From the NCBI GenBank assembly GCA_963716475.1, contig OY970314.1:74479-138478 (forward strand): DNA of 64,000 nucleotides. Direction: 5' to 3'. The stretch comes from Candidatus Woesebacteria bacterium (lineage in GTDB: Bacteria; Patescibacteriota; Microgenomatia; UBA8517). The notes under the pieces are model-generated. The model did not search any database. It saw only the letters and a list, made by a program, of their open reading frames with translations, and had not been told where the DNA came from. The number at the start of each line of letters is the position of its first letter. Within the stretch, counting starts at the first letter, position 1. The translations under genes were made by a program, and so were the position numbers. Below are positions 1 through 64,000 of the stretch, one piece after another.

Positions 1-133
1 AAATAATAATCTTATATACCTAAAAAGCAATAGAACCTTTTTCAAAACTTGCCATTACGGCTTGCTTTAGGGAGCTAACGCTAGGTTATATGAACAGGTA
101 TAAAACCAGTCCATAGTGTTGTAGAATGAACTA

Positions 134-1759
134 ATGATTAGGGATCAACTTGAAAAAATCTTGGGATTTGGGTTGGAAGCAACCGAAAATCCCGCCTTTG
201 GAGATTATTCTTCAGCAGTGGCTCTAAGTGGCGGTTCACCCAAGAAAAAAGCTGAGGAAATTGTAGAAAAGTTAAAAACCGACAAGGAACTATCCAACAT
301 TGTTGACAAAATAGAAGTTGCCGGCCCGGGTTTTATCAACTTTTGGCTGAAAAAAGATGCACTTATCGACAATGTGATACAGATTGAACATAGCAAAGAC
401 AAATATGGAACCTCGGACGCCGGAAAAGGCAAGACCGTCATTATTGATTATTCCTCACCCAATATCGCCAAACCTTTCGGGATAGGGCATCTTAGATCAA
501 CCATAATCGGAGCGGCTTTGTACAATCTTTATACAACCTTGGGTTACTGTGTCGTTGGAGATAATCATTTGGGGGATTGGGGAACGCAGTTCGGGAAGCT
601 TCTTTACATGATTAAATTAAAAAATTTAACCGATTTTGACATTGCCAAGCTTGAAGAACTGTATGTTGAATTTCATAAGCTTGCAGAAAAGGACAATAGC
701 CTTGATGAGAAAGCCCGTGAATGGTTTAAAAAACTGGAGGACGGAGACCCTGAGGCCAAATCAATCTGGCAAAAGTGCGTTGATGTTTCAATGGAAGAGT
801 TCGACAGAGTTTACAGGACCCTTGGCGTAAAAGTGGATTTTGCTTTCGGGGAAAGCTACTACTTAAGTGAAATGAAGCAGATGGTGAATGACCCGACCTT
901 CAAAAAATACCTATCGAAAGGAGAGGATGGGGCCCTGATTATTGATTTGGCCGAGGAAGGAATAAAAACGCCTTTGATGTTATTAAAAAGCGATGGGGCC
1001 ACAACTTATGCGACGCGCGACTTAGCTACAATTAAGTTCCGGGTTAGAAAATGGGATCCCGAAATCATTATTTATGAGGTCGGGGCGGAGCAATCGCTTC
1101 ACTTTAAGCAAGTATTCGCCGCTGCGAGACTTTTGGGACTTGTAGATGAGAGAGTTACACTGGTACACACGGCTCACGGCCTTTATTTGGCGTCTGACGG
1201 GAAGAAATTCAGTACCAGGGAAGGAAAAACCATAAAATTGGAGGAAGTCTTGGACGAAGCAATAAAAAGAGCTGAGAAATTGGGGAATAGTGACGGCAAG
1301 GTAGCCAAAGAAGTGGGGATAGGTGCCATAAAATATTTTGACCTGATGCATTCAGTTCAGAGCAATGTTGTTTTTGAATGGGACAAGGTGATGAATATGG
1401 AGGGCAATTCCGGTCCTTATCTTCAATATACGGTTGCCCGAACAAACTCGGTTCTGGCAAAGGCAAAAGCCCTAAACGCCGATCTTAAAGTAGCGGATTT
1501 AAACAGCGGGGAAGAATTGGTTCTTCGGAGCCTGATTAAATTTCCGGAAGTCGTTGAATTAAGCGCAAAACTATTTTCGCCCAATCTTCTCTGCAACTAT
1601 CTGTATGACTTAGCGCAGAAATATAATAATTTCTACAACATAAATAGAATAATCGGTTCGGATAGTGAAGATTTCCGACTTGCTTTGACTTTTGGAGTAG
1701 GGCAAGTATTAAAAAATGGGCTGAAGCTTCTTGGAATACAGACTCCTGAAAGGATGTAA
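134..1759 (+). CDS. argS: Arginine--tRNA ligase
   Basis: 541-aa ORF with class I aaRS signature region 'SSPNIAKPFGIGHLRST' and 'HLGDWGTQFG'; size and C-terminal anticodon-binding-like tail fit ArgRS. TAGAAT hexamer (122-127) lies 6 nt upstream of the ATG. Confidence 0.93.
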   Translation: MIRDQLEKILGFGLEATENPAFGDYSSAVALSGGSPKKKAEEIVEKLKTDKELSNIVDKIEVAGPGFINFWLKKDALIDNVIQIEHSKDKYGTSDAGKGKTVIIDYSSPNIAKPFGIGHLRSTIIGAALYNLYTTLGYCVVGDNHLGDWGTQFGKLLYMIKLKNLTDFDIAKLEELYVEFHKLAEKDNSLDEKAREWFKKLEDGDPEAKSIWQKCVDVSMEEFDRVYRTLGVKVDFAFGESYYLSEMKQMVNDPTFKKYLSKGEDGALIIDLAEEGIKTPLMLLKSDGATTYATRDLATIKFRVRKWDPEIIIYEVGAEQSLHFKQVFAAARLLGLVDERVTLVHTAHGLYLASDGKKFSTREGKTIKLEEVLDEAIKRAEKLGNSDGKVAKEVGIGAIKYFDLMHSVQSNVVFEWDKVMNMEGNSGPYLQYTVARTNSVLAKAKALNADLKVADLNSGEELVLRSLIKFPEVVELSAKLFSPNLLCNYLYDLAQKYNNFYNINRIIGSDSEDFRLALTFGVGQVLKNGLKLLGIQTPERM

Positions 1760-1760
1760 G

Positions 1761-2231
1761 TTATTTACCCTCGTCTTTTTCCAATTTCTCGATTCTTTTG
1801 AGAATATCCAGCATCATTTCATCCTGTTTCTCCAGATGAAGTAAAATGGCTTCAATTTCTTTTTCGGCTTTAACATTGGTTTCGTAATCGTGCTGGGCTC
1901 TGAGTTCTGCGTGCCTACTCTGCAGGTTTTGCCCGACCAAAATTAATGGCAAAAGTATAAGTTGCAGGTATCCTGAAGAAAAGTACTGAACCGTTGGCAT
2001 GGCCCAGCTAAAGATAAGGGGTAGGGTAACAAGTACCAGGCAGAAGTAGAAAAAACCCATCGTTCCGACTTTTGCAGTAATAAAAAGGGCCAGTTTGTCG
2101 GTTTTACTTAAACGGCTTTTATGTACCTCATTAGTATTGGCTATCGGTGCGAACTCGCGTTTAAGGTCGGCTACCGTTTTAATCGCGGGAGCGTGATCAT
2201 TTTTCTCGAGATGGGGTTGCGTTTCGGGCAT
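1761..2231 (-). CDS. Small membrane protein with C-terminal coiled coil (DUF1003-like, tentative)
   Basis: 156-aa ORF convergent with argS. It has two hydrophobic segments followed by 'QNLQSRHAELRAQHDYETNVKAEKEIE', a pattern I associate with DUF1003 membrane proteins. Assignment is from memory of the motif only. Confidence 0.45.
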   Translation of the reverse strand: MPETQPHLEKNDHAPAIKTVADLKREFAPIANTNEVHKSRLSKTDKLALFITAKVGTMGFFYFCLVLVTLPLIFSWAMPTVQYFSSGYLQLILLPLILVGQNLQSRHAELRAQHDYETNVKAEKEIEAILLHLEKQDEMMLDILKRIEKLEKDEGK

Positions 2232-2254
2232 TTATTAAGTATATAATACAAAAC

Positions 2255-3532
2255 ATGGATTACAAACTTCACAAAATGCCCTCGGGCCTAAGAGTGGTAA
2301 CAGTTCCCATGCCGGGACTGGAATCGGTGACCATAACTATTTGGGTCAGAACAGGCAGCCGAAACGAGGATGAAAAGGTAGGCGGAATCAGCCACTTCCT
2401 GGAGCATATGGTTTTTAAAGGCAGCCCAAAGCGCCCAACCGCAAAAGACATTTCTCAGGCAGTGGATGCAATCGGCGGAGAATTCAACGCCGCGACCAGC
2501 AAGGACTGGACGAATTTTTACATTAAAGCAGCCAAAGAAAACCTGGAAACCGCCTTCGATGTCCTAAGCGACATGGTTCTCAACCCCCTTTTGAAGTCGG
2601 ATGAGATAGAAAGGGAAAAGGGGACCATTATTCAGGAAATAAGAATGTATGAGGATACTCCGATGATGAGAATAGGAGACGTTTTTGAAGAGCTGGCATT
2701 TAACGGTAATCCATTGGGACGCGACACGGCCGGAATCGAAGCCACAGTCAAAGGGATCAAGAGGGACGATTTTGTAAGATATAGAAAGATACATTATCAT
2801 TCAGAAAATATGCTGGTTACGGTAGCCGGAGGAATAGACCAGGATGTGGTATTGAAATTGGTCGAAAAGTATTTTGACTCGGTTAAGCCCTTTAAAGGAG
2901 TTTTATTTAAAGGTCAGGAATTTAAGAATAAACAAACCAAACCCCAATTTAAACTCCAAACCAAGAAAAGCGAACAGGCTCATCTGATTTTGGGGTTTAT
3001 GGCTGAGGGCAGGGGATACCCGGCCCGATTTGCCCAAAGTATTCTCTCCGTAATTTTGGGCGGGGGAATGAGCTCGAGACTATTTATTGAGGTCAGGGAA
3101 CGGCGTGGCCTGGCATATTCCGTAAGGACAAATGCCGACAGATACCAGGAAATCGGATATATGGGGACATATGCCGGAGTAAACGTAGCTAAGTCCGATG
3201 AAGCCATTAAAGTCATCTTGGACCAATGCTATGGCTTGTCTTCCGGCAAGTATCCGGTAACCGCTAAGGAACTAACCAAGGCTAAAGGTTTTCTCAAAGG
3301 TAACCTCGCACTGGCTCTTGAGGACACGCATGACGTCAGCGGGTTTTACGGTGAACAGAACCTTTTCCTAGAAAAAGTTTTGACACCCGAGGAAATTTAC
3401 AAGAAAGTTGACGCAGTTACAATAAAAGACGTTAATTTTGAGGCTAAAAAACTATTCACCCCATCTCGCCTCAATTTAGCCATAATCGGTCCTTTCAAAG
3501 ATAGCAAGAAATTTGTACAATTATTGGAATAA
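2255..3532 (+). CDS. M16 family (pitrilysin-like) zinc peptidase
   Basis: 425 aa; inverted zinc motif HxxEH in 'ISHFLEHMVFKGS' near the N-terminus; two-lobed M16 length. Confidence 0.85.
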   Translation: MDYKLHKMPSGLRVVTVPMPGLESVTITIWVRTGSRNEDEKVGGISHFLEHMVFKGSPKRPTAKDISQAVDAIGGEFNAATSKDWTNFYIKAAKENLETAFDVLSDMVLNPLLKSDEIEREKGTIIQEIRMYEDTPMMRIGDVFEELAFNGNPLGRDTAGIEATVKGIKRDDFVRYRKIHYHSENMLVTVAGGIDQDVVLKLVEKYFDSVKPFKGVLFKGQEFKNKQTKPQFKLQTKKSEQAHLILGFMAEGRGYPARFAQSILSVILGGGMSSRLFIEVRERRGLAYSVRTNADRYQEIGYMGTYAGVNVAKSDEAIKVILDQCYGLSSGKYPVTAKELTKAKGFLKGNLALALEDTHDVSGFYGEQNLFLEKVLTPEEIYKKVDAVTIKDVNFEAKKLFTPSRLNLAIIGPFKDSKKFVQLLE

Positions 3533-3533
3533 T

Positions 3534-3995
3534 ATGGAAAGAACGGTAGTACTCATCAAGCCGGATGGTATTCAGAGAGGACTGGTAGGCGAGATAATGC
3601 ACAGATTTGAAAGAAAAGGGCTTAAACTGGTCGGACTTAAGATGGTCACCATGACCGATGCGATGCTTGACAGCTGGTATGTCCACCACAAAGATAAACC
3701 CTTTTTCCAGGACCTTAAGAGCTTTATGCGCTGGACTCCTGTGGTTGCCATGGTTTGGGAAGGCTTGGAAGCGGTTGCCGCCGTCAGAAAGATCGTGGGA
3801 ATTACCAAGGCGAGAGAAGCCGAAGCAGGTTCAATCCGGGGGGATTTTGGTATGAGTGGCTCACAAAATATAATCCACGCGTCAGATTCTCTGGAATCTG
3901 CGGAGAAAGAATTAGGATTAATATTTAACGGCGACGAAATCTTCGATTACGAAAGCGGTATGGACCGCCTTATTTACTCCAAAGAGGAAACTTAA
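3534..3995 (+). CDS. ndk: Nucleoside diphosphate kinase
   Basis: 'MERTVVLIKPDGIQRGLVGEI...' and catalytic-His motif 'NIIHASDS'. I chose ATG 3534 over the ORF-track start 3513, which overlaps the upstream gene. Confidence 0.93.
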   Translation: MERTVVLIKPDGIQRGLVGEIMHRFERKGLKLVGLKMVTMTDAMLDSWYVHHKDKPFFQDLKSFMRWTPVVAMVWEGLEAVAAVRKIVGITKAREAEAGSIRGDFGMSGSQNIIHASDSLESAEKELGLIFNGDEIFDYESGMDRLIYSKEET

Positions 3996-4034
3996 GATAA
4001 TATTTTGTATTTTCCTGATATAATTAGCCATATT

Positions 4035-4106
4035 CGGGGTGTAGTGAATCGGTATCACGTTACGTTCGGGACGTAAAGACACTGGGTTCAATTCCCAGCA
4101 CCCCGA
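4035..4106 (+). tRNA. tRNA-Pro (anticodon CGG)
   Basis: Hand-folded cloverleaf. Acceptor cggggtg/caccccg; D stem gtga/tcac; anticodon stem ttacg/cgtaa with loop ttCGGga; T stem ctggg/cccag with loop ttcaatt; discriminator A. CCA is not encoded. Confidence 0.8.
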
Positions 4107-4121
4107 CCGAAGAGTAAATAA

Positions 4122-4196
4122 GCCCTCGTAGCTCAACGGATAGAGCAAACCCGTCCTAAGGGTGAGATGACAGTTCAATTCCGTCCGAGGGCACCA
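4122..4196 (+). tRNA. tRNA-Arg (anticodon CCU), CCA encoded
   Basis: Hand-folded cloverleaf. Acceptor gccctcg/cgagggc; D stem gctc/gagc; anticodon loop gtCCTaa; T loop ttcaatt; terminal acca. There is one mismatch in the anticodon stem and one in the T stem. Confidence 0.72.
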
Positions 4197-5399
4197 TTAC
4201 TTTACTGTCAGTGTATAAAGATTAGCAGAGGTCGTTGGGGCTCCTAAGTTTGTAAGAATCAAGATCTTGGTTGTATTTGAAAAAGGAAATGCAGCCGGAG
4301 CAAAATACGAGCCTGAATAGACTACCTGGCGGTTGGTTCCGTCATAGTCCATTATCACAATCTGCCCGCTTTGAGCCAGGAGCAGATGCCTGCTCGTAGA
4401 CATCCATCTTAATGCTCCCGTTTGAGGATTATCTATATTATTTATGCTAACGGGCTGGTCCGTGATCAGAAAGTTCCGGTCCTCTTTAGTATCGTAAATA
4501 TAAGTGTGTCCTGTCTGGATACTTCTTTCCTGCCTTTGTGTTGAGGCTCCCGGAAGAGGTCTAATTAAACCTTCCGGCAAAGTGCCGGAAGAACTGGCAG
4601 TGTAAAGGATCATATTACCATCTGGTGAAAATACGAAGTCCGAAGATTTTCTGGAAAGGACATCGCTTACCTCCGGAGGTAAATTCCTGATTAAATTTTG
4701 GTTATTTGTCACAGTTTCCGTTTTCCACTGTGCAAGAGTTACGTTCTCTTTCGAAGCAATATTTACCCTTTGATTTTGGGCTATAAATGATCCGGTATCT
4801 AATAGAAAGACGCTGTTAGATATTGTTAGAAGTACCTGACGTCCGTCTGGTGAAAAAACATAGGTTGCCCCTGTCATATCTCCGTCCGTCATTCTTTTTG
4901 GTCCGGCTCCGAATCCCAAAGGCAAACTCAAGGTATCGAGTTCCCAGAGCCCGGCTTTATCGTTCACGGTATCCGTGGAGGGAAGTATGCTGAAAACAAT
5001 TTTTGATCCGTCCTCAGCCATTACAGGGTTAATGGCTCCTGTTGAAGTAACCGGTGAGAGGGAAGGGACGTTTTTGAAAAGCGAAATTGTGGCTTGAGTA
5101 ACAATTTCTTTTTCGATGGTTAGCCTTTTATACCAGCTAAAATAACCGTCTTTTCTGACCTCAACGTCGTAGGTTCCGGGGGAAAGAGAAATACTGGCAT
5201 TGGTTGCAGTTTTGAGATCCCCGTTGACAAAGACTGAGGCTCCATCCGGCTCGGATTTAAGCACTAAAATGCCGTTCGGCTGGAACTTAAACGTTTTAAG
5301 ATTAAACCGATAGCCTCGGGCATAATATGAGGCAAAAAGCCCCACGCTTCCTACAACGACCAAAGTAATCAGGAAAAAAATAACTCTGACTTTTGTCAT
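4197..5399 (-). CDS. Membrane-anchored PEGA-domain / TolB-like beta-propeller protein
   Basis: 400 aa. N-terminal TM segment, a PEGA-like segment 'LVLKSEPDGASVFVNG...GTYDVEVRKDGYFSW', then repeated 'FSPDG' propeller-type repeats. Confidence 0.7.
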   Translation of the reverse strand: MTKVRVIFFLITLVVVGSVGLFASYYARGYRFNLKTFKFQPNGILVLKSEPDGASVFVNGDLKTATNASISLSPGTYDVEVRKDGYFSWYKRLTIEKEIVTQATISLFKNVPSLSPVTSTGAINPVMAEDGSKIVFSILPSTDTVNDKAGLWELDTLSLPLGFGAGPKRMTDGDMTGATYVFSPDGRQVLLTISNSVFLLDTGSFIAQNQRVNIASKENVTLAQWKTETVTNNQNLIRNLPPEVSDVLSRKSSDFVFSPDGNMILYTASSSGTLPEGLIRPLPGASTQRQERSIQTGHTYIYDTKEDRNFLITDQPVSINNIDNPQTGALRWMSTSRHLLLAQSGQIVIMDYDGTNRQVVYSGSYFAPAAFPFSNTTKILILTNLGAPTTSANLYTLTVK

Positions 5400-5448
5400 A
5401 TGAGTGCATTATACCAAAGAACTGTCTGCTTTGGATCATCTTTGAATC

Positions 5449-5457
5449 TGATATAAT
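5449..5457 (+). promoter_or_regulatory. Extended -10 element (TGATATAAT) upstream of mreB
   Basis: TGnTATAAT match ends 9 nt before the mreB ATG (5467). No Shine-Dalgarno sequence lies in between, which implies a very short leader. Confidence 0.4.
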
Positions 5458-5466
5458 CCGATTAAT

Positions 5467-6474
5467 ATGTGGAGGAAGAATATTGCCATTGATTTAGGGA
5501 CTGCAAATACGCTTGTGTGGGTGGTGGGTGAAGGACTAGTTGTTAATGAGCCTACGGTTGTGGCTATTTCGGCGGATGATAATAAGGTGGTAGCGGTTGG
5601 AGAGGAAGCTAAAAGAATGCTCGGACGTACCCCCGAAGCTCTTATAGCCTCGCGTCCCATGAGAGACGGGGTAATTGCGGATTATCAGGTGACCGAGGCA
5701 ATGCTTAGGTATTTTATAGGCAAGGTTTTAGGTAGGTTTCAAATTTTTAAGCCTAATGTTATGGTTTGTGTACCTGCGGGTTGTACCCAAGTAGAACGTC
5801 GGGCGGCACTTGATGCCACTCTTTCGGCCGGTGCAGGGCACGCATACCTGATTGATGAACCTCTGGCTGCCGCAATCGGAGCTCAAATTCCGGTTTCGGC
5901 CCCATCCGGGCATATGATAATAGACATTGGAGGAGGTTCAACCGAGGCTGCTGTAATTTCACTGGGGGGTGTAGTTAGCCATAAGTCTGTCCGGGTTGCC
6001 GGAAACAAGATTGATGAAGCAATCCAGACTTATCTTAAAAAGAAACACAATCTGATAGTGGGAGATCAAACGGCGGAGGATATTAAACTCAAAATTGGAT
6101 CCGCAACCGCGACCCCTAAGGCCGAAAAGCTGGAGATATCCGGTCGCGACCTCGTTTTTGGGCTTCCGAGAACCGTTATTATCACTTCAGGGGAAGTAAC
6201 TGAAGCGATAAAGCCAATTTTGATGCAGATAATCAGTGCAGTAAAGGGTGTTTTGGAGGATACACCTCCGGAACTTGCCTCAGATATTATCGATAAGGGT
6301 ATCATTATGAGTGGGGGATCTGCGCTTCTCAGGAATTTTGATAAAATGATAACGACTGAAACCGGAGTTCCGGCTCATGTTGCCGATGAGCCGCTTCTTT
6401 GTGTTGTTAGAGGAACAGGACTCGTATTGGAAAACATCGAACTTTGGAAAAGAAGTGTAACGACAAGGGGGTAA
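5467..6474 (+). CDS. mreB: Rod-shape-determining actin homologue MreB
   Basis: 335 aa with 'IAIDLGTANTLV', 'DIGGGSTE' and 'GIIMSGGSALL' actin-fold phosphate/adenosine motifs. Confidence 0.93.
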   Translation: MWRKNIAIDLGTANTLVWVVGEGLVVNEPTVVAISADDNKVVAVGEEAKRMLGRTPEALIASRPMRDGVIADYQVTEAMLRYFIGKVLGRFQIFKPNVMVCVPAGCTQVERRAALDATLSAGAGHAYLIDEPLAAAIGAQIPVSAPSGHMIIDIGGGSTEAAVISLGGVVSHKSVRVAGNKIDEAIQTYLKKKHNLIVGDQTAEDIKLKIGSATATPKAEKLEISGRDLVFGLPRTVIITSGEVTEAIKPILMQIISAVKGVLEDTPPELASDIIDKGIIMSGGSALLRNFDKMITTETGVPAHVADEPLLCVVRGTGLVLENIELWKRSVTTRG

Positions 6475-6740
6475 CTCTATAATATAGGGTAGTGTGAATA
6501 ATAGGAAGCTATTATTAATATAGGTTTATAATTTCTGGATTTTCAAGTTGAATACTCATACTTTGTATTAACAGGAGCTAAGCATAAATATATGATCTAT
6601 AGTGATAGGTAAAATAAGCAATATATATTGTTCATCGTTTGAGGATAAGTTCGTTAATATGTAGTTCAGTAATTGGATAATAAATATACACAAGTTTGCT
6701 TTTTTAGAACGTATGTTTATCAATATAATTTACCTGTAGT

Positions 6741-6762
6741 AAAAGTAATAATTATTACTTTT
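6741..6762. repeat. 22-bp perfect AT-rich palindrome AAAAGTAATAATTATTACTTTT
   Basis: Read directly. It is identical to its own reverse complement and lies inside the 390-bp ORF-free AT-rich spacer 6475-6864. Confidence 0.9.
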
Positions 6763-6864
6763 CAATTATTAATTTTCAATATAATATAAGATATACACAG
6801 TTGCGGGGAAAACGAGGCTAATTATACCAATTCTGCAATCTATAAGATAAATACCATTTTTGAC

Positions 6865-7650
6865 ATGATAAGAACACAAAAAAACCACATAGAATTAGGC
6901 CGTAAAGACGGTAAAATCCTTGGAATTAATGTTACTGGCACTTACATTAATGAAGTGCTAGCAAGAGTAAAGGAGAATATAGCCGATAGTGTCAAATTTT
7001 ACATAGTAACACCCAACCCCGAGATCATTTTAATGGCACAGAAGTTCAAAAAGTTAAAGATTGCTTTAAATGGAACCGACTTGGCGATACCGGATGGAGT
7101 AGGACTAAAGTTTGCTATTCCCGGCTTAAATATTATTAGAGGAAGAGAGCTTTTTTCGGAACTTATAAAACTTTCCAGTGAGAAAAAATGGAAGTTATTC
7201 TTGCTGGGAGGGCTTGGTGACGAGGCGGGATTGTCAGCCAGGAAGCTCAAGGCTCAACATGCAGAACTCAAGATTGAAACATTTAAGGGTCCAAAATTGG
7301 ATAATGACGCTGAACCTGTGTCCGAAAACGATAAAGAGCTTCAAAAGGAGGCAATCGACAGAATTAACAAGTTTGCCCCGCAGCTTCTATTTGTAGCCTT
7401 TGGCAACCCGAAGCAGGAAATTTGGGTTTACGAAAACTATTCAAAATTAAATATCGGGGGGGCAATGGCCGTGGGAGGGGCATTTCGTTACGTAGCCGGG
7501 TTATCCAAGGTCCCGCCAAAATGGATAGCTGATCTGGGTCTTGAGTGGCTCTGGAGGCTTATTAACGAGCCGTTCCGGATTGGCCGCATTTGGAATGCAG
7601 TTATCATTTTCCCTCTAAGAGTATTTATTTTTAAAGTTTTCTCTGTATAA
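6865..7650 (+). CDS. WecB/TagA/CpsF family (GT26) glycosyltransferase
   Basis: 261 aa; family-typical 'IVTPNPEI' and 'LFVAFGNPKQEIW' motifs. Confidence 0.82.
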   Translation: MIRTQKNHIELGRKDGKILGINVTGTYINEVLARVKENIADSVKFYIVTPNPEIILMAQKFKKLKIALNGTDLAIPDGVGLKFAIPGLNIIRGRELFSELIKLSSEKKWKLFLLGGLGDEAGLSARKLKAQHAELKIETFKGPKLDNDAEPVSENDKELQKEAIDRINKFAPQLLFVAFGNPKQEIWVYENYSKLNIGGAMAVGGAFRYVAGLSKVPPKWIADLGLEWLWRLINEPFRIGRIWNAVIIFPLRVFIFKVFSV

Positions 7651-7657
7651 TGACCCC

Positions 7658-7891
7658 ATGTCATGCGATATTTCGCGGACCGGAGAGTGTGACCGTATTG
7701 CTGCGGAAGAATATCATTGTGACGATTGTAGCGATTTTATAGCTTTGGCCCAAGGCGCCATTACAGGTGGCGGTTTTGTTTTGGTTTACTCAAGTCCTAA
7801 CAAGGCTGCTGTTTACAATAGAAACGGCTATTTGCTGATGGAGATTGATAACGGAATGTTTAGGAAAAAGGGGAACATCGGTTCATCTTGA
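7658..7891 (+). CDS. Hypothetical small Cys-containing protein
   Basis: 77-aa ORF with no recognisable motif beyond four Cys in the first 25 residues. Its 3' end overlaps the convergent sigma-factor gene by 9 nt. Confidence 0.3.
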   Translation: MSCDISRTGECDRIAAEEYHCDDCSDFIALAQGAITGGGFVLVYSSPNKAAVYNRNGYLLMEIDNGMFRKKGNIGSS

Positions 7892-8410
7892 ACCTCCTGA
7901 CCATACTTTAGAAAATTCTTCTTTTGCCCTATAAAGCCTGCCTTCAACCGCCCGCTCGCTTATGCCCATTATTTTTGAGATTTCTATGTAAGACATATCT
8001 TTCCAGTATCTGAACCAAAGAAGTCTCCTTTTGTCGTCGGGGAGCAGGTTTAAGCAATCATTAACGGACCTTCTGAGGTCTTTTAGAGCCAGGCTTTCCT
8101 CGGGGGAGAGGGACTTTTCGTCTTTTTGAGTTATTGCCTCAATTAGAGGCACAACAATTCCGGATCTGGAATTTATCTGGTCGTGGTAATAATCGGCAAT
8201 TTTATTTAGTGCGATCCTGCAAAGCCAAGTAAAATAGCTGCTTTTGTGCCTGAAAGTTGTGAGTCCCCTCCATGCGGCCACAAATGTTTCCTCAACGATT
8301 TCATCTACCTCGTCTTTGTTTGCACCGATCCTTTTCATTACGAATTTGGTCAGAGGGAGAGCCAGTTTTTTATAAAATTCGTCAAACCAGACGCGTGGGT
8401 TATTTGGCAT
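7883..8410 (-). CDS. ECF-type sigma-70 family RNA polymerase sigma factor
   Basis: 175 aa. Region 2-like 'FVAAWRGLTTFRHKSSYFTWLCRIALNKIADYY' and region 4 HTH 'MSYIEISKIMGISERAVEGRLYRAK'. Confidence 0.85.
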   Translation of the reverse strand: MPNNPRVWFDEFYKKLALPLTKFVMKRIGANKDEVDEIVEETFVAAWRGLTTFRHKSSYFTWLCRIALNKIADYYHDQINSRSGIVVPLIEAITQKDEKSLSPEESLALKDLRRSVNDCLNLLPDDKRRLLWFRYWKDMSYIEISKIMGISERAVEGRLYRAKEEFSKVWSGGSR

Positions 8411-8431
8411 ATCGAAGACTAATTATATAAC

Positions 8432-8686
8432 ATGGACATTTCCGGAGTATTGTCAAAATATTTGAGGCTGGGTAGGGAGAGGGAAGGCGGTACCTTTTTT
8501 GAAGAGACTTCCTTCTATCGCGATGCAGGTGGGGATATGGGATTAGTGCAGGACGCCGGTGATGGTCGGTATATTTTGGATAAACATCAACTTCAAATCC
8601 TAATGCGGAGGGACCCCAAATCTTCCGATTTTGAGGTAAAAATGCTTCAGGAAGGAAAATTTCTTGTGGGGTTTAAAAAGGAGTAG
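8432..8686 (+). CDS. Hypothetical protein
   Basis: 84-aa ORF with no recognisable motif. Coding status is uncertain. Confidence 0.3.
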   Translation: MDISGVLSKYLRLGREREGGTFFEETSFYRDAGGDMGLVQDAGDGRYILDKHQLQILMRRDPKSSDFEVKMLQEGKFLVGFKKE

Positions 8687-8699
8687 AATAGGGCCTCAT

Positions 8700-9491
8700 A
8701 TGAAGAATTTGATTCTGATTAAGCTTGGTGGAAGCATAATTACCGATAAGAAAAAGGGCTATTCGGTACGCGGGGCCAATATCTTACGATTGGGGAGAGA
8801 GATAAAAAGTGCCTTAAAAGCCGGCAATTGCAAAGTAATTATCGGTCACGGAGCTGGCAGTTTTGCCCATGTCCCAGCACACAAATATAAAACTAAAGAA
8901 GGACTAATTAATAAAAATAGCCTTTACGGAATGAGTGTTACTGGGGATGCGGCACGGAAGTTGAACTCCATTGTGCTAAAAAATTTTCTTACTTTGGGAC
9001 TTCCGGTGTTTTCTTTTTCTCCGGCAAGTTTCCTGATATCTGATAGATATAGATATAGTAAATCATATATAGATCCTATCAAAAAGGCTTTAAATATTGG
9101 AATTATACCGGTAGTTTATGGGGATGTTATTCTGGACAAGGTAACCGGCTGCACAATTTTTTCCACCGAAAAAATTCTTTCAATATTGGCAAGGCAGTTA
9201 ACAGGGGATTATAAAATCAGAATTATTTATGCAACCGATACAGATGGTGTTTATGATGAAAAAGGGAAAACAATGGAAAAAATTATACAATCAAGCTTTG
9301 ACAAAGTTAAAAAAGTAGTTTCTAGTGCTGGAACGACGGACGTAACCGGTGGGATGCTTCACAAAGTGGAAGAGTCGCTGAAATTAGCCAAAGAAACTGG
9401 AATTGAAACCACTATTGTAAACGGAAACAAAAAAGGTAATTTGTTAAGAGCTGTCCTGGGAGAATCTGTAAGATCTACGATTATCTCCTAA
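8700..9491 (+). CDS. Isopentenyl phosphate kinase (amino-acid-kinase fold)
   Basis: 'MKNLILIKLGGSIITDKKK' and 'IIGHGAGSFAH' match the IPK/amino-acid-kinase glycine and His motifs. I chose ATG 8700 rather than the upstream-extended 8664. Confidence 0.78.
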   Translation: MKNLILIKLGGSIITDKKKGYSVRGANILRLGREIKSALKAGNCKVIIGHGAGSFAHVPAHKYKTKEGLINKNSLYGMSVTGDAARKLNSIVLKNFLTLGLPVFSFSPASFLISDRYRYSKSYIDPIKKALNIGIIPVVYGDVILDKVTGCTIFSTEKILSILARQLTGDYKIRIIYATDTDGVYDEKGKTMEKIIQSSFDKVKKVVSSAGTTDVTGGMLHKVEESLKLAKETGIETTIVNGNKKGNLLRAVLGESVRSTIIS

Positions 9492-9715
9492 AATTCGTCA
9501 GAGCTGTCCATTCCTTCATCCTCTTGTCTTAGGATACTTTTTGTGATGTTGGCAGCAAGATCCGAGTTCTTCGGCTTACTTAGGTCAAGGCTCTCGGTTT
9601 CGCCGCTTTCCACATTTTCCATCTTGACTCTGCAACCACGCAGGTGAGTGTAAAGGTTCCCACCTCTTGGATCAAAATCATAATTGTCTATATTATAGTG
9701 ACTACCTTTTTCCAT
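9488..9715 (-). CDS. Hypothetical acidic small protein
   Basis: 75-aa ORF filling the gap between the IPK and idi genes on the opposite strand. No motif recognised. Confidence 0.3.
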   Translation of the reverse strand: MEKGSHYNIDNYDFDPRGGNLYTHLRGCRVKMENVESGETESLDLSKPKNSDLAANITKSILRQEDEGMDSSDEF

Positions 9716-9757
9716 ATTCGTGAGATATTATATCATATAGCTAAAATTTGTTTAAAA

Positions 9758-10270
9758 ATGGCAAAACCTTTGGTTTTGGTTGATAAAAAAGATAGCGTAC
9801 TGGGATTTAAGGAAAAATTTGCTACTCATAAAATTCCGGTTCCGCTTCATCGGGCGATATCAATTGTTATTTTTAATAAAGGTAAAACAAAGATGCTTAT
9901 TACCAAAAGGGCCGAGGTTAAACCAACCTGGCCTGAATTTTGGACAAACGCGGTTTGCAGCCACCCGTATCCGAAAGAAACTTATCAAAAAGCGGCCGAA
10001 AGAAGGATTTACGAGGAGCTTGGCTTTAAAACAACGCTCAAAGAGGTTTTTCTCTTCACATATGAAGCGGAAATGGATAACAAAGTCTGGGGTGAGCATG
10101 AACTTGACCACGTATTTAAAGGAACTTACGAGGGGCCGGTTAAACCGGATCCGAACGAGACCTCGGGCTATGAATGGATAAGAATAGGGGATTTAAAGAA
10201 AGACGTAATAAATAACCCCCAAAAATATTCCCCATGGTTTATGATTATTTTAGAAAAGCTTAAGATATGA
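9758..10270 (+). CDS. idi: Isopentenyl-diphosphate delta-isomerase, type 1 (Nudix fold)
   Basis: 'LHRAISIVIFN', 'WTNAVCSHP' (catalytic Cys) and 'WGEHELDHVF' (catalytic Glu region). I chose ATG 9758 ('MAKPLVLVDKKD') over ORF-track 9644. Confidence 0.85.
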   Translation: MAKPLVLVDKKDSVLGFKEKFATHKIPVPLHRAISIVIFNKGKTKMLITKRAEVKPTWPEFWTNAVCSHPYPKETYQKAAERRIYEELGFKTTLKEVFLFTYEAEMDNKVWGEHELDHVFKGTYEGPVKPDPNETSGYEWIRIGDLKKDVINNPQKYSPWFMIILEKLKI

Positions 10271-10324
10271 AAGATATTCCCCTGGTTTGCTTCCGGGATA
10301 GTTGGATGTTATTATACCTATAAT

Positions 10325-10630
10325 ATGGCAGAAAGAATCGTCGAAGTGAGGATGTTTCCACCGGCTGTGGAAAATTTAAGATGTGCTTCAGATGAAAGGA
10401 TATGCACGGTAACCGGCAAGATAAAGGATGTATTACAGTCAAAAGGCTATATCAAGCCCGGCGAAAGAGTGGAGGTACGGCTAATTCCCGATTCTGAGGT
10501 TGATCCAGAATCTCTGTTAAGTACAGCTGCAGTGACCGAGGCGGTTACGGATGATGAACGTCATTTTTTTAAGATAGGTGATCCAGTGAGTGTACCCAAC
10601 ATTGAAGTCCCGGGTGTCAGGCAGAACTAG
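10325..10630 (+). CDS. Hypothetical protein
   Basis: 101-aa ORF in its own intergenic slot. No motif recognised. Confidence 0.4.
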   Translation: MAERIVEVRMFPPAVENLRCASDERICTVTGKIKDVLQSKGYIKPGERVEVRLIPDSEVDPESLLSTAAVTEAVTDDERHFFKIGDPVSVPNIEVPGVRQN

Positions 10631-10636
10631 ACGGTT

Positions 10637-11611
10637 TTAGTACTTTCTCTCAAGGACGAAGTTGATCAGCTCCTTCAGCTCGCTTCTGGCAGGCTCTTTC
10701 GAAAGAAAGCCGAGGTTTTTATCAAATATTTCCAGGGCTTTGGTTTTAGCATCATTCGCCAGTTTCCTTGCATAGGGTACGCCTCTTGTATTTGCTAAGG
10801 TCATTTTTCCCTCTTTACCGTCTTGTTCTATATCCAGAATATCATCAATCAGTTGAAAACACCGTCCAAGATATAAACCAAAATCAGTAATCTTATTTAA
10901 TTGATTATGGGTTGCTCCGGCGAGGATCGCCCCCAGCCTCATCGGCCCGGCCATTGAGTAATATGCACTTTTACTGTCGGCTATAAAAAAATATTCATCC
11001 TGACTTACCTTTTTGGCCTTTTTATTGGTCCAAATTTGTTCGACTCCTTGTCCGAGGGCGGTTCTGAGTAGCATTTTGTAAAACTCTTCACTAATGGCCT
11101 TGGAGTTTTGGTCATTAATAATTTTCCACATAATAATGTGCAGAGAGTCACCGGCGTTAATTGCCAGCTCGTGGCCGTAAATTTTATGTAAAGCGGGCTT
11201 ACCTCTTCTAACCGCCGAGCCGTCTTCAATATCGTCATGGATTAAGATCCATTCTTCGGAGAGCTGCATCGCCGCAGCAACCTTAAAAGCCTTTTGCCTT
11301 TTGGCTCCAAGAGCCTGTGCCGTGAGAAGAACCAGGGTGGGGCGCAGGTACTTGCCCTTCCTTTCCGGGTAAATTCTGTTTATTTTCCAGTACAAATTTA
11401 TGTCCTTTTTGTATTTGTCTGGGATCCGGAATTGGGTAGGGTAACTCGGATCCCTCAAATATTTTTTAATTTCTGGCCAGACGAGCTGTCTGGTCCTTTC
11501 TAAAGTTTTCTGTATCACAGCCGTATTATATCGCACGAATGCCTTGTGGTATAATTTCCTGATATGTCGGAGACAATATCGCTTCCCAGAGGCACAGTAA
11601 TTCCCAGCCAC
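10637..11611 (-). CDS. Polyprenyl (geranylgeranyl/farnesyl-type) diphosphate synthase
   Basis: Two Asp-rich motifs, 'LIHDDIEDGSAVRRGKPALH' and 'FQLIDDILD'. The start is uncertain: ATG 11611 overlaps divergent uppS by 48 nt, and an in-frame GTG at 11536 would give 300 codons. Confidence 0.82.
   Translation of the reverse strand: MAGNYCASGKRYCLRHIRKLYHKAFVRYNTAVIQKTLERTRQLVWPEIKKYLRDPSYPTQFRIPDKYKKDINLYWKINRIYPERKGKYLRPTLVLLTAQALGAKRQKAFKVAAAMQLSEEWILIHDDIEDGSAVRRGKPALHKIYGHELAINAGDSLHIIMWKIINDQNSKAISEEFYKMLLRTALGQGVEQIWTNKKAKKVSQDEYFFIADSKSAYYSMAGPMRLGAILAGATHNQLNKITDFGLYLGRCFQLIDDILDIEQDGKEGKMTLANTRGVPYARKLANDAKTKALEIFDKNLGFLSKEPARSELKELINFVLERKY
11547..11555 (+). promoter_or_regulatory. Extended -10 element (TGGTATAAT) upstream of uppS
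   Basis: Perfect TGnTATAAT ending 8 nt before the uppS ATG (11564), which implies a leaderless or 1-3 nt leader transcript. Confidence 0.45.
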
Positions 11612-12841
11612 ATCGCTATGATCTTAGACGGCAACAGACGTTGGGCCAGGGCCCGCGGTCTGAAGCCTTGGGAAGGTCATTATCATGGTTTTAAAGCGGT
11701 CGAAAAGCTTGCCGAAGCTGCCAGGCAATTGGGAGTACATACCTTTACCGTTTGGGCATTTTCTACAGAAAATTGGGAGCGTCCCAAAGAGGAGGTCGAC
11801 GCGATAATGAATCTCTTCCGGAAGGCTCTTAAAGAAAAAGAAAAAGAATTCCATCGGGACAGGGTTGCCTTAGTTCACCTGGGCAGGAAAGACAGATTGC
11901 CTGAGGATATCAGCCGGGAATTAACCAGAATCGAAAAAGATACAGCGGTTTACTCTCAAAACCACGTCTTTAACTTGGCGGTAGATTATGGGGGTAGAGA
12001 TGAGATTTTAAGGGCCACTAAGAAAATCGTTGAAAATAAAGTTCCGGCAGCCAAGATTGATGAAAAACTGTTTGAAAGCTACCTGGATACAGCAGGACAA
12101 CCGTATCCGTCCCCGGATCTATTTATTCGCACATCAGGAGAGCAGCGTACAAGCGGCCTTCTTCCTTGGCAGATGAGTTACACTGAATTTTATTTTGAGT
12201 CCGAGCACCTTCCGGATTTTACTCCTGAAAAACTTAAAGTGGCGGTTTTAGACTTTAGCAGGCGCAGGCGTAGGTTTGGCGGTGACGATACTACCAGGCA
12301 TTTTGAATTCAACCCGGGAGTTACGGCAAGACTTGAGATTGATTGGTGGAGGCTTCGGAATGTTCCCGGAGGTATGAGGATAAGGGACTATGCGATGAAG
12401 CACCTTAGAGAGCAATACGGGCTTTCTAAGAAGCTTGCAATTGAAGCCGCCAAATATTTGATTGAAGCAGTCGCCGAGGAGAAGGATGAAAAATGGGACA
12501 AGGCCACCGAAAGAATGAAAAAGTTCTATATGCTTATAAAAGAGGAGGTTAAACTTGCTTTCGAACCCAGGATAGTTGCTTCAATGGAGGTAGATTTTGT
12601 CAGGAAAATGGAAGGTAAAGATAGTGTGGCCGCGTCTTCCGAGGCAGAAAATATTGCCCGGGAGCATCTCGCCGAAGTATACAGAATCTCACTTCTTCAA
12701 GCCGCCAAGGCGGCTCATCTTAAGGTTCTGGCCTCGGTTGAAAGAAACATGGCTCTGGCCGGCTTGGGGGAAGAGCATTGGGCTAAAGCCGAAGATTACT
12801 TGTCAAAATATTACTCGGCACTAAAGGAACGCGTGGCATAG
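11564..12841 (+). CDS. uppS: Undecaprenyl (cis-polyprenyl) diphosphate synthase with ~175-aa C-terminal helical extension
   Basis: 'HIAMILDGNRRWA', 'FSTENWERP' and 'RTSGEQRTSGLLPWQ' cis-prenyltransferase motifs lie in the first ~245 aa. The remaining residues are Ala/Glu/Lys-rich with no family I recognise. Confidence 0.85.
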   Translation: MSETISLPRGTVIPSHIAMILDGNRRWARARGLKPWEGHYHGFKAVEKLAEAARQLGVHTFTVWAFSTENWERPKEEVDAIMNLFRKALKEKEKEFHRDRVALVHLGRKDRLPEDISRELTRIEKDTAVYSQNHVFNLAVDYGGRDEILRATKKIVENKVPAAKIDEKLFESYLDTAGQPYPSPDLFIRTSGEQRTSGLLPWQMSYTEFYFESEHLPDFTPEKLKVAVLDFSRRRRRFGGDDTTRHFEFNPGVTARLEIDWWRLRNVPGGMRIRDYAMKHLREQYGLSKKLAIEAAKYLIEAVAEEKDEKWDKATERMKKFYMLIKEEVKLAFEPRIVASMEVDFVRKMEGKDSVAASSEAENIAREHLAEVYRISLLQAAKAAHLKVLASVERNMALAGLGEEHWAKAEDYLSKYYSALKERVA

Positions 12842-12897
12842 TTTCCAATAATCTTCAAATTTGTAGTGATCTTGTTATCTACACGTCTAAATGGCTA

Positions 12898-12926
12898 TTG
12901 ACACAGTTGTTTCACTTTGATATTTT
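12898..12926 (+). promoter_or_regulatory. Sigma-70-type promoter (TTGACA-N17-TATTTT, TG at -15/-14)
   Basis: ggctaTTGACA at 12898-12903 and tgaTATTTT at 12918-12926, about 42 nt upstream of ORF 12969. An AGGAGA-like motif lies in the leader. Confidence 0.45.
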
Positions 12927-12968
12927 CTGACTAAGAAAGATAAGAGTTAGGCAGGAGACACTATAAAA

Positions 12969-13187
12969 ATGGATCAAAGCACTAAAAAGAAAATCAGATT
13001 GGAAGATCTTCCGGATCTTCTTACAGTACGGGAGGTAAGCGAACTCCTGCGGGTCTCGCCTTTAACAATTAAGCGTTGGGGTAAAAGGGGAAAACTCCCG
13101 GCTATCCGCATTAACTCCCGTGGAGACCGCAGATATAAAAAAGAGGCTGTCCTTTGGCTTCTGGGAATGCAGGCTAAGGAAGAGTAA
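12969..13187 (+). CDS. Excisionase-family / MerR-superfamily small HTH DNA-binding protein
   Basis: 72 aa; 'LLTVREVSELLRVSPLTIKRWGKRGKLPAIRINSRGDRRY' matches the excisionase-type HTH pattern. Confidence 0.68.
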   Translation: MDQSTKKKIRLEDLPDLLTVREVSELLRVSPLTIKRWGKRGKLPAIRINSRGDRRYKKEAVLWLLGMQAKEE

Positions 13188-13219
13188 CTTCTTCGTTCCT
13201 TCTCCGTGTTAATATAATA

Positions 13220-13489
13220 TTGATGAAGAAGCATGGAGGCTATCATTATATTCTTACGGCACTCGAGGTTTTGCTGAGTAAAGCCGCGTTTTTATTGGTT
13301 AGTATTGCAGCAGTACTGGCAGGTTATCTTATTTTCGTTGGTCAAAAAACTCCTTTAAAATTCATCTTCGGTATTCCTCTTATACTTGGCGGAGCCGGTT
13401 TGACCATAAACTTATTATGGACAATTATCCTGGTTATCTTTTCACCAAAATATAATCGCGGGGTTTGCAAGATCTGCAATCCAAGCTGA
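13220..13489 (+). CDS. Small membrane protein (about 3 TM)
   Basis: 89-aa ORF that is almost entirely hydrophobic segments. No motif recognised. Confidence 0.4.
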   Translation: MMKKHGGYHYILTALEVLLSKAAFLLVSIAAVLAGYLIFVGQKTPLKFIFGIPLILGGAGLTINLLWTIILVIFSPKYNRGVCKICNPS

Positions 13490-13615
13490 TCTACTTAGTT
13501 CTAATTGACTATTCGTTTTTCATAGGATAAAACACCCTTTAGAAGAACTTGACAGCAACCTTCTGCCCGAGGGAACTCCAATCTTCGTTTTTACTGGCAT
13601 GGTGCTTAACATTTT

Positions 13616-13834
13616 ATGATGCTTATATTTGCATTTCTGACACTTGGTTATTTTGCCGGCGTAATCACGGCACTTGTCATATTCCCTCCAAAGGTAAAAG
13701 AGATTGAAATGCAGGAAAAAGATGCTGCCGGACCGGTTAACGACCTGATTACGTATGAAGAACCGCAGCTTAACCCGGTAATAGGCAAAGATTTGAGAAT
13801 AGAAATTGGTAATACGCAACCCGCTTCGCTATAG
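13616..13834 (+). CDS. Small single-pass membrane protein
   Basis: 72-aa ORF with an N-terminal hydrophobic helix and an acidic tail. Confidence 0.33.
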   Translation: MMLIFAFLTLGYFAGVITALVIFPPKVKEIEMQEKDAAGPVNDLITYEEPQLNPVIGKDLRIEIGNTQPASL

Positions 13835-13845
13835 AATTAAATGTA

Positions 13846-15228
13846 ATGTATCCTCCCCAAACCTCCCTGATCCCGGTTGCAGTAGCTCTTGCCAGGTTTT
13901 TGGGAGAGAAGGGCTTATCAGCCTTAACCTCCAGTTATCCTTATTGGTATCTGGGAACGACTCCTTACGGGTATTTGACAGGACCCGTTATCCCGATCCT
14001 CTCAGTTTTAGTTAAAAAAATCGCTTCAGGAGCTACATATTTTGATATCGAAATAGTATTGGTTCTTGCTTCCTGTCTGGCGTCTTCAGTAGGCTGGTCT
14101 CTTCTTGTAGCCAGAATTAAAGAAGAAAAAATAAATCTGTCATCTTTTGCGATCTATTTTCTGCTTTTCGCGGTTCTGCCTTGGAAGTACCTCAACGGAT
14201 TAGCTTTAGCCGAGCCCTCGGCATTTATTGCGGAAATGCTTATTCCGTATGTATTTTTGGCCGTGGCGAAAAACCGCTATCTTGGAATCATCTCGGTTTT
14301 GACAGTACTTCTTATTAGTACAAACGTGCTGCCGGTTTTAATTGTGGGGATGGCAGTTCTGGCCTTGACCGGATCGTTTACTGGGGGAAAATTAAAAAAA
14401 TGGAAGGAGTCTGTAAAAAGAAGCATTATAATTTTGATTTTTGGACTCGCTTTAGCGACTTTTTACTACACGCCGGGCTTTTGGCTGACAGTTTTGGTTA
14501 ATCCCTCTGTCGGGGGAGTTCCCGGGGTAAAAGCCATGCTGTCACTGATCGGAATGGCAAGAAACGCGATACCCATACTTCTTGCCTTTATTGTAATTTA
14601 CCTTTCAAGGAGAATTCCGGATAAAATTAGCTTTTTTGGCTGGGCATGGGTATTGGTTTTTGCTTTTCTGACCGTTTGGAGAGCTCTAGGTAACATCCAT
14701 TTTTGGATGGACTGGATAAGTTGGTTTGGGGAAATCGAGATAGGTTTAGGAATCCTGATTGCGGCCAATCTTAAGAACCTCCGCCGGCTTTTTCTTTTGG
14801 TTTTGCCGTTTCTTGCGACATTTCTGGTTTTTAATGCAATCGGGAAGCCCGTGCTTATCACAAAGAGTCCTCCGCCCGAAATAACAAGTATTTCCAAACT
14901 CGCGGGTCTTGCGGGCGGAAGTCTTGTTTTTACTTCAGGGACAGGTGTGTTTTGGTTGAATGCTTTTTATAATACACCGCAGGTGCGGGGAGGAAGGGAC
15001 GAGGTATCGGTCAGTTCCATGTGGCTTCCTGTTTCATATGCCCTAAGGGAAGGAACTGACGAAAAAGTTATTTCTCAGGACCTGGGTGAACTTGGTATTT
15101 CCTACATATTGGTCAATTCATATGCATCTTACGACTATTACCATGATTATAAGAACGTTAACCTTTGGGACAGTGTTGCTAAAGCGGTTTGGCAGGGGTC
15201 GGGAGACGTTATTTACGTATTCAAGTAA
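13846..15228 (+). CDS. Polytopic membrane protein, GT-C-like (paralogue of 43814-45154)
   Basis: 460 aa with more than 10 hydrophobic segments and a C-terminal soluble tail. Its N-terminal 'TGPVIPILSVLV' block resembles 'SGPVIPVLTNLL' in ORF 43814. Confidence 0.55.
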   Translation: MYPPQTSLIPVAVALARFLGEKGLSALTSSYPYWYLGTTPYGYLTGPVIPILSVLVKKIASGATYFDIEIVLVLASCLASSVGWSLLVARIKEEKINLSSFAIYFLLFAVLPWKYLNGLALAEPSAFIAEMLIPYVFLAVAKNRYLGIISVLTVLLISTNVLPVLIVGMAVLALTGSFTGGKLKKWKESVKRSIIILIFGLALATFYYTPGFWLTVLVNPSVGGVPGVKAMLSLIGMARNAIPILLAFIVIYLSRRIPDKISFFGWAWVLVFAFLTVWRALGNIHFWMDWISWFGEIEIGLGILIAANLKNLRRLFLLVLPFLATFLVFNAIGKPVLITKSPPPEITSISKLAGLAGGSLVFTSGTGVFWLNAFYNTPQVRGGRDEVSVSSMWLPVSYALREGTDEKVISQDLGELGISYILVNSYASYDYYHDYKNVNLWDSVAKAVWQGSGDVIYVFK

Positions 15229-15350
15229 TCCTGTAGTTGTTGCGGTAATTATTCTTTTCATAGACCCATAGCATATTCTGGCTTCAGTTTGTGTATATTT
15301 TCACTCAAAATCGTACCATTTCCCTATTTCTTATGTGGCCTATAAGGCTA

Positions 15351-15380
15351 TTGACAAACGTTCCCATGGTTGGTAACAAT
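15351..15380 (+). promoter_or_regulatory. Promoter of giant gene 1: TTGACA-N11-GGTTGGTAACAAT
   Basis: TTGACA at 15351-15356 and TGgTAACAA extended -10-like at 15371-15379. The same 13-mer at the same spacing recurs upstream of giant gene 2. Confidence 0.5.
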
Positions 15381-15394
15381 TAATTAGTAGCAAA

Positions 15395-18300
15395 ATGCCC
15401 ACAAAAGAAAAAATCTCCGCGGTAAAAAAAGTTTTGGAAGGAATTTCTGTCTCTTCTGTTGCATCTGAGGCCGGGGTTGCCAGAAAAACAATATATTCGT
15501 GGCTAAATATTTATAAAGCCGCTGCCAAAAGAAACAAAAAAACCTGTCTCTTGCCCAAATATGTGGCGGGAAGGGCTCACCCGAGGGAATATACGCACAC
15601 TTTGGAGCAGAAGACAGTAAGACTAATAAAGAAGGACCCGACACTTAGCGTTTCCAAAATGGCTGAAAGATTAAACGCAGGACATCATGCGGTTTACAAT
15701 CTTTTAAAGGCCTTAAAATTGAACACAGAAGATTCCAGGCTTGCATACTCCCGGATTTACTCATATCCCGGTATTTTTGACCCCCAAATTAAGGAATCGG
15801 TTGCAAGGAAAATTGTGAATTCGGAAGGAAAAGTCACGGATATTTCCAGGGAGCTACGGGTTTCCAGAAAGACTATATATAAATGGTTAAAAGAATACAA
15901 AGAGAAGGGAACAGTAAGAAATAACTATTTGAAAGGTTTTGAACACCCCAGATCACTTGGCCCGGAGGCGGAAGCGTCAGTGCTCTCGCAAGTCGTAAAG
16001 GCGCCGGAACTTTCAATTCATGCCTTGGCCACCGGTTTAAACTTTTCCAATCATGCGGTTTTTAATATTCTAAAAAGAAATTTCCTGACTCAAAGAAATG
16101 CCAGGATTATCTATTCTCAGGCTCAGGCTATCCGGGTTTCCGAAAAACCGGAAGCTATCGGTTTTATCGACAGGATAAAGAGTGTTTTTGAAACCTTTAC
16201 TCCGAATCTGGCCCCGGCTCCGCCTCCGGGGGGAAAATCCAAGTTTAGCCCTCTTCTTAAAATCTCCCTGGCTTCGATAATCGTTTTACCGCTTTTCACT
16301 CTTGCCCTGGTCTATTGGGTGAATCTATTAAGGTCCGGTGCAGCAGGGAACGTCGTCGGGCTTATCTTTGCCACAATATCCCTGATTATGGGTACTTTCT
16401 TCTTTTTATATTCACTCAAATATTATTTTACGGTCGCTTTGGTTCTTTCCCGCACCCAGCAGGAAGGGTCAAAAAGCCGTACTTCTATCGGTCTTGAACC
16501 CAATCTCGATCACGTAATTCTCACAAAGAAGCCATACATATCAGTTCATATACCTTTTTATAATGAGAAGAATGTAGTAGAGCGTGCAATTGAGGCTTCA
16601 ACCAATTTCGATTACCCGGAGTATGAAGTGATTCTTTGTGATGATTCAACCGATGAAACAACAACCATTATCAGGGATTATCAAAAGAAATATCTTTCAA
16701 AAGGGGAGAGCTTAAAAATAACTACCAATAGTCAAGACGGCTGGGAGCTGTCCCATGTGGATGTCAGACCGGGAGTAACCCTTAAACATCTTCACAGGAT
16801 CTCAAGAGAAGGTTACAAGGGGGGAGCACTCAGGCTAGCTCTTACTCAGACTGATCCCAGGGCTGAGTTTGTCTCTGTCTTTGATGCCGATTTTGTTCCA
16901 TATCCTGATTCTCTAAACCTTTTCCTCAAGTACTTTAAAGCTGAGAATAACATGAGTGAGGATTATACAGTAAGTAAGGTTGCTGCGGTTCAAGGTTACC
17001 AGTGGCATGTACTTAATAAATCCGAAAACTGGATAACCAGGGGTGTCAGAAGTGAATATGCAGGTAGCTACGTTATCGAAAGAGCGGGAACTGAAATCTA
17101 TGGGGGACTAAAACAAATCTCGGGGTCAGTATATATGATTAGACGTAAGCCCCTAGAAGAAGTAGGCTGGGCCACATCAATCACTGAGGACTTTGAACTT
17201 ACTCTCAAACTATATAATGCCGGCTACAAGGTGGTCTATACACCTTATATACAAGCTCCTGCAGAATGTGTATCAACCCTAAGACGCTTAGTGAGGCAAC
17301 GTATGCGTTGGGCCGAGGGTCATTCTTTCAATGTCAAAAAGATGTTTGCAAAGCTTATGTTCTCTCCGAAACTTTCTTCTGCCGAGAAGTTTGAAACGGT
17401 TTACCTTGCCCCTTACTACCTTCAGGCATTCTTTTTTGTAGTCGGAACTCTTTCCTGGTTTATCAGTGAGACTCTCCTGCCTGCCCGTCTGCCTTTCTGG
17501 ACAGAACTTTGGGGATGGAGTCTGGTCTTAACCAACATGGTAGCCCTTCCCCTTATGAACACCGTCGGAATGTTCCTGGAAGAAAGTGAACAGAAGGACT
17601 ATACAGGAATACTATCATTCGTCGCTCTTTCATACCTTGTGGTCCCGTTTCAGGCCTACGCGGCTGTCAAGGGCTTTCTGGAGACCTCAGAAGGGCCTTG
17701 GTTTAGAACTCCCAAGACCGGTAGAATCACAGACGTCTTTGCCAGGGGTAAATTCTACAGGCTTATCAGACAGATCCTTCCCAGAAGAGCCACCTCATTC
17801 CAAAGTACTTATTCATACAACTACATTACCTTAACGACAGCAAATAATAGATTTAGCAATTTTAAAATAAAAAGGTCGGGAAATAAATATATTTCAAAAG
17901 CATTACTTACGGGATTAACGATTATTATTTTACTTTTGAATCAACTTAGCTTCTTTGCCCCGGGAGTACTTGCGGCAAGTCCTAACCCTACTATTGAACA
18001 ACAAATAAATTTTATGGATAAATTATACTCTACAACCAGCACGAGTGCCGCACCGGGCGATAATTCTTTAGGAATGTTTACTTGGAATGACTCAAAATAT
18101 AATAACGCAACTGTTAATATGGACTATGATGCTGGGAAAAGCGGAAACTTGTCTTATGGCCTAACTTCTGTGGGACTTTCTTTGGTTAATGGAACAACAT
18201 ACACACCGGCAATAAGGTATCAATGTCTTGCAGTGAGTGGAATAGCAACCGAATACGCTATTCCAGGGTTATATACGTCAGGTGGAGTTTTAGTTCAATT

Positions 18301-19282
18301 CTCAGAAGTTTCAATTTCTCTCGGCGAGGTTCCGGGTGGGAAATGTCCTACTTCAGCGAACAGAACACCTGCATATATTGCTGCGGCACGCCTAAGAATT
18401 GTACAGACAAATGCTACCGGAATTACAAATACCAGAAACATGATTGAACTGGGAGATGGTGAAACCATTTCAACAGGTACAACAGCAACTCAGCTAACTT
18501 ACCCCAAATATTGGCTTTATACATCGGGAAATTATGACGGGACTGTTACTACGACTTTTGAAGCGACTGTTTGGAGGGCCGGTGGCAGTTCATACACCGC
18601 CTACGTATGTCTGTATTCTACAGCAGGCAGTGAGATCGGGTGTGTGAGTACCACAAGTACATCCCCGGCTTACCCGACCGCAGTAAGCGTAACCCTGTCA
18701 AACGGAACCGAATATGAAGTAAGAGTCAAAGCCAGCGCAGCCGCAAAAACTGTATATATTGCAAACGCTAAAGTTATAGTTGATCAAGCAGCGGCAGGGG
18801 GAATTACCAAATTGGAAACAGTGCAACATTATAATAACACTCTGGCAACGGAATCAACATCTTCCTATGTTTCTAAGCAATTTTTAACCGAGTTTGTTTT
18901 GGATAACTGGTATGGCGGAACGTTTGCTGCCTATTTTGAGTCGGATATAAAGACTAATAACAGTTCAAATGCCTATTATGCTCGTTTGTACGATATTTAT
19001 AATGCTACCCCTATGGGAGAGATTACAGGTAATGATACTTCCTATGTTAGAAAAACCAGTTCGGATATATGGAGTTCTCTTGCTGCGGGTGGCAATACAA
19101 TGATAGACGTTCAACTGAAAAATAATTCGACCAGCACCACCTCATCATCAAATTCTTGGTTAATCATTAAAGTAACAAATTTACAAGTGCCCGAGAAGCT
19201 TATTTTTGCCCTGCCGTTGATATCCTTAATCCCGATTATAATTAAAAAAAGGAAGGAGATTCTATTAAATAGAAATGGTTGA
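15395..19282 (+). CDS. Giant gene 1: tandem HTH - polytopic processive GT2 synthase - variable ectodomain - VPE-CTERM protein
   Basis: 1295 aa. Two HTH modules ('VASEAGVARKTIYSWLNIYK', 'ISRELRVSRKTIYKWLKEYKEKG'). GT2 motifs 'CDDSTDET', 'FDADFVPYPD', 'QGYQWH', 'SITEDFELT' and 'RQRMRWAEGH'. Multiple TM segments and a Ser/Thr/Asn-rich C-terminal ~400 aa, ending 'VPEKLIFALPLISLIPIIIKKRKE'. Confidence 0.85.
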   Translation: MPTKEKISAVKKVLEGISVSSVASEAGVARKTIYSWLNIYKAAAKRNKKTCLLPKYVAGRAHPREYTHTLEQKTVRLIKKDPTLSVSKMAERLNAGHHAVYNLLKALKLNTEDSRLAYSRIYSYPGIFDPQIKESVARKIVNSEGKVTDISRELRVSRKTIYKWLKEYKEKGTVRNNYLKGFEHPRSLGPEAEASVLSQVVKAPELSIHALATGLNFSNHAVFNILKRNFLTQRNARIIYSQAQAIRVSEKPEAIGFIDRIKSVFETFTPNLAPAPPPGGKSKFSPLLKISLASIIVLPLFTLALVYWVNLLRSGAAGNVVGLIFATISLIMGTFFFLYSLKYYFTVALVLSRTQQEGSKSRTSIGLEPNLDHVILTKKPYISVHIPFYNEKNVVERAIEASTNFDYPEYEVILCDDSTDETTTIIRDYQKKYLSKGESLKITTNSQDGWELSHVDVRPGVTLKHLHRISREGYKGGALRLALTQTDPRAEFVSVFDADFVPYPDSLNLFLKYFKAENNMSEDYTVSKVAAVQGYQWHVLNKSENWITRGVRSEYAGSYVIERAGTEIYGGLKQISGSVYMIRRKPLEEVGWATSITEDFELTLKLYNAGYKVVYTPYIQAPAECVSTLRRLVRQRMRWAEGHSFNVKKMFAKLMFSPKLSSAEKFETVYLAPYYLQAFFFVVGTLSWFISETLLPARLPFWTELWGWSLVLTNMVALPLMNTVGMFLEESEQKDYTGILSFVALSYLVVPFQAYAAVKGFLETSEGPWFRTPKTGRITDVFARGKFYRLIRQILPRRATSFQSTYSYNYITLTTANNRFSNFKIKRSGNKYISKALLTGLTIIILLLNQLSFFAPGVLAASPNPTIEQQINFMDKLYSTTSTSAAPGDNSLGMFTWNDSKYNNATVNMDYDAGKSGNLSYGLTSVGLSLVNGTTYTPAIRYQCLAVSGIATEYAIPGLYTSGGVLVQFSEVSISLGEVPGGKCPTSANRTPAYIAAARLRIVQTNATGITNTRNMIELGDGETISTGTTATQLTYPKYWLYTSGNYDGTVTTTFEATVWRAGGSSYTAYVCLYSTAGSEIGCVSTTSTSPAYPTAVSVTLSNGTEYEVRVKASAAAKTVYIANAKVIVDQAAAGGITKLETVQHYNNTLATESTSSYVSKQFLTEFVLDNWYGGTFAAYFESDIKTNNSSNAYYARLYDIYNATPMGEITGNDTSYVRKTSSDIWSSLAAGGNTMIDVQLKNNSTSTTSSSNSWLIIKVTNLQVPEKLIFALPLISLIPIIIKKRKEILLNRNG
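19187..19279 (+). other. C-terminal tripartite sorting-signal-like region (VPEK / Pro-rich hydrophobic / KKRK)
   Basis: 'VPEKLIFALPLISLIPIIIKKRKEILLNRNG' at the extreme C-terminus of giant gene 1. The layout matches PEP-CTERM / archaeosortase signals. Confidence 0.65.
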
Positions 19283-19838
19283 AAAAAGGAAAATTATAAA
19301 TATTTTGCTTATAGCCAGCCTAATTTTGGCTTTACTGCCTTTTTATGTGAGCTTTCAGGATTTACTTACAAATATAGTTATGAAGGTAAATTTGTATAAA
19401 GCTTTACAAAACACAATTGTGCCATATGAAATGAAAGTGGTAGGCGGAATTATAAACCTGTTACGTTTTCCGATTAGCGCAGGCAGTAGTTATTTTTCAT
19501 GGAATATAGCCAATGGTAAAAAAGAAGCAGTCTATTTGGCCTGGAACTGTATTGGTTGGCAGACTATGATACTGTTTTTGGTGACATTAGTTACAGGTTT
19601 TTCAAAAAGACACCTCTTAAGTTCAAAAATTGAAGCTATTTTAATAGGAGCGCTAGGGACATATATAATAAACATTGTAAGGATTACTGTTGTTATTTTG
19701 ATCTATTTCTGGTTTGGCCGGGGGTTTGGAATAATATTCCACGATTACTTCTCATCTCTAATTACAATATTCTGGTTAATAGGGTATTGGCTGTTTGTTT
19801 ATAAACATACCCTAATAGAAAAATCCGTCGAAGAGTAG
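19275..19838 (+). CDS. Miniature exosortase/archaeosortase-like polytopic protein (cassette 1)
   Basis: 187 aa with about 5 hydrophobic segments. Motifs 'AWNCIGWQT', 'INIVRITV' and 'IFHDYFS' are conserved in the paralogues at 33555 and 41283. The ATG overlaps the giant-gene stop by 8 nt. Confidence 0.62.
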   Translation: MVEKRKIINILLIASLILALLPFYVSFQDLLTNIVMKVNLYKALQNTIVPYEMKVVGGIINLLRFPISAGSSYFSWNIANGKKEAVYLAWNCIGWQTMILFLVTLVTGFSKRHLLSSKIEAILIGALGTYIINIVRITVVILIYFWFGRGFGIIFHDYFSSLITIFWLIGYWLFVYKHTLIEKSVEE

Positions 19839-20290
19839 CGGAACAGGTTGTTTTGGTAAAAATATTCTTCCACAATACACAAGACATGGATGTATTGATT
19901 AACCTAATTGGTTGTCGTTTTCTGGTGGCTTTCGTATAGATATATTTTGGAAGATAAGGAAAGCACGGGAAAGGATATAGTTGAGGTTTGAGCATATATT
20001 TTACTCCATCATATATGCCGTATAGATGGGATTTACTGTCAATCCACTGGTTAAAGTGAACACCAAACCAAGGGAAATTTCTTCATCAATATAGGTTGTA
20101 TTATTTAACGAAACCGGCTGACATTTGACCCAAATCCGGAAGAATAATCTCTAACCAATCATCGTTTTTAAATGATTCTTTTGAGGCCGGATCAACAGCT
20201 TTCTGACTATCTGTGGGTTGAGAATTCGATGGGAATGACTTTTCTGAGCCAGCATAAAGACCTGGCCATGCACACCCAGGAAGTACAAAG

Positions 20291-20325
20291 ACCGATAGTA
20301 TATAATCTCCGCACCGATAGTATAT
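20291..20325. repeat. Tandem direct 13-mer ACCGATAGTATAT x2 (22-bp period)
   Basis: Exact copies at 20291-20303 and 20313-20325 in the ORF-poor spacer upstream of giant gene 2. Confidence 0.9.
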
Positions 20326-20437
20326 TTGAGGCCAATTGTATCTTCATTTCGTGCCTGTTTCGACTTTTTTGTCTATGTCCAGCCTGGCCGTGAGGCCGAA
20401 TTTATCCACCGCCATTTTATGAGCCTGTAGTTAGTAC

Positions 20438-20467
20438 TTGACAGGTGTTAGGATGGTTGGTAACAAT
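20438..20467 (+). promoter_or_regulatory. Promoter of giant gene 2: TTGACA-N11-GGTTGGTAACAAT
   Basis: TTGACA at 20438-20443 and the 13-mer at 20455-20467, identical in sequence and spacing to gene 1. The -10-like hexamer ends 7 nt before ATG 20474, which suggests a leaderless mRNA. Confidence 0.5.
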
Positions 20468-20473
20468 GAATAT

Positions 20474-23400
20474 ATGCCCTTTTCCGAAGCTAAAAGAGAA
20501 AAGATCGTTTTATCCGTACTAAAGGATAATATTGCGGTTTCGGAAGTCTCCAGAAACTACTCTGTTGCCCGAAAAACTATTTACTCTTGGATAAAGAGGT
20601 ATAAAAAGGGAAGTCTTGCTCCACTATATACAAAGGGCAGGAAACACCCGGCGGCCGTATACCCGAAAGCCTATTCTTATATAAGTAGATGGGCTGTAGG
20701 GCACCCCAAGTGGGGATGCCGCACTTTGAGTAAAAGATTAAATGAAAAAGGAATCAGCTTGAGCTACGTTCAGGTTAACAGATTGTTGAACACAATCGGA
20801 GCGGAGACTTATGACAGAAGGTTGAATTATGCCAGAAACTTTGCCGGTCCGGGGAGAACCAGGGAGGATGTCAGGCTTGAAATTGTCAAAAAGGCCGTTA
20901 CCGGGAAAATTTCCATTACAACTCTTTCCGAAAACTACAAAGTTGCCCGTAAGACCATATATAAATGGATAGCGAAATACCGGGCCATTGGTAACATTAA
21001 AGATTCGTACGTCGTTGGTGAGGCTCATCCCAAGGCAATCTACCCGAAAATTACGCAGCAAGTACTCGACTTGGTCGTTACAAACCCCGGTTATTCGGTA
21101 CGCACTCTGGCTAAATCATTTCCGGCATCCTCTTGGACCATCTGGAGTATTTTAAATAGAAATAATCTGAATACATATAATTTAAGGCTCGAATATTCCA
21201 GGAATATATCTGAGGCTGCCGAAGAGAAAGTCTCGACAACGGGAGTTTCCGAAAGGATAAGATCTGTTTTTGAAAGCTTTACTCCAAATCTGGCTCCGGC
21301 CCCGCCTCCGGGGAAACGTAAAATCTTCAACTTCTTCATTATTTCAGTCTTCCTCTTATCAATATCCTTAGCAATTTTCTATTGGGGATCCGTAATTGTT
21401 CACGCTCCGAATATTGCCGGGTCCATAGGCATGATTTTTGCAGGCGTCTCACTGTCACTCGGAATGTTTTTCTTCCTTTATTCTCTTAAATACTATATTT
21501 CTACAGCGATAGTGCTTTCATATTCACAGAAAGAGGGCTTAGATGCCTCGAGAGTAAGCGCTACCGGCTTAAACTCAGACCTCAGTAACATTCATCTTGA
21601 ACGGCATCCTTATGTCTCGGTTCATCTGGCTCTCTATAACGAGAAGAATGTGGTGGAAAGACTGATGAAAGCAGCTACTTCTTTCGATTACGACAATTAT
21701 GAAGTAATCATCGCGGATGACTCAACTGATGAAACCACCGACAAAATCAGGGAGTTTCTGAAAACATTCCTTCCTAAAGGTGAATCGCTTCGGCAAACCA
21801 AAGGGGACGGGTGGGCAATGACAGAAGTTGACATAAGGAGCGGGGTTGTCTTTAAACATGTCCATAGAACCACAAGGATGGGTTATAAAGGGGGAGCGCT
21901 GAAGCTTGCCCTTTCTCTTACCGACCCGAAAGCTGAATTTGTTTCTGTCTTTGATGCCGATTTTGTGCCTTACCCAGATTCCCTGATGCTATTTCTTAAA
22001 TACTTCAAACTACAGAATAATGGATCAGAAGACTACAAAACAAGTAATACTGCATCAGTTCAGGGCTATCAGTGGCACGTACTTAATAAATCAGAAAACT
22101 GGATTACTAGGGGAGTCAGAAGTGAGTATGCAGGTAGCTACGTAATAGAAAGAGCCGGAACCGAAATCTACAAAGGCCTAAAGCAAATCTCGGGATCAGT
22201 TTACATGATCAGGCGCGATGTTTTGGAAGGAATAGGTTGGGGTACTTCTATCACTGAGGACTTTGAGCTTACCCTGAAACTCTACGAAAAAGGCTACAAA
22301 GTGGTTTATACGCCGTATATTCAGGCTCCGGCTGAATGCGTATCGACCCTAAGAAGACTTGTCAGACAACGTATGCGTTGGGCGGAAGGACATTCTTTCA
22401 ATGTCAAAAAGATGTTCGCAAAGCTTATGTTCTCTCCAAAACTTTCTTCCGCCGAGAAGTTTGAAACGGTTTATCTTGCCCCTTACTATCTACAGGCATT
22501 ATTCTTCCTCATCGGAACTCTCTCCTGGTTCATTTCGGAAACCATTTTACCCGCCCGCCTTCCTTTCTGGACAGAGCTTTGGGGATGGAGTTTGGTTCTG
22601 ACCAATATGATTTCACTGCCGCTTCTAAACACAGTCGGACTTTTCTTAGAGGAATCGGACAGAAAGGATTACTCGGGTATTCCATCTTTTATAGCTCTTT
22701 CATATATAGTTGTTCCGTTTCAGGCCTATGCGGCTGTAAAAGGCTTTCTGGAGAAGGAGGAAGGACCATGGTTTAGAACTCCGAAAACCGGCCGCATTAC
22801 GGATGTTTTCAAAAGAGGTAAGTTCTACAAATTTATTTCCGGGATCTTGCCGGGGAAGGCTGCCGGTTCTGCCACGAGTTATGATCTAAGTCCTTATCTT
22901 GCCCTGACCTCAGCCAATAATAGATTCAGCTCGTTCTCCATTCAAACAAGAAAAGGCAGAAGGTGGGTGGGAAAACTAATGCTAACCTCAATGCTTATTA
23001 TTTCCAATCTTCTTCTTTCTTTTTCTCCTTATATTGAATCAAGGGACGGCAACAGCCAACCTCCTCCGGGAACAGGTATTCTTATGGATGGCAGTACAAA
23101 AGGATCGGGAGGCAAGGTCAATTTAACTCCTGAGCAGCAGCAGTCTTTGGACAAATCGATTAAAGCGAATAACCAAAAAACAAGCTTTAAACTGGTTAGC
23201 GATGTCTCGGCAGCAGAAATATCCGGAGGCAGTGAGGTGAACACCTCCTTTGATGTTAAAAAGAAAGACCTTGAACTTAGCGGGGGAAATACCACCTTTA
23301 CAACTGATGAAAATCCCCAATTTACCTTAAAGCAGAACGACGGTTTTTGGGAATTTATCAAGAATATTTTCATTAAAGAAAAACCCTTGAAAGATCAGGT

Positions 23401-26400
23401 TGTTGTAACAGTTTTGGACTTAAAAGGTAAGGAGGTGGGAAGCCCGCAGGTGGTAGAAGGTGGAATTGATGATTTAAGTATAAATCTTGACAAAACAACC
23501 CTTACTCCGGGCGGATATACTCTTGAGATCAAAAGTGGGAGTAGCCCCGTTATCACCCAGGATTTCAGTTGGGGAGTGCTGGCAATAAATACCAATAAGT
23601 CGGTATATAGTCCGGGTGAAGACGCCTCCATTTCAATGGGGGTTCTTAATGAAGTTGGAGAAACGCTTTGTAGCGCGGGACTAACGCTTGATATTACAGA
23701 CACGGCAGGCACAGTTACCGCTTTAACCACAAAGGAGGGCACCATTAAAGTCAGCGATGAATGCAGCCTCAAGGGCTTCAGCCTGAAACCCGACTATGAA
23801 GCAGCCTACAAAACAACGGTTGCAGGAAAGTACAGCATGGTTCTGACTGCAGAGACTCTTAACGGCAAATATGTTATCAAGGGTTGGTTTGAGGCAAAAG
23901 ACTCGGTCGATTTTGACGTCGAAACGATTACGGCCTCCAGAATTAATCCGGTTTATGAATACCCGGTTATTTTTATAGTTAAGGCGGGTAAAGACTACAA
24001 TGGCATTGTTGAAGAAAAAGTCCCGGCCGGCTTTGAAATCAGTAAACTCAACGACTTAAAGTTGAATAACTATCTGGATTCTAAAGGGGAAAGTACGGCA
24101 AGCGGTAAACTTCAGGAGACACTGGTTAATGACGGTTCACAGGAGGCGGGACAAAAAACACTCCGTTGGATTGTTGACTGGAAAAAAGACCAGACTTATG
24201 TTCTTGCATACGCTTTTAAAGCGCCGATGGTCAGTCCAGAATTTTATCTACTCGGGCCGCTCTGGATCGGGGCATATGAGGGAGCGGGAGGTTGGCAGAT
24301 AGCCGCGGATAAGGTCCCTGCTGGGATTATTGTCGGTTGGCCGTCAACTGTAGCCTCAATTCCTAATCACTGGAGCAGGGTTTCAGGCGCGGCTCTTGAC
24401 GGGTACTTTTTAAGATCAGTAACAGCAACTGATCCGTCGGGTACTCCCGGAGGAAATGCCAGCCATACTCATTCACCGGCGAGTCATACTCATTCCGTTC
24501 CTGTCCATACACATACAGTTCCCGCTTTTGCCCAATCAACCAATACTTCGGCAACGACGGGTAACTCTACGGGTTCCGCCCGTGATACTCATACTCATGC
24601 GGCATTTAGTTCCGGAAATTCCAACGTAACCGTCAATAATGCCCAGACGGTTCCTTTTGCGGGACTTTCCAATGACCCCGATAATTCAACCGTCATCTGG
24701 ATCCAGTCGGACGGAGACCCGTCTACCGAAATTCCGGTAGGGTCTTATGTTTACTTTGACTCAAACACCATGCCGGGAGCCAACTGGGGTAGAGTAAAGG
24801 GAAATTACTTCCTTAAAGGTGCGGCAACGGGTTTAGGGGGAGGAACCGATACGGTAACAGGTTCCGCAACTCATACCCACGCCGCCTCAGCCGACCATAC
24901 CCATACTGAGGCTGCCCATACCCATTCAGGGAGCTCGGCAGGAGGTTCACTTGCTGTTTCCAGTACGGGAACTGGGTCTTACTCTCCGAGTGGCCATACA
25001 CATACCGTTACCTCAAGCTCCGTTGCGGCAACGGAGGGAGGAGCATCGGTAACCCCGACAGTCGGAGTGGCCGCTCCCTCGGGAGAACCTCCTTGGTACA
25101 AACTTAATATCATTAGTAAGTCTACAGGTGCTAATGAAACTCCTTTAAATGTCATTGCCATGTGGACCGGAACTCTGGCAACAATTCCCGACGGTTGGGT
25201 AATTTGTGACGGAACAAATGGAACTCCAAACCTGGGTACAAACTTTATCAAAGGCGCAAATGCCGACGGGGAGCTCAATACCACCGGGGGTTCCCTTACC
25301 CACACTCATGGGGCAGGCAATACCCATACACATACAATAAATGCTCACGTACACACCTGGACGGTTGGAGCTGCCTCCGGAACCGGTGTTGGATTAACGG
25401 GAAATGGAAGATCAGCCGTGGTCAGTACTCATACACATACCCTCAGCGCTGCGCAAACATCAAGTGGCGGAGGTTCAACAGGAACGGCAACTATTACGGC
25501 CGACTCGCAATCTAATCTTCCTCTCTACAAAGAGGTTGCCTACATTATGTATATCGGTAAGACTGTTGCCGGTAAAGCCTATTCGGATGAAGCAACCAGT
25601 ATCTGGGCCGGTTGTGACAACTCGACTGCCAGAATAAGTTTGGTAGTTAACGGCGGTACAGCCTCCACAACCTCATGCAGCAGTTCAGACGGATCTTTCA
25701 GTTTCAAGAATGTTACTCACGCGACAGATAATCCAATATCGGTATTTTTTAATACCGCAGGTAGCAATGCCGACAAAGGTGTGGCAGTTACTATCGCCAA
25801 CGATGCCACTACTCCGATTACCCTTAATCCCAGAAAAAATATTGTCTGGATGAGGAGTGAGAAAGCAACACCGACCATTACCAACTCCAATCTGGCTCAT
25901 TGTTATGCCTCAACCCCCGCAAGCTGTGCCAATGTCCCGTATTCTGCTTCGGGAGCCAATATAACCCTAACTACTGGAGTTGAGCTTCATGTAGAAAGCA
26001 GTATGACATATGATCCCGGGGGAACCACTGCAACCACCGGTACCGGAAGTCTGCATGTGGATGACAATGCTGTCGCATACTTGGATACTACTGGCAATAC
26101 CATTGCTAATAATATTTTAGTGGATGCCGGGGCGACCATTCATATTGATGCCAGTACGGCAGTAAACGGGGGAAATATCACGGTTACAGGTAACGGAATA
26201 GTATCTTCAGCCGCCGGAACCGTAACTATGGGGGCAAGCGGAACCATTGGGGGAGGATCAACAGGATCTACCTTCCAGTTAACAGATCTTGTTGTTTCTT
26301 CGGGGACTACAACCCTGGGGACGGATGCCGACAATATACTGGACTTTACCGGGGATATCAACGTTTCGGCCGGAGCCGTGCTTGCCATGAACAATAAAAC

Positions 26401-29400
26401 CGCTAATGTAGACGGAGGAAATCTGACGACAACTTCTACCGGGTCAGTTACCTGTTCAGGTTGTACGACTGGCGGTTTAACAATTTCAGGAGTCGGAACA
26501 ACAAATGGTATAGGCGGGGGAGGTGGAGCTATAACTTTATACAACCTGACACTTGACGGATCAACCAATACCACAACAGTCGGGTCAAGCGCCATTACGG
26601 TAACCAATGATGTAACAATAGGTACGGGAAGAACCCTGTCAGGAGCCGCATCAGGAACAATCTATGTGGGACACAACTGGGCCAACAGCGGCACTTACAA
26701 TGCCAACTCGGGAACTATTAATTTAAATGCAGCAGCCGATACTGTTCAACAGATAACAGGTGCGACCACATTTTATAATTTATATGTAGCTACTGGAGAT
26801 AGGATTATTAAATTTGGTTCATCAACCGCTTTTACCATTGATACCGGAGGAACCTTTACGGCAACAGGGGATTCCTGTTCGGCACTTGTGGTAATCCGTT
26901 CAACCACTTCCGGGAGTGCCGCAACAATTACCAAGACAGGTTCCGTTTCCTTCTCATATATAGATATACAGGATATCAACTTTTCGGCTTCTGCCTCGGC
27001 TTCTAATTCAGTCGATTCCGGAAACAACAGTAGTATCGTCATTGCAGCCAATAGCTGTCTTGGTGCATCAACCAATAACCAAGCCGCAACAGGTCATTCA
27101 TTCCAGAGAAAAGTATTCTATGATTCCGGGAATAATGTCTACTGGGGTTTCTACCATGACGGAACCCAGATCGAAGTCAGGTATTCATCAAATAGTGGCT
27201 CTACTTGGAATGTAGAAAATGACCATCTGGTACAAAATACCAACGACTTTTCCGTCTGGGACCAGACAATCTCCTCCTACTACGTCTTTTTGGCAGCCAA
27301 AAGCAGCGACAGTATTGTCTTAAGAAGAGGAACAATAACTTCAGGTGCAATCTCATGGGACAGTGAAACAACTCCGGTTACAGCCTTTACGGGGACGGGT
27401 TCAGGCGATTCTTATTCCTATCCCTATATCTCTGCCGATTCATCCGGTAATCTCTGGGTGGGAGCCAGATATTTTAACGGATCAAGTTATGTCTACAAAG
27501 CAGTCAAAAGTAACAATGCAGGAAGTGCTACCTGGACAAACGCTGCTTTTACCTGGGGAGATCCTTCTCAAATCTCTAATGATCAAGCCGACCCTAACGT
27601 TTTTGGCAATGTAGTATCCATAGGCTCGCTGAATATGTACGCAACATTCGTAGTAGGTACAACTATCAAAGGCTGTAAATACACCAATTCTCCTCCTGCC
27701 TGGAAGAATTCAGCAGGGACAGATTCATGCGTAACAACCGAGGGTAGTGGCGGCGGGGAGTCAACATATTTTGATAGCTTAAGTACCGGGTTAGTTGCGT
27801 ACTGGAAAATGAATGAAACTTCCTGGACAGGAGCGAGTAACGAGGTGGTTGATTCATCAGGCAACGGTAACAATGGAACTCGTGTAGGCGATGCAACAAC
27901 AACGGCTGCAGGGTTTTATAGGTCAGGAACGTTCGATGGGACGGGAGATAGGGTTTCTGTTCCTGACAAGACAGACTGGACATTATCGTCCGGAATAGAT
28001 CTGACATATTCAACCTGGATTAATTATACCGTATTGCCGGGGAGCACCAATTGGCCTGGTATTGTTGAAGGAGGTGATGATATGTATGGTTTCCAAATGA
28101 ATGGGCCCACTACCGGGAATATAGTTGTAGATTGGTGGGACGGTACTGTTGACCATACATCATCTTCGCAGGCTGTATCTGTCGGTACCTGGTATCATGT
28201 CGTGATAACTTTAGATTTTGGTGTAACTAATGGTTCCCATTGGTATTTTAACGGTAGAGACCTTGGAACTTTTACCGCACAAGATCGCAGTGTAAATCCT
28301 GATGCACTATATATCGGAGGTAGTGTTACCAATCCCGTTTCAAACAACGCTGTTAATGGAAAGATTGACGATCTGAGAATTTATAACAGGCTACTCTCTG
28401 GTGAAGAGGTTGCCAAACTTTATCAATATGCCCCGGATAGAGTCAATATCGACGATGCCAGTGATTTTAATGCTCCGTCCGGTAGACAAGTTGTTAGAGC
28501 GAAAAACGGGGATTTGTATACTTTTGTCAATGATGCGGGGACATGTGGGGTATGGAAGTCAACTGATGGAGCAAGTTGGTCAGAACAGGATAGTACTCAT
28601 CATAAAACTTGTATGAGTTATTCGGGGGTATCAATAGCGATTGATTCAACTGATAAGTTACATCTTTTATACGCTTCAGGATCCAACACCTTACAATATG
28701 ACACGTTTACTGCCGGGGCTTTTTCTATTCTTAATGAAAATATTTATAATGATGTTGGTGGCAATGGGCTAGGGGGTTTTGATATTGCTGTTGATGCAAA
28801 TAATATTCCCCACGTAGTCTATGTATACATAGACACGTTTACCGATAATCAACTTGGTTACGATAACCGTGTAGGTGGCGCTTGGAATGGTTCAGATGCT
28901 AACCCCGATACTGATAGTGTCGGATTGCTGTCTCCAACAATAGAGATTAATGAAACTGGGTATCCGGAAGTCTCATATATAAAGGCTAGTACTGGGGTTT
29001 TAGTGGCTAAGGCGGGAAACGGAAATGACCCCAATTTATGGGCAGGTTATAGTATAGATACGAGCGTTAATGTTACTGGCGGTCAGGGGGGTGCTTCAAT
29101 TGCAGTAGACACCTTGACCGGTAATACGTGGATAGCGTATGTCGACGGGGATAACGATATTTCTTTGGCAAAATATTCAGGGACGGATTATTCCGGATGG
29201 GAGACAGCCGGTAACTGGGCCACCGTGACCAGTAAAAGCGACGATGGGTACGACCCGTCAATTGCCATTACCGGACCTTCCGATATTTATGTTTTTTATC
29301 AGGATGATGGGGTGGCGGATAACGGAACTAATAAAAGGATCTCTTACGATATATATGATTCGATAGGAGAAGATTGGGCCGGGGAAGTTCCCCTACAAAC

Positions 29401-31612
29401 TCCAAGTTCAGGAGATTTTAAAACTGTTAAAGCCAAGTGGAGTTTTGAATGGAATAATTATGGTGCAAACAGGATTGATTATCTTTTCTCCGACGGAACC
29501 GATGTCTTCTGGAGCTATCTATACCTCCGCCGTCAGCCGACCAATATAGATGACGCCTCAAATATGGGAGCTCTTCCGGGAGAAGGCAGGCAGGTGGTGA
29601 GAACGTCAAGCGGGTATCTTTACTCTTTTATTGCCGGGAAAATGTGGAAATCAACCGATGGTGGAGCGACCTGGGCTCAAAAAGGTGCGAGTAAATCAGG
29701 CATTTTTAACACTCTAGCAGTGGGGTCGGATGATACATTACATGTCACCTTTGGGACGAGTACTACAGGTATTTTTTATGATACTTTTTCTACGTCTTCT
29801 GAAGCTTTTGCGGGATTAAATCAATCGATACATGCTTATACTGCAGGAGAGTCTATTGAAGATAGTGTGTCGATGGCATTGGATTCGAATGATATACCGC
29901 ATGTAGTTTATATTTATAACAATTCAGGCGCCACGGATACTTTTTTGATTTATGACAGCAAAGTCGGGGGTTCATGGCATACTCACTACTTGGTTTTGGA
30001 AGATAACGCGACGGGAGGCACAACCGATATTTTTAGCCCCGAAATAACGATTAATGAATCTGATTATCCTGAGGTTGTTGAATATAATGCCATGACCGGA
30101 ACGGTTCGAGGCAAGGCGGCAAATGCCAATGCTGCGACGGCGTTTGCGACCTATGTTATAGATGACAGTGTTGTAGGAACGCCGACTATCGGTATTGATT
30201 CGTCAGGAAATACCTGGGTGGCCTACGCAGACTCGGGAGATAAAATATCACTTGCAAAATACTCGGGCACTGATTTCACAGGCTGGTATACCTCGGGAAA
30301 CTGGGCTGTGAATACAAGTAAAACTCAAAAAGGATATAAACCTTCGATCGTAGTTGACGGAACTAATATTCGTGTTTTATATCAGGACGACCAAAACGAT
30401 ATTGTTTATGACACGTTTAACGGAACAAGTTGGAGCGGGGAGACTCTTCTGGAGGAACATGCAGCCCTGCAGGATGTTAAAGCCAGAGGGAGCTTTCTGA
30501 ATAATTATGATTCAACCGGGGTAGCACAGTTGAAATATAATACCTATTATTTTAATACTTACGATGGCGAACTTGGTGATCCGAATGGCGTATGGGGTAA
30601 TGATGCAAGCGCCTTTGATGGAAATACCGGTACCTCTGCCACTTCCGGCGTAAATGGGTCAACATCAAGTAATTATTTAATGGGTACAGGAACCAGTGCG
30701 CCGGCAAGCGGAGAAACGATCAGTAGTGTTCAGGTAAGATTTTATGGTGGTCAAGTTGTTGATTCTAATACAACGGTATATGCGACAGTTTCTTCTGGCG
30801 GAACAGAAATTGGAACAGCTACTATTTTTAAACTCAATGATCCCGCCTGGAGTGGTTTTGTTACTCTTTCTGCGCCCGGGGGAAGCTGGGACTGGTCTGA
30901 GGTGCAGGGATTAAATGTAAAATTATATGCCACAGGCATAGTGACTGGCTCTGTAGCGGTAAGGAAAGTGGAGATACAGGTCAAATCGACAAGTACAACT
31001 TCTCAGGCAGAAGTTGATTATGTGTATTCTGATGGCACGGATGTGTTTTACAACCGCCTGCTTTTAGGCGGTACCAGCTCAATTTCGGGAACCCAGGATC
31101 CGATTGACGACTTGATCCCCGCTGATATATCTAAAAATATCTCAACAGTTGCCGACGGGAGCGGGAATGTCCACATACTTTATATCAAGGACTCCGCTAC
31201 GGATTATGTAGCTTACAAGAAGTGGAACGGGACAAGCTGGGATGTAAGCCCGACGAGTATTGAATCAAACGCCAACGCAGCCTATCTGACACTATCCCGT
31301 GCCTCGGATACGGGAGATCTCTATGCCCTTTGGATTGACACATCCGCCAATACAATCAGAAAAAGTATATTTACCTCAAGCTGGTCCGGTCCTACCGCCT
31401 GGCAGAATCCGGGTGTAACAATCACAAACCTTTCCTCTTCGTATTCTGCATCCGCAGTATTTTCTGAGTGGACAATCGGAGCCCTTGCTCCTTTTGAAAT
31501 AAATGCTGGCGTGCTTAAAGTTCCAGAATATCTGCTTTTATTCCTACCCCTTGCACCGCTTTTGCCGTTTTTATCAAGAGTTAAGAAGAAAAGGGGAGCT
31601 CTGATTAGGTAG
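20474..31612 (+). CDS. Giant gene 2: tandem HTH - processive GT2 synthase - ~2800-aa multidomain ectodomain - VPE-CTERM protein
   Basis: I chose ATG 20474 ('MPFSEAKREKIVLSVL', parallel to gene 1 'MPTKEKISAVKKVL') over ORF-track TTG 20438, which is the -35 box. It has the same chassis motifs as gene 1, including a 66-aa identical run. The ectodomain carries Ig-like modules, HxH collar-like modules, Gly/Thr-rich beta-helix-like repeats, a LamG domain and duplicated Asp-box units. It ends 'VPEYLLLFLPLAPLLPFLSRVKKKRG'. Confidence 0.85.
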   Translation: MPFSEAKREKIVLSVLKDNIAVSEVSRNYSVARKTIYSWIKRYKKGSLAPLYTKGRKHPAAVYPKAYSYISRWAVGHPKWGCRTLSKRLNEKGISLSYVQVNRLLNTIGAETYDRRLNYARNFAGPGRTREDVRLEIVKKAVTGKISITTLSENYKVARKTIYKWIAKYRAIGNIKDSYVVGEAHPKAIYPKITQQVLDLVVTNPGYSVRTLAKSFPASSWTIWSILNRNNLNTYNLRLEYSRNISEAAEEKVSTTGVSERIRSVFESFTPNLAPAPPPGKRKIFNFFIISVFLLSISLAIFYWGSVIVHAPNIAGSIGMIFAGVSLSLGMFFFLYSLKYYISTAIVLSYSQKEGLDASRVSATGLNSDLSNIHLERHPYVSVHLALYNEKNVVERLMKAATSFDYDNYEVIIADDSTDETTDKIREFLKTFLPKGESLRQTKGDGWAMTEVDIRSGVVFKHVHRTTRMGYKGGALKLALSLTDPKAEFVSVFDADFVPYPDSLMLFLKYFKLQNNGSEDYKTSNTASVQGYQWHVLNKSENWITRGVRSEYAGSYVIERAGTEIYKGLKQISGSVYMIRRDVLEGIGWGTSITEDFELTLKLYEKGYKVVYTPYIQAPAECVSTLRRLVRQRMRWAEGHSFNVKKMFAKLMFSPKLSSAEKFETVYLAPYYLQALFFLIGTLSWFISETILPARLPFWTELWGWSLVLTNMISLPLLNTVGLFLEESDRKDYSGIPSFIALSYIVVPFQAYAAVKGFLEKEEGPWFRTPKTGRITDVFKRGKFYKFISGILPGKAAGSATSYDLSPYLALTSANNRFSSFSIQTRKGRRWVGKLMLTSMLIISNLLLSFSPYIESRDGNSQPPPGTGILMDGSTKGSGGKVNLTPEQQQSLDKSIKANNQKTSFKLVSDVSAAEISGGSEVNTSFDVKKKDLELSGGNTTFTTDENPQFTLKQNDGFWEFIKNIFIKEKPLKDQVVVTVLDLKGKEVGSPQVVEGGIDDLSINLDKTTLTPGGYTLEIKSGSSPVITQDFSWGVLAINTNKSVYSPGEDASISMGVLNEVGETLCSAGLTLDITDTAGTVTALTTKEGTIKVSDECSLKGFSLKPDYEAAYKTTVAGKYSMVLTAETLNGKYVIKGWFEAKDSVDFDVETITASRINPVYEYPVIFIVKAGKDYNGIVEEKVPAGFEISKLNDLKLNNYLDSKGESTASGKLQETLVNDGSQEAGQKTLRWIVDWKKDQTYVLAYAFKAPMVSPEFYLLGPLWIGAYEGAGGWQIAADKVPAGIIVGWPSTVASIPNHWSRVSGAALDGYFLRSVTATDPSGTPGGNASHTHSPASHTHSVPVHTHTVPAFAQSTNTSATTGNSTGSARDTHTHAAFSSGNSNVTVNNAQTVPFAGLSNDPDNSTVIWIQSDGDPSTEIPVGSYVYFDSNTMPGANWGRVKGNYFLKGAATGLGGGTDTVTGSATHTHAASADHTHTEAAHTHSGSSAGGSLAVSSTGTGSYSPSGHTHTVTSSSVAATEGGASVTPTVGVAAPSGEPPWYKLNIISKSTGANETPLNVIAMWTGTLATIPDGWVICDGTNGTPNLGTNFIKGANADGELNTTGGSLTHTHGAGNTHTHTINAHVHTWTVGAASGTGVGLTGNGRSAVVSTHTHTLSAAQTSSGGGSTGTATITADSQSNLPLYKEVAYIMYIGKTVAGKAYSDEATSIWAGCDNSTARISLVVNGGTASTTSCSSSDGSFSFKNVTHATDNPISVFFNTAGSNADKGVAVTIANDATTPITLNPRKNIVWMRSEKATPTITNSNLAHCYASTPASCANVPYSASGANITLTTGVELHVESSMTYDPGGTTATTGTGSLHVDDNAVAYLDTTGNTIANNILVDAGATIHIDASTAVNGGNITVTGNGIVSSAAGTVTMGASGTIGGGSTGSTFQLTDLVVSSGTTTLGTDADNILDFTGDINVSAGAVLAMNNKTANVDGGNLTTTSTGSVTCSGCTTGGLTISGVGTTNGIGGGGGAITLYNLTLDGSTNTTTVGSSAITVTNDVTIGTGRTLSGAASGTIYVGHNWANSGTYNANSGTINLNAAADTVQQITGATTFYNLYVATGDRIIKFGSSTAFTIDTGGTFTATGDSCSALVVIRSTTSGSAATITKTGSVSFSYIDIQDINFSASASASNSVDSGNNSSIVIAANSCLGASTNNQAATGHSFQRKVFYDSGNNVYWGFYHDGTQIEVRYSSNSGSTWNVENDHLVQNTNDFSVWDQTISSYYVFLAAKSSDSIVLRRGTITSGAISWDSETTPVTAFTGTGSGDSYSYPYISADSSGNLWVGARYFNGSSYVYKAVKSNNAGSATWTNAAFTWGDPSQISNDQADPNVFGNVVSIGSLNMYATFVVGTTIKGCKYTNSPPAWKNSAGTDSCVTTEGSGGGESTYFDSLSTGLVAYWKMNETSWTGASNEVVDSSGNGNNGTRVGDATTTAAGFYRSGTFDGTGDRVSVPDKTDWTLSSGIDLTYSTWINYTVLPGSTNWPGIVEGGDDMYGFQMNGPTTGNIVVDWWDGTVDHTSSSQAVSVGTWYHVVITLDFGVTNGSHWYFNGRDLGTFTAQDRSVNPDALYIGGSVTNPVSNNAVNGKIDDLRIYNRLLSGEEVAKLYQYAPDRVNIDDASDFNAPSGRQVVRAKNGDLYTFVNDAGTCGVWKSTDGASWSEQDSTHHKTCMSYSGVSIAIDSTDKLHLLYASGSNTLQYDTFTAGAFSILNENIYNDVGGNGLGGFDIAVDANNIPHVVYVYIDTFTDNQLGYDNRVGGAWNGSDANPDTDSVGLLSPTIEINETGYPEVSYIKASTGVLVAKAGNGNDPNLWAGYSIDTSVNVTGGQGGASIAVDTLTGNTWIAYVDGDNDISLAKYSGTDYSGWETAGNWATVTSKSDDGYDPSIAITGPSDIYVFYQDDGVADNGTNKRISYDIYDSIGEDWAGEVPLQTPSSGDFKTVKAKWSFEWNNYGANRIDYLFSDGTDVFWSYLYLRRQPTNIDDASNMGALPGEGRQVVRTSSGYLYSFIAGKMWKSTDGGATWAQKGASKSGIFNTLAVGSDDTLHVTFGTSTTGIFYDTFSTSSEAFAGLNQSIHAYTAGESIEDSVSMALDSNDIPHVVYIYNNSGATDTFLIYDSKVGGSWHTHYLVLEDNATGGTTDIFSPEITINESDYPEVVEYNAMTGTVRGKAANANAATAFATYVIDDSVVGTPTIGIDSSGNTWVAYADSGDKISLAKYSGTDFTGWYTSGNWAVNTSKTQKGYKPSIVVDGTNIRVLYQDDQNDIVYDTFNGTSWSGETLLEEHAALQDVKARGSFLNNYDSTGVAQLKYNTYYFNTYDGELGDPNGVWGNDASAFDGNTGTSATSGVNGSTSSNYLMGTGTSAPASGETISSVQVRFYGGQVVDSNTTVYATVSSGGTEIGTATIFKLNDPAWSGFVTLSAPGGSWDWSEVQGLNVKLYATGIVTGSVAVRKVEIQVKSTSTTSQAEVDYVYSDGTDVFYNRLLLGGTSSISGTQDPIDDLIPADISKNISTVADGSGNVHILYIKDSATDYVAYKKWNGTSWDVSPTSIESNANAAYLTLSRASDTGDLYALWIDTSANTIRKSIFTSSWSGPTAWQNPGVTITNLSSSYSASAVFSEWTIGALAPFEINAGVLKVPEYLLLFLPLAPLLPFLSRVKKKRGALIR
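24319..25560 (+). repeat. Three phage tail-collar-like modules with 12 H-x-H triplets (protein-level repeat)
   Basis: Examples: 'IAMWTGTLATIPDGWVICDGTNGTPNLGTNFIKGA...GGSLTHTHGAGNTHTHTINAHVHT' and 'SHTHSPASHTHSVPVHTHT'. The region terminates with 'NLPLYKEVAYIMYIG'. Confidence 0.7.
27787..28430 (+). other. LamG-like (concanavalin-A-like lectin/glucanase) jelly-roll domain inside giant gene 2
   Basis: 'LVAYWKMNETSW...VVDSSGNGNNGT...GTFDGTGDRVSVPD...TWYHVVIT...GKIDDLRIYNRLLSGEEVAKLY' is the canonical Laminin_G_3 pattern. Confidence 0.8.
28442..31075 (+). repeat. Intragenic tandem duplication of a ~360-aa Asp-box/beta-propeller-like unit, second copy with ~155-aa insertion
   Basis: Unit A runs 28442-29530 ('VNIDDASDFNAPSGRQVVRAKNGDLY...VWKSTDGASWSEQ...DYLFSDGTDVFWSYLYL'). 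Unit B runs 29540-31075 ('TNIDDASNMGALPGEGRQVVRTSSGYLY...MWKSTDGGATWAQ...DYVYSDGTDVFYNRLLL'). The insertion is at about 30544-31010. Confidence 0.7.
31520..31609 (+). other. C-terminal tripartite sorting-signal-like region (VPEY / Pro-rich hydrophobic / RVKKKR)
   Basis: 'VPEYLLLFLPLAPLLPFLSRVKKKRGALIR' at the extreme C-terminus of giant gene 2. Confidence 0.65.
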
Positions 31613-31624
31613 TACAATGACATA

Positions 31625-33550
31625 ATGAAAAGAAAATTTAATTTAAATGTTATCGGTAAGATATTTCTTTTGGCTTCGTTTCTAATACCTTTTGTTATTT
31701 ACCTTAAGACGCTTTGCCCGACGCTTTCCTCCTATGCTGATGCGGGAGAGTTCCCGACCTTTGCTTATATAAGCGGTTTTGCCCATCCTCCTGGGTACCC
31801 CCTGTATATTCTGATACTCAAGTTGTTCCTTTTATTGCCGGTCGCGGGGAGTGTTGCCATGAAAGCCAATTTGGCATCGGCATTTATCTCCGCGGCTTGC
31901 GTCGCCCTTACCTATCTTTGGCTGAGAAGACTAAAATTGGAAGAGGGCGTTGCCTTCACAACCTCGCAAATACTGGCCTTTACACCGATTTTTTGGAGAA
32001 ACGCGTTGATTTCCGAGGTCTTCGGTCTTCTGACGTTATTTATTGTTTTAACCAATTACATGTATCTAAGATGGACCGAGACGGGGGAGAAGAGGGACTT
32101 TTATCTTTTTCTTTTCTTTTGCGGTCTTGGCCTTTCCCATCACCAGCTTTTGATGATAGCTCTTGTTCCGCTTTTAGTGCATTTCATTATTACCAAGAAA
32201 TGGAAATTGATTAATTATAAAAATGTAATAATCGGAATAGCTCTGTTTTTGATTGGGTTCTTACCGTATTTATATATATTGTTATATTCTGCACCGCGTT
32301 GGCCTCTAATGAACTGGAACAACCCCAGCAGTTTGGTAGGTCTTAAGGAATTGATCACCCGTTCGACTTATGGCACTTTTACACTGACGAATCAGTATCA
32401 GGCGTCCGATTTAAAGGTACAGGCCTGGGGGATATTAAAGTTGATTTATAGTAATTATTCGCTTTTTGGAATCGTACTTTTTCCTTTCGGATTAATTTAC
32501 CTCCTTCTAAAAAAGAAGTGGGGCATGACCGCAACCAGCCTCTTTGTAATAATTGCTATTTTTCTTTTCTCCCTCTATTCGGGTATGCCGGTTTTGCAGA
32601 ACAGCCAAATACAATATCTGGAGCGTTTTCAACTTGCAAGCACGGCCTTTATGATTCTTATCATTGCCTTTGGAATTTCCTTTTTCAGGGACCTTGTTTT
32701 TTCCATTAAGCCTCTGAGAGTTCCGGTGCTAATTTTGTTCATGCTGATTCCGGCCGGCCTTGTCTATACAAATTACGCAAAAGTGGATCAAAGTAAAAAT
32801 TACTTTGCAGATAACCTTGCGGATGATATTTTTGCTTCCATCCCTAAAGACAGCATTTTTTTGATGGAGGGGGACAATGTCATTAATGATGTTTTTTATA
32901 ACCGCTACGTTTTGGGACAAAGGAAAGACATCATTTTTATCATAGGCGGACTTATGGACGCCCAGAGTCCCTGGTACCTACAGGAACTGAGGCGTTTTTA
33001 TCCGGACCTGGTTCTGCCTGAAGTTACCGACGACAGAACAGACTACTTAGACGCTTTCCTGGCAGAAAATTCGATAAAAAGGCAAATAATCTTGTATTTA
33101 CCCTCGCTTGAAAACGATTTGGGAATATACATCAATAAAGTAAATAGGGGAATTGTCTGGAAATTTGTCAGGGAGGATGAAGAAGTTTATCTGGGTGATG
33201 TTCAGGATGAAATCCTTGCGCTCACCGGTAGCTACAAAAACCTGAAAGGGAGATTAAATTATACGCTCGATTCTCCCGAATACGCTTTATTGAACCTTTA
33301 TACCCAACCTTATATTTATCTGGCTCAGATGAACGATGACGATCCTGTCTTATCAGAAGAGTACTATAAAAAGGCATTGGCAATTACGCCGGATAATTAT
33401 CAGGCTTTGACCGAGATGGGTGATGACTACTTGATGTATGGGGAGTATGAGAAAGCGGTCGCAAGCTGGAAGCAAGCTCTGAATTATATTTACGATAGTG
33501 ATTTGAGGGATGAAGTTTTGGCAAAAATAGACGAATACCAAAACCAGTAA
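31625..33550 (+). CDS. DUF2723 (TMEM260-like) GT-C membrane glycosyltransferase with C-terminal TPR repeats
   Basis: 641 aa. It has the N-terminal signature 'DAGEFPTFAYISGFAHPPGYPLY', about 10 hydrophobic segments and TPR-like 'EEYYKKALAITPDNYQALTEMGDDYLMYGEYEKAVASWKQAL'. It starts 12 nt after the giant gene 2 stop. Confidence 0.7.
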   Translation: MKRKFNLNVIGKIFLLASFLIPFVIYLKTLCPTLSSYADAGEFPTFAYISGFAHPPGYPLYILILKLFLLLPVAGSVAMKANLASAFISAACVALTYLWLRRLKLEEGVAFTTSQILAFTPIFWRNALISEVFGLLTLFIVLTNYMYLRWTETGEKRDFYLFLFFCGLGLSHHQLLMIALVPLLVHFIITKKWKLINYKNVIIGIALFLIGFLPYLYILLYSAPRWPLMNWNNPSSLVGLKELITRSTYGTFTLTNQYQASDLKVQAWGILKLIYSNYSLFGIVLFPFGLIYLLLKKKWGMTATSLFVIIAIFLFSLYSGMPVLQNSQIQYLERFQLASTAFMILIIAFGISFFRDLVFSIKPLRVPVLILFMLIPAGLVYTNYAKVDQSKNYFADNLADDIFASIPKDSIFLMEGDNVINDVFYNRYVLGQRKDIIFIIGGLMDAQSPWYLQELRRFYPDLVLPEVTDDRTDYLDAFLAENSIKRQIILYLPSLENDLGIYINKVNRGIVWKFVREDEEVYLGDVQDEILALTGSYKNLKGRLNYTLDSPEYALLNLYTQPYIYLAQMNDDDPVLSEEYYKKALAITPDNYQALTEMGDDYLMYGEYEKAVASWKQALNYIYDSDLRDEVLAKIDEYQNQ

Positions 33551-33554
33551 GAAA

Positions 33555-34127
33555 ATGAATCAAAAAGCGCTTTTTAAACAAATACTGGCAACCCTTGTAA
33601 TTATATTGGCAGTTTTACCTGTGATTGTGACTTTTTCGGCAGTTTTGACTTCATTTTTCGAAAAAATTAAGCTTTATGTGTGGCTTCAGGATCTGGCTGT
33701 TCCTTTTGAAAGCAGACTGGTTGCGGTTCTAATCCAACTCTTTGGAATCAAAGGAATTATAACCCCCGGCAGCAGTTTTGCCATGGTTTTGCGGACATCC
33801 TCGGGGACTTTTACCCCGGTTGCATTGGAATGGAACTGTTTGGGCTGGCAAAGCCTGATTCTATTGGGTCTTACCCTAATAACAGGCCTCAGGGGAGCTT
33901 ACACGGGTTTAAGTAAAGCCCAGGTTGTTCTTTTCGGAATACTCGGAACTTTTTTATCAAATCTATTCAGGATGGCTTTTATTGTCATTCTGGCTTTTTA
34001 TTGGAATTCATTTGCAGCTATGATTATCCATGATTATTTTGCCAGTTTTGTCGCTATCATCTGGATGTTATTTTTCTGGTGGTTCTCCTACAGGTATATT
34101 TTGGAGGAAAAACCTGCGGGAAACTAA
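33555..34127 (+). CDS. Miniature exosortase/archaeosortase-like polytopic protein (cassette 2)
   Basis: 190 aa with 'EWNCLGWQS', 'SNLFRMAF', 'IIHDYFA' and the tail 'FWWFSYRYILEEK' shared with cassette 3. It starts 4 nt after the upstream stop. Confidence 0.62.
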   Translation: MNQKALFKQILATLVIILAVLPVIVTFSAVLTSFFEKIKLYVWLQDLAVPFESRLVAVLIQLFGIKGIITPGSSFAMVLRTSSGTFTPVALEWNCLGWQSLILLGLTLITGLRGAYTGLSKAQVVLFGILGTFLSNLFRMAFIVILAFYWNSFAAMIIHDYFASFVAIIWMLFFWWFSYRYILEEKPAGN

Positions 34128-34435
34128 ACCAATTTTTGCAATTTGAAATCGGGGAAGAGACGCTTTTTAATCAGGATGTCGCTTTCCTCGCCTATTTTAA
34201 TCGCTTCCAGTAAATTCTTCACCCCAGCCAAATTGATGCCCTTATTTTGCGTTAGGTAGCGTACAAATTGGAGTTTATTGATATCCTCAATGGAGAATAG
34301 TCTTCTTTTGGACTCGGATCGGTAGGGAGTAATGAGCCCGAGACTTTCGTAAAGCATAATTGTCCGTGGATGAACTTTCAAAAGTCTCGCAGCTATGGAT
34401 ATAGGCAGAATTGGACTCTCACTAAGCTCAGTCAT
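34124..34435 (-). CDS. MerR-family transcriptional regulator
   Basis: 103 aa. 'LPISIAARLLKVHPRTIMLYESLGLITPYRSESKRRLFSIEDINKLQFV' is a MerR/HspR-type HTH plus wing. It is divergent from giant gene 3. Confidence 0.75.
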   Translation of the reverse strand: MTELSESPILPISIAARLLKVHPRTIMLYESLGLITPYRSESKRRLFSIEDINKLQFVRYLTQNKGINLAGVKNLLEAIKIGEESDILIKKRLFPDFKLQKLV

Positions 34436-34926
34436 ATTAATATGATAATAATTAAGTATATTAACCTGAAGATAATACTGTCAAGAGGAAAAAGAAATAA
34501 AATCTATTGTCGATTTTTTATTATAGCCAATACGTTCGATAATTTGATAGGATTAGGGTTCTAATAAAGTATTTACTCAATCGTGAAAAGCTATCAAAGA
34601 AAATAGCAACAACCCTTATAGAACATAATAATACCTATATATATGTATCCTGATCAATATTTTTCAATAATTACCATAAACATATAGGAGAATAACAGAT
34701 GCCGGACGGGCAGAAAGGTTAACATTTGAGGCTGATTTCGGAGTAATAAAATGACTCATATAGCCAGTTCTCTTATAACCAATCGTTATATTTCGAGATA
34801 TTAGTTTAGAAATATCTATATCCTCTAGTAACATAGCTATATTTGAATTGGAAAATATGAGATTTAAACCGTTATTATCAACAGTATTTTAACCCATAGC
34901 CTCTTAAATGAGGATACTATTGACCA

Positions 34927-35006
34927 TTGACAGATGTTACCCACAAGGTGTTAACATAATATATTAGCATCGTTTTCACGGGATTTAGAAACTAATGTGT
35001 TAACAC
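34927..35006 (+). promoter_or_regulatory. Putative promoter/operator region of giant gene 3 (TTGACA ... TGTTAACAT ... GTGTTAACAC)
   Basis: TTGACA at 34927-34932, TGtTAACAT extended -10-like at 34949-34957, and a 10-bp perfect palindrome GTGTTAACAC at 34997-35006, 6 nt before ATG 35013. Confidence 0.4.
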
Positions 35007-35012
35007 CCTGCC

Positions 35013-38000
35013 ATGACACCTAAGTTATCAAAAGAGGGCCGTTTAAAGCTCATTGAACGCGTTGAAAAAGGCGAATCTGTCGCCAAGCTTTGCGCTGAAG
35101 CAGGAATTTCCCGGGTTCTTTTCTATAGATGGTATAAAAAGTATAAAAAGGGAGGTTTAATTGGCCTTAAACCTGGAGAAGCAGGCAGGCCGCAAACGTT
35201 TCACGCGCCTGAAAAGGGCAGGGTATACACAATTCTTTCACCAAAGGCCAGGAGTTTGATGGTCAAGGAAGTAGTAGAGCAGAATCAGGACGCAACAGAA
35301 GTCGCCGGACGCTATAACGTAAGCCGCGTCACACTATATAAATGGATAGACAGATATAAGGCTGATTTGGCAAAAGGTGTGGAACCGGATATGACCTCAA
35401 GAAAACCGTATGTGGAAAGGTATTTCAGGCAGGTTCCGGAGAAACACGAGCAGGCGGTTTTACAAATAGTAGAACAGCACCCTGAATGGGGTATTAGGAA
35501 AATTGTAGCCAATTTGCCGCAAGTTGCCGGAATCCCCATTATTGGACACCACGGTGTCCAAAACATACTTAACAGGCATAATCTGTCTACTTATGAGGTG
35601 CGCCTTGCCTACGCCAGATCCCGTGTTACTCCTATTACCCAGGGTATTGGTGGGGTACTGGAAAAAGTTACGGAGTTTTTCCAAATTGCTCCCGAAAAAA
35701 GGAAATCCTTTATCAAAAACTTCACCCGCATAAGTTTTGGGCTTTTTTCGCTGGTTGTAGTTCTCGGAGTTGTCAGTTACATTGCACGTTCCTTCTCGCA
35801 GGAGGCAGGAGCTTCACCACTGGGCTTAGGGTTTGCTTTTATAGCCCTTCTAATGGGCACAATATTCCTGTTCTATTCGTTTAAATACTATTTCAGCATT
35901 GCCATGGTGCTTTCATTTTCCCAGAATGAAAGTGGAAGTATTAGAAAGAGGGGGATTGGACTTACTCCAGACCTTTCGCATATAAAGCTTCTGAAAAGAC
36001 CGTATGTTTCGGTGCACATACCTTTTTATAACGAAAAGTATGTAGTTGAGCGTGCCATGGAGGCAGCATCGGGTTTTGATTATCCGGAGTATGAAGTGAT
36101 TCTTTGTGATGATTCTACTGATGAAACAACCAAAATAATCAGTAATTACCTGCATGCTAATGGAAAGAGCATTCAGAAGAAATCTGGAAACGGTTGGGAG
36201 CTTCAATGGACCGAAATAAAACCCGGAGTTACTTTTAAGCATCTTCACAGAACCAGCCGTGGCGGTTACAAAGGAGGAGCATTAAACCTGGCACTAAAAC
36301 TTACCGATCCCAGAACAGAATATGTATCAATTTTTGATGCGGACTTCGTGCCTTACCCGGATACATTGGAACTGTTCCTTAAGTATTTTCAGGTTGAAGG
36401 CAATAGGCCGGAAATCGCCGCGGTTCAGGGATATCAGTGGCACGTACTCAATAAATCCGAAAACTGGATTACCAGGGGAGTCAGAAGCGAATATGCGGGT
36501 TCCTATGTCATAGAAAGGGCAGGAACTGAGATCTACGGTGGTTTAAAGCAGATCTCCGGTTCGGTTTATATGATTAAGAAAGATGTCTTGCAGCAAATCG
36601 ACTGGGGGACTTCTATTACCGAGGATTTTGAACTAACCCTTCGGCTCTACGCTCAGGGCTACAAAGTTCTTTACACTCCCTATATACAGGCTCCGGCGGA
36701 GTGTGTTTCCACAATTAGGCGCTTGGTGCGTCAAAGAATGCGCTGGGCTGAGGGACACTCTGCCAATGTCAGAAAGATGTTCTTGAGGCTTATGAGAAGT
36801 CCCAAGCTTAATGCTACAGAAAAATTTGAATTTGTATATCTTTCACCCTACTACCTCCAGGCATTTTTCTTTTTGGTTGGGACTGTTTGCTGGTTTCTTT
36901 CTGAGGCCGTTTTTAAGGCAAGACTTCCTTTTTGGACTGAGCTTTGGGGTTGGAGTTTGGTATTAACCAACATGATTTCTCTCCCGCTTTTAAACGCGGT
37001 TGGAATGTTTCTCGAGGAAAGTGGGGAAAGGGATTACCTGGGCTTGGCATCATTTGCGGCTTTAAGCTATATCCTGGTGCCTTTCCAGGCATACGCTTCC
37101 GTTAAAGGATTTTTGGAGGATAAAGAAGGCCCCTGGTTTAGAACCCCAAAGACAGGCAGGATCACAGATATATTCAAAAGAGGTAAGTTTTACAGGTTTA
37201 TTTCCGGAATTTTGCCGGGGAAAGCCTCCGAGCCGGCTTCCGCTACCGGAAAACTTCTGCCGGGAGAAGCCCATGACATTGAGGCCAATTATTATTTGAA
37301 CTTAAACTCTGCCAATAATACCTTCAGCAACTTTAAAATTAAATCCAAAAAGGCTTATTGGATTGGGAATGCCGTAATCGGTATTACTGTTGCACTCAGC
37401 GGCTTACTTGTTTATTCCGGTTCGTTGATAAGCAAAGGAACTCTAATGGATTTACCGATTTCAACACGTGTTATTTCCGAAAGCCGTCCCAAGACGTTTC
37501 TTTCCAGACTGGAAATGTTTAAAGTCAAGGAGGTAATGGCCAATACCCTGCCACTACGAAAATCACTTCTGGCTCACGGAGAAAAAACATTGCCCCAACT
37601 CCTGGGAATATGGCCGATATTTATTTTTGCGCTTTTTGTCGCCCTACTTATTATCCTATTTATTAAGAGACGAAGTTTATTCAAGAAGGTGGTTTCGGTT
37701 GGTTTAATTATCTCGCTTGTCGCAAGTTGGCTTTTGTCCGGCTGGCCGGCCATTTGGAATTACCCGAGAATCCCGCCAAAGATCCGGGAAGCAAAGGCTG
37801 CGTTTGACGAGAGAACGGAAACAAACGTACAAGGAGCAAGCCTGAGTAGTCCTTATCAGGCCACTCTTGCTGTTCCTACCGGTACAACTAACGGAGACAT
37901 AATGTTCACTTGGATCGGTTCATATAGTGCTACCGTAACGACCAATGCTGCCTGGACTTTGATTGGAAGCAATACTACTAACAGTGATAAATATTACCTG

Positions 38001-41000
38001 TATGCTCGGGTAGCCTCAAGCGAACCGGCGTCATATGTCTGGACATTTTCAGGGACTTCAACATATAAAGCTACTTGTACCACCTATATAGCCAGTAGTG
38101 ATTTTAGTGTGACTAATGTTTCTACTGATCTTACCGTCAGCAATACTCCTTATAGAACATCTAATGGGACAAATCGTGCGGCGTCTTTTAGTGTTCCCAA
38201 TGCGAATTCGCCGTTATTGTTTTTCGGAGGCGTGTATTCTACAAGTTCCAAGACTCAGACTCCTCCTACAAACCCGGGAACATTCGCTGAAGATTATGAC
38301 ACGGGAAGCACCACTCCGGACTTTTGGTTGGAAATTGCTTCATATATTTGGGCCGGCTCCGGAACTAGCGGAGATATAGATTCCACGATTTCTGCTACTT
38401 TGACTACCAAACACGCTTTTGCTGTGGCATTGAAACCGCCGGCTGCTACAGTAAGCACAGGTGGCGGCCAAAAAGCTGGAATGGCCATTTCCAGCACTGA
38501 CAATTATGTCGGAGGGGAATTTATTATAGAGGAAGGTAGTGGGGGATCACGTAATGTAACAGGTATTACCATTGCCGAACAGGGGACAGTGAATGCCCAG
38601 ACGAACTTGGATAATATTAAACTTTATTATAATTCGGATACGAGTGCCCCCTATGATTGTGCCAGCAAAGCCTATACAGACGGAGACCTGAACCAATTCG
38701 GTTCCACTGACACAGATGGCTTCAGTGCGGCAAACGGTACCTCTGCTTTTACCGGTTCAGTGGGTATCAGCACCACTTCAACGATGTGTGTTTATGTGGT
38801 TTTGGATATCGGTTCGGGTGCCGGGAATGGAGATACATTAGAAATCCAGATTACCAATCCTTCAACTGATGTAACAGTCAGCAGCGGTTCGGTTAAACCA
38901 ATTACTGCCGTGCTTATCTCCGGAATTACTACAATTATGAATCCGGGCGTGATAGGCACTTTAGGAAAGTCCGCGGACGGTTGGGGTGGCGTCATTCCTG
39001 TTTATATGGAATTGGTCGGTGTAGATCAGGCAAGCTATCCCTATGCCAGGGCACAGGTTGTTACCCCAGCCTCAGAAACGTATTACACCACGATGACTTG
39101 GGATAGCGGGGATAACCGCTACGAGGGAGCGATTTATATCGGTTCCTGGTATTGTAATGCGTGTGCTGATAATCATACCGGAAGCTTTGCAGTGACGGTA
39201 CAGCTGGATAATAACTCCGGTTTTCCTTCAATAGATTACTCGGATAGCGTCGGCAATTTTGCTACAACGGTTACCCGCAGGCGAAGCTCCATCGGAGGAA
39301 CGACCAACTATGCAAAATATGCTGCGGTTTGGAGTACCGACCATTGGAATGTTCAGGCTTATGATTTTGATCTTTATACGGATTCGGGAACTATTACAAA
39401 TGCCGTTATCGGTATGGCTTTTCACCCCACGACGGCGGACATTTCCATTACCCAGGTCAGATTAAGTGATGGAGCGTGGATAACTACTCAATCTGCCGTC
39501 GACGGCACCGGTAACGGCTGGTGGTGGGACAGTTCGACCCATTCTCTGTATGTAAGAGTAGCTTCTCTGACGACCACTGCCCAAAATCTTGATTTTGAAT
39601 TTACTTCTTCGACTGACCTTTGGGCAACGCGTTTTGACAATGTCCAGACTACAGATATGGGGGAGCGTGACTTTTGGAACGGACTCTATATAAATAACCG
39701 TTATTACACAACCAGTATCTATGGATCTTCGCTTAACGTAGCCTTTAGCGGTACTGATCATGATAATGACGGAGTTCAGGCGGAATCAAGATCTCACAGG
39801 GATGGAACTTTAGAGAACGTAACAACCGACTGTATGGAAAGACTAGCGGTACACGTAGGACCTGACGGAGGAGGTACCCCAAGTGTGGCGAGACAGGATA
39901 ACAGCGTTGATTATAGCTACGATGTTAAATGGAAAGCGAACGATTTTGCAAATTGGATACAAAGTGAAAACGATGACCAAATGGTACTCTATGAAACCTC
40001 CGACGATCAGGGAAGTTGTACCGGTGGCAACATTCAGGCTTGGGCTCAATACTGCGATAATCAGATCGCAGCTCAAAGAACTCAAACTTTTTATGCAGGG
40101 AAACCCTACCTTAAAAACTATTATAAATTTATAAACAATGATACTAGTAGTCATTATTATGATATGGTTTGGGGAAGGGAGCAGTGGCTTAATGATTCTG
40201 CCGCTTCCACCAATGACCGGGGGATGACCTATGACAGCAATCCGAAGACAGTTGAGTGGTCCGGAGTTGACGATGAAAATCCGGATCAACCAACTTCTGC
40301 TCACCCATGGTTTGCCGCTTATGATATTACAGGTACCAACTTAATGGACGGAGTTTGTTATAAGTCCAACGATATTGCGACTAATAATTATTTTCTGTCA
40401 TACGCACCCCTTCAATCAGGATCCACCGCAGCCGAATGGCCGATTGATCATGGCCAGACAGGTACAGATGCTGCCGATACTTTCTTCAATAAATCTTTTG
40501 GTGTCGTTGGCGCAGGAAGTTCTGTAAACTTTACTTTTTGGCAGTTTAACTATTACGGAAGCTCTTTTGCCGATCTTAAATCAACAATTGATACAAATTG
40601 CACGGCGTTAAACGCACCCACATATAACCAATCCGCCTTCCGTTGGTTTAGTAATGATAATTCGGTATCAGTAGGTTCCCCAATAGTAAGTCAGGATACG
40701 GCGATGAGTAGTGAAACACCGCCTCAGGGGACACCTTTCCGTATGCGTGTCCTTCTACATGTGGATGGTAGCGATTTGGCCTCAAGCGGTCAGAATTTCA
40801 AGCTCCAGATTGCCTCGAAAGTAGGAGCGTCTTGTGATACTGATATGGATACAACCGACGAGTCGTACTCCGATCTGGTGACTACAACCGGAGCTATCCG
40901 TTATTATGACAACACTTCAGCCACGGATAATACAGCACTGACCGCGGATGTGACAAATGACCCCAGCCATAGTGGTCATACTAAAGTAACTCAAACCTAC

Positions 41001-41273
41001 AAAGATTTGGATACGAGCGATAGCAATATTAATTTCACTAATTCGGAAGGGGCGATACCTGTCGGTCAGGACGGAGAATGGGATTTTACCATCGTTGACA
41101 ATTCGGCCACGGAGGGAACGGATTATTGTCTTAGAATTGTTAAAGCTGACGATACAGTACTTGATACCTATTCCGTGGTGCCTGAATTTACTACGGTTCC
41201 GGAAAACCCGCTTCTCCTTTTTGGTCTGTATCCCCTATTTGCGGGATTTTTGAAAAAGCTGAGAAGGAAATAA
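35013..41273 (+). CDS. Giant gene 3: HTH modules - processive GT2 synthase - extra TM segments - ~1100-aa ectodomain - VPE-CTERM protein
   Basis: 2086 aa. HTHs 'VAKLCAEAGISRVLFYRWYKKYKKGG' and 'VAGRYNVSRVTLYKWIDRYK'. GT2 motifs 'CDDSTDET', 'FDADFVPYPD', 'QGYQWH', 'SITEDFELT' and 'RQRMRWAEGH'. It ends 'VVPEFTTVPENPLLLFGLYPLFAGFLKKLRRK'. Confidence 0.85.
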   Translation: MTPKLSKEGRLKLIERVEKGESVAKLCAEAGISRVLFYRWYKKYKKGGLIGLKPGEAGRPQTFHAPEKGRVYTILSPKARSLMVKEVVEQNQDATEVAGRYNVSRVTLYKWIDRYKADLAKGVEPDMTSRKPYVERYFRQVPEKHEQAVLQIVEQHPEWGIRKIVANLPQVAGIPIIGHHGVQNILNRHNLSTYEVRLAYARSRVTPITQGIGGVLEKVTEFFQIAPEKRKSFIKNFTRISFGLFSLVVVLGVVSYIARSFSQEAGASPLGLGFAFIALLMGTIFLFYSFKYYFSIAMVLSFSQNESGSIRKRGIGLTPDLSHIKLLKRPYVSVHIPFYNEKYVVERAMEAASGFDYPEYEVILCDDSTDETTKIISNYLHANGKSIQKKSGNGWELQWTEIKPGVTFKHLHRTSRGGYKGGALNLALKLTDPRTEYVSIFDADFVPYPDTLELFLKYFQVEGNRPEIAAVQGYQWHVLNKSENWITRGVRSEYAGSYVIERAGTEIYGGLKQISGSVYMIKKDVLQQIDWGTSITEDFELTLRLYAQGYKVLYTPYIQAPAECVSTIRRLVRQRMRWAEGHSANVRKMFLRLMRSPKLNATEKFEFVYLSPYYLQAFFFLVGTVCWFLSEAVFKARLPFWTELWGWSLVLTNMISLPLLNAVGMFLEESGERDYLGLASFAALSYILVPFQAYASVKGFLEDKEGPWFRTPKTGRITDIFKRGKFYRFISGILPGKASEPASATGKLLPGEAHDIEANYYLNLNSANNTFSNFKIKSKKAYWIGNAVIGITVALSGLLVYSGSLISKGTLMDLPISTRVISESRPKTFLSRLEMFKVKEVMANTLPLRKSLLAHGEKTLPQLLGIWPIFIFALFVALLIILFIKRRSLFKKVVSVGLIISLVASWLLSGWPAIWNYPRIPPKIREAKAAFDERTETNVQGASLSSPYQATLAVPTGTTNGDIMFTWIGSYSATVTTNAAWTLIGSNTTNSDKYYLYARVASSEPASYVWTFSGTSTYKATCTTYIASSDFSVTNVSTDLTVSNTPYRTSNGTNRAASFSVPNANSPLLFFGGVYSTSSKTQTPPTNPGTFAEDYDTGSTTPDFWLEIASYIWAGSGTSGDIDSTISATLTTKHAFAVALKPPAATVSTGGGQKAGMAISSTDNYVGGEFIIEEGSGGSRNVTGITIAEQGTVNAQTNLDNIKLYYNSDTSAPYDCASKAYTDGDLNQFGSTDTDGFSAANGTSAFTGSVGISTTSTMCVYVVLDIGSGAGNGDTLEIQITNPSTDVTVSSGSVKPITAVLISGITTIMNPGVIGTLGKSADGWGGVIPVYMELVGVDQASYPYARAQVVTPASETYYTTMTWDSGDNRYEGAIYIGSWYCNACADNHTGSFAVTVQLDNNSGFPSIDYSDSVGNFATTVTRRRSSIGGTTNYAKYAAVWSTDHWNVQAYDFDLYTDSGTITNAVIGMAFHPTTADISITQVRLSDGAWITTQSAVDGTGNGWWWDSSTHSLYVRVASLTTTAQNLDFEFTSSTDLWATRFDNVQTTDMGERDFWNGLYINNRYYTTSIYGSSLNVAFSGTDHDNDGVQAESRSHRDGTLENVTTDCMERLAVHVGPDGGGTPSVARQDNSVDYSYDVKWKANDFANWIQSENDDQMVLYETSDDQGSCTGGNIQAWAQYCDNQIAAQRTQTFYAGKPYLKNYYKFINNDTSSHYYDMVWGREQWLNDSAASTNDRGMTYDSNPKTVEWSGVDDENPDQPTSAHPWFAAYDITGTNLMDGVCYKSNDIATNNYFLSYAPLQSGSTAAEWPIDHGQTGTDAADTFFNKSFGVVGAGSSVNFTFWQFNYYGSSFADLKSTIDTNCTALNAPTYNQSAFRWFSNDNSVSVGSPIVSQDTAMSSETPPQGTPFRMRVLLHVDGSDLASSGQNFKLQIASKVGASCDTDMDTTDESYSDLVTTTGAIRYYDNTSATDNTALTADVTNDPSHSGHTKVTQTYKDLDTSDSNINFTNSEGAIPVGQDGEWDFTIVDNSATEGTDYCLRIVKADDTVLDTYSVVPEFTTVPENPLLLFGLYPLFAGFLKKLRRK
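41178..41270 (+). other. C-terminal sorting-signal-like region with tandem VPEF and VPEN motifs / hydrophobic / KKLRRK
   Basis: 'VPEFTTVPENPLLLFGLYPLFAGFLKKLRRK' at the extreme C-terminus of giant gene 3. Confidence 0.65.
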
Positions 41274-41282
41274 TCGTGAACC

Positions 41283-41888
41283 ATGCCTAAAAACACATTC
41301 AAGACAATTTTGGTTGTATTTTCAATTATCATAATGCTTTTACCCATTTTTGCGGCTCTGAATGGCTTTTTGACGGGGGTTTTAGATAACGCCGGCTGGT
41401 ATAGACCTGTCCAGCAGTTTATTGTTCCCTGGCAGGCGAGGATAGTAGCCGGGGTAATCCGCCCTTTCGGAATTAACTCCAAAGTAACTCCGGGAAGTTC
41501 GCTGTCAACTTTCTATATGATTAAAAAGGAAACTGCCATCCCTGTCGATTTGTCCTGGAACTGTTTGGGGTGGCAATCTATCTTGTTGCTAATAGTATCC
41601 CTGATAACAGGGTTAAGAGGGCCATTTACTCATCTTTCAAGGATAAAGTGCGTCCTGTTCGGTTTGGTGGGTACTCTGCTTATCAATATCTTAAGAATGA
41701 GTGTTATTGCCCTGGGAATCTATTATATTAATGCCCTGGCTGCACAAATTATTCATGATTACTTGGCAGCCTTTTTTACAATAATTTGGCTATTTATCTT
41801 CTGGTGGTTTTCATATAGATACATCCTGGAAGAAAAGGAAAGCCATGATACGGGGAATGATAATATGGAAGTTACACCGAAGGGTTGA
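41283..41888 (+). CDS. Miniature exosortase/archaeosortase-like polytopic protein (cassette 3)
   Basis: 201 aa with 'SWNCLGWQS', 'INILRMSV', 'IIHDYLA' and 'FWWFSYRYILEEK'. It starts 9 nt after the giant gene 3 stop. Confidence 0.62.
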   Translation: MPKNTFKTILVVFSIIIMLLPIFAALNGFLTGVLDNAGWYRPVQQFIVPWQARIVAGVIRPFGINSKVTPGSSLSTFYMIKKETAIPVDLSWNCLGWQSILLLIVSLITGLRGPFTHLSRIKCVLFGLVGTLLINILRMSVIALGIYYINALAAQIIHDYLAAFFTIIWLFIFWWFSYRYILEEKESHDTGNDNMEVTPKG

Positions 41889-41965
41889 AATAGAATCTTA
41901 TAAAAGACCAGGAATCAAGCGCAAACTCCTTAATCACAGCACACACAATAAGGGGGAAGATAAAA

Positions 41966-42988
41966 TCATCGGTTCTTACCGCTCTTGATTTGTTTATCAA
42001 TTTGTTGATATATGGATAATGAAATATCCTGAATAACTCCCTCCAAGGACTGATAATCGTGCCCCCTGGTCATTATGCAAGCCATGTAGGGGTAGGATGG
42101 GTAGTAGACGATGCCACAGTCATGCAGTTGGATAAATGCGCCGTTTGCATCCCCGTATTCACCGAATTTGTGTGCAACTTCTATATTGGCCGGCAGTTTT
42201 GAGGTTAAACCCAAGTTAAATTTGGTTTGAGTTAAAAGTGAAAGAACTTTATTCGAATCACCTTTATTTAAATAGGAAGCATTATATAAAACGCTGTAAA
42301 AAGCTGAATATGCGTGAACGGATAAAGAAGGTTGATTGCCCATGAGTTCGGGTGCTTCAGCAAGACCAAGATCTGTATAAACACGTAGGTATCTGTCTTC
42401 GGAATCGAAGTTCAAAACCAAAAGATTTTTGGCATTATTGTCCGATTCGATAATCATTTTTTCGATTAATTGTTCGACTGTGTAAGTTTGTCCAACTTCG
42501 ATGGGGTTATCCGGTTTATAATGTTCGCTGGTATTAAAGTCTTCGAGGATTTTTGCTGTACTGTCTTGGTAACTAATTTCTTTTTTCAGAATAGTTGGAT
42601 CCTCCTCGGACCATTTATAATAGGCAACCGCAATCGGCAGCTTCAGAAGGCTCGCGGGGAAAAAATTTTGATCTTCCTGGATTCCGAACCACCCACCACT
42701 ATTGAGACTTTTAAAATAAACGGCGATTTCATCCGCCTTACCATCCTGCAGTTTTTGACTTACGACTTGGTTAACATCAGTTTTAAAATTTTTCAAAGCA
42801 TTGACGTAAAGTCCACTGTCAATTTGGTAATCAATAAGAGGGTTTACCAATCCGTTCTGTGAAGCCCGTATCAGTTTAATGGAGTAATTTGACAGGCTTA
42901 GGTTGTTTTTTCCTAAAAAGTAACCTACGAAGCCAGCCGCTCCTATCAGTAGGATAATCAGGAGCAAAAATAATATTCGTTTTAGCAT
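41966..42988 (-). CDS. Membrane-anchored serine hydrolase, class A beta-lactamase / DD-peptidase-like
   Basis: 340 aa with an N-terminal TM, 'PASLLKLP' (SxxK), 'ESDN' (SDN) and 'HKFGEYG' (KTG-equivalent). Confidence 0.65.
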   Translation of the reverse strand: MLKRILFLLLIILLIGAAGFVGYFLGKNNLSLSNYSIKLIRASQNGLVNPLIDYQIDSGLYVNALKNFKTDVNQVVSQKLQDGKADEIAVYFKSLNSGGWFGIQEDQNFFPASLLKLPIAVAYYKWSEEDPTILKKEISYQDSTAKILEDFNTSEHYKPDNPIEVGQTYTVEQLIEKMIIESDNNAKNLLVLNFDSEDRYLRVYTDLGLAEAPELMGNQPSLSVHAYSAFYSVLYNASYLNKGDSNKVLSLLTQTKFNLGLTSKLPANIEVAHKFGEYGDANGAFIQLHDCGIVYYPSYPYMACIMTRGHDYQSLEGVIQDISLSIYQQIDKQIKSGKNR

Positions 42989-43117
42989 GACAGGTAGATT
43001 ATCAGAAATAGTATACTAGAAAAAGATTTAGGTACAATGGGACAAAAAAGAATCCATTGTGCGAAAACCCATTGACGTATATTGGGGTGTTTGGGTACAC
43101 TTGGGGCTGAATTAAAA

Positions 43118-43813
43118 ATGAAAATTGCCTTGATTATTCCCACATACAATGAAGCCGAAAATATTGTTAACCTGATACGGGGTGTAAAACTCCGAAATCT
43201 TAATTTAAAAATAATTGTAGTTGATGACGCCTCACCTGACGGTACCGGAAAGAAGGTTTCGAAATTTCCTGAGGTAATATTGATTTCCAGAAAGGGAAAA
43301 CTGGGTCTGGGGTCTGCCTATAAGGAAGGTTTTAAATATGCTTTAAGGCAGGGATATGATGTTATCGGAACAATGGATGCGGACTTTTCCCACGACCCGA
43401 AATTTCTTCCGGAAATGGTAACCGCAATAAAAAGGTGCGACATGGTAATAGGTTCCAGATATGTCAAAGGTGGGAATATAGTCGGTTTTAATTTTTGGAG
43501 AAAATTAATAAGCGGATCGGCGCAGTTCATGTCAAGGAAACTTTTGGGAATAAACGTTAAAGACGCCACAAGCGGTTTTAGATTATATAAAAAAGATGTT
43601 CTTATAACAACCGGTTATGCATCGATTAAGTCCCAGGGGTATTCTTTTTTGATCGAATCTCTATTTTTATCCCTAAAACACGGCTTTAATGTATGTGAAG
43701 TACCAATCGTTTTTGAAAACAGAAGACTGGGAACATCAAAAATATCGGGCTCGGAAATTATAAAGGCCCTATTTACAGTTGTCAGGCTTAAGTATAAATT
43801 TAATTTGGCTTAG
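43118..43813 (+). CDS. Polyprenol-phosphate glycosyltransferase (Dpm1-like GT2)
   Basis: 'MKIALIIPTYNEAENI', 'VVDDASPDGT' and 'DADFSHDP'. I chose ATG 43118 over the upstream-extended 43082. Confidence 0.8.
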   Translation: MKIALIIPTYNEAENIVNLIRGVKLRNLNLKIIVVDDASPDGTGKKVSKFPEVILISRKGKLGLGSAYKEGFKYALRQGYDVIGTMDADFSHDPKFLPEMVTAIKRCDMVIGSRYVKGGNIVGFNFWRKLISGSAQFMSRKLLGINVKDATSGFRLYKKDVLITTGYASIKSQGYSFLIESLFLSLKHGFNVCEVPIVFENRRLGTSKISGSEIIKALFTVVRLKYKFNLA

Positions 43814-45154
43814 ATGAAAGAAAATATTCCCAAGGAGGAGGAGAAAATTTCAGCCATCAGGGCGGCCAGGGTGTCTGAAAAAATCCGTCAGGCAAAACTT
43901 GGCCTTTTGGCAAGGAGGGCCTGGTGGAGTGACGGTCCTCTCGAAGATGCTGTACTTCTTCTGGTTTTATTCTTAAATTTTTATCTGATCTTTCCTTTGA
44001 TTGGGAAGGAAGCTCCGATTGTCACTTTTTCGGGACCTGTTATCCCGGTTCTTACAAATTTACTTTCTTCACTAATTAATAGCCCGTTTTATTATTCTCT
44101 TCAGATAGTATATATAGTGTTTTTTCTGGCTTTTCCGGTTACTTTTTATTTCTTGATTAAAAAATTGACAAACCGGAAGCTAATTGCTTTTTTTGCATGT
44201 CTTTTTTCCACTATTCCCATATACATGTTGGGTAGAACCAGACTGATGTCGATGTTTTTCGGTCAGGACGGGCCGCACGTGGTTTCACTTACAGTGATAC
44301 CTGTTGCCTTATACTTCTTGATTATCTATTTGAAAGAAGGATCCATAAAAGACCTGATTTACGCCGGCTTGAGCGCTGCCCTTGTAGCTTTGATTTCCCC
44401 TTTCGGGTTTTTAAATTATCTTATATTTGCCGGAATATTTACTTTTTCCGAAATCTTGCTGGGCCAGGGGAGGACAAAAATACTGAAATTCCTTCTTATC
44501 CTTGTGACTGCAGGAGCTTTATCGGCCTTTTGGTATAATCCGTCATTTTTTATCTGGATGCTGACAGGCCCTATGGGAAGCGACATCAGATCTATGGTTT
44601 CCAAACTTTTACCCGTTTCCTTTTTTGCCATTCCGATTCTGGCAACATTCGGCTATCTTTTATTTGACCGTAAACCCAATTTGCAGCCTCTTTTTATTGT
44701 CAGTTTTTGCACAATAGCATTTTTTATTATTACCGTTGCCGGCGGGAACCTTGTTCCTTCAAGCCCGGCAAGATACCGGACGGAATTGGGGATTACCGTT
44801 TCTTTCTTGGCGGCATTTCTATTTGTTTCTTTAATTGAACTTTTTAAGTTTCGGGTTATTAAAGTAAACCTTACCGGAAAAGTTTGGGATTTTTTGTCGA
44901 ATTTGGTAGTTCCGGCCTTGGGGGTAGCATTCCTTGTTACCGGGATTTTAATTCGTGACGTAATGATCTACGACAGCACGGATGTACTCGGGATTTGGAC
45001 GGAGATTCCAAAAGGAAGTGTCTGGGTAGCCAGAGATAATTTTATGGGCTACCACGCGTATATAGGTTATTCAATAACTGCGATAGCGTTAGGAGCTTTG
45101 ATTTACTTAGCCGTTAAAGGCAACTCTGTAGCTAAAATAAAAACAATTGTCTAA
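43814..45154 (+). CDS. Polytopic membrane protein, GT-C-like (paralogue of 13846-15228)
   Basis: 446 aa with more than 10 hydrophobic segments. The ATG abuts the upstream stop. It shares the 'GPVIPVL' block with ORF 13846. Confidence 0.5.
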   Translation: MKENIPKEEEKISAIRAARVSEKIRQAKLGLLARRAWWSDGPLEDAVLLLVLFLNFYLIFPLIGKEAPIVTFSGPVIPVLTNLLSSLINSPFYYSLQIVYIVFFLAFPVTFYFLIKKLTNRKLIAFFACLFSTIPIYMLGRTRLMSMFFGQDGPHVVSLTVIPVALYFLIIYLKEGSIKDLIYAGLSAALVALISPFGFLNYLIFAGIFTFSEILLGQGRTKILKFLLILVTAGALSAFWYNPSFFIWMLTGPMGSDIRSMVSKLLPVSFFAIPILATFGYLLFDRKPNLQPLFIVSFCTIAFFIITVAGGNLVPSSPARYRTELGITVSFLAAFLFVSLIELFKFRVIKVNLTGKVWDFLSNLVVPALGVAFLVTGILIRDVMIYDSTDVLGIWTEIPKGSVWVARDNFMGYHAYIGYSITAIALGALIYLAVKGNSVAKIKTIV

Positions 45155-46153
45155 ATGAAAAAAGCATTAGTTACTGGAGGGGCAGGCTTCATAGGAACGA
45201 ATCTGGTTTTGAAACTCCTGGAAAACGGTTGGAAAGTTACAGTTTTGGACAACCTTTCCAGAAAAGGAACAAAATTTAATCTTGATTTAATAAGGAAAAG
45301 TGCAGGAAAAGGTTTCCTGGAATTATTAATTAGAGATATCAGAGAGAAAAATATTTTTGACAACCTTATTAATACAGATGCCATCTTTCACCTGGCCGGG
45401 CAAACTGCAGTGACCACTTCAGTAATAAACCCGTCGGAGGATCTGGACATTAATTTATTTGGAACATTCAATCTACTGGAGAGCATGAGAAAGAAAAAAA
45501 GCAGGTCAGTTCTTATTTATGCATCAACGAATAAAGTTTACGGGTCGCTCTCTTATCTAAGTCGCACGAAATTAATGGATGGTGTCTCTGAGGAAACTAA
45601 TCTGGATTTCCATTCTCCTTACGGTTGTTCAAAAGGATCAGCGGAAAGTTATATCCGTGACTACGCGAGAATTTATGATATCAATAGTGTCGTTTTCCGG
45701 CAGTCTTGTATTTACGGAACTCATCAAATGGGAGTTGAGGATCAGGGTTGGGTGGCCCATCTGGGAGCGAGGGCGATTTTGGGCAAAACTATAAATATTT
45801 ACGGCAGCGGGGGTCAAGTTCGCGATCTTCTTTATGTAGACGATTTAGTTGATTTATACCTTTTATCTGTTCGGAGTCAAGATAAGGTTAAGGGTAAAGT
45901 GTTTAATGTTGGGGGAGGACGACAAAATGCAATTTCAGTTTTAGAGTATATAGATTTTTTGTCGTATTATTTGAAGAAAGACATTAAAACGTCCAAAAAT
46001 GATACTCGGCCTGGGGACCAGGAAGTTTTTATCTCCGACAACTCTTTAGTCAAACGGGTACTTGATTGGCAACCTAAAGTCGGTTATAAGATAGGTCTTG
46101 TAAGGATGCTTTCATGGATAAAGGAAAATCAACAAATCTTCAAAAACCTTTGA
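45155..46153 (+). CDS. NAD-dependent sugar-nucleotide epimerase/dehydratase (extended SDR)
   Basis: 'VTGGAGFIGTNLV' Rossmann motif and 'YGCSKGSAE' (YxxxK). 332 aa. Confidence 0.85.
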   Translation: MKKALVTGGAGFIGTNLVLKLLENGWKVTVLDNLSRKGTKFNLDLIRKSAGKGFLELLIRDIREKNIFDNLINTDAIFHLAGQTAVTTSVINPSEDLDINLFGTFNLLESMRKKKSRSVLIYASTNKVYGSLSYLSRTKLMDGVSEETNLDFHSPYGCSKGSAESYIRDYARIYDINSVVFRQSCIYGTHQMGVEDQGWVAHLGARAILGKTINIYGSGGQVRDLLYVDDLVDLYLLSVRSQDKVKGKVFNVGGGRQNAISVLEYIDFLSYYLKKDIKTSKNDTRPGDQEVFISDNSLVKRVLDWQPKVGYKIGLVRMLSWIKENQQIFKNL

Positions 46154-47379
46154 AAGTAGTATTTATTCATTGCGGTTTTATTTATTCGGGAGGCGGTGAA
46201 AGAATCGTTCTTGAGGAAGCAAAAGGTCTTGCCCAAAGGGGTTATAAAGTTGAAGTTTATGCGCCAACCGTTGATTACAAAAAATGTTTTCCTGAGTTTC
46301 TGAAAGAGCTGAATGTCAAAATGCTCCTCCCCAGTTTTACAGAACGTCTTCCTTATCGAAATGCTATTCGTATGGTTGCTTCGAGTTTTTTGGCTCCGTT
46401 TCTTGCACTTTGGTTTAGGGATGCGGACATTTTAATTGGTGCAAATCAACCCGGAATTTGGATTGCTTTTTGTGCCGCCAAAATACTTGGCAAACCTTAT
46501 ATAGCATATTTGAATCAACCCAATAGGGTGATTTATCCGAGACCCGTTGATATTGAATATGGCTGGTACACAACCAATAAAGACTACCACATTCTTTATA
46601 GAATTTTGAAGATCGGAGGGACTTTCTTAAGATTTCTTGACCGGGAGTCAATTTCTCAAGCGGATAGTGTTTTAACAAATGGAGGTTATATCGGTTCAAT
46701 TATTCAAAATGTATATTCTGTTAAGACTATAGACGATCCTGCCGGTTCACATTTTCAACCAATCAAAAATATTAGCGGCAAAAAGGGTCAGACATACAAA
46801 GGTTCCTTAAGAATTTCGGGGACGATAATTAATAAACCATATCTTTTAATAACCAACAGGCATGATCCTCAAAAGAGATTCGATTATGTGATTAATGCGT
46901 TTGCTTATGTATTAAAAAAGAATCCAAAAGTAGAGCTTGTGATCCCCGGGCCGTTTACCGAACACACAGCGACACTTATTAGATTAGTCAAAAAGTTGGG
47001 TATAAGCGGAAAAGTTCATTTTACGAAGGGGATTACCGAAAATGATCTACAAAAACTTTATAAAAACGCGTGCGTTTATTGTTATCCGTCTCCACAGGAA
47101 GATTTTGGTCTTGGTCCTTTGGAGGCAGGAGGCTGGGGGGTTCCTACTGTTGCCTGGAATCATGCGGGCCCGACAGTCACAGTAGATAACGGTAAAACAG
47201 GGTATCTGGCTAAGCCTTTCGAAATTGAAGATTATGCGAAGCAGATACAAAAAATTTTGGAGAACAAAAATTTACGGTTAAAACTCGGGGTATTGGCTTG
47301 GCAAAGAACCAAAAATATTTTTTCCTGGGACAGGCACATAGATGTCCTTGAAAAGGAGATAAGGAAGAATATACCATAG
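46114..47379 (+). CDS. GT4-family (GT-B) glycosyltransferase
   Basis: C-terminal 'EDFGLGPLEAGGWGVPTVAWNHAGP' (E-x7-E type). ATG 46114 overlaps the upstream gene by 40 nt. An in-frame TTG at 46150 (a TTGA overlap with the upstream stop) is an alternative start. Confidence 0.78.
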   Translation: MDKGKSTNLQKPLKVVFIHCGFIYSGGGERIVLEEAKGLAQRGYKVEVYAPTVDYKKCFPEFLKELNVKMLLPSFTERLPYRNAIRMVASSFLAPFLALWFRDADILIGANQPGIWIAFCAAKILGKPYIAYLNQPNRVIYPRPVDIEYGWYTTNKDYHILYRILKIGGTFLRFLDRESISQADSVLTNGGYIGSIIQNVYSVKTIDDPAGSHFQPIKNISGKKGQTYKGSLRISGTIINKPYLLITNRHDPQKRFDYVINAFAYVLKKNPKVELVIPGPFTEHTATLIRLVKKLGISGKVHFTKGITENDLQKLYKNACVYCYPSPQEDFGLGPLEAGGWGVPTVAWNHAGPTVTVDNGKTGYLAKPFEIEDYAKQIQKILENKNLRLKLGVLAWQRTKNIFSWDRHIDVLEKEIRKNIP

Positions 47380-47384
47380 ATGGT

Positions 47385-48995
47385 ATGTTTGGGAACCTTT
47401 TCGATAAGATTTTGGGTGGTGAGGAGAATGTTGTTGAAGAGATCAAAAGCGAGGTAGTTGAACAAAAAAGCAATTTGAGTCCTGCCAAGATAAAAAATTT
47501 TCTAAAAAACTCCTGGCAACCACTTCTTGTATTCTTGATAGCTTTAGCTCCAAGACTAATTTTTCTTTTTACACATGACCCGCAAAATGCCGGTATGGAT
47601 TGGTATGGCGATGTCTACCATCATTGGCAAATTGCTTATCTTTCCGGAAAAATAGGGTTTGGCGTTTCCTTTTTGAGACTGTGGGACTTGAAAGGCTTGG
47701 AGTTTTTTTGGGGATTGGGACATCCTTTAGTTTTAAATATACTTTTTTGGTTAACAGGAAGTGTAAGTATAATAATTCCAAGACTTTTATCCGTGGTTTG
47801 CGGCTCACTTGTAGTTTCTTTCATTTTTGTTTTGGTGAAACGCTACTTTAGTCTGCCAACCGCCATTCTGGTTGCTGCCTGGGCGGCATTTTTCTCTGTA
47901 GCTTTATTCTCAGACACTTTGGGCATGCAGGAACAGTTGGGTCTTGTTGCGCTTCTCGGAGGAATAATTGCCTGGCCGGCTGCCCCGTTAGCCACTGGTT
48001 TAGCTTGGTTTTTTGCTTCTACCGTCCGTTCGGAATACTGGCTTTTTGCTTTAGGGCTTTTTCTAGTTGCATTGCTAAGGCACGAAGATAAAGGTTCCGG
48101 AAAGAAGGCCGTTTTAGCCTTGGCTTACCTCCTGCCGATAATTTTTTACATGAAGTACTTATTACAATATACAGGCAACGCCATTTTTCCTATCTACTGG
48201 AATTTTCTGGCATCGGTTATCGGTAAATGGTTTACGAATGTTGACACTCCTTTTACAGCAGAGCAAGTTACGGCAAGACTTATCGGCAAGGGAATATTTG
48301 CCTTAGGTTTTATCGGAACTGTCGTAACTTTCTTTAAAAAACCAAAGGCCAACCTGCTATTTTTAGCTGGGTTTTTAAATATCACTTTTGTAGGTTTTAT
48401 TTTTGGATTTGCTGCCTATACTCATGGATTTTTTGACCGCTTTTGGGTGGACAGACTGTTTGCTTATCCATACGTTTTTGCTGGGATGACGGTTCTTATT
48501 GCTGTTTGCGAATGGCTGCCGAAACTTCTTAAAACCGGTAAAAAAGCTTTCATCGGGATCGGAGTTGTGGTTTTGTTGGTTATTTTGGGTGTGGGACAGC
48601 TGGCATGGGTGAAAATTGATAAATACTGGGCAATAGCACAGGGTCCTTATAAAAATGAATTGGCTGTAGGGGAGTTCTTGGGCAAAAATATCGGCTCCGA
48701 CGGAAAAGTACTTTTCCCGGCGGATCGTCCTGTTTTGACGTATGTTTTGGTATATGACCATAAATTTGACGGGGCAAGAATTGTATCTCAAATGTACGAC
48801 CCTTATTACTATGCAAACGGAGAGGATAAATCGATAATCGAGGAAAAGTTTTTAACTTGGCTTAAGAAGGAAAATATTAAATATATTGTCTATACGAACA
48901 GGGTAGAATACCTGGAGGTGTTTGCCAAATACCCTGGTGAATTTAAGAATATGGGCGATAGTCTCGGAACCTCCCTATATGAAGTTTTTCAATAG
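47385..48995 (+). CDS. Polytopic membrane protein, GT-C (ArnT/PMT-like) architecture
   Basis: 536 aa with about 12 hydrophobic segments and a C-terminal soluble tail. The family assignment is unverified. Confidence 0.5.
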   Translation: MFGNLFDKILGGEENVVEEIKSEVVEQKSNLSPAKIKNFLKNSWQPLLVFLIALAPRLIFLFTHDPQNAGMDWYGDVYHHWQIAYLSGKIGFGVSFLRLWDLKGLEFFWGLGHPLVLNILFWLTGSVSIIIPRLLSVVCGSLVVSFIFVLVKRYFSLPTAILVAAWAAFFSVALFSDTLGMQEQLGLVALLGGIIAWPAAPLATGLAWFFASTVRSEYWLFALGLFLVALLRHEDKGSGKKAVLALAYLLPIIFYMKYLLQYTGNAIFPIYWNFLASVIGKWFTNVDTPFTAEQVTARLIGKGIFALGFIGTVVTFFKKPKANLLFLAGFLNITFVGFIFGFAAYTHGFFDRFWVDRLFAYPYVFAGMTVLIAVCEWLPKLLKTGKKAFIGIGVVVLLVILGVGQLAWVKIDKYWAIAQGPYKNELAVGEFLGKNIGSDGKVLFPADRPVLTYVLVYDHKFDGARIVSQMYDPYYYANGEDKSIIEEKFLTWLKKENIKYIVYTNRVEYLEVFAKYPGEFKNMGDSLGTSLYEVFQ

Positions 48996-49794
48996 CCACG
49001 AAGTTTTTTATCCCTGGCCAAAGGCTCTCAGGGCAAGCGGTTTTAAATATCTTTTTAGACCCAGGGAGGTTTTTTGGTTGGAAAACCTTATACAACTTGG
49101 TTCCCAAAAAGGGCAGAAAGCGTTGGAGGTAGGTTGCGGCCGGGGGGTAACCTTGGATCGGCTTAAGAAGGAATTTGGACTGGATACTTTTGGAGTGGAT
49201 ATTGCGGATGAGGCAATAACTGATGCCAAAAAAGAGTGTTTATTTAAACATGATTTGAGAGTGGGAAGTGCTACCAAACTGCCCTTTGAAGACGATTTTT
49301 TTGATTTGGTTGTGACTTTTGATGTTTTAGAACACATAGAAGATCAAAAGAAAGCAATATCGGAAATGGCCAGGGTAGTTAAAAAAGGGGGAAAGATTCT
49401 TATCTATACTATCAATAAGAACCAAACGGGAACCTGGAATTGGTTGCTCGATAAACTGGGGATAGATGTTTACAAACGATCGGATCATGACCCGAATCTT
49501 TTTTTGGACTCTAAATGGCTTGAAAGAGAATTGACCGGCTGCGGAATTAAGTTGGAAGAAGTTTCCTACTATGATGCTTTTTGGACCCTAGCTGCCAATG
49601 AGATTATTACGGTGTGCTTTATGCTATTCGGCCGAATATTTAATTGGGAAAAAAGCGCTGATTTTGGTAAGATGAAGTTAGGTTTTGCTACCTTATTTTC
49701 GAGATTTGTCGGTTTGATTTTGCGGATTTTGGATTTACCTTGGACAATATTCGGAAAATCTAATGCAGTTTTGGTTTGGGGTTATAAAGAATGA
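48979..49794 (+). CDS. Class I SAM-dependent methyltransferase
   Basis: 'ALEVGCGRGVTL' (motif I) and 'FDLVVTFDVLEHI'. I prefer the internal ATG 48979 to 48922 because it minimises overlap. Confidence 0.75.
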   Translation: MKFFNSHEVFYPWPKALRASGFKYLFRPREVFWLENLIQLGSQKGQKALEVGCGRGVTLDRLKKEFGLDTFGVDIADEAITDAKKECLFKHDLRVGSATKLPFEDDFFDLVVTFDVLEHIEDQKKAISEMARVVKKGGKILIYTINKNQTGTWNWLLDKLGIDVYKRSDHDPNLFLDSKWLERELTGCGIKLEEVSYYDAFWTLAANEIITVCFMLFGRIFNWEKSADFGKMKLGFATLFSRFVGLILRILDLPWTIFGKSNAVLVWGYKE

Positions 49795-52790
49795 ATAAAG
49801 CTTTTCGGATCATTAAGTATTTAATTGAATTTGGGTTTTTGCTTCTCTGTTTTGGAGTTACCCTTTATGTAACCTATTACTTTGGCTGGATGCTTTTAGT
49901 CAAAGGGCCAATGTCTGGTAATGATATTGCTTCGGCCATGAATAATATTGTCTATTTGGAAAAATGGTTCCCTCCAATTCCCCAATGGAGTTATCTTGGA
50001 AGTGGGGGAATGCCGTTTTTACAAATTTACCCCATTGCTCCTTTTGTTCTGACTTTTTTTCTAGGAAAAGCTATGCATTTTGATGTGCTCCAGATATTTA
50101 AATTTGTTTGCTTCATGAGTTTGCCGTTGGCAGCAACAGGTGTGGCTGCTTTGGGTCGGGTTTTGACCAAAAGCTGGTGGGTAGGTCTTTTGGCCGGGGT
50201 AATCATGCTCATTTCACCGGATTCATGGCTATGGATCACCTACGGGGGATTTTATGCCGTAAATTTTTCCGTTCCGTTTTTTGCTTGGTCTTTAGTCTTT
50301 TTTTGTTTGGCTTTGGAAATGAAGAGTTTTTGGTGGTCGCTGGTTGCTGCTATTTTTTATGGAGTTACCTGGCTGGCACATCCCATGTCGGGAATGCTGG
50401 GCGCTGTGGTCATGGCGTTTTTGGGGATGGGGTACGGATTTAAGAATTATAATTGGAAATTATCCTGGAAATCGGTCTTACAAACAATGGGGATTGGTTT
50501 ACTGGGAATAGGTATTTTTGCCTGGTGGATTGTCCCGTTTTTAACCCGTGAGGATGTGGGTGGAATTTCTCTCGGTGCGGAACAAATGTTCAGAATGACC
50601 TTTTTGGAATTGGCCGGGCTTCAGCTGCCGGAATCGCTTATTTATAACACTTCCACCTTTTACGCCCTCTCTGCAATTATTTTATTTATTTTCGGGTCGG
50701 TTGTTGTATTTTTTAGAAGAAGTATCTTGAGGTGGGCGGTTTTGGCTTGTGGATTGGCAGTTTTTATAATGACGGCGCCCTATTATGCCCAGCCGATTGT
50801 TAAGATTTTCCAACTCTTTTGGGCGGCAACAAATGTGCGTTCAGGTCTGATTCTAAGAATACTGGGTCCGGTTGTGGGCGCATATGGTGCAGTTAGTGTT
50901 GTTAGGCCTTTGTTTTTTGCAGTGGAACATTTTGTTAAGGGGCTGAAAGAAAAAAGTTGGTGGTTCTATCTAACTGAAACTGTAGGAGGTGGGGTTGGAA
51001 TAATAATCTTTTTATTGCTGGTATTTAAAGGTCCGATAATTATCCCTCCCTGGCAGGGTGAAGGAGATAAAAGTTTGGCCTATTCAGGCTACGGACCTTT
51101 AAGAAACTGGTTTTTAACCGTTAGGAAGGATGGAACGCTTTGGGCTGTCTTAACTGATGAAAAAGGCAAAGAAACCATTAAACCTCTGTATAAAAATAGC
51201 CAGGAAATTATTTCAGATTTAACTCACCTGACTTCATTGGTTTTGAAGTCGGAAGAGTCCTATTGGGATCTGGTTCTTAGGGCCATGGTTGAAAAGAGTG
51301 GAGTAACAGAGAAGGACAGAATAGATTTTCCTCCGGGTTGGTCTATAGTTGGGGCGATCGGCAATTATTCCCAAGTCGGCACGGTACAGGCCTACATTGG
51401 CTCGAGCTTAATTCAGCCTATGATAGGCTGGCAGATTGATTGTGTTTTTTACAATAAACTTTGCGGTCCCAAACAAATCGCCGATATCTATAAGTGGTTT
51501 GGTGTGAGCCAAATTTGGATCGGGCAGGGCGATATTCAAAACCCGACGAATTATTTGGCCAGATTTTATAACCAGGATTTTTGTAAATGGGAAAAATTGA
51601 ATCTGGGCTCATTTAGCAAGGAGGAAGAGTCCTTGAATATTTGCCGTATGCCGGAAAATACTTTGGCCAGCATCACCAATAAACCCGCTATTTTGGTTAT
51701 TGGCGACAACCCCCCAAATAATGATGTTTTTGCCTCAGTTTTTAAAGACTTAACCAAAGTTGATTTCGGCTATCAAAACGCATGGAGTGTAAAAGGGAAA
51801 AGATTTATAGACGATTATCCGCTTGAGGAATTACAAAAATTTGAAGGCATATTCCTTTATGGCTATCAATATCACGATAAAACCAAAGCCTGGAATCTTT
51901 TGGATAAATATGTTTCGGGTGGCGGAAATCTATTTATAAATTCCGGATGGCAATATATGTCTCCGGATTGGGGTGCTGTAAAGAATGGAGTTTATCAAGA
52001 ATACCCCTTACCCAATCTGTTTCCTGTGAGTAAAACTACCTGGGGCCAGATTGAAAACGGTAAATGGAACCTAACTCTAGGTTCGCATCAGATTACACAA
52101 GGATTGGATACTACTGATTGGGGGGAGCCCTTATGGGAAGAGAAATATTGGGGTGTAGCCTACGCAAAGAAATCGGATTTAAGAAATGGGGCGACCAGTG
52201 TTCTGGAAAACAATGGGAAAGTATTGATGGCAGTAATGGACCATGGAAAAGGAAAAGTTGCCTGGACGGGTTTCGATTTTTGGGGACACTTGAACATTTA
52301 TCAAGCCGACAGTGAAAGGCAGTTGGTAAAGAATACTTTGACTTGGCTTTTGGGGAATAGCGGTACCGAGACAAAACTTGATTTTACAAGGGTCAGGCCT
52401 GAACTTATTAAGATTAAATTTACAGAATTATCGGGAGAAAATAAATTGATGTTTAAGGAAGTAGCCGATAATCACTGGTCGGCTAGTGCTACTTCTCAGA
52501 ACGGAAAGAAAATCTCTCTACCTATATATAAAGCCGGGCCGGGGTGGAAAATGGTCATAATTCCTTCCTCATTGGGTTCGGGTACTGTTACTTTTAGTTT
52601 TCATAAAAATATGATCCAAATTATTGGCATAATCATCTCGGCAATTAGTATTTGTTTGGTCGTTTTCCTGATTATCCTGAAATATAAAGGCAAGAATTTT
52701 GTTCAAGAAGTCAAGCAAAAGATTTCACTGATTTTTTCAAAAAAATTTAAGGATATCAAAAATAAATGGGAGGATGATACCGATGCGTAA
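49791..52790 (+). CDS. Large polytopic membrane protein with extracytoplasmic C-terminal domain and terminal TM (YfhO/GT-C-like architecture, unverified)
   Basis: 999 aa. The N-terminal ~420 aa are multi-TM, followed by a soluble region and a C-terminal TM. It shares 'GKGKVAWTGFDFW' with 'GKGKVVWSGANFF' in the next gene. ATGA overlap with the upstream stop. Confidence 0.55.
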   Translation: MNKAFRIIKYLIEFGFLLLCFGVTLYVTYYFGWMLLVKGPMSGNDIASAMNNIVYLEKWFPPIPQWSYLGSGGMPFLQIYPIAPFVLTFFLGKAMHFDVLQIFKFVCFMSLPLAATGVAALGRVLTKSWWVGLLAGVIMLISPDSWLWITYGGFYAVNFSVPFFAWSLVFFCLALEMKSFWWSLVAAIFYGVTWLAHPMSGMLGAVVMAFLGMGYGFKNYNWKLSWKSVLQTMGIGLLGIGIFAWWIVPFLTREDVGGISLGAEQMFRMTFLELAGLQLPESLIYNTSTFYALSAIILFIFGSVVVFFRRSILRWAVLACGLAVFIMTAPYYAQPIVKIFQLFWAATNVRSGLILRILGPVVGAYGAVSVVRPLFFAVEHFVKGLKEKSWWFYLTETVGGGVGIIIFLLLVFKGPIIIPPWQGEGDKSLAYSGYGPLRNWFLTVRKDGTLWAVLTDEKGKETIKPLYKNSQEIISDLTHLTSLVLKSEESYWDLVLRAMVEKSGVTEKDRIDFPPGWSIVGAIGNYSQVGTVQAYIGSSLIQPMIGWQIDCVFYNKLCGPKQIADIYKWFGVSQIWIGQGDIQNPTNYLARFYNQDFCKWEKLNLGSFSKEEESLNICRMPENTLASITNKPAILVIGDNPPNNDVFASVFKDLTKVDFGYQNAWSVKGKRFIDDYPLEELQKFEGIFLYGYQYHDKTKAWNLLDKYVSGGGNLFINSGWQYMSPDWGAVKNGVYQEYPLPNLFPVSKTTWGQIENGKWNLTLGSHQITQGLDTTDWGEPLWEEKYWGVAYAKKSDLRNGATSVLENNGKVLMAVMDHGKGKVAWTGFDFWGHLNIYQADSERQLVKNTLTWLLGNSGTETKLDFTRVRPELIKIKFTELSGENKLMFKEVADNHWSASATSQNGKKISLPIYKAGPGWKMVIIPSSLGSGTVTFSFHKNMIQIIGIIISAISICLVVFLIILKYKGKNFVQEVKQKISLIFSKKFKDIKNKWEDDTDA

Positions 52791-55557
52791 ACTTTGGAAG
52801 ATTTTAGGGGCTATTGGAGTAGTCATCTTGTCCCTGGCGGCGATTGGAATAACCGGCGCTTTTCTTTTTACACAAGTTAAAGATTGGATTTTTCTTCCTA
52901 AATTTGTCGGAACCGATACCTCGCAGTATATCCACATGGTTTTCTACTATATAAAGAATCCGCATTTCATCGTAGACGCATGGGACCACGTCTGGTTCAA
53001 CGGAGTTCCCAGATTAATTGATACCTCATGGATTCACTATACTCTGATAGCAACCTTTGCAAGATATTTTGGTGTCTATCAGGTTCTTAAAATTTATCCT
53101 GTTATTACTTTCTTTCTTGGAGCTGTGTTTGTTTATCTTTTTTTCTATGAAATTTCCAGAAGTATTTTGGTATCCCTTGCCTTAAGCATTTCTTTCGTTC
53201 TGGGGAAGGGATATTATACGGCTCTTTTTGAAAACGGCGTTGTAATATCCACCATGTCGCAGATGTTTCTCCCCATGCAGCTTTACTTTTTGGCAAGGTT
53301 TGTCAAAAGAGGCAATTACAAAAACCTTATTCTGGCATCAATAGTGAGCTCAATAGGCATGGGCGGGCACGTTTTGCTCATGCTCGTGTTTGGTGTGATT
53401 CCCTCGCTTATTTTTCTGCTTTTTAGTAACAGCAAAGGGAAGCATATATGGAGTATTTTCAGTAAAGAGGCTTTTTTAAATACATTTTTATTTGGTTTCT
53501 TAACATTACTTTTAGGTGCCGTTAGTCTTTGGCCGTATTTGGATTTGCTGTTTAGTGGTGGCGCTGCTATTCAGTGGAGGGCGGGATATTTAATTAGTGA
53601 TCCAAAGACCTGGGGGATAATGATGGATCTGAACAATCCCGGAAGCGGTATTGGTTTGGCGGCCGCAGTAATTATCGCCATACCCTTTATCATTTTCAAA
53701 AGGAGGCTGGATAAGGCTTTTGGGTCAATTTTTGCATTATTTATTTGGTATACGCTTTGGATGATTTCCTACACAGTAGTCGGCAATCTTTTTTTCCTTG
53801 TAATGTTTCCCGGTAGAATATATTGGATTTGGTCTTTGGTTTTGGGAGGTATGACTTCTGTTTTGGTGGCGTCAATGGATTTTGATGCAGAAGCGGGCGG
53901 TGTTGTTAAGAAGATTGGAAAATTTGCCATTGCCAACTTTAGCAAGATTGTGGTTGCGGGTGTAATTCTTTATGCAACTTTTATACCGTTTAGAGAAGAT
54001 CTGAGTCCATTTTTAAGTCAACTCAATATCCCCGCGAAATGGGAAACGGTAGATATAGTCAAACAAACCGAACAAAATGTTAGCTTCATACTCTCGCATA
54101 TTGATAACAGCAATACTAATCAGAGATTATGGACCCACAACTCGTTTATAAATCTTTCCTGGATACCCGTCTCAAATGTTCCTTTGTCTGAAGGCTATGC
54201 ACACTTTTGGACCCGCTACTCCAGACTTTGGGAAGGGTGGTTCTACGGGACGGTTTCCGCATCGAATTGGCAAAGTCAGGAGATACCCAGAGACATGGCC
54301 ACAGAGCAGTCCTTATTTTTCATTGATTGGTATGGAATTAAATATTTGTCAGCCCAGAAAAATGTAGGCGCGGAATGGGATGTTGCCGATCATTTCTATA
54401 TCAAATCCGATTATGTTGAAAGTATTGCATTAAATGATGCGGGGCTGAGCGTGATTACTATTTCTCCCGACTATACGTCGCCCATCGTTTCGTCAGTTAA
54501 TACCCCGGTTGTTGGATTTGTGGGTAGCGATGACTCGTATATGTCTTTTGTAAAAGATGTTGCGGTCCTGAACTTAAACACTTCCTACATGATTCCTGTG
54601 AGATTATCGAATACATTGTCCGAGCTTAGCAACGATAAATTGAAATACATGGACGCATTGGTTATTTATGATTATAAAAATGGATTATTTGGAAATTTAA
54701 AGTGGAGTGAAATTGAAAATTTTGTAAATAGGGGGGGCAAAGTCTGGATTGAAACAGGAGGGAATTCGATACTAAGTCAAAGCGGAAATCTTCCTAAAAT
54801 ATTTCCTATCTCCCGAAACAGTTATGGTTCACTAGGTGAAGAATGGGTGGCGGGGGGAGATATAGCAGGTAAAGTTGACTTTTCCCTGATGTCGAAACTT
54901 ATTTTCAAAGGAACTCCTTGGAAGTTATCATATGCTTCAACAAGTGATTTAAGAGAAGGAGCAAATGTACTTTTGACACAAAAGGGTAATCCTATTGCTG
55001 TATCTCAGAATATAGGGAAAGGCAAAGTAGTTTGGAGCGGAGCCAATTTTTTCTACAGACCCGAGGAATATAGACAAAATGGAATGAATGAAGTAAAACC
55101 GATAAATTTATTATTCCATGATTTATTGGGTGATCTTCCTAAAATCAAAATCGATTCTAAAGTAACCATGTCCACCCCGGAAAAGATAACTCTTACAGGA
55201 GTAAATTTATCAGGAGTAGTTCTCAAAGAAAATCATTGGCCGGGTTGGGTGGCAAAAGTAAATGCCGCAGGTAAAAATTATTCCGTTCCGGTTTTTTCCG
55301 CAGGGCCGGAATTAATGTATATTCCCATACCCAGGGAGGTCAGAAACGGTAATATAAGTGTAAATATGGATTATTTGGGCAGTCCGATAAATTGGATGGG
55401 GTTTGTAGTAACCGTATTTTCCTTAATTGCCTGTATAATTTATCTCTTATTTGGTAATATATTTCATATTAAACTTGGAGGTAAGGTGACTTCCTACTTG
55501 GATGCGAAAAAATATATATCCAAAATTTCCGGCTGGTGGGGGAAAGAGGATGAGTAA
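52774..55557 (+). CDS. Large polytopic membrane protein, paralogue of 49791-52790
   Basis: 927 aa with the same architecture and shared motifs ('GGKVWIETGGN' versus 'GGGNLFINSGWQ', plus the GKGKV block and a C-terminal TM). Confidence 0.55.
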   Translation: MIPMRKLWKILGAIGVVILSLAAIGITGAFLFTQVKDWIFLPKFVGTDTSQYIHMVFYYIKNPHFIVDAWDHVWFNGVPRLIDTSWIHYTLIATFARYFGVYQVLKIYPVITFFLGAVFVYLFFYEISRSILVSLALSISFVLGKGYYTALFENGVVISTMSQMFLPMQLYFLARFVKRGNYKNLILASIVSSIGMGGHVLLMLVFGVIPSLIFLLFSNSKGKHIWSIFSKEAFLNTFLFGFLTLLLGAVSLWPYLDLLFSGGAAIQWRAGYLISDPKTWGIMMDLNNPGSGIGLAAAVIIAIPFIIFKRRLDKAFGSIFALFIWYTLWMISYTVVGNLFFLVMFPGRIYWIWSLVLGGMTSVLVASMDFDAEAGGVVKKIGKFAIANFSKIVVAGVILYATFIPFREDLSPFLSQLNIPAKWETVDIVKQTEQNVSFILSHIDNSNTNQRLWTHNSFINLSWIPVSNVPLSEGYAHFWTRYSRLWEGWFYGTVSASNWQSQEIPRDMATEQSLFFIDWYGIKYLSAQKNVGAEWDVADHFYIKSDYVESIALNDAGLSVITISPDYTSPIVSSVNTPVVGFVGSDDSYMSFVKDVAVLNLNTSYMIPVRLSNTLSELSNDKLKYMDALVIYDYKNGLFGNLKWSEIENFVNRGGKVWIETGGNSILSQSGNLPKIFPISRNSYGSLGEEWVAGGDIAGKVDFSLMSKLIFKGTPWKLSYASTSDLREGANVLLTQKGNPIAVSQNIGKGKVVWSGANFFYRPEEYRQNGMNEVKPINLLFHDLLGDLPKIKIDSKVTMSTPEKITLTGVNLSGVVLKENHWPGWVAKVNAAGKNYSVPVFSAGPELMYIPIPREVRNGNISVNMDYLGSPINWMGFVVTVFSLIACIIYLLFGNIFHIKLGGKVTSYLDAKKYISKISGWWGKEDE

Positions 55558-57009
55558 ATGAAAATTGCTTTCTGTTATCCTCCATTCACAAAAAATGGAC
55601 GCTATCCTAACCTGCCTCAAAATCGCCAATTTATCTATGAGGCTTCAAATGAGGTAAAAATCTACCCCGTGGTTCTTGCAACAGCAGCTACATGGTTAAA
55701 AAATTTAGGCCACGAAGTTCTTTGGCTGGACGGAGTGACAAGGCGTTTAAAAATGACCGAATTTAATTCGAAGCTAAATAAGTTTAAACCGGATATAGTT
55801 ATATTGGAGTGCAAAGCCCCGATCATGAATAAAATTTGGAACTTTATTAATAAAAATAAATTTCCAAAATCAGTTATATTGGGAGATCATGTAAGTTTTT
55901 TTCCTGAGGAGTCATTTAAAAAGTCCAAGGTAGATTATATTTTGACAGGTGGCGATTACGACTTTCTTATTAAAGATTTAGTGGAACACATTACTAAAGG
56001 TAAGCGATTAGGAAAAGGTGTTTGGTATAGGGAAGAAGGAAGAATAAAAAACACGGGGGAATTTGTTCCCAATAACGACCTTAATGAAGTACCTGTTATA
56101 GACAGAGAGCTTACAAGATGGAAGGACTATGGAGAGGCATACTTGTATCGCCCCTGCGCTTATATTATGTCAGGGAGAGGCTGCGGAATAGACAAGGAAA
56201 AATGTGGCATCTGCACTTTCTGTATATGGGAACACGCACTTTGGAAAAGGCAGGCAAGGCTTGCGATGCCGGAACAGGTTTTGAAAGAAGTAAAAAATCT
56301 TGCGAGCTTGGGTGTAAAAGAAATATTTGATGATTGCGAAAGCGGGGGGATGTGGAATATTGAATGGCTGAAAAGGTTTTATGAACTTCTCAAAAAGGAA
56401 AAACTTTTGGGTAAAGTTACGTTCTCCTCTAATGCAAGAGGAGACCAGCTTACCAAAGAAAAATGTAAACTTCTCAAAAAAATGAATTACAGACTACTTA
56501 AAGTGGGTTTGGAATCAGGTTCAAACAAAACTTTGGAACAAATTGCCAAAAGAGAAGTAATTGAAGATATCATTAAAGGTGTAAAAACGGCAAAAGATGC
56601 TGGTTTAAGAGTAATGCTTACGATAATGGTAGGTTATCCATGGGAGACGGAGGAAGAAGTGCAAATAACCTACGAGATCACCAAGAAACTGTTGCTTTAT
56701 AAAACCAGAGCGGGAGATTGTCTGCAATCGTCGGTAATTGTTTCCTACCCCGGGACGCCGCTTTGGAATATGGCAAAAACCAATAAATGGTTGAAAATTA
56801 ACCCTCTGGATTACGAGAAATACGATATGTCCAGGCCTATTCTTAAATCAAAATACAATCCCGTTAAATGGTGTCAAAAAATATGGTCGATTCAGAGTAG
56901 CCCATTGTTTATTGCTAAATCTGCAATTGGTATGAACAGCTTTCAGGACATGGCTCTTCTGGCACGAGGTGCAAAGTCTCTCGTAGGGCATATAATGGAT
57001 TTTTCATAA
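55558..57009 (+). CDS. B12-binding-domain radical SAM enzyme (class B-like), atypical Cys cluster
   Basis: 483 aa. The N-terminal Rossmann-like segment resembles a cobalamin-binding domain. The Cys cluster is 'SGRGCGIDKEKCGICTFC'. The ATG immediately follows the upstream stop. Confidence 0.65.
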   Translation: MKIAFCYPPFTKNGRYPNLPQNRQFIYEASNEVKIYPVVLATAATWLKNLGHEVLWLDGVTRRLKMTEFNSKLNKFKPDIVILECKAPIMNKIWNFINKNKFPKSVILGDHVSFFPEESFKKSKVDYILTGGDYDFLIKDLVEHITKGKRLGKGVWYREEGRIKNTGEFVPNNDLNEVPVIDRELTRWKDYGEAYLYRPCAYIMSGRGCGIDKEKCGICTFCIWEHALWKRQARLAMPEQVLKEVKNLASLGVKEIFDDCESGGMWNIEWLKRFYELLKKEKLLGKVTFSSNARGDQLTKEKCKLLKKMNYRLLKVGLESGSNKTLEQIAKREVIEDIIKGVKTAKDAGLRVMLTIMVGYPWETEEEVQITYEITKKLLLYKTRAGDCLQSSVIVSYPGTPLWNMAKTNKWLKINPLDYEKYDMSRPILKSKYNPVKWCQKIWSIQSSPLFIAKSAIGMNSFQDMALLARGAKSLVGHIMDFS

Positions 57010-57026
57010 GGTTTATTTTTAATTAA

Positions 57027-58397
57027 ATGAAAATTGTATTGGTTCATTCTGCTCAAAAAGCCTGGACAAAAGCTGCCCTAATACCTTTAGGTATTGGATA
57101 TATTGCCTCGTATTTGGAAAAAAATGGCTTTGACGATATCAGGATAGTTGATTATAGTGTTGAACGTAAAGCCAGGCTCCCTAAGGCCGATGTGGTTGGA
57201 ATATCCGCAACCACGGCATCAATAAAATCTGCCTGGAATTTTGCTAAAAAAGCAAAAAAAATGGGGGCTATTACTATAATTGGAGGAACTCATGCCTCAG
57301 CCTTACCGGAAGAGACAATACGGTTACCATATGTTGATATTGTTTGTATTGGAGAAGGTGAGCAAACAATGCTCGAGATATGCCGAATGATTAAATCAGG
57401 TAAAAATTCTTTTGAGAAGATTAAGGGTATTTGCTACAAAAAGAATGGGAAAATATTCTTTAACAAGCCACGGCCTTTTATTTCAGATTTAGATAGTCTT
57501 CCTTTTCCTGCCTATCATTTATTTAAGCTCCCGCTGTATTCAACTGCGCAACCCCTCGTTTCGTTCCGCAAACCTGTTGCCAATCTGGTTACATCCAGAG
57601 GCTGTCCATTTGGCTGCAATTTTTGTTATAAAGGTACCTTTGGTCGCACCTGGAGGCCCAGAAGTATAGAAAATGTTCTTGCTGAGTGGGAGTATTTAGT
57701 TAAAGAAGTTAAAGTATCCGAAATAGCTATGGTGGATGATGCCTTTAACTTGGACGTGAACCGTGCTATTAAAATTTGTAAGGAAATTAAAAAAAGAAAC
57801 CTAGTAATTCCCTGGAGATCCTCAAGTGGCATAAGAGCTGATCGTTCCTCTAAAAAATTATTAAAAATTATGAAAGAAGCTGGATGTTTTCATCTGGCTT
57901 TTGGAGTTGAATCTGGCGTGCAAAAAGTATTGGATGAGATTATTCATAAACAGCTTAAATTAAGTAGTGTAAAAAAGGCCTTTAAAATGTGCCGAGAGTT
58001 AGGCATTACATCGTGGGCATTTTTTATGATTGGAAATGTTGGTGAAACGTTAAAGAATGTACAAAAAACCATCGATTTTGCAATAAAACTGGACCCGGAC
58101 TTTGCCCAGTTTACTGTAGCAACGCCATTTCCCGGTACCTCTCTTTATCAGTTGGTCACCAAGGGTGGACAATTAAAAGTTAAGGACTGGGATAAATTTT
58201 ATATGTTTGGAAATAAAGGTTATTTTAACAATAATCTTAAAGCAGGAGACATAGAGCGATTAACTACCCACGCATATAGAAAATTCTATCTTAGACCGAA
58301 AGTTGTTTTTAGATTATTTAGGCGAAAGCAAACTTATTTGGCTTTATCGAATGTAATATCCGGAGCTTTTCACTATTTTTTTAATTACAACTTTTAA
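57027..58397 (+). CDS. B12-binding-domain radical SAM enzyme (class B-like)
   Basis: 456 aa with 'TSRGCPFGCNFCYK' (CxxxCxxC) after an N-terminal B12-binding-like domain ('VVGISATTAS...'). Confidence 0.78.
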   Translation: MKIVLVHSAQKAWTKAALIPLGIGYIASYLEKNGFDDIRIVDYSVERKARLPKADVVGISATTASIKSAWNFAKKAKKMGAITIIGGTHASALPEETIRLPYVDIVCIGEGEQTMLEICRMIKSGKNSFEKIKGICYKKNGKIFFNKPRPFISDLDSLPFPAYHLFKLPLYSTAQPLVSFRKPVANLVTSRGCPFGCNFCYKGTFGRTWRPRSIENVLAEWEYLVKEVKVSEIAMVDDAFNLDVNRAIKICKEIKKRNLVIPWRSSSGIRADRSSKKLLKIMKEAGCFHLAFGVESGVQKVLDEIIHKQLKLSSVKKAFKMCRELGITSWAFFMIGNVGETLKNVQKTIDFAIKLDPDFAQFTVATPFPGTSLYQLVTKGGQLKVKDWDKFYMFGNKGYFNNNLKAGDIERLTTHAYRKFYLRPKVVFRLFRRKQTYLALSNVISGAFHYFFNYNF

Positions 58398-58399
58398 TC

Positions 58400-59185
58400 A
58401 TGAAATTGCAAAAAAAATTTTTGAAAATTTTTCTTCAAAAACAGCCTTCTTTCCAGGCACTTTTTAGATCTGTTGAGGCAGATGCTTTAGCTGATTACAC
58501 AATCATTGATCCTGTAGTGGATCTTGGTTGTGGAGATGGTTCGTTTACTGAAGCATTTTTGGGGAAGGGCAGAAAAATAATAGGAATAGACACAAATCCC
58601 AAGGATTTAAAAGAAGCGGAGAAAAGGGGAATATATTCTAATATCTACGAAACCTCAGGTAGCAACCTCCCTCAAAAGGATGAACAGGTGGGTACGGTAT
58701 TTGCAAATAGCGTTTTGGAACACATAAAAGATTTAGATCCGGTCCTAAAGGAGTCGTATAGGGTTTTAAAAAAGGGAGGGACATTTGTTTTTACGGCTCC
58801 TAGTGAAAAAAGATTAAAACTTTATTTAGTTTACCGTCTACTTTCATTTTTTAGACTAAATAGGCTAGCAACTGTATCAGCCAACCTTATGGATAAGATA
58901 TTTGTACATTATAATTGTTGGTCATCGAAAACATGGAGCAATAAGCTGCATAATATTGGATTTAGCAAGGTCAAATATCAGTATAGAGGGTCACCCAGGA
59001 TATCACTAATCAGTGATCTTCTTTTCATCTTTGCGCCCATAGGATATTTAGAGAAGAAATTATTTGGACGCTATTTAGGATGGAGAAAGTATATAAGCCT
59101 GGTAATATATTTGTTTCTAAAAGATTACAAAGATGCATTGATTGGTAATAACGGTTCTGTTATAGTCGTTGAGGCAACCAAATAA
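58400..59185 (+). CDS. Class I SAM-dependent methyltransferase
   Basis: 'VVDLGCGDGSF' motif I and 'FANSVLEHIKD'. 261 aa. Confidence 0.75.
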   Translation: MKLQKKFLKIFLQKQPSFQALFRSVEADALADYTIIDPVVDLGCGDGSFTEAFLGKGRKIIGIDTNPKDLKEAEKRGIYSNIYETSGSNLPQKDEQVGTVFANSVLEHIKDLDPVLKESYRVLKKGGTFVFTAPSEKRLKLYLVYRLLSFFRLNRLATVSANLMDKIFVHYNCWSSKTWSNKLHNIGFSKVKYQYRGSPRISLISDLLFIFAPIGYLEKKLFGRYLGWRKYISLVIYLFLKDYKDALIGNNGSVIVVEATK

Positions 59186-60615
59186 TGAAAATATTATTAA
59201 TAAACCCCCCGAGAGTAATGGGGTATCCCGTGGTAAGAGAGGAGCGCTTCGAACACAAAGATATGGGTTCAGTTTATCCTCCTCTTAGTCTACTTCAAAC
59301 AGCAGCCATATTGGAAAAAGAGAAATATACAGTTTCTTTAATAGACGCAAATGGATTTGATTTGAAACTGACGGAGGTAGGTCAAAAGATAAAGGAATTT
59401 GAGCCGGATATGGTACTTATTAGAATAGGATTCGATACTCAAAAAACAGACCTGAAAGTTGTCAGCTTAGCTAAGAAATTTGGTGCTGTAACAATTGTCA
59501 GAAACCATATCATTTCGAGGACTCCTAAAATTAAGCAGGAAATCCTTAAGAAATATACCGCAATTGATATTCTTTTAAACCAGGAACCTGAAGCGGTCAT
59601 GCCCCAGCTGGCAAGAGTGATAAAAAGTAAAGCGGATTTATCTCAAGTTAAGGGAATTACATTTAGACTTGGAAGAAAGTTGATAACAACAGAAGATGCT
59701 TCAATTTTGTACGATCTTAATAAACTGCCGTTTCCCGCATACCACCTTTTACCCAACATGAACGTATATTACTCGGGTACTTACGGACCGCCATTTAGCG
59801 TAATACTTTGTTCCAGGGGGTGTCCGTTTAATTGTGCTTTCTGTGCCTACGGTCGAATGCCTTACCGAGTGAGGAGCCCCATTAACATAGCAAATGAACT
59901 TGAAAGGTTGACGAAAGAAGTAAAGGTGCATGAGTTCTGTCTTTTTGATGACGTGGCGACTCTCGATCCTGCTAGGATGATTGAGATTTGTAAGGAAATA
60001 ATTTCCAGGAAAATCAAGATCAGATGGGCTGCGGGACTAAGGGCCCCAACCGTCACTTATAAAATGCTTAGCTGGATGAAGAAAGCCGGCTGTGACGAGA
60101 TAGCAATAGGAATGGAAAATGGTACGGATGAAATATTAACCGCCATGGATAAAAGGGTTACAGTGGAAGATATTAAAAAAGCATCGGAAGCGGCACACAA
60201 GGCCGGTGTAAGAATATATGCAATGTTCATTATTGGTCTTCCCGGAGAAACCAAAGAAAGTGTGGAAGCAACCATTAAGCTTGCAAAAGAGATTAAACCT
60301 TTCTACACGCAATTTATGTTTGCGACACCATTTCCAGATACCAGAATTTACGAATATTACAAAAAGAATAAGTTTCTTTTATCAGAAGACTGGAGTAAAT
60401 ATTTTCCATTAAATAAGGAACCGATTGTTAGAACTAGAGATTTGACCAAAGGAGACCTAATAAACTTAAAAAATAGAGCGTATAGAGAAACGCTATTTGA
60501 TTTTAAATCCTTACTCGGACAAATCAGATGGAATGATTGGAAATGGAATATTCGAGGTATAAAACAGGTTTCCAAAAGAATGTTGGCTGCCCTTAGTTTT
60601 GAGCCCCTACGCTAA
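59185..60615 (+). CDS. B12-binding-domain radical SAM enzyme (class B-like)
   Basis: 476 aa with 'CSRGCPFNCAFCAYG'. TAATG overlap with the upstream stop. Confidence 0.78.
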   Translation: MKILLINPPRVMGYPVVREERFEHKDMGSVYPPLSLLQTAAILEKEKYTVSLIDANGFDLKLTEVGQKIKEFEPDMVLIRIGFDTQKTDLKVVSLAKKFGAVTIVRNHIISRTPKIKQEILKKYTAIDILLNQEPEAVMPQLARVIKSKADLSQVKGITFRLGRKLITTEDASILYDLNKLPFPAYHLLPNMNVYYSGTYGPPFSVILCSRGCPFNCAFCAYGRMPYRVRSPINIANELERLTKEVKVHEFCLFDDVATLDPARMIEICKEIISRKIKIRWAAGLRAPTVTYKMLSWMKKAGCDEIAIGMENGTDEILTAMDKRVTVEDIKKASEAAHKAGVRIYAMFIIGLPGETKESVEATIKLAKEIKPFYTQFMFATPFPDTRIYEYYKKNKFLLSEDWSKYFPLNKEPIVRTRDLTKGDLINLKNRAYRETLFDFKSLLGQIRWNDWKWNIRGIKQVSKRMLAALSFEPLR

Positions 60616-60619
60616 CGGT

Positions 60620-61699
60620 ATGAAGATTTTAGTTTTAAGCAGCCTGGCTGGCGATACAGGCAGCTATATCCGGGCGCTACAACTGACAGAAAGCCTCAAA
60701 GGGAATGGGGTAAAAGTCGAATTGGTTAGACCATCTCCGAAAACTTTACCATTTAAACTTGATTTATTATTTTCATTACCACGTTATCTGTACGAGATAA
60801 TTTTTTTCAAATACGACTACATAATGGCAGTAAAATCTTACCCTAATGTCGGAATCCCTATATTTTTTAAAAAATTGATCAGCCCGACAAAAATTATTCT
60901 GGATACAGATGATTTGTCCTTTGCCTATACGAAAGGATTATGGTCTTGGTTTTCAAAAATTCTTCAGGAGATATTTTTGCCACTTGCCGATTTGTATACC
61001 TGTCACAACCCTAAACTCAAGAAATATTTGGTCGGGAAACTTAAAATACCCTCTGCCAAGGTCTATTTTTTACCCCAGGGGGTATCGCATATCTTTTTTG
61101 AACCGAAAGTGTCGTTATTAAAAGAAAAACGGCTTAAAGAGCGGTTAAAGATTGGTGGTTCTTTGGTATTAATATTTACCGGACATTTGGATGTTGCTTG
61201 CGATTTACCTATGATTCTCAGATCTTTGCCACAGGTTTTCAATGTTTATCCCCAAGCAAGGTTGGTAATTATCGGAGACGGTTTGAGAAAAAAAGAAATG
61301 CAGTCACTGTCCCAGAAATTAAAAATTGCCGATAAATTAATTTGGATAGGTTTAGTTTCAAATAATCAAATCCCGAATTATCTAAATATGACTGATATAT
61401 GTCTGGTCTATTATCAAAATACCAGGGCTAATCTTTATAGAGTTTCACTTAAAATTAGAGAATATTTAGCCATGGGTAAAAAGGTAGTTTCTAACAATAC
61501 GGGGGACCTGAAATTATTTGCAAAATACTCTTATCAAACAGATTCTAATTTGGTGGATTATGGAAGAATGGTGGATCGGTTGCTGGGCGGTTATAGCGAC
61601 GGGCGGGAAAAAAAAGGAAAATTGTTCGTAAAGAAGAATTACTTATGGTCTATGATAGGAAAGAATTTTATTCAATTTTTAAAAAAGGAATTTAAATGA
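60620..61699 (+). CDS. GT-B (GT4/GT1-like) glycosyltransferase
   Basis: 'MKILVLSSLAGDTGSYIRA' N-terminus and C-terminal 'REYLAMGKKVVSNNTGDL'. I prefer ATG 60620 to 60599. Confidence 0.65.
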   Translation: MKILVLSSLAGDTGSYIRALQLTESLKGNGVKVELVRPSPKTLPFKLDLLFSLPRYLYEIIFFKYDYIMAVKSYPNVGIPIFFKKLISPTKIILDTDDLSFAYTKGLWSWFSKILQEIFLPLADLYTCHNPKLKKYLVGKLKIPSAKVYFLPQGVSHIFFEPKVSLLKEKRLKERLKIGGSLVLIFTGHLDVACDLPMILRSLPQVFNVYPQARLVIIGDGLRKKEMQSLSQKLKIADKLIWIGLVSNNQIPNYLNMTDICLVYYQNTRANLYRVSLKIREYLAMGKKVVSNNTGDLKLFAKYSYQTDSNLVDYGRMVDRLLGGYSDGREKKGKLFVKKNYLWSMIGKNFIQFLKKEFK

Positions 61700-62826
61700 A
61701 ATTATTCAAATTTAGCATTGTTATCCCTGTGAAACCTGGAAGAGTAATAGGAGCAGCTTTAAAAGCACTGAAGAAAGTGAATTACCCGACTAATCTAATC
61801 GAAGTAATAGTTGCATACGGATTTAATCCCTCGAGGCAGAGAAATAAGGCAGCGAATTTTTCTGGGGGCGAAATTATATATTTTCTTGATGATAATTCTG
61901 AAATTGACAAGAACGCTTTTCGGAAAGTAAATGATGTTTTTACAGGGAAAGAGATAAAGATAAGAAATTCCGGATTCAGAGGGTTTTCATTTTTTCCAGA
62001 GTCGGTTTCAAATGTAATTCAGAAAATATTTTTTTCGTCAAAAATTTACAAAGGAGAAATAGGAGCTGTTGGCGGACCAAATGTATGGACCAGGAAAGAA
62101 AACTTCTGGGAAACGGTATCCGGGGCTACTCAAGAGTCGTTCTTTTTACAAACGCGAATGGCTGCACGTCACAGGCCGATTGGTTTATTTCATAGAGCCA
62201 GCGAAAAGGAATTGGTATTATGTAATCTGGCTGTTAGAAGTGGGGTTTTTAAAAAAGTCGGTGGTTTTAATGAGGATCTTTATCCGAACGAAGAAAACGA
62301 ACTCTTAAACCGGTTTGAAAGTGCCGGATATCAACTTGCTTATCACCCTCAGGTAAAGGTTGAAAGACCGAGAAGGCAATCTTTAAATGGTTTGTTGGAT
62401 ATGTTTTACAATTACGGAAGGGGCAGAATGGAACAAATTCGTTTGGAGGGACTCGTACCCAATCTGCCTTTGACATCTCCTTTACTGTTGATTGTTTATT
62501 TATTGTTACTGGTGGTTGTTTTGAGCTTAAATAAAAATTATTTAGTTAATATTATTTTTCTATGCCCAATTATTATTTATTTACTTATGTCCTTAGGTTC
62601 GGCAGGCGGGTCCGCCCTGAGAAAAAATAAAATGTATTTAGTCGTTTTTCTACCAATAATGTTTCTAATTTCCCATCTAACTTATGCTTTGGGACTTATT
62701 GGGGGACTATTTACAAATCTAAAGAAAAAAAAGATAAGAGGTAAACACACGGAAATTAAATTGGTCAAACTAAAGGAATTTGGTAAGGCTTGGCAAAAGT
62801 ATGATTATGATAAAATGATGCCGTGA
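61696..62826 (+). CDS. GT2 glycosyltransferase with C-terminal TM segments
   Basis: 'FSIVIPVKPGR', 'IYFLDDNSEID' and 'PNEENELLNR'. The last ~120 aa are hydrophobic. ATGA overlap with the upstream stop. Confidence 0.68.
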   Translation: MKLFKFSIVIPVKPGRVIGAALKALKKVNYPTNLIEVIVAYGFNPSRQRNKAANFSGGEIIYFLDDNSEIDKNAFRKVNDVFTGKEIKIRNSGFRGFSFFPESVSNVIQKIFFSSKIYKGEIGAVGGPNVWTRKENFWETVSGATQESFFLQTRMAARHRPIGLFHRASEKELVLCNLAVRSGVFKKVGGFNEDLYPNEENELLNRFESAGYQLAYHPQVKVERPRRQSLNGLLDMFYNYGRGRMEQIRLEGLVPNLPLTSPLLLIVYLLLLVVVLSLNKNYLVNIIFLCPIIIYLLMSLGSAGGSALRKNKMYLVVFLPIMFLISHLTYALGLIGGLFTNLKKKKIRGKHTEIKLVKLKEFGKAWQKYDYDKMMP

Positions 62827-63008
62827 CGAAATTATCCGTTGATCAGAAGAAGTGCATTGGTTGTGGTTTATGCGAGGCTTTGGCCCCTAAAACTTTTAAG
62901 CTTAATTCTATAGGTAAATCTGAAGTAATTAACCAAAAAGGTGACAGTAAGGCCGATATTCAAAACGCGATTGACAGTTGCCCCGTCAAAGCTATTTCGT
63001 ATAAGTAA
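62823..63008 (+). CDS. Small single-cluster ferredoxin
   Basis: 61 aa with 'CIGCGLCEALAP...CPVKAI' (CxxCxxC...CP). GTG start overlapping the upstream TGA (GTGA). Confidence 0.75.
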   Translation: MTKLSVDQKKCIGCGLCEALAPKTFKLNSIGKSEVINQKGDSKADIQNAIDSCPVKAISYK

Positions 63009-63082
63009 TCTTCCTCAAGGTACGAAGAGCCCCGATCACCTTGTCAGGCTCGGTAAATGATGATATATATAGCCATACTTTC

Positions 63083-64000
63083 ATGAAAGCCTTGATTTTG
63101 GCGGGTGGGTTCGGCACGAGACTTAAAGAAGTCATAAGCGACAGGCCGAAAGTTATGGCGCCTGTTAACGGCAAACCTTTTTTGGAATATATAATTCAAC
63201 TTCTTCGAAGAAACGGGTTTAAGGAAATAGTAATTTCTGTAGGTTACTTGGGTGATTATATAAAGACTTACTTTGGTGACGGAACTAACTTTGGTGTAAA
63301 AGTTGAATATGTGGTGGAAGATTTCCCCCTGGGTACCGGGGGTGCATTGAAAAAGGCCGAATCTTATTTCGAGGAGCCTTTTTTAGTTGTTAACGGAGAT
63401 ACATATTTGGAAACGGATTTTTCGCGTCTTATATCTTTTCATAGTGGAAAAAAATCCCTGGCAACCATAGCGTTAGCCGTAATAAATAATGTGGGAGAAT
63501 CCGGGTTAGTTTCTTTGCAGAAATCCGGGAAAATAAAATCATTTAAAGAAAAACCCAAAACAAGCAAGAAGGGTCTTGTTAATGCGGGCTACTATTTCTT
63601 CACACCGAAAATTTTCAAACATATTCCTTCCGGGAAACGTCTTTCATTGGAGAAAATAGTTTTCCCAAAACTGGTAAAAGCCGGGCTGATTTACGGTTAT
63701 GCAATGAATGCAAACTTTTTGGATATCGGTAAACCGGAAAGCTATGAAATAGCAAAGACATATTTTAAAAAGCAGAAAAAGATAGTTATCGAAGCCAACG
63801 CTCCCGTGAGGGTTTGTTTTGCCGGGAGCGGAACTGACTTGCCGGAATACTTTAGGAAGTATGGCGGTAGGATTTTCTCCGTAACCATAGGGATGTTTGC
63901 GCACGTAAAAATTCAACTTACAGACCAGGCATTTATTAAAATTCATTTGAAAGATTACAGGAAAGAGGAAATCTACCAACTCGGGAAAATATTGCCGTAT
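63083..64000 (+). CDS. Sugar-1-phosphate nucleotidyltransferase fused to GHMP-type sugar kinase (3' end beyond window)
   Basis: This ORF is absent from the ORF track because it has no stop. I translated 306 codons by hand with no stop. It contains 'MKALILAGGFGTRLKE', 'PLGTGGAL' and 'VNGDTY', and after ~235 aa 'PVRVCFAGSGTDLPEYF', which resembles the N-terminus of HddA/GHMP kinases. Confidence 0.75.
   Translation, partial: MKALILAGGFGTRLKEVISDRPKVMAPVNGKPFLEYIIQLLRRNGFKEIVISVGYLGDYIKTYFGDGTNFGVKVEYVVEDFPLGTGGALKKAESYFEEPFLVVNGDTYLETDFSRLISFHSGKKSLATIALAVINNVGESGLVSLQKSGKIKSFKEKPKTSKKGLVNAGYYFFTPKIFKHIPSGKRLSLEKIVFPKLVKAGLIYGYAMNANFLDIGKPESYEIAKTYFKKQKKIVIEANAPVRVCFAGSGTDLPEYFRKYGGRIFSVTIGMFAHVKIQLTDQAFIKIHLKDYRKEEIYQLGKILPY

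What the first reader, a model, noticed from the sequence alone, without database searches (positions are those of the whole stretch)
24319..25560. Phage tail-fibre/tail-collar-like modules with a dozen H-x-H triplets embedded in a cellular surface protein
**Seen.** There are three consecutive modules.
- The clearest is 'LNVIAMWTGTLATIPDGWVICDGTNGTPNLGTNFIKGANADGELNTTGGSLTHTHGAGNTHTHTINAHVHTW'.
- The other two are more degenerate ('GIIVGWPSTVASIPNHW...SHTHSPASHTHSVPVHTHT' and 'VIWIQSDG...ATHTHAASADHTHTEAAHTHSG...GHTHTV').
- The region closes with 'NLPLYKEVAYIMYIG'.
- I count 12 H-T-H or H-V-H triplets.

**Established.**
- The pattern (I/V)xxWxGxxxxIPxGWxxCDGxNGTP(D/N)L ... H-x-H ... PPY..(I/V)xYI is the phage tail-collar / tail-fibre type domain.
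- HxH motifs in the phage T4 long-tail-fibre tip coordinate metal ions along a trimeric fibre.

**Inference.** The ectodomain may form a metal-stapled trimeric fibre, possibly a receptor-binding device. That would be relevant if this organism is an episymbiont attaching to a host cell. It also suggests exchange of modules with phages.
Basis: partly seen in the sequence, partly recalled or inferred. Interest (0 to 1): 0.7.

Follow-up and report, generated by a model that had tools for sequence, protein, structure and literature searches.

The report
Three-in-one phage fibre-tip domain
A giant surface protein of a tiny, probably host-dependent (CPR) bacterium carries a domain borrowed from phage tail fibres in which the three chains of the normal phage trimer appear to have been fused into one chain, with 12 conserved histidine pairs placed to hold about four metal ions.

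Summary
Window 24305-25567 (+), aa 1290-1710 of a 3724-aa ORF, encodes three homologous ~140-aa modules, each with four HxH motifs (12 in all). All 24 His are invariant or at least 90% conserved in 121 homologues.

'VIWIQSDG' ends module 1 rather than starting module 2.

The modules are homologous to phage tail-fibre tips:
- PHROG 5795 'tail protein', E 1.7e-36.
- PDB profile hits only to homotrimeric fibres (Pa223 gp60, C24).
- Pfam Collar itself is below threshold (19.8 against 24 bits).

The unit always comes in threes. Of 246 relatives, 241 have 3 modules, four have 6 and one has 9. Module positions are orthologous.

The chain folds confidently as a monomer (pLDDT 85.5, pTM 0.81). Relatives are fused to type IV pilins.

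My best reading is a single-chain pseudo-trimer with four His6 metal sites, not a homotrimeric fibre. It is shared between SU10-like podophages, Actinoplanes phage phiAsp2 Pas28/29 and CPR surface proteins. I could not inspect model coordinates, so the geometry is inferred. Adhesion is a plausible function but was not tested.

The parts
20438..31612 (+). Giant ORF of 3724 aa; the likely ATG start is at 20453. Domain order: 2x HTH, transmembrane segments, GT2 glycosyltransferase, transmembrane segments, then a ~2800-aa ectodomain containing the HxH unit.
20480..21127 (+). Two transposase-type HTH domains at the cytoplasmic N-terminus (about aa 15-230).
   Evidence: Pfam HTH_28, HTH_32 and HTH_23
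21617..22543 (+). GT2 glycosyltransferase domain (aa 394-702), flanked by transmembrane segments.
   Evidence: Pfam Glyco_trans_2_3 at 1.6e-16; hydropathy
22967..23026 (+). Last transmembrane-like segment (aa 844-863, preceded by RKGRR). Everything downstream of it is predicted to lie outside the cell.
   Evidence: the topology is inferred from the positive-inside rule
23588..23731 (+). Weak MG2-like Ig domain upstream of the HxH unit. The same MG2-then-triple-unit order recurs in relatives P0142, P0244 and P0058.
24305..24715 (+). Module 1 (aa 1290-1426): GIIVGW...IPNHW, four HTH motifs, ending ...VIWIQSDG. It lacks the CDG-NGTP-L loop.
24716..25132 (+). Module 2 (aa 1427-1565): the most divergent collar part, four HTH motifs, ending EPPWYKLNIISKS.
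25133..25567 (+). Module 3 (aa 1566-1710): a full collar motif NVIAMWTGTLATIPDGWVICDGTNGTPNL, four HxH motifs, ending NLPLYKEVAYIMYIG.
24464..24514 (+). Module 1 HxH sites a, b and c (aa 1343, 1350, 1357).
24590..24598 (+). Module 1 HxH site d (aa 1385).
24872..24925 (+). Module 2 HxH sites a, b and c (aa 1479, 1487, 1494).
24995..25003 (+). Module 2 HxH site d (aa 1520).
25301..25354 (+). Module 3 HxH sites a, b and c (aa 1622, 1630, 1637).
25430..25438 (+). Module 3 HxH site d (aa 1665).
27935..28414 (+). Laminin_G_3 / concanavalin-like lectin domain further along the ectodomain (aa 2500-2659).
   Evidence: Pfam 2.2e-21
31520..31609 (+). C-terminal sorting-signal-like tail VPEYLLLFLPLAPLLPFLSRVKKKRGALIR: a VPE motif, a hydrophobic stretch and a basic tail.
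   Evidence: the same pattern is present in both paralogues
33555..34127 (+). Exosortase/archaeosortase-family ORF downstream of the giant gene; the likely processing enzyme for the VPE tail.
   Evidence: NCBIfam TIGR04178, 32.2 bits against a cutoff of 23

Best explanation
The region encodes one structural unit built from three tandem, anciently triplicated copies of the phage tail-fibre tip module: a collar part followed by an HxH 'needle'.

In phage fibres, three identical chains each contribute one such module around a three-fold axis, and each HxH layer gives six His that hold one metal ion. Here one chain supplies all three modules. The unit should therefore fold as a monomeric pseudo-trimer with four stacked His6 metal sites (layers a-d).

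Both chain ends should lie at the collar end. The hypervariable loops between HxH sites c and d would then sit at the far tip.

The unit projects from the ectodomain of a membrane-anchored, probably glycosylated and exosortase-processed giant surface protein of a CPR bacterium. I think it most likely acts there as a rigid, metal-stapled binding knob for attachment to a partner cell or a polymer.

Shown here: the homology, the fixed three-module architecture, His conservation, the phage/CPR distribution, and a confident compact monomer prediction.

Inferred only: the pseudo-threefold geometry, metal binding and the adhesive role.
For: 1. Homology to fibre tips.
- PHROG 5795 'tail protein' at E 1.7e-36, plus tail collar fibre and tail fibre PHROGs.
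- The family profile hits only homotrimeric fibres in the PDB: 9nxk (Pa223 gp60) 1.6e-12, 6ov6 (C24 receptor-binding tip) 2.5e-10, 9qgo 1.4e-8.
- Pa223 gp60 is a homotrimer with a gp37-like tip (10.1101/2025.06.11.659172). T4 gp37 carries seven Fe ions on HxH pairs (as cited in PMC11705849).

2. The unit is three modules.
- All 120 first hits have exactly 3 modules.
- Of 246 family proteins, 241 have 3, four have 6 and one has 9. None has 4, 5, 7 or 8.
- phiAsp2 Pas28 and Pas29 each have 3 modules x 4 HxH.
- In 86 of 87 cases a module's nearest neighbour in another protein sits at the same position (M1, M2 or M3), so the triplication is old and fixed.

3. HxH register.
- HxH spacing is the same in the three modules: 7/7/28, 8/7/26 and 8/7/28.
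- All 24 His are invariant or at least 90% conserved.

4. Structure prediction.
- The AF2 monomer of the 423-aa unit has pLDDT 85.5 and pTM 0.81. The inter-module linkers score 93-97 and the HxH a-c segments about 90.
- Module 3 alone drops to pTM 0.54, with pLDDT 67-88 in its HxH segment.
- BFVD monomer models of Pas29 and Pas28 superpose on the whole unit at TM 0.75 and 0.66.

5. Sequence context fits a self-contained monomeric domain.
- The unit is embedded in a multi-domain chain with linkers of only 8-10 aa.
- Two relatives are fused to prepilin N-termini (TIGR02532 above its cutoff). One of them lies beside PilB/PilC-type genes.

6. Distribution.
- Stand-alone versions lie in SU10-like podophage contigs next to adaptor, portal and capsid genes.
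- The closest relatives (43-51% identity) are membrane-anchored Parcubacteria proteins in cellular loci.
Against: - I could not read the coordinates of the model. The convergence of the His pairs on a common axis was never measured.
- AF2 could pack three homologous modules like a known trimer simply because it has learned that fold.
- pTM falls with chain length, so 0.54 against 0.81 is only a weak control.
- The module counts come from ranked lists that favour proteins with at least 3 modules. One- and two-module relatives exist but rank lower.
- No metal and no oligomeric state was measured.
- A clade of 19 sequences loses one His in M2a and one in M3d together. The simple 'same layer' model does not predict this.
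- In 201 of 246 family members the unit sits at the very N-terminus. In phages it may therefore be an attachment or structural part rather than the distal receptor binder.
Confidence: 0.55

Rival explanations
1. Three copies of the giant protein, or of the stand-alone phage proteins, assemble into a homotrimeric fibre. Module 1, module 2 and module 3 each form a separate trimeric knob, giving 12 metal sites per trimer.
For: Every solved relative is a homotrimer. HxH metal sites are known only on true three-fold axes.
Against: - Module numbers are only 3, 6 or 9. Serial stacking gives no reason for multiples of three.
- In gp37-type tips the chain returns to the collar (my knowledge of 2XGF), so modules joined by 8-10-aa linkers cannot stack along an axis.
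- The monomer prediction is compact and confident.
- Fusions to pilins and to monomer-type domains such as LamG and MG2 are awkward for an obligate trimer.
Confidence: 0.2
2. Three independent collar-like domains arranged as beads on a string. Their His-rich loops bind or sense metal ions individually, for example in Ni/Zn/Fe capture or storage at the cell surface.
For: - His content is high.
- A HupE/UreJ Ni/Co transporter gene lies directly after one pilin-fused relative.
- A ferritin gene lies near a phage copy.
Against: - pTM is 0.81 and the linkers score pLDDT 93-97.
- The number of modules is fixed and each position is orthologous across proteins.
- The motif is strictly HxH in register, as in structural fibre sites, rather than irregular His tracts.
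Confidence: 0.1
3. The pseudo-trimeric unit is only a rigid spacer or stability element of the ectodomain and has no ligand-binding role of its own. Binding would be done by the LamG and BNR-like parts.
For: - Most of the ectodomain consists of other domains.
- In many phage relatives the unit is N-terminal, with other domains following it.
- Pa223 fibres of this type are highly conserved, and their receptor role has been questioned.
Against: - The loops between sites c and d are the most variable part of the family. This is expected of a binding surface.
- C24 and gp37 tips are receptor binders.
Confidence: 0.15

Closest known systems
T4 gp37 long-tail-fibre tip (PDB 2XGF) and related HxH needles
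   Different: gp37 is a homotrimer with one module per chain and seven metal sites. Here three modules lie in one chain with four HxH layers. There is no significant sequence match to gp37.
Pseudomonas phage Pa223 gp60 tail fibre (9NXK) and Bizionia prophage C24 receptor-binding tip (6OV6)
   Different: They are single-module homotrimers with only one or two HxH per chain (alignments). They are virion proteins, not cellular surface proteins.
Actinoplanes phage phiAsp2 Pas28/Pas29 and PHROG 5795 'tail protein'
   Same: The same three-module, 12-HxH unit. Fold match TM 0.66-0.75 over about 450 columns at 30% identity. PHROG match E 1.7e-36. The depositors noted 'HXHY motifs; possible receptor recognizing protein'.
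   Different: These are phage tail-gene products. They are uncharacterised, with no structure and no description of the triplication. The window protein is chromosomal, membrane-anchored and 3724 aa long.
Pfam Collar domain PF07484 (T4 gp12 short-fibre type; COG4675 MdpB-like proteins)
   Same: The N-terminal motif of module 3 matches profile positions 3-22. About a fifth of the listed relatives carry a precomputed PF07484 hit.
   Different: The score is below the gathering threshold here. Modules 1 and 2 have lost the CDG...TP.L loop.
PAAR / T4 gp5.4 spike-tip proteins (an analogy from my own knowledge, not tested here)
   Same: A single chain with three internal repeats forms a pseudo-threefold, metal-binding cone in phage-tail-like machines.
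   Different: The fold and sequence are unrelated, the metal ligands differ, and it caps a trimeric spike.

Membership tests
Pfam Collar (PF07484) | Score at or above the curated gathering cutoff of 24 bits | tested here: not met
   19.8 bits on the 414-aa fragment and 13.5 bits on the whole protein. Only profile positions 3-22 of 57 match, and only in module 3.
Phage tail-fibre tip superfamily (C24 / Pa223 gp60 type) | Significant profile match to solved fibre tips across both the collar and the C-terminal strand | tested here: met
Phage tail-fibre tip superfamily (C24 / Pa223 gp60 type) | Homotrimer of identical chains, one module per chain | tested here: inconclusive
   There are three modules per chain. 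The monomer model is compact (pTM 0.81). Module counts are only 3, 6 or 9. No multimer prediction or experiment was possible.
gp37-type HxH metal needle | Conserved HxH pairs in register | tested here: met
   12 HxH with the same spacing in all three modules. All 24 His are at least 90% conserved in 121 sequences.
gp37-type HxH metal needle | Six His per layer around one axis, coordinating Fe or Zn octahedrally | not testable with these tools
   Model coordinates are not exposed and no metal data exist.
gp37-type HxH metal needle | Fold similarity to 2XGF | tested here: met
PHROG 5795 / Pas28-Pas29 triple-module family | Three tandem modules, each with four HxH, matched end to end | tested here: met
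   E 1.7e-36. 97-99% query coverage for about 105 of the 120 listed hits, 75-89% for about 13 more, and 39% for P0101. Pas28 and Pas29 each have 3 modules and 12 HxH. TM 0.75 and 0.66.
PHROG 5795 / Pas28-Pas29 triple-module family | Encoded among phage tail or structural genes | tested here: not met
   The window is a chromosomal stretch with ArgRS, MreB, UppS and tRNAs. The unit lies inside an HTH-GT2 membrane protein.
Exosortase/archaeosortase substrates (PEP-CTERM-like), for the host protein | C-terminal motif, hydrophobic helix and basic tail, together with a nearby sortase-family gene | tested here: met
   A VPE motif, hydrophobic stretch and K/R tail in all three paralogues. Three adjacent ORFs pass TIGR04178. 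Cleavage itself was not tested.

The most novel reading that the evidence does not exclude
A large family, at least about 1,000 clusters at 50% identity, of single-chain pseudo-trimeric versions of the metal-stapled phage fibre needle has gone undescribed. Triplication freed the fold from the need to trimerise. That allowed it to be inserted as a cassette into monomeric proteins. CPR bacteria then took it up on giant surface proteins and on type IV pilins as a host-attachment device.
Probability: 0.35. Interest if true: 0.7.

Novelty: new variant of a known kind. Interest (0 to 1): 0.55.

Why it matters
- If the three-in-one reading holds, it is a natural example of a homotrimeric fibre fold turned into a single chain. 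That would explain how a phage receptor-binding tip can be moved into non-trimeric cellular proteins such as surface giants and pilins.
- It gives a defined, small (about 420 aa) candidate adhesion module for CPR bacteria. How these bacteria attach to host cells is largely unknown.
- It provides a compact scaffold with four predicted His6 metal sites and three variable loop sets. This could interest people who engineer phage receptor-binding proteins.
- If it turns out to be an ordinary homotrimeric fibre segment, the finding reduces to a new cellular occurrence of a known phage domain.

Tried and rejected
- An exact 50-mer from the region found nothing in genome contigs.
- The search for related loci with the broad alignment failed because it had no conserved stretch. 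With the close alignment it returned only the Parcubacteria FeB_17 loci already known, plus one weak archaeal fragment.
- tblastn of the window fragment against 50,697 phage records found nothing at 1e-10. With P0066 as query, only phiAsp2 carried the multi-module match.
- The window's own proteins are not retrievable with the look-up of encoding contigs. ArgRS is 100% identical to a protein on a 982,852-bp contig.
- The afdb50 fold library was unavailable.
- NCBIfam has no model for the unit.
- Raised GC (52-53% against about 44%) over the region looked like a sign of transfer. I rejected this because GC3 is 0.42 against 0.41 for the whole gene, so composition follows amino-acid content.
- Co-loss of His pairs was examined as a test of shared metal layers. 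M1b+M3b (9 sequences) fits, but M2a+M3d (19 sequences, one clade with NxH) does not. I judge the test uninformative because the sequences are related.
- Literature searches found no prior description. The searches covered 'tail collar' with CPR, Patescibacteria with archaeosortase, and pseudo-trimer or pseudo-threefold with HxH or tail fibre.

Full report
**Observation**

The finding lies inside one very long + strand ORF, 20438..31612, of 3724 aa. All quoted peptides are present.

There are exactly 12 H-x-H triplets between aa 1343 and 1667, 11 HTH and one HVH. The pattern is regular. Each of three segments has three motifs 7-8 residues apart and a fourth 26-28 residues further on.

His is 5.9% of the region against 1.0% of the rest of the protein. 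None of 100,000 shuffles of the region reached 12 HxH; the maximum was 8.

The three segments are homologous to each other, with BLASTP E values from 8e-13 to 2e-19. An HMM of a single module finds exactly three copies in the six-frame translation of the whole window, at nt 24311-24715, 24728-25126 and 25136-25558.

'VIWIQSDG' is the last strand of module 1, the counterpart of 'YKLNIISKS' and 'VAYIMYIG'. It is not the beginning of module 2.

The modules are:
- M1: aa 1290-1426
- M2: aa 1427-1565
- M3: aa 1566-1710

**What it is related to**

It scores 19.8 bits on the fragment and 13.5 on the whole protein, against a cutoff of 24. Only profile positions 3-22 of 57 match, and only in module 3.

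Homology to phage tail-fibre tips is nevertheless firm:
- PHROG 5795 'tail protein' matches at E 1.7e-36. The tail collar fibre and tail fibre PHROGs also match.
- A profile of 121 family members hits only three fibre proteins in the PDB, each deposited as three chains: Pa223 gp60 (9nxk, 1.6e-12), the C24 receptor-binding tip of a Bizionia prophage (6ov6, 2.5e-10), and 9qgo (1.4e-8). A single-module profile gives the same list.

Pa223 gp60 is a homotrimer whose tip resembles gp37 (10.1101/2025.06.11.659172). C24 is described as a receptor-binding tip (PMC11821841). The gp37 HxH pairs hold seven iron ions (as summarised in PMC11705849).

**The family and its fixed architecture**

The search of 5.8 billion proteins returned 732 hits. 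About 105 of the 120 listed cover 97-99% of the query, that is, all three modules together.

All 24 His of the 12 motifs are invariant or at least 90% conserved in alignments of 29 and 121 sequences.

A full HMMER scan of 1.84 billion representatives gives 20,975 relatives at E <= 1e-3 and 1,084 at E <= 1e-30.

Counting modules with the single-module HMM gives the following:
- All 120 first hits have three modules.
- Of the 246 family proteins in hand, 241 have three, four have six and one has nine. None has four, five, seven or eight.
- Actinoplanes phage phiAsp2 Pas28 and Pas29 also have three modules and 12 HxH each.

A module's nearest neighbour in another protein sits at the same position (M1, M2 or M3) in 86 of 87 cases. 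The triplication is therefore old, and the three positions have separate identities.

**Structure prediction**

The 423-aa unit, predicted as a single chain with the 121-sequence alignment, gives mean pLDDT 85.5 and pTM 0.81. The inter-module linkers score 93-97 and the HxH a-c segments about 90. The low-confidence parts are the loops between sites c and d, which are also the most variable part of the alignment.

Module 3 predicted alone, from the same sequences, gives pTM 0.54. It has fewer strands and pLDDT 67-88 over its HxH segment. This is a weak control, because pTM falls with chain length.

Independently made BFVD monomer models of Pas29 and Pas28 superpose on the whole unit at TM 0.75 and 0.66.

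I could not obtain the coordinates. I did not measure whether the His pairs meet on one axis.

**Mechanistic reading**

In the solved relatives, three identical chains each bring one module to a three-fold axis. Here three modules are in one chain, the number is fixed at three or a multiple of three, and the linkers are only 8-10 residues.

In gp37-type tips the chain runs out to the tip and returns to the collar (my knowledge of 2XGF). Tandem modules therefore cannot stack along a fibre with such short linkers, but they can sit side by side around one axis.

The best-supported model is a monomeric pseudo-trimer with four layers of six His. Both chain ends would be at the collar end and the variable loops at the far tip.

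This would make the fold independent of trimerisation, which fits where it is found:
- Inside a multi-domain chain with LamG and MG2-like domains.
- After a single membrane anchor in Parcubacteria proteins.
- Fused to prepilin N-termini in two relatives. P0007 and P0204 both pass TIGR02532 above its cutoff. Both lie in cellular loci, and P0007 is next to PilB/PilC-type genes.

Both models predict four metals per chain, so metal analysis alone cannot decide. The oligomeric state can.

**Phage and cell**

Stand-alone versions of about 425 aa lie in phage contigs with SU10-type adaptor, portal and capsid genes (L001, L009, L010).

Among 50,697 deposited phage genomes, only phiAsp2 has the multi-module match. 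Its depositors noted 'HXHY motifs' and a possible receptor-recognising role for Pas29.

The closest relatives of the window's unit (43-51% identity) are Parcubacteria membrane proteins in ordinary chromosomal surroundings.

The window itself is chromosomal, with ArgRS, MreB, UppS and two tRNAs. Its ArgRS is identical to a protein on a 982,852-bp contig, and the nearest named relatives (71-73% identity) are Candidatus Microgenomates. The CPR assignment is supported.

GC is raised over the unit, but GC3 is not: 0.42 against 0.41. There is no sign of a recent transfer.

**The host protein**

The domain order is two HTH domains, transmembrane segments, a GT2 glycosyltransferase, more transmembrane segments, and then the ectodomain.

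Two paralogues in the window (15395-19282 and 35013-41273) share the HTH-GT2 front end but lack the HxH unit.

All three end in a VPE motif followed by a hydrophobic stretch and a basic tail. Each is followed by an ORF that passes the exosortase/archaeosortase signature model.

**Verdict**

The phage-fibre homology, the His conservation and the phage/CPR sharing are supported.

The 'trimeric fibre' is more likely a single-chain pseudo-trimer. This is a variant of a known kind that I did not find described in the library searched. Geometry, metal binding and the adhesive function remain inferences.

Noticed in passing
window 15395-19282, 20438-31612, 35013-41273; 19275-19838, 33555-34127, 41283-41888: Three paralogous giant proteins (HTH + GT2 + variable ectodomain) each end in 'VPE' followed by a hydrophobic stretch and a K/R tail. 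Each is followed by a ~190-aa ORF that passes the exosortase/archaeosortase signature TIGR04178 (38.3, 32.2 and 31.6 bits; cutoff 23). This looks like three substrate-plus-dedicated-sortase pairs in a CPR genome.
   Followed up: partly
window 20480-21127 (also the N-termini of the ORFs at 15395 and 35013): Transposase-type HTH domains are fused to the cytoplasmic N-terminus of membrane glycosyltransferase / surface proteins. Relative P0142 (4157 aa) also starts with HTH_28. This could be a membrane-tethered DNA-binding regulator coupled to a surface domain.
   Followed up: no
window 31625-33550: A PMT/TMEM260-like protein O-mannosyltransferase with TPR repeats sits between the giant gene and its sortase-like ORF. 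This suggests the ectodomain is O-glycosylated.
   Followed up: no
L003 10001-11953 (P0007) and L011 5792-8482 (P0204): Two relatives carry the triple HxH unit on a prepilin-type N-terminus. P0007 lies beside T2SSE/T2SSF/N_methyl pilus genes in Parcubacteria FeB_17. P0204 is followed directly by a HupE/UreJ (Ni/Co transporter family) gene.
   Followed up: partly
L010 4587-5063: A ferritin-family gene lies about 3 kb upstream of the stand-alone triple-HxH gene in an SU10-like phage contig. It may be relevant to metal loading of the His sites.
   Followed up: no
proteins P0121, P0122, P0123, P0124, P0166: These proteins carry two or three complete triple units (6 or 9 modules). The units are either adjacent or separated by spacers of about 140 aa or more. 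P0166 has 41 HxH.
   Followed up: partly
alignment A2, sites M2a and M3d: In one clade (19 sequences in the tally), the first His of M2a becomes Asn (NxH) and the first His of M3d is lost together. The simple 'one layer = same site in three modules' model does not explain this.
   Followed up: partly
window 49791-60615: A cluster of large membrane proteins, one with a PTPS_related domain, together with two radical SAM enzymes. Most have no family match.
   Followed up: no
window 26000-31500 (aa ~1900-3690 of the giant protein): Repeated S-x-D-G-x-(T/S)-W-like motifs (e.g. SSNSGSTW, STDGASW, STDGGATW) suggest BNR/sialidase-type beta-propellers on either side of the LamG domain. There was no Pfam hit at E <= 1.
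   Followed up: no

What the first reader, a model, noticed from the sequence alone, without database searches (positions are those of the whole stretch)
31625..33550. DUF2723/TMEM260-like GT-C glycosyltransferase wedged between giant gene 2 and its sortase
**Seen.**
- Only cassette 2 has an extra gene between substrate and mini-sortase. It starts 12 nt after the giant gene's stop and ends 4 nt before the sortase ATG.
- It encodes 'GEFPTFAYISGFAHPPGYPLY', about 10 TM helices and a C-terminal TPR.
- The cassette 2 ectodomain is by far the largest and is extremely Ser/Thr-rich.

**Established.** The DUF2723 family includes human TMEM260, reported as a protein O-mannosyltransferase. GT-C enzymes use polyprenol-phosphate sugars on the outer face of the membrane.

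**Inference.** This is a dedicated O-glycosyltransferase that decorates the ectodomain before or during sortase processing. The Dpm1-like polyprenol-phosphate glycosyltransferase at 43118 could supply the donor.
Basis: partly seen in the sequence, partly recalled or inferred. Interest (0 to 1): 0.55.

Follow-up and report, generated by a model that had tools for sequence, protein, structure and literature searches.

The report
Bacterial TMEM260-like glycosyltransferase beside giant protein
The gene is a well-conserved bacterial relative of the human protein O-mannosyltransferase TMEM260, and in related genomes it almost always sits next to a relative of one part of the giant surface protein beside it here, which makes that protein its likely sugar-acceptor, though nothing shows this directly.

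Summary
The ORF at 31625-33550 is real, with 12-nt and 4-nt spacers. It is a genuine TMEM260-like (DUF2723) GT-C enzyme.

- **Family:** PF11028 scores 92 bits. A profile of its close relatives matches solved human TMEM260 (9rql) at E = 1e-67.
- **Residues:** All six residues shown by mutagenesis to matter in the human enzyme are conserved: D39, H54, R246, Y249, R334, D417.
- **Model:** The predicted structure (pLDDT 90) has a transmembrane core, a Rossmann-like domain and TPR helices.

**New here.** In 15 of 16 informative loci whose GT-C is at least 39% identical, the adjacent gene is a homologue of giant-2 residues ~940-1820. It is usually immediately downstream, with overlapping or abutting stop and start codons. 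Giants 1 and 3 lack this module and lack the GT-C. This supports a dedicated enzyme-client pair.

**Not supported.**
- No link to the sortase: none of the 38 GT-C-centred related loci has a mini-exosortase or a VPE tail.
- No conserved link to the Dpm1-like gene, which abuts its own 13-TM partner.
- Ser/Thr richness is not special to cassette 2: ectodomains 1, 2 and 3 have 25, 23 and 24%.
- The human IPT sequon is absent.

**Verdict.** A new member of a known kind, of moderate interest.

The parts
31625..33550 (+). TMEM260-like (DUF2723) GT-C glycosyltransferase gene, 641 aa
   Evidence: The ORF is listed and translated. PF11028 scores 92.3 bits against a cut-off of 24.2. The A1 profile matches human TMEM260 9rql at E = 1.3e-67. 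The AF2 model has pLDDT 90.1 and pTM 0.90. Foldseek finds the GT-C enzymes PglB, STT3, ALG12, ArnT and Pmt4.
31739..31804 (+). First outward-facing loop motif (aa 39-60, DAGEFPT...AHPPGYPL). It holds D39 and H54, the equivalents of TMEM260 D52 and H67 in the sugar-recognition motif.
   Evidence: The residue-by-residue HMM alignment to 9rql is. Both residues are invariant in 24 relatives. Their roles in the human enzyme come from bioRxiv 10.64898/2026.03.17.711096.
32360..32371 (+). R246 and Y249, the equivalents of TMEM260 R264 and Y267 in the donor-loading loop (phosphate and sugar contacts)
   Evidence: Alignment. R246 is invariant and Y249 at least 90% conserved. Human mutagenesis is described.
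32624..32626 (+). R334, the equivalent of TMEM260 R355 (TMH10, mannose contact), inside the invariant E-R-F motif
32837..33259 (+). Extracytoplasmic Rossmann-like domain (aa ~405-545) with D417, the equivalent of the TMEM260 catalytic base D441 (window MEGD against human LRGD)
   Evidence: The model has five beta-strands at 411-414, 437-440, 488-491, 505-508 and 511-514. D417 is invariant. Alignment.
33275..33541 (+). C-terminal TPR-like helical domain (aa 551-639, six helices), the presumed acceptor-binding 'fingers'
20438..31612 (+). Giant gene 2 (up to 3724 aa). It has N-terminal 2xHTH plus a GT2 synthase-like multi-TM module (aa 1-~862), then a ~2830-aa ectodomain, then a VPEY + hydrophobic + basic C-terminal tail.
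23255..25927 (+). Giant-2 ectodomain module (aa 940-1830), whose homologues neighbour the GT-C in related genomes. It is the proposed acceptor region. Sub-module A (~1000-1290) is a set of Ig/MG-like beta-sandwiches. Sub-module B (~1290-1710) is rich in Ser/Thr and in HxH motifs.
   Evidence: tblastn synteny. Homologue coverage. Consensus. AF2 and Foldseek results. There are 26 conserved Ser/Thr columns. Giants 1 and 3 lack the module.
33555..34127 (+). Mini exosortase/archaeosortase-like protein of cassette 2 (190 aa), 4 nt downstream of the GT-C
   Evidence: TIGR04178 scores 32.2 bits against a cut-off of 23. No homologue occurs next to any GT-C relative.
43082..43813 (+). Dpm1/GtrB/PpgS-like polyprenyl-phosphate glycosyltransferase (GT2, no TM segment). 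It is a possible donor synthase, not shown to be linked.
   Evidence: PF00535 scores 105 bits. NCBIfam PpgS, AglJ, Dol-P-hexose transferase, PgfS and ArnC all hit below their cut-offs. No relative of it was found in the GT-C loci.
43814..45154 (+). 13-TM membrane protein that starts at the base after the stop of the Dpm1-like gene. It is a weak PTPS_related (GT-C-like) match and is the more parsimonious direct partner of that GT2.

Best explanation
The gene encodes an active TMEM260-type GT-C protein O-glycosyltransferase.

**Topology (inferred).** The basic N-terminus (MKRKFNLNVIGK) lies in the cytoplasm. About 11 transmembrane helices form the pocket for the lipid-linked donor. The first loop (D39, H54), the Rossmann-like domain (D417) and the TPR 'fingers' face outward.

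**Mechanism (by analogy with the human enzyme).** It takes a polyprenyl-phosphate hexose on the outer face of the membrane. It transfers the sugar to Ser/Thr of an extended stretch of polypeptide as that stretch leaves the translocon.

**Preferred client (inferred from synteny).** The client is the giant-2 ectodomain, specifically the module at aa ~940-1820. In related Patescibacteria-like genomes this module is a separate, N-terminally anchored giant protein, encoded right next to the GT-C.

**This genome.** Here the client module has been built into an HTH-GT2-ectodomain-VPE-tail giant. The GT-C gene therefore ends up between that giant and its mini-exosortase, and is probably co-transcribed and co-translated with both.

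**Shown.** Family membership, conserved catalytic and donor-binding residues, the predicted fold, and the conserved gene pairing.

**Inferred.** Activity, protein acceptor, identity of the client, timing relative to sortase cleavage, and the sugar.
For: **Family and residues.**
- PF11028 scores 92.3 bits.
- Animal TMEM260 sequences hit at E ~1e-39.
- The A1 profile matches 9rql at E = 1.3e-67 over residues 17-589 against 31-628.
- D52, H67, R264, Y267, R355 and D441 of TMEM260 were all shown by mutagenesis to be needed. They align to D39, H54, R246, Y249, R334 and D417, which are invariant or at least 90% conserved in 24 relatives of 33-50% identity.

**Structure.**
- The AF2 model (pLDDT 90.1) shows the same three-part build as the human enzyme.
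- The best PDB fold matches are GT-C enzymes.

**Synteny.**
- Loci L005-L010, L030, L032-L038 carry a homologue of giant-2 aa ~940-1820 next to the GT-C, at 31-48% identity and E from 1e-33 (L038, where the contig ends after 146 aligned residues) to 1e-138.
- Stop and start codons overlap or abut in most of them.
- The partners have one N-terminal TM segment and are otherwise extracytoplasmic.

**Internal control.** The three giants share only their N-terminal ~860 aa. Only giant 2 has the module, and only cassette 2 has the GT-C.

**Against a role with the GT2 polymer.** The partner proteins in relatives have no GT2 domain.
Against: - There is no biochemical evidence of any kind.
- The human acceptor signature is absent from giant 2: no IPT domain and no Px6Px3Px2GGx3T sequon.
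- The Asn ladder of the human TPR has no conserved counterpart.
- The linkage is one-sided. Two more distant module proteins (P0123, P0198) have no GT-C within 4-8 kb, and a third sits at a contig end.
- The 34%-identity GT-C clade lies beside an rRNA operon with no giant nearby.
- Relatives also keep a second giant (C-terminus FNWWI[VI]N) upstream of the GT-C. That giant could equally be a client.
- One locus (L031) has pilin-like genes downstream instead.
- The gene order differs: the GT-C is upstream of its partner in relatives and downstream here.
Confidence: 0.55

Rival explanations
1. It is a general protein O-glycosyltransferase. On this reading it decorates many Ser/Thr-rich surface proteins of the cell, including giants 1 and 3, pilins and other giants. 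It sits next to giant genes only because such genes cluster in surface-protein islands.
For: - All three ectodomains are equally Ser/Thr-rich, at 23-25% against an 11% background.
- Relatives have giants on both sides of the GT-C.
- L031 has pilin-like N_methyl genes next to it.
- Module sub-part A is common in many Patescibacteria-like surface proteins.
- General O-glycosylation by one GT-C plus one GtrB-like enzyme is known in streptococci (PMC11092751, abstract seen).
Against: - The neighbour is the same orthologous A+B protein in 15 of 16 loci across deep divergence, with GT-C identities of only 39-50%.
- Start and stop codons are often coupled. That is tighter than island co-location would give.
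- Within the window the GT-C follows the only giant that has the module.
- The human family member is highly client-specific.
Confidence: 0.25
2. The acceptor is not a protein. On this reading the enzyme adds a sugar to a polysaccharide, glycolipid or wall polymer, for example the product of the GT2 synthase part of the giants. The neighbouring ectodomain is then a scaffold or accessory, not a substrate.
For: - Many GT-C enzymes act on lipids or glycans. ArnT, Emb and Aft proteins and ALG enzymes are among the fold matches.
- Giant 2 carries its own processive-type GT2 domain.
- The window holds a large glycan gene cluster downstream.
Against: - The only characterised member of this family is a protein O-mannosyltransferase.
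- The Rossmann-like domain with the catalytic base (D417) is conserved, and so is the TPR peptide-binding domain.
- Partner proteins in relatives have no GT2 domain, so the pairing does not depend on a synthase.
Confidence: 0.12
3. It is a donor-fed pair with the Dpm1-like gene at 43082. On this reading that GT2 makes the polyprenyl-phosphate sugar specifically for this GT-C.
For: - The GT2 belongs to the Dpm1/GtrB/PpgS/ArnC group.
- Any GT-C of this type needs such a donor.
- An undecaprenyl-diphosphate synthase gene is also in the window, at 11564-12841.
Against: - The two genes are 9.5 kb apart. Cassette 3 and a gene on the opposite strand lie between them.
- No Dpm1-like gene lies near the GT-C in any related locus.
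- The Dpm1-like gene abuts a 13-TM protein with a weak GT-C-like (PTPS_related) match. Two more such membrane proteins follow, so it has closer candidate partners.
- A shared membrane pool of donor cannot be excluded.
Confidence: 0.3

Closest known systems
Human TMEM260 (protein O-mannosyltransferase; PDB 9rql, 9rqm, 9rqn; Pfam PF11028)
   Same: - It is homologous over the transmembrane core and the Rossmann-like domain (residues 17-589 of 641); the C-terminal TPR lies beyond the aligned stretch and matches by architecture, not by sequence alignment.
- It has the same three-part build: a GT-C transmembrane core, an outward-facing Rossmann-like domain and C-terminal TPR helices.
- All six mutationally validated residues are conserved.
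   Different: - It is bacterial, from a ~1-Mb-contig organism whose relatives are labelled Patescibacteria.
- Identity to animal TMEM260 is about 27-29%.
- The TPR is shorter and has no conserved Asn ladder.
- The neighbouring candidate client has no IPT domain and no human sequon.
- The donor must be a bacterial polyprenyl-phosphate sugar of unknown identity.
- It is encoded beside its candidate client.
Actinobacterial and fungal PMT enzymes (GT39; Pmt with Ppm1, Pmt1-Pmt2, Pmt4)
   Same: - They are GT-C enzymes that use polyprenyl-phosphate mannose to O-glycosylate Ser/Thr of proteins as they are translocated (my knowledge).
- They share an acidic residue in the first loop.
- The PMT_2 profile matches at 38 bits, and Pmt4 and Pmt1-Pmt2 are fold matches.
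   Different: - The PF02366 (PMT) score of 20.6 is below its cut-off of 22.7.
- There is no MIR domain.
- This protein has a Rossmann-like domain with the catalytic base and a TPR domain instead.
Streptococcal Pgf-type O-glycosylation (GtrB-like PgfS plus a GT-C transferase acting on Ser/Thr-rich regions)
   Same: - It follows a two-step logic: a cytoplasmic GT2 makes a lipid-phosphate sugar and a GT-C transfers it outside to Ser/Thr-rich extracytoplasmic regions (PMC11092751, abstract).
- The window's GT2 hits the PgfS model weakly (E = 5e-11, far below its cut-off).
   Different: - It belongs to a different GT-C family.
- Here the GT2 and the GT-C are not adjacent.
- The candidate acceptor is a folded giant module, not short disordered tails.
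Metazoan TMTC1-4 (GT-C plus TPR O-mannosyltransferases of cadherins)
   Same: They combine a GT-C core with C-terminal TPR repeats and are client-specific O-mannosyltransferases.
   Different: - No TMTC-type (DUF1736) profile hit was found.
- This protein has an intervening Rossmann-like domain and only about three TPR-like repeats.
Archaeal S-layer glycoprotein maturation (PGF-CTERM with archaeosortase ArtA, plus glycosylation)
   Same: A heavily glycosylated surface protein whose C-terminal sorting signal is processed by an exosortase/archaeosortase-family enzyme (my knowledge). The layout in the window suggests the same combination.
   Different: - The combination is seen only in this genome among the loci sampled.
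- The sortases here are ~190-aa minimal forms that match only the family signature TIGR04178.
- The giant also has an N-terminal membrane-embedded GT2 module.

Membership tests
TMEM260-like / DUF2723 (Pfam PF11028) | Profile match above the curated gathering score | tested here: met
   92.3 bits against a cut-off of 24.2, aa 39-195 on profile positions 1-177 of 179.
TMEM260-like / DUF2723 (Pfam PF11028) | Homology to experimentally characterised TMEM260 beyond the N-terminal domain | tested here: met
   The A1 profile matches 9rql_A at E = 1.3e-67 in one stretch, 17-589 against 31-628. Fish TMEM260 sequences hit at E ~1e-39 with 27-29% identity over ~70% of the query.
TMEM260-like / DUF2723 (Pfam PF11028) | Sugar-recognition motif residues D52 and H67 | tested here: met
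   They align to D39 and H54, both invariant in 24 relatives.
TMEM260-like / DUF2723 (Pfam PF11028) | Donor-loading-loop residues R264 and Y267, and R355 in TMH10 | tested here: met
   They align to R246 (invariant), Y249 (at least 90% conserved) and R334 (invariant, in E-R-F).
TMEM260-like / DUF2723 (Pfam PF11028) | Catalytic base D441 in an outward-facing Rossmann-like domain | tested here: met
   Human LRGD aligns to window MEGD. D417 is invariant. The model has a five-stranded sheet at aa 411-514.
TMEM260-like / DUF2723 (Pfam PF11028) | GT-C fold with 11 transmembrane helices (7 + 4) | tested here: inconclusive
   The GT-C fold is supported: the model has pLDDT 90, and Foldseek finds PglB, STT3, ALG12, ArnT and Pmt4 at E down to 6e-6. 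The exact helix count was not established. Hydropathy gives 10-12 segments. 9rql is not in the fold library, and afdb50 was unavailable.
TMEM260-like / DUF2723 (Pfam PF11028) | C-terminal TPR domain with the Asn ladder (N602, N638, N642, N680) that recruits the acceptor | tested here: inconclusive
   TPR helices are present. No Asn is invariant or near-invariant in the C-terminal 90 residues of A1. The sequence alignment to 9rql stops at residue 589.
TMEM260-like / DUF2723 (Pfam PF11028) | Acceptor is an IPT domain with the sequon Px6Px3Px2GGx3T | tested here: not met
   There is no IPT/TIG Pfam hit in giants 1-3. There are no full or GGxxxT-type sequon matches. Only a loose core pattern occurs 4 times in giant 2, against 0.6 expected. 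This feature concerns the client, not the enzyme family.
TMEM260-like / DUF2723 (Pfam PF11028) | Transfers mannose from a polyprenyl-phosphate mannose donor to Ser/Thr | not testable with these tools
   This needs biochemistry or glycoproteomics.
PMT / GT39 protein O-mannosyltransferases (PF02366) | PMT profile above its cut-off, and MIR domains in a luminal loop | tested here: not met
   PF02366 scores 20.6 bits, below its cut-off of 22.7, and there is no MIR hit. Only the broad PMT_2 model passes (38.1 against 26.1).
Exosortase-linked cassette component (a gene conserved with the mini-sortase and the VPE-tail giant) | Co-occurrence of the GT-C with an exosortase homologue or a VPE-type C-terminal signal in related genomes | tested here: not met
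   hmmsearch with a profile of the three window sortases (E <= 1) and a regular-expression search for VPE tails both found nothing in the 38 GT-C-centred related loci. Two of the three cassettes in the window lack a GT-C.

The most novel reading that the evidence does not exclude
This clade would be the first prokaryotic TMEM260-type enzyme with an identifiable, genetically linked client. The client would be a giant, non-IPT, Ig/MG-like surface protein of Patescibacteria-like bacteria. In this genome the enzyme-client pair has been captured by a cassette that fuses the client to a DNA-binding HTH-GT2 synthase and to an exosortase sorting signal. Glycosylation, polysaccharide synthesis and C-terminal processing of one polypeptide would then be coordinated from a single operon.
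Probability: 0.3. Interest if true: 0.65.

Novelty: new member of a known kind. Interest (0 to 1): 0.45.

Why it matters
Human TMEM260 was recognised as a protein O-mannosyltransferase only in 2023, and its structure appeared in 2026. Its bacterial relatives (DUF2723) have no known role or client. In the held library, only the 2023 PNAS paper mentions DUF2723 at all.

A bacterial clade that keeps every catalytic residue and is encoded beside one conserved giant surface protein gives a concrete enzyme-substrate hypothesis. That hypothesis can be tested by co-expression. It would also say something about how the surfaces of ultra-small, mostly uncultured bacteria are built.

The reach is limited. 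The family assignment is what public annotation would already give, and the functional link rests on gene neighbourhood alone.

Tried and rejected
- **Single-protein scan of genome contigs.** It found nothing. The alignment-based scan gave only 4 loci, so most context came from the metagenome scan and from exact look-ups.
- **Exact look-up of the window's own protein.** No contig was returned, and cluster look-ups gave no names. The organism is therefore inferred only from the labels on homologues.
- **Human TMEM260 sequon and IPT search in the giants.** Negative.
- **Sortase and VPE-tail search in related loci.** Negative.
- **Alternative genetic code for the 34%-identity clade.** Rejected. 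The ORF-free 6 kb is a 23S rRNA gene with group I introns, plus 5S rRNA.
- **Structure of the giant-2 module.** Only aa ~1050-1290 is confident, as beta-sandwiches like macroglobulin and Ig domains. The rest has pLDDT 30-40 and was not interpreted.
- **afdb50 fold search for a direct TM-score to TMEM260.** The library was not available. 9rql is not in the Foldseek PDB copy.
- **Promoter and terminator scans around the junctions.** They gave nothing beyond chance.
- **Pseudogene or inactive-relic reading.** Rejected, because the ORF is intact and every key residue is conserved.
Full report
**Observation.** The ORF at 31625..33550 (+, ATG, 641 aa) is real.
- Giant gene 2 ends at 31612, 12 nt upstream. 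The next gene starts at 33555, 4 nt downstream. That gene is a 190-aa exosortase/archaeosortase-like protein (TIGR04178, 32 bits).
- The other two cassettes have the sortase directly after the giant: an 8-nt overlap in one and a 9-nt gap in the other.
- The quoted peptide is at aa 41-61.
- Hydropathy gives 10-12 hydrophobic segments.
- Giant-2's ectodomain is the largest, at ~2831 aa against 403 and 1147. Its Ser+Thr content (23.2%) is no higher than that of ectodomain 1 (25.3%) or 3 (23.5%). All three are about twice the 11.3% of other proteins in the window. Ser/Thr richness therefore cannot be why only cassette 2 has this gene.

**What the protein is.** Four lines of evidence place it in the TMEM260-like family.
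- *Profile.* Pfam PF11028 (TMEM260-like, formerly DUF2723) matches at 92.3 bits against a cut-off of 24.2. The broad PMT_2 model passes, the GT39 PMT model does not, and TPR models hit weakly at aa 580-627.
- *Homologues.* A database search gave a subfamily of 24 full-length relatives at 33-50% identity, more distant bacterial DUF2723 proteins, and animal TMEM260 at E ~1e-39.
- *Solved structure.* A profile of the subfamily matches human TMEM260 (9rql) at E = 1.3e-67 in one stretch, residues 17-589 against 31-628.
- *Functional residues.* The 2026 structure paper (bioRxiv 10.64898/2026.03.17.711096) names six residues that matter. D52 and H67 lie in the sugar-recognition motif. R264 and Y267 lie in the donor-loading loop. 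R355 lies in TMH10. D441 is the catalytic base in the luminal Rossmann-like domain. In the printed alignment they fall on D39, H54, R246, Y249, R334 and D417. All are invariant or at least 90% conserved in the 24 relatives. The chain numbering is confirmed because the paper's R439, G440 and P443 also fall in place.

**Predicted structure.**
- The AlphaFold2 model is confident (pLDDT 90.1, pTM 0.90). It shows a helical membrane core up to about aa 387, a five-stranded Rossmann-like domain, and six C-terminal TPR-like helices. This is the same three-part plan as the human enzyme.
- Foldseek against the PDB returns GT-C enzymes: PglB, STT3, ALG12, ArnT and Pmt4.
- 9rql is not in that fold library and afdb50 was unavailable. 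No direct superposition could be made, and the helix count of about 11 stays approximate.
- The basic N-terminus and an odd number of helices would put the first loop, the Rossmann-like domain and the TPR outside the cell. This topology is an inference.

**Surroundings in the window.**
- The three giants share only an N-terminal ~860 aa, at 49-59% identity. That part consists of two HTH domains and a processive-type GT2 domain with several transmembrane segments.
- Their ectodomains are unrelated to one another.
- Each giant ends in VPE[K/Y/N] plus a hydrophobic stretch plus a basic tail.

**Related genomes: the main new result.** I gathered 38 loci around GT-C relatives.
- In L005-L010, L030, L032-L038 the gene next to the GT-C is a homologue of giant-2 residues ~940-1820. 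(L011 duplicates L035.) Identity is 31-48%, and E runs from 1e-33, in a locus cut short by the contig end, to 1e-138.
- That is 15 of 16 informative loci whose GT-C is at least 39% identical.
- The partner is usually immediately downstream. Its start codon overlaps or abuts the GT-C stop codon, from a 41-nt overlap to a 13-nt gap. In one locus it is divergent (L037).
- These partners are proteins of 833 to 3043 aa with a single N-terminal membrane anchor. They have no GT2 domain, no HTH and no VPE tail.
- In giant 2 the homologous stretch begins just after the last transmembrane segment of the GT2 part.
- Giants 1 and 3 have no such module.
- So the conserved unit is 'TMEM260-like enzyme plus this extracytoplasmic protein'. 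In this genome the protein has become the ectodomain of an HTH-GT2 giant with an exosortase signal.

**What the module looks like.**
- Sub-part A (aa ~1000-1290) occurs in about 90 of the 105 database hits. It is often fused to M23 peptidase, DUF2341 or laminin-G domains.
- It is modelled confidently as tandem beta-sandwiches that resemble macroglobulin and Ig-like arrays.
- Sub-part B (aa ~1290-1710) is rarer, Ser/Thr-rich (27.6%) and full of HxH motifs. It could not be modelled.
- Across 13 GT-C-linked modules, 26 columns hold Ser/Thr in all or all but one of the sequences. These are candidate acceptor sites and nothing more.

**Limits of the linkage.**
- No related locus has a sortase homologue or a VPE-type tail. 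The tie to sortase processing is therefore specific to this genome.
- No related locus has a Dpm1-like gene.
- Relatives keep a second giant upstream of the GT-C, with a conserved C-terminus ending FNWWI[VI]N. It is absent from the window and could also be a client.
- L031 has a different giant and pilin-like genes as neighbours.
- The 34%-identity clade lies downstream of a 23S rRNA gene with group I introns, and 5S rRNA, with no giant nearby.
- In the reverse direction, two more distant module proteins have no GT-C within 4-8 kb, and a third is at a contig end.

**The acceptor signature of the human enzyme is not here.**
- No IPT/TIG domain was detected and no Px6Px3Px2GGx3T sequon.
- The Asn ladder of the human TPR has no conserved counterpart.
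- The enzyme chemistry looks conserved, so acceptor recognition must differ.

**The proposed donor supplier.**
- The GT2 at 43082-43813 does belong to the Dpm1/GtrB/PpgS/ArnC group.
- It lies 9.5 kb away, beyond cassette 3 and a gene on the opposite strand.
- It abuts a 13-TM protein with a weak PTPS_related (GT-C-like) match, and two more such proteins follow.
- It may feed a shared membrane pool of donor. Nothing ties it specifically to this GT-C.

**Most likely mechanism (confidence 0.55).** The enzyme binds a polyprenyl-phosphate hexose in its membrane core. It holds an extended segment of the giant-2 ectodomain with its TPR and Rossmann-like domains as that segment emerges from the translocon. 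It then transfers the sugar to Ser/Thr, with D417 as the general base.
- The tight spacing makes co-transcription with the giant and the sortase likely.
- No promoter or terminator signal above chance was seen at the junctions.
- Family membership, residues, fold and synteny are shown. Activity, acceptor, sugar and timing are inferred.

**Rivals.**
- A general O-glycosyltransferase for many surface proteins (0.25).
- A non-protein acceptor, with the ectodomain as an accessory (0.12).

**Verdict.** The family assignment is right and well supported. The 'dedicated enzyme' idea gains real but indirect support from conserved gene pairing. The links to the sortase and to the Dpm1-like gene do not generalise. 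This is a new member of a known family with a useful candidate client, and it is moderately interesting.

Noticed in passing
window 15395-19282, 20438-31612, 35013-41273 (with 19275-19838, 33555-34127, 41283-41888): All three giants begin with two HTH DNA-binding domains and a processive-type GT2 domain with several TM segments (49-59% identical over ~860 aa). Unrelated ectodomains follow, then a VPE[K/Y/N] + hydrophobic + basic tail. Each giant is followed by a 187-201-aa protein that matches only the exosortase/archaeosortase signature. A DNA-binding domain fused to a membrane synthase and a sorted ectodomain is an odd combination.
   Followed up: partly
L005 257-7906, L007 27-8924, L008 244-9489, L035 618-9539, and others: In relatives the GT-C is also preceded by a giant protein whose last ~650 aa are conserved and end in FNWWI[VI]N. 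The L005 and L007 versions carry 45-aa repeats with GKF[VI]TI[LI]G. That pattern happens to fit the core preference reported for human TMEM260 (Gly at -4 and +3, hydrophobic at -1 and +1). There is no homologue in the window.
   Followed up: partly
window 24308-25570 (giant-2 aa ~1290-1710): Sub-module B has repeated HxH / HTHT motifs and 27.6% Ser+Thr. AlphaFold2 gives pLDDT of only 30-40 there. It may need oligomerisation or metal binding to fold.
   Followed up: no
window 43814-45154, 49791-52790, 52774-55557: A 13-TM protein abuts the Dpm1-like GT2. Two large membrane proteins downstream match PTPS_related (PF10131), one at 42 bits and the others only weakly. These are further candidate GT-C-like transferases. 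They sit in a glycan cluster with an epimerase/dehydratase, a GT4, methyltransferases and three radical-SAM proteins.
   Followed up: partly
L001 4563-9833 (also L002, L012-L015): The 34%-identity GT-C clade lies just downstream of a 23S rRNA gene carrying two group I introns, plus 5S rRNA. The MAGs are labelled 'uncultured Gammaproteobacteria', which looks doubtful for this gene content.
   Followed up: partly
L008 9571-9939, L035 9601-9963: A small 23S_rRNA_IVP-family protein gene (four-helix-bundle type) sits between the upstream giant and the GT-C in two relatives.
   Followed up: no
L003 9794-15902, L021 7489-13012, L022 7560-13083: Three DUF2723 paralogues lie in tandem in Elusimicrobia-type contigs. 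This suggests diversification of acceptor specificity in other phyla.
   Followed up: no
window 41966-42988 (-): A class-A beta-lactamase-like gene (PF13354, 110 bits; below the NCBIfam equivalog cut-off) lies on the opposite strand, between cassette 3 and the glycan cluster.
   Followed up: no
window 11564-12841: The undecaprenyl-diphosphate synthase domain covers aa 20-239 of a 425-aa ORF. The C-terminal ~185 aa are unassigned.
   Followed up: no
L041 14330-14857: A stretch homologous to the C-terminal part of the giant-3 ectodomain (aa 1859-2060, 28% identity) lies among dockerin- and cohesin-like genes, near a distant module protein.
   Followed up: no

What the first reader, a model, noticed from the sequence alone, without database searches (positions are those of the whole stretch)
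41178..41273. VPEx-type C-terminal sorting signals with proline-rich membrane segments; giant gene 3 has a tandem VPEF..VPEN motif
**Seen.** The three tails are:
- 'VPEKLIFALPLISLIPIIIKKRKE' (19187-19279);
- 'VPEYLLLFLPLAPLLPFLSRVKKKRG' (31520-31609);
- 'VVPEFTTVPENPLLLFGLYPLFAGFLKKLRRK' (41178-41270).

All sit at the extreme C-terminus with the order motif / hydrophobic / basic. The hydrophobic parts contain 2-4 prolines, which is unusual for a stable TM helix. Gene 3 carries two VPE motifs 6 residues apart, the first reading PEF.

**Established.** PEP-CTERM, PEF-CTERM, VPEID-CTERM and related signals share this layout and are defined by their cognate sortase.

**Inference.** This is a distinct VPEx-CTERM class. 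The Pro-rich helix may favour unwinding in the sortase active site, and the duplicated motif may give alternative cleavage sites.
Basis: partly seen in the sequence, partly recalled or inferred. Interest (0 to 1): 0.72.

Follow-up and report, generated by a model that had tools for sequence, protein, structure and literature searches.

The report
Dedicated sortase signal on CPR glycosyltransferase giants
Three giant membrane proteins in this candidate-phyla-radiation genome end in a conserved [V/I]-P-E tail that looks like the cleavage tag for a small exosortase-like enzyme encoded right after each of them, a pairing no current protein-family model describes.

Summary
Three + strand genes (15395-19282, 20438-31612, 35013-41273) end in VPEK/VPEY/VPEN, then about 15 Pro-rich hydrophobic residues, then a Lys/Arg cluster. 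Each is followed by a 187-201 aa exosortase/archaeosortase-family gene. These pass the generic TIGR04178 signature but no named subfamily model.

- **Conservation.** In 79 related loci, mostly Microgenomates, 71 of 77 such sortases have a tail-bearing gene upstream on the same strand. An HMM built only from the three window tails found 45 more tails, 42 of them sortase-linked.
- **Family signature.** The consensus is [VI]-P-E-[NKY], with prolines at +11 and +14.
- **No curated match.** No NCBIfam or Pfam sorting-signal model recognises the tail.
- **One carrier family.** The signal sits on a single protein family: twin HTH, a processive GT2 synthase, an unrelated ectodomain, then the tail. There is no N-terminal signal peptide. 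The pairing is usually one target per sortase.
- **Natural fusions.** Target and sortase occur fused in both orders.
- **Gene 3.** Only the membrane-adjacent VPEN is in the family register. The upstream VPEF is specific to one clade (VPQF in one orthologue).

Verdict: a new dedicated variant of the exosortase-type sorting system. Cleavage and the acceptor are inferred, not shown.

The parts
15395..19282 (+). Target 1 (1295 aa): two HTH pairs, a GT2 processive-synthase module with membrane segments, a 444-aa ectodomain and a VPEK tail.
   Evidence: Pfam and NCBIfam hits. GT2 motifs DDSTDE, DAD, TED and RQRMRW. Membrane segments.
19187..19279 (+). Tail 1: VPEK, hydrophobic LIFALPLISLIPIII, basic KKRKE, then 7 more residues.
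   Evidence: Matches the family tail HMM at 29.9 bits.
19275..19838 (+). Mini-sortase 1 (187 aa). Its ATG overlaps the end of target 1 by 8 nt.
   Evidence: TIGR04178 at 38.3 bits against a cut-off of 23. Overlap seen.
20438..31612 (+). Target 2 (about 3724 aa; the TTG start is uncertain): HTH pairs, GT2, a 2862-aa ectodomain with a Laminin_G_3 domain, and a VPEY tail.
31520..31609 (+). Tail 2: VPEY, hydrophobic LLLFLPLAPLLPFLS, basic RVKKKRG, then ALIR.
31625..33550 (+). PMT_2/TMEM260-like GT-C glycosyltransferase with C-terminal TPR repeats, inserted between target 2 and its sortase.
   Evidence: Pfam PF11028 at 92 bits, PF13231, TPR. The same arrangement is inferred in L008, L063 and L075 from the TPR-like C-termini of the ORF just upstream of the sortase with the tail-bearing ORF 2.5-3.0 kb further upstream; those loci were not domain-scanned.
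33555..34127 (+). Mini-sortase 2 (190 aa).
   Evidence: TIGR04178 at 32.2 bits against 23.
35013..41273 (+). Target 3 (2086 aa): HTH pairs, GT2, a 1175-aa ectodomain and the tail.
41178..41189 (+). Upstream VPEF. It is out of register with the family signal and specific to the gene-3 clade.
   Evidence: Kept as [VI]PE[FI] in the gene-3-type tails of L001 (two copies), L002, P0137, P0156 and P0208. It is VPQF in L004 and absent from all other tails.
41196..41270 (+). Tail 3, the in-register signal: VPEN, hydrophobic PLLLFGLYPLFAGFL, basic KKLRRK.
   Evidence: PEN is invariant in the clade, and Pro falls at the family's +11 position.
41283..41888 (+). Mini-sortase 3 (201 aa). It starts 10 nt after the stop of target 3.
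   Evidence: TIGR04178 at 31.6 bits against 23. Cys94, Arg138 and His158 are conserved in 89-90 of 90 copies. AF2 model pLDDT 82.9.

Best explanation
Each of the three tails is the recognition and cleavage signal for the small exosortase/archaeosortase-family enzyme encoded immediately downstream.

**The substrate.** It is one polypeptide with four parts:
- cytoplasmic twin HTH domains;
- a membrane-embedded GT2 processive polysaccharide synthase;
- a large, hypervariable ectodomain looped outside the cell;
- a C-terminal [V/I]-P-E-x motif that abuts a short (about 15 aa), proline-containing hydrophobic segment and a cytoplasmic Lys/Arg cluster.

**The enzyme.** The sortase is modelled with four long helices, two of which (2-37, 41-62) precede a beta-insert and two follow the short Cys94 helix; a 19-residue hydropathy scan counts five hydrophobic segments. 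From those boundaries I infer a four-span layout with N- and C-termini in the cytoplasm and an outer insert. Its conserved Cys, Arg and His would then sit toward the outer leaflet.

**The reaction (inferred).** The enzyme docks the tail inside the membrane and cuts at or just after the VPE motif. This removes the C-terminal anchor. By analogy with ArtA, the new C-terminus is possibly transferred to an amine-bearing acceptor such as a lipid, the cell wall, or the glycan made by the protein's own GT2 domain.

**Shown here:** the motif, its conservation, its strict linkage to the sortase, the conserved catalytic residues and the natural fusions.

**Inferred only:** cleavage itself, the exact bond, the helix topology and the acceptor.
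For: 1. Every cassette pairs a target with a sortase. All three window sortases pass TIGR04178.
2. In loci from 56 assemblies, 71 of 77 sortases with upstream sequence have a tail-bearing ORF within 4.5 kb upstream on the same strand. In 48 cases the gap is 150 nt or less. Association p=4e-53.
3. The signature is conserved. In 68 tails found by HMM, V/I occurs in 62, P in 66 and E in 68. Pro occurs at two fixed deeper positions in 43 and 48 of 68.
4. The three window proteins are 54-58% identical in the HTH-GT2 module. Their ectodomains show no similarity (E>0.5) apart from the tail itself. The tail is therefore selected independently of the domain it follows.
5. Cys94, Arg138 and His158 are kept in 89, 90 and 90 of 90 sortase copies. 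This is the triad proposed for exosortases and archaeosortases (bioRxiv 10.1101/2023.06.07.544157).
6. Natural fusions occur in both orders. P0287 and P0325 read GT2, ectodomain, VPEN, hydrophobic segment, sortase. P0292 and P0247 are shorter sequences with no GT2 part that read ectodomain, VPEN, sortase; P0292 keeps a clear hydrophobic segment. P0258, P0264, P0268, P0284, P0298 and P0326 read sortase, ectodomain, tail. L070 carries a chain in which every tail is followed by a sortase domain.
7. The topology is consistent. There are 4-5 Lys/Arg before and 0-1 after the membrane segment that precedes the ectodomain of genes 1 and 2. The target-then-sortase fusions require the sortase N-terminus to be cytoplasmic.
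8. Of 120 homologues of target 1, 84 match the tail HMM. A further 11 show the motif by eye, and most of the remaining 25 look truncated.
Against: - There is no experimental evidence of cleavage for any member.
- The substrate stays membrane-bound through its GT2 domain after cleavage, so the usual rationale of anchoring a secreted protein does not apply.
- There is no N-terminal signal peptide, which is attribute 6 of the published criteria.
- The sortases fall far below every named subfamily cut-off, so functional transfer rests on the superfamily signature alone.
- No solved structure of this enzyme family was found for comparison.
- Six of 77 sortases lack a detectable target upstream. Of these, L017 contains masked N runs and L053 matches only a partial sortase.
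- In the sortase-then-target fusions the Pro of the motif is replaced in four of the six (VVSE in three, VVDE in one).
- The helix boundaries differ between methods: the AF2 model has a second long helix at 41-62 that the hydropathy scan does not count. The four-span layout and the outer position of the triad are my reading, not a tool output.
Confidence: 0.75

Rival explanations
1. The tail is only a permanent C-terminal membrane anchor or stop-transfer segment that pins the far end of the ectodomain. The adjacent exosortase-like protein does something else, for example acting as a non-proteolytic partner of the GT2 synthase.
For: The protein is already membrane-anchored at its N-terminal side, so cleavage is not needed for anchoring. 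Exosortase genes often sit in polysaccharide loci without a proven protease role.
Against: A plain anchor does not need an invariant [VI]-P-E directly at the membrane boundary, nor fixed prolines. The Cys/Arg/His triad is conserved in 89-90 of 90 copies. Target-sortase fusions occur in both orders. The tail is conserved while the adjoining ectodomain is not.
Confidence: 0.12
2. It is an ordinary member of an already described system: PEP-CTERM with XrtA-type exosortase, PEF-CTERM with archaeosortase C, VPEID-CTERM, or XrtG with Firmicu-CTERM. Nothing is new.
For: The tripartite layout and the P-E core are shared. ArtC and XrtG are among the best-scoring specific models. One tail weakly hits PEP_CTERM (E=0.015).
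Against: All specific sortase models score far below their cut-offs. ArtC reaches 31.2 bits against 100 for window sortase 1, and XrtG reaches 16.2 bits against 102.75 for window sortase 3. Across the 21 aligned sortases the best E-values are 1.9e-07 for ArtC and 6.5e-06 for XrtG, with no bit scores reported. Of the 65 tails, 64 hit no sorting-signal model even at E<=10. Position +2 is N/K/Y rather than P. The carriers are GT2 fusions without signal peptides.
Confidence: 0.05
3. In gene 3 both VPEF and VPEN are functional, giving two alternative cleavage sites.
For: The first site is retained as [VI]PE[FI] in most close orthologues of gene 3, so it is not random drift within that clade.
Against: It is VPQF in L004. 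It is absent from all other clades. It lies 6 residues from the hydrophobic segment, whereas signals of membrane-embedded sorting enzymes abut that segment without a spacer. Only VPEN gives Pro at the family's +11 position. The repeat TV[VI]PEF-TTVPEN reads like a duplicated terminal strand.
Confidence: 0.1

Closest known systems
XrtG (Gram-positive exosortase) with a Firmicu-CTERM target and XrtG-associated GT2 glycosyltransferases (TIGR03110, TIGR03111)
   Same: A small exosortase (model length 187 aa) in bacteria without an outer membrane. A dedicated cassette of one target, one sortase and GT2 glycosyltransferases (PMC12854382). XrtG is among the top specific hits for 11 of 21 sortases.
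   Different: Scores are far below the cut-offs: 16.2 bits against 102.75 for window sortase 3, and 24 against 363.95 for the GT. Here the GT2 and the target are one polypeptide, with added HTH domains. No tail hit any other named -CTERM model. There are several cassettes per genome.
PEP-CTERM with exosortase (XrtA/XrtB type)
   Same: A tripartite signal with a P-E core that abuts the hydrophobic segment, followed by a basic cluster. An enzyme with a Cys/Arg/His triad. A genomic link with polysaccharide synthesis.
   Different: The motif is [VI]PE[NKY] rather than PEP. There are conserved prolines inside the hydrophobic segment and a Lys-rich cluster. The pairing is one-to-one rather than one-to-many. 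There is no signal peptide. The host is a monoderm CPR bacterium. The enzyme is about 190 aa. The PEP_CTERM model hits 1 of 65 tails, and only weakly.
PEF-CTERM with archaeosortase C (TIGR03762)
   Same: ArtC recognises a PEF-type signal (PMC5244752). ArtC is the best specific model for window sortase 1 (31.2 bits). Gene 3 contains the string PEF.
   Different: The cut-off is 100 bits. The PEF of gene 3 is the out-of-register copy. No PEF-CTERM model hit was found. ArtC systems are archaeal and have many targets.
PGF-CTERM with archaeosortase A (ArtA) of Haloferax volcanii
   Same: It is the only superfamily member described in the paper read here with experimental evidence for removal of the C-terminal helix together with lipid attachment. 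It serves as the mechanistic template used here.
   Different: A different motif, a longer enzyme, and a secreted S-layer glycoprotein substrate with a signal peptide.

Membership tests
Tripartite C-terminal sorting signal (criteria of Haft 2023, bioRxiv 10.1101/2023.06.07.544157) | [quoted passage not shown] | tested here: met
   The signal ends 0-8 residues from the stop in the window. In relatives the distance is 0-48 residues, and one subgroup has a conserved cytoplasmic extension of about 35 aa.
Tripartite C-terminal sorting signal (Haft 2023) | A signature motif of at least three nearly invariant residues at the start, abutting the hydrophobic segment. | tested here: met
   V/I in 62, P in 66 and E in 68 of 68 HMM-aligned tails.
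Tripartite C-terminal sorting signal (Haft 2023) | A hydrophobic membrane segment followed by a cluster of basic residues. | tested here: met
   About 15 hydrophobic residues with mean Kyte-Doolittle hydropathy 2.15, then a K/R cluster from about +18.
Tripartite C-terminal sorting signal (Haft 2023) | An N-terminal signal peptide on most carriers. | tested here: not met
   The N-termini are HTH domains followed by a polytopic GT2 module.
Tripartite C-terminal sorting signal (Haft 2023) | Carriers otherwise unrelated to each other, or, for dedicated systems, regular adjacency of enzyme and target genes. | tested here: met
   The adjacency alternative is met: 71 of 77 sortases, 48 within 150 nt. 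The ectodomains next to the tail are unrelated, but the N-terminal modules are homologous.
Exosortase/archaeosortase superfamily | Passes the TIGR04178 signature model and keeps the Cys, Arg and His residues. | tested here: met
   38.3, 32.2 and 31.6 bits against a cut-off of 23. All 21 aligned members match the model at E<=0.01. Cys 89/90, Arg 90/90, His 90/90.
Named exosortase/archaeosortase subfamilies (XrtG, XrtX, XrtS, XrtH, ArtC, ArtF, ArtH, CrtC, pacearchaeosortase and others) | Score at or above the subfamily's curated cut-off. | tested here: not met
   The best value is ArtC at 31.2 bits against 100. All others are lower.
PEP-CTERM, PEF-CTERM, VPEID-CTERM, Firmicu-CTERM and other curated signal models | The tail is recognised by the curated HMM. 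| tested here: not met
   The three window tails gave 0 hits at E<=10. Among 65 family tails, only one had a PEP_CTERM hit (E=0.015), one an NF038129 hit (E=0.23) and one a PepA hit (E=0.081). HMMER's filters may hide some very weak matches.
Processive GT2 beta-glycan synthases (BcsA, PgaC, NodC type), for the N-terminal module of the targets | The D, DxD, TED and Q(R/Q)xRW motifs plus flanking membrane segments. | tested here: met
   DDSTDE, DAD, TED and RQRMRW are present in all three. The nearest solved chains are BcsA (E=3e-14). No equivalog cut-off is reached, for example PgaC at 87 bits against 422, so the product is unknown.
Sortase-type processing (cleavage and transfer) | Sortase-dependent removal of the tail and attachment to an acceptor. 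| not testable with these tools
   This needs mass spectrometry or genetics. No data exist for CPR organisms.

The most novel reading that the evidence does not exclude
Microgenomates may build their surface from self-contained 'synthase-adhesin' units. In this reading, one polypeptide makes a polysaccharide with its GT2 domain and displays a hypervariable ectodomain. Its private mini-sortase then joins the C-terminus of that ectodomain covalently to the glycan made by the same protein, or to the cell wall or a lipid. That would be a protein-glycan conjugation route with no described counterpart. It would also be a physical demonstration of the long-suspected link between exosortases and exopolysaccharide synthesis.
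Probability: 0.12. Interest if true: 0.85.

Novelty: new variant of a known kind. Interest (0 to 1): 0.58.

Why it matters
- **A gap in the literature.** In the held literature no paper mentions archaeosortases together with Patescibacteria or PEP-CTERM together with CPR terms. The only two records that mention exosortase and CPR together (a preprint and its journal version, on hot-spring viruses) do so once each. These organisms depend on surface contact with hosts, and their giant surface proteins are largely unexplained.
- **Better annotation.** The finding gives a searchable signal ([VI]PEx, PxxP, basic cluster) and a defined sortase clade. That clade holds 538 clusters at 50% identity with E<=0.001. 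Both could be turned into annotation models.
- **The exosortase-polysaccharide link.** The target is fused to a processive glycan synthase, and sometimes to the sortase itself. This ties exosortase action physically to polysaccharide synthesis, a link so far based on gene neighbourhood.
- **A minimal test system.** It offers a 190-aa enzyme with a single substrate for biochemical or structural work. No solved structure of this enzyme family was found.

Tried and rejected
- **Fold search.** Foldseek of the AF2 sortase model against the PDB gave no match at E<=0.001. The afdb50 library was not available.
- **Sequence search of the PDB** with the sortase profile gave nothing meaningful.
- **Window tails alone** against NCBIfam and Pfam gave no hits.
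- **Source names and accessions.** The cluster look-up returned none. The contig look-up returned only a short Logan copy, so the organism is placed only through its relatives (Microgenomates).
- **Candidate source genome.** The published Microgenomates genome in PMC7143001 is probably a different organism. Its largest protein is 2228 aa, against about 3724 aa here.
- **Shared operator for the HTH domains.** A search upstream of the three genes found no common word of 9 nt or longer in all three.
- **Targets without GT2.** Apparent cases in eight loci turned out to be frameshift or masked-N fragments of HTH-GT2 genes. The idea of unrelated carriers in CPR was dropped.
- **Transposon reading of the HTH domains.** No transposase model reached its cut-off and every hit covered only the N-terminal HTH part, and the fusion to GT2 is conserved in more than 100 homologues.
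- **Haft et al. 2012 (PMC3256604)** is not held in the library.
Full report
**1. The observation**

The window carries three long + strand ORFs: 15395-19282 (1295 aa), 20438-31612 (about 3724 aa) and 35013-41273 (2086 aa).
- ...LQVPEKLIFALPLISLIPIIIKKRKEILLNRNG
- ...LKVPEYLLLFLPLAPLLPFLSRVKKKRGALIR
- ...SVVPEFTTVPENPLLLFGLYPLFAGFLKKLRRK

The coordinates are right to within one codon. VPEF lies at 41178-41189, VPEN at 41196-41207, and the stop at 41271-41273.

**2. What surrounds the tails**

Each giant gene is followed by a small membrane-protein gene.
- 19275-19838 encodes 187 aa. Its ATG overlaps the end of gene 1 by 8 nt.
- 33555-34127 encodes 190 aa. It is separated from gene 2 by a PMT/TMEM260-like glycosyltransferase with TPR repeats at 31625-33550.
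- 41283-41888 encodes 201 aa. It starts 10 nt after the stop of gene 3.

All three pass the NCBIfam exosortase/archaeosortase signature TIGR04178 (38.3, 32.2 and 31.6 bits against a cut-off of 23). None approaches any named subfamily model; the best is archaeosortase C at 31.2 bits against 100.

The three giant proteins share one architecture.
- Two pairs of transposase-type HTH domains sit at the N-terminus.
- Next comes a GT2 module flanked by membrane segments. It carries the hallmarks of processive beta-glycan synthases: DDSTDE, DAD, TED and RQRMRW. The nearest solved chains are BcsA.
- A large C-terminal region follows, then the tail.

The membrane segment that precedes the large region has 4-5 Lys/Arg before it and 0-1 after it in genes 1 and 2. 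Gene 3 has three segments there, which is also an odd number. The large region is therefore predicted to lie outside the cell, and the basic end of the tail inside.

**3. Conservation and linkage**

The mini-sortase of gene 3 has 94 homologues in the 90% cluster database. Sources name them at most 'exosortase/archaeosortase family protein'. A profile of 21 members shows invariant Cys94, Arg138 and His158.

A scan of one genome per GTDB species found 88 matching stretches and returned 79 loci from 56 assemblies. Nearly all are Microgenomates: Woese-, Curtiss-, Chisholm-, Gottesman- and Levybacteria. Several records carry doubtful titles.

- **Catalytic residues.** Across 90 sortase copies in these loci and the window, Cys, Arg and His are kept in 89, 90 and 90.
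- **Upstream genes.** Most sortases have, directly upstream on the same strand, a large ORF ending in [VI]PEx, a hydrophobic stretch and a basic cluster.
- **A test that does not depend on my regular expression.** I built an HMM from the three window tails alone and searched the last 90 residues of all 1239 ORFs of at least 100 aa. It found 45 non-window hits, 42 of them within 4.5 kb upstream of a sortase. After three iterations the counts were 62 near and 3 far (Fisher p=4e-53).
- **The three 'far' hits are real targets.** Two are second targets that flank a single sortase, in L001 and L005. One is followed by a frameshifted sortase, in L012.
- **Overall.** 71 of 77 sortases with at least 600 nt of upstream sequence have a tail-bearing ORF upstream, and 48 lie within 150 nt.

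**4. The signal itself**

In the 68 HMM-aligned tails, V/I occurs in 62, P in 66 and E in 68. The next residue is N, K or Y. Pro or Gly follows at about +8, Pro at +11 (43 of 68) and Pro at +14 (48 of 68). The basic cluster begins near +18.

The proline content is a true family trait. Tails carry 1.8 Pro per 15-residue segment, against 0.25 in other predicted membrane segments of the same proteins.

No curated model recognises the tail. The three window tails gave nothing at E<=10. Among 65 family tails, only one weak PEP_CTERM hit appeared (E=0.015).

**5. Which proteins carry it**

- Every 5'-complete tail-bearing ORF in the CPR loci has the HTH and GT2 modules.
- The apparent exceptions are frameshift or masked-N fragments of such genes.
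- Among 120 database homologues of gene 1, 84 match the tail HMM. Nine more carry a 'VPEIP...' version with a conserved cytoplasmic extension, and two more show the motif by eye. Most of the remaining 25 look truncated.
- In the window, the HTH-GT2 modules are 54-58% identical. The ectodomains have no detectable similarity. The only local match between the ectodomains of genes 2 and 3 is the tail itself.

The unit is therefore a constant synthase, a variable ectodomain and a constant tail, served by its own sortase. This fits the published description of a 'dedicated' one-to-one sorting system. It fails the usual attribute of an N-terminal signal peptide.

**6. Fusions**

An exhaustive profile search of 1.84 billion representatives found 538 sortase-family clusters at E<=0.001, and 77 at E<=1e-30.

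- **Target then sortase.** P0287 and P0325 read GT2, ectodomain, VPEN, hydrophobic segment, basic linker, sortase. P0292 and P0247 are shorter sequences with no GT2 part that read ectodomain, VPEN, sortase; the hydrophobic segment is clear in P0292 and degenerate in P0247.
- **Sortase then target.** P0258, P0264, P0268, P0284, P0298 and P0326 read sortase, a small ectodomain, PG[IVM]VV[PSD]E, hydrophobic segment, basic cluster. P0361, a partial sequence with only the end of the sortase domain, is built the same way, but its tail starts EISEDLL rather than with that motif.
- **A chain.** In L070 every tail is immediately followed by a sortase domain.

These fusions are independent evidence that the enzyme and the tail work together. 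They also fix the sortase N-terminus on the cytoplasmic side.

**7. The tandem motif of gene 3**

The pair VPEF..VPEN recurs in the gene-3-type tails of L001 (two copies), L002, P0137 and P0208. It is IPEI..VPEN in P0156 and VPQF..IPEN in L004. No other clade has it.

Only the second copy abuts the hydrophobic segment and puts Pro at the family's +11 position. Signals of membrane-embedded sorting enzymes abut the membrane segment without a spacer. I therefore read VPEN as the signal. VPEF looks like a clade-specific duplicated strand. A second cleavage site is not excluded, but nothing supports it.

**8. Mechanism**

By analogy with archaeosortase A, the best-supported reading is as follows. 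ArtA removes the C-terminal helix of a PGF-CTERM protein, and this is linked to lipid attachment. Whether it acts as a one-step transpeptidase is still open. Here, the mini-sortase docks the tail within the membrane and cleaves at or just after VPE with its Cys/Arg/His site.

The AF2 model of the sortase has pLDDT 82.9.
- It shows long helices at 2-37 and 41-62, then a small beta-insert.
- Cys94 lies in a short helix (92-95) that leads into helix 97-110.
- Arg138 lies in helix 117-148 and His158 in helix 151-181.
- A hydropathy scan counts five hydrophobic segments and omits 41-62. I read the enzyme as four spans with helix 41-62 and the insert outside, which is an inference.

Two things are unusual. 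The substrate remains anchored by its GT2 domain, so processing frees or re-attaches only the distal end of the ectodomain. The acceptor, if there is one, is unknown. The conserved prolines lie deep in the segment, so they more likely shape docking than unwinding at the scissile bond. All of this is inference.

**9. Comparison with known systems, and novelty**

- **XrtG.** The closest analogue is the XrtG cassette of Firmicutes: a small exosortase, one Firmicu-CTERM target and GT2 enzymes (PMC12854382).
- **ArtC.** It is paired with PEF-CTERM (PMC5244752) and is the best-scoring specific model for window sortase 1.
- **Membership.** Membership of either family fails on the curated cut-offs and on the signal models.
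- **Literature.** No held paper mentions archaeosortases with Patescibacteria or PEP-CTERM with CPR terms. The only two records that mention exosortase and CPR together, a preprint and its journal version on hot-spring viruses, do so once each.

I class this as a new variant of a known kind. It is a dedicated [VI]PEx-CTERM and mini-sortase system restricted to HTH-GT2-ectodomain proteins.

Noticed in passing
window 31625-33550 (+); also L008, L063, L075: A PMT_2/TMEM260-like GT-C glycosyltransferase with C-terminal TPR repeats sits between target 2 and its sortase. In L008, L063 and L075 the ORF just upstream of the sortase has a TPR-like C-terminus and the tail-bearing ORF lies 2.5-3.0 kb further up; those ORFs were not domain-scanned. 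This hints at O-glycosylation of the ectodomain.
   Followed up: partly
window 41966-42988 (-); L080 1684-2606; L004, L036, L067, L019: A Beta-lactamase2-family gene is a recurrent neighbour of the mini-sortase. In L004, L036 and L067 an ORF whose C-terminus resembles it lies between target and sortase; in L019 a similar ORF sits upstream of a sortase for which no target was found. Only the window gene and L080 were domain-scanned.
   Followed up: partly
window 15395-16170, 20438-21250, 35013-35670 (+): Each membrane GT2 synthase begins with two pairs of IS481/IS630-type HTH domains. A DNA-binding module fused to a polysaccharide synthase is odd. Source annotations call these proteins 'glycosyltransferase/transposase'. 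No transposase model reached its cut-off and every hit covered only the N-terminal HTH part. No shared operator was found upstream.
   Followed up: partly
P0287, P0325, P0292, P0247; P0258, P0264, P0268, P0284, P0298, P0326, P0361; L070 5186-10594: Natural fusions of target and sortase occur in both orders. In one locus titled Bathyarchaeia there is a chain: GT2-ectodomain-tail, then two sortase-ectodomain-tail genes, then a lone sortase. Among the six full-length sortase-then-target fusions the motif is VVSE in three, VVDE in one and VVPE in two. P0361, which keeps only the end of the sortase domain, has no such motif.
   Followed up: partly
P0125, P0147, P0150, P0160, P0161, P0166, P0168, P0169, P0199 (homologues of window 15395-19282): A subgroup of targets has 'VPEIP', a Pro-rich hydrophobic segment and a basic cluster. 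A conserved cytoplasmic extension of about 35 aa follows, ending in ...LDxLPV in eight of the nine. Its function is unknown.
   Followed up: no
L001 3281-18335; L005 4722-18430: Two tail-bearing targets flank a single sortase (2:1 rather than 1:1). The second target has no sortase of its own downstream.
   Followed up: yes
L012 4313-4990: A truncated target tail is followed by sortase fragments in different frames. This is a decayed or mis-assembled cassette.
   Followed up: partly
window 43082-62826 (+): Downstream of the third cassette lies a long, same-strand run of ORFs. Only four of them were scanned. One is a GT2 (43082-43813). One is a 999-aa protein with a PTPS_related membrane domain (49791-52790). 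The other two scanned (43814-45154 and 52774-55557) gave no Pfam hit. The rest were not scanned.
   Followed up: no
window 1-64000: GC skew is positive in every 4-kb bin, so cumulative skew rises steadily. Almost all long ORFs are on the + strand. The window probably lies within one replichore with strong strand bias.
   Followed up: no
L001, L003, L005, L006, L070 and others (record titles): Many species-representative MAGs that carry this cassette are titled 'uncultured Gammaproteobacteria', 'Pseudomonadales' or 'Bathyarchaeia'. The cassette is otherwise found in Microgenomates. The titles are probably wrong taxonomic labels.
   Followed up: no
window 15340-15394 and 34940-35012: The regions just upstream of genes 1 and 3 both contain a promoter-like 'TATTGAC' followed about 20 nt later by GGTAACA or GTTAACA. 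Gene 2 has no obvious counterpart.
   Followed up: no
window 34124-34435 (-) and 4197-5399 (-): A MerR-family regulator is transcribed divergently from gene 3. A PEGA-domain membrane protein lies further upstream in the window.
   Followed up: no
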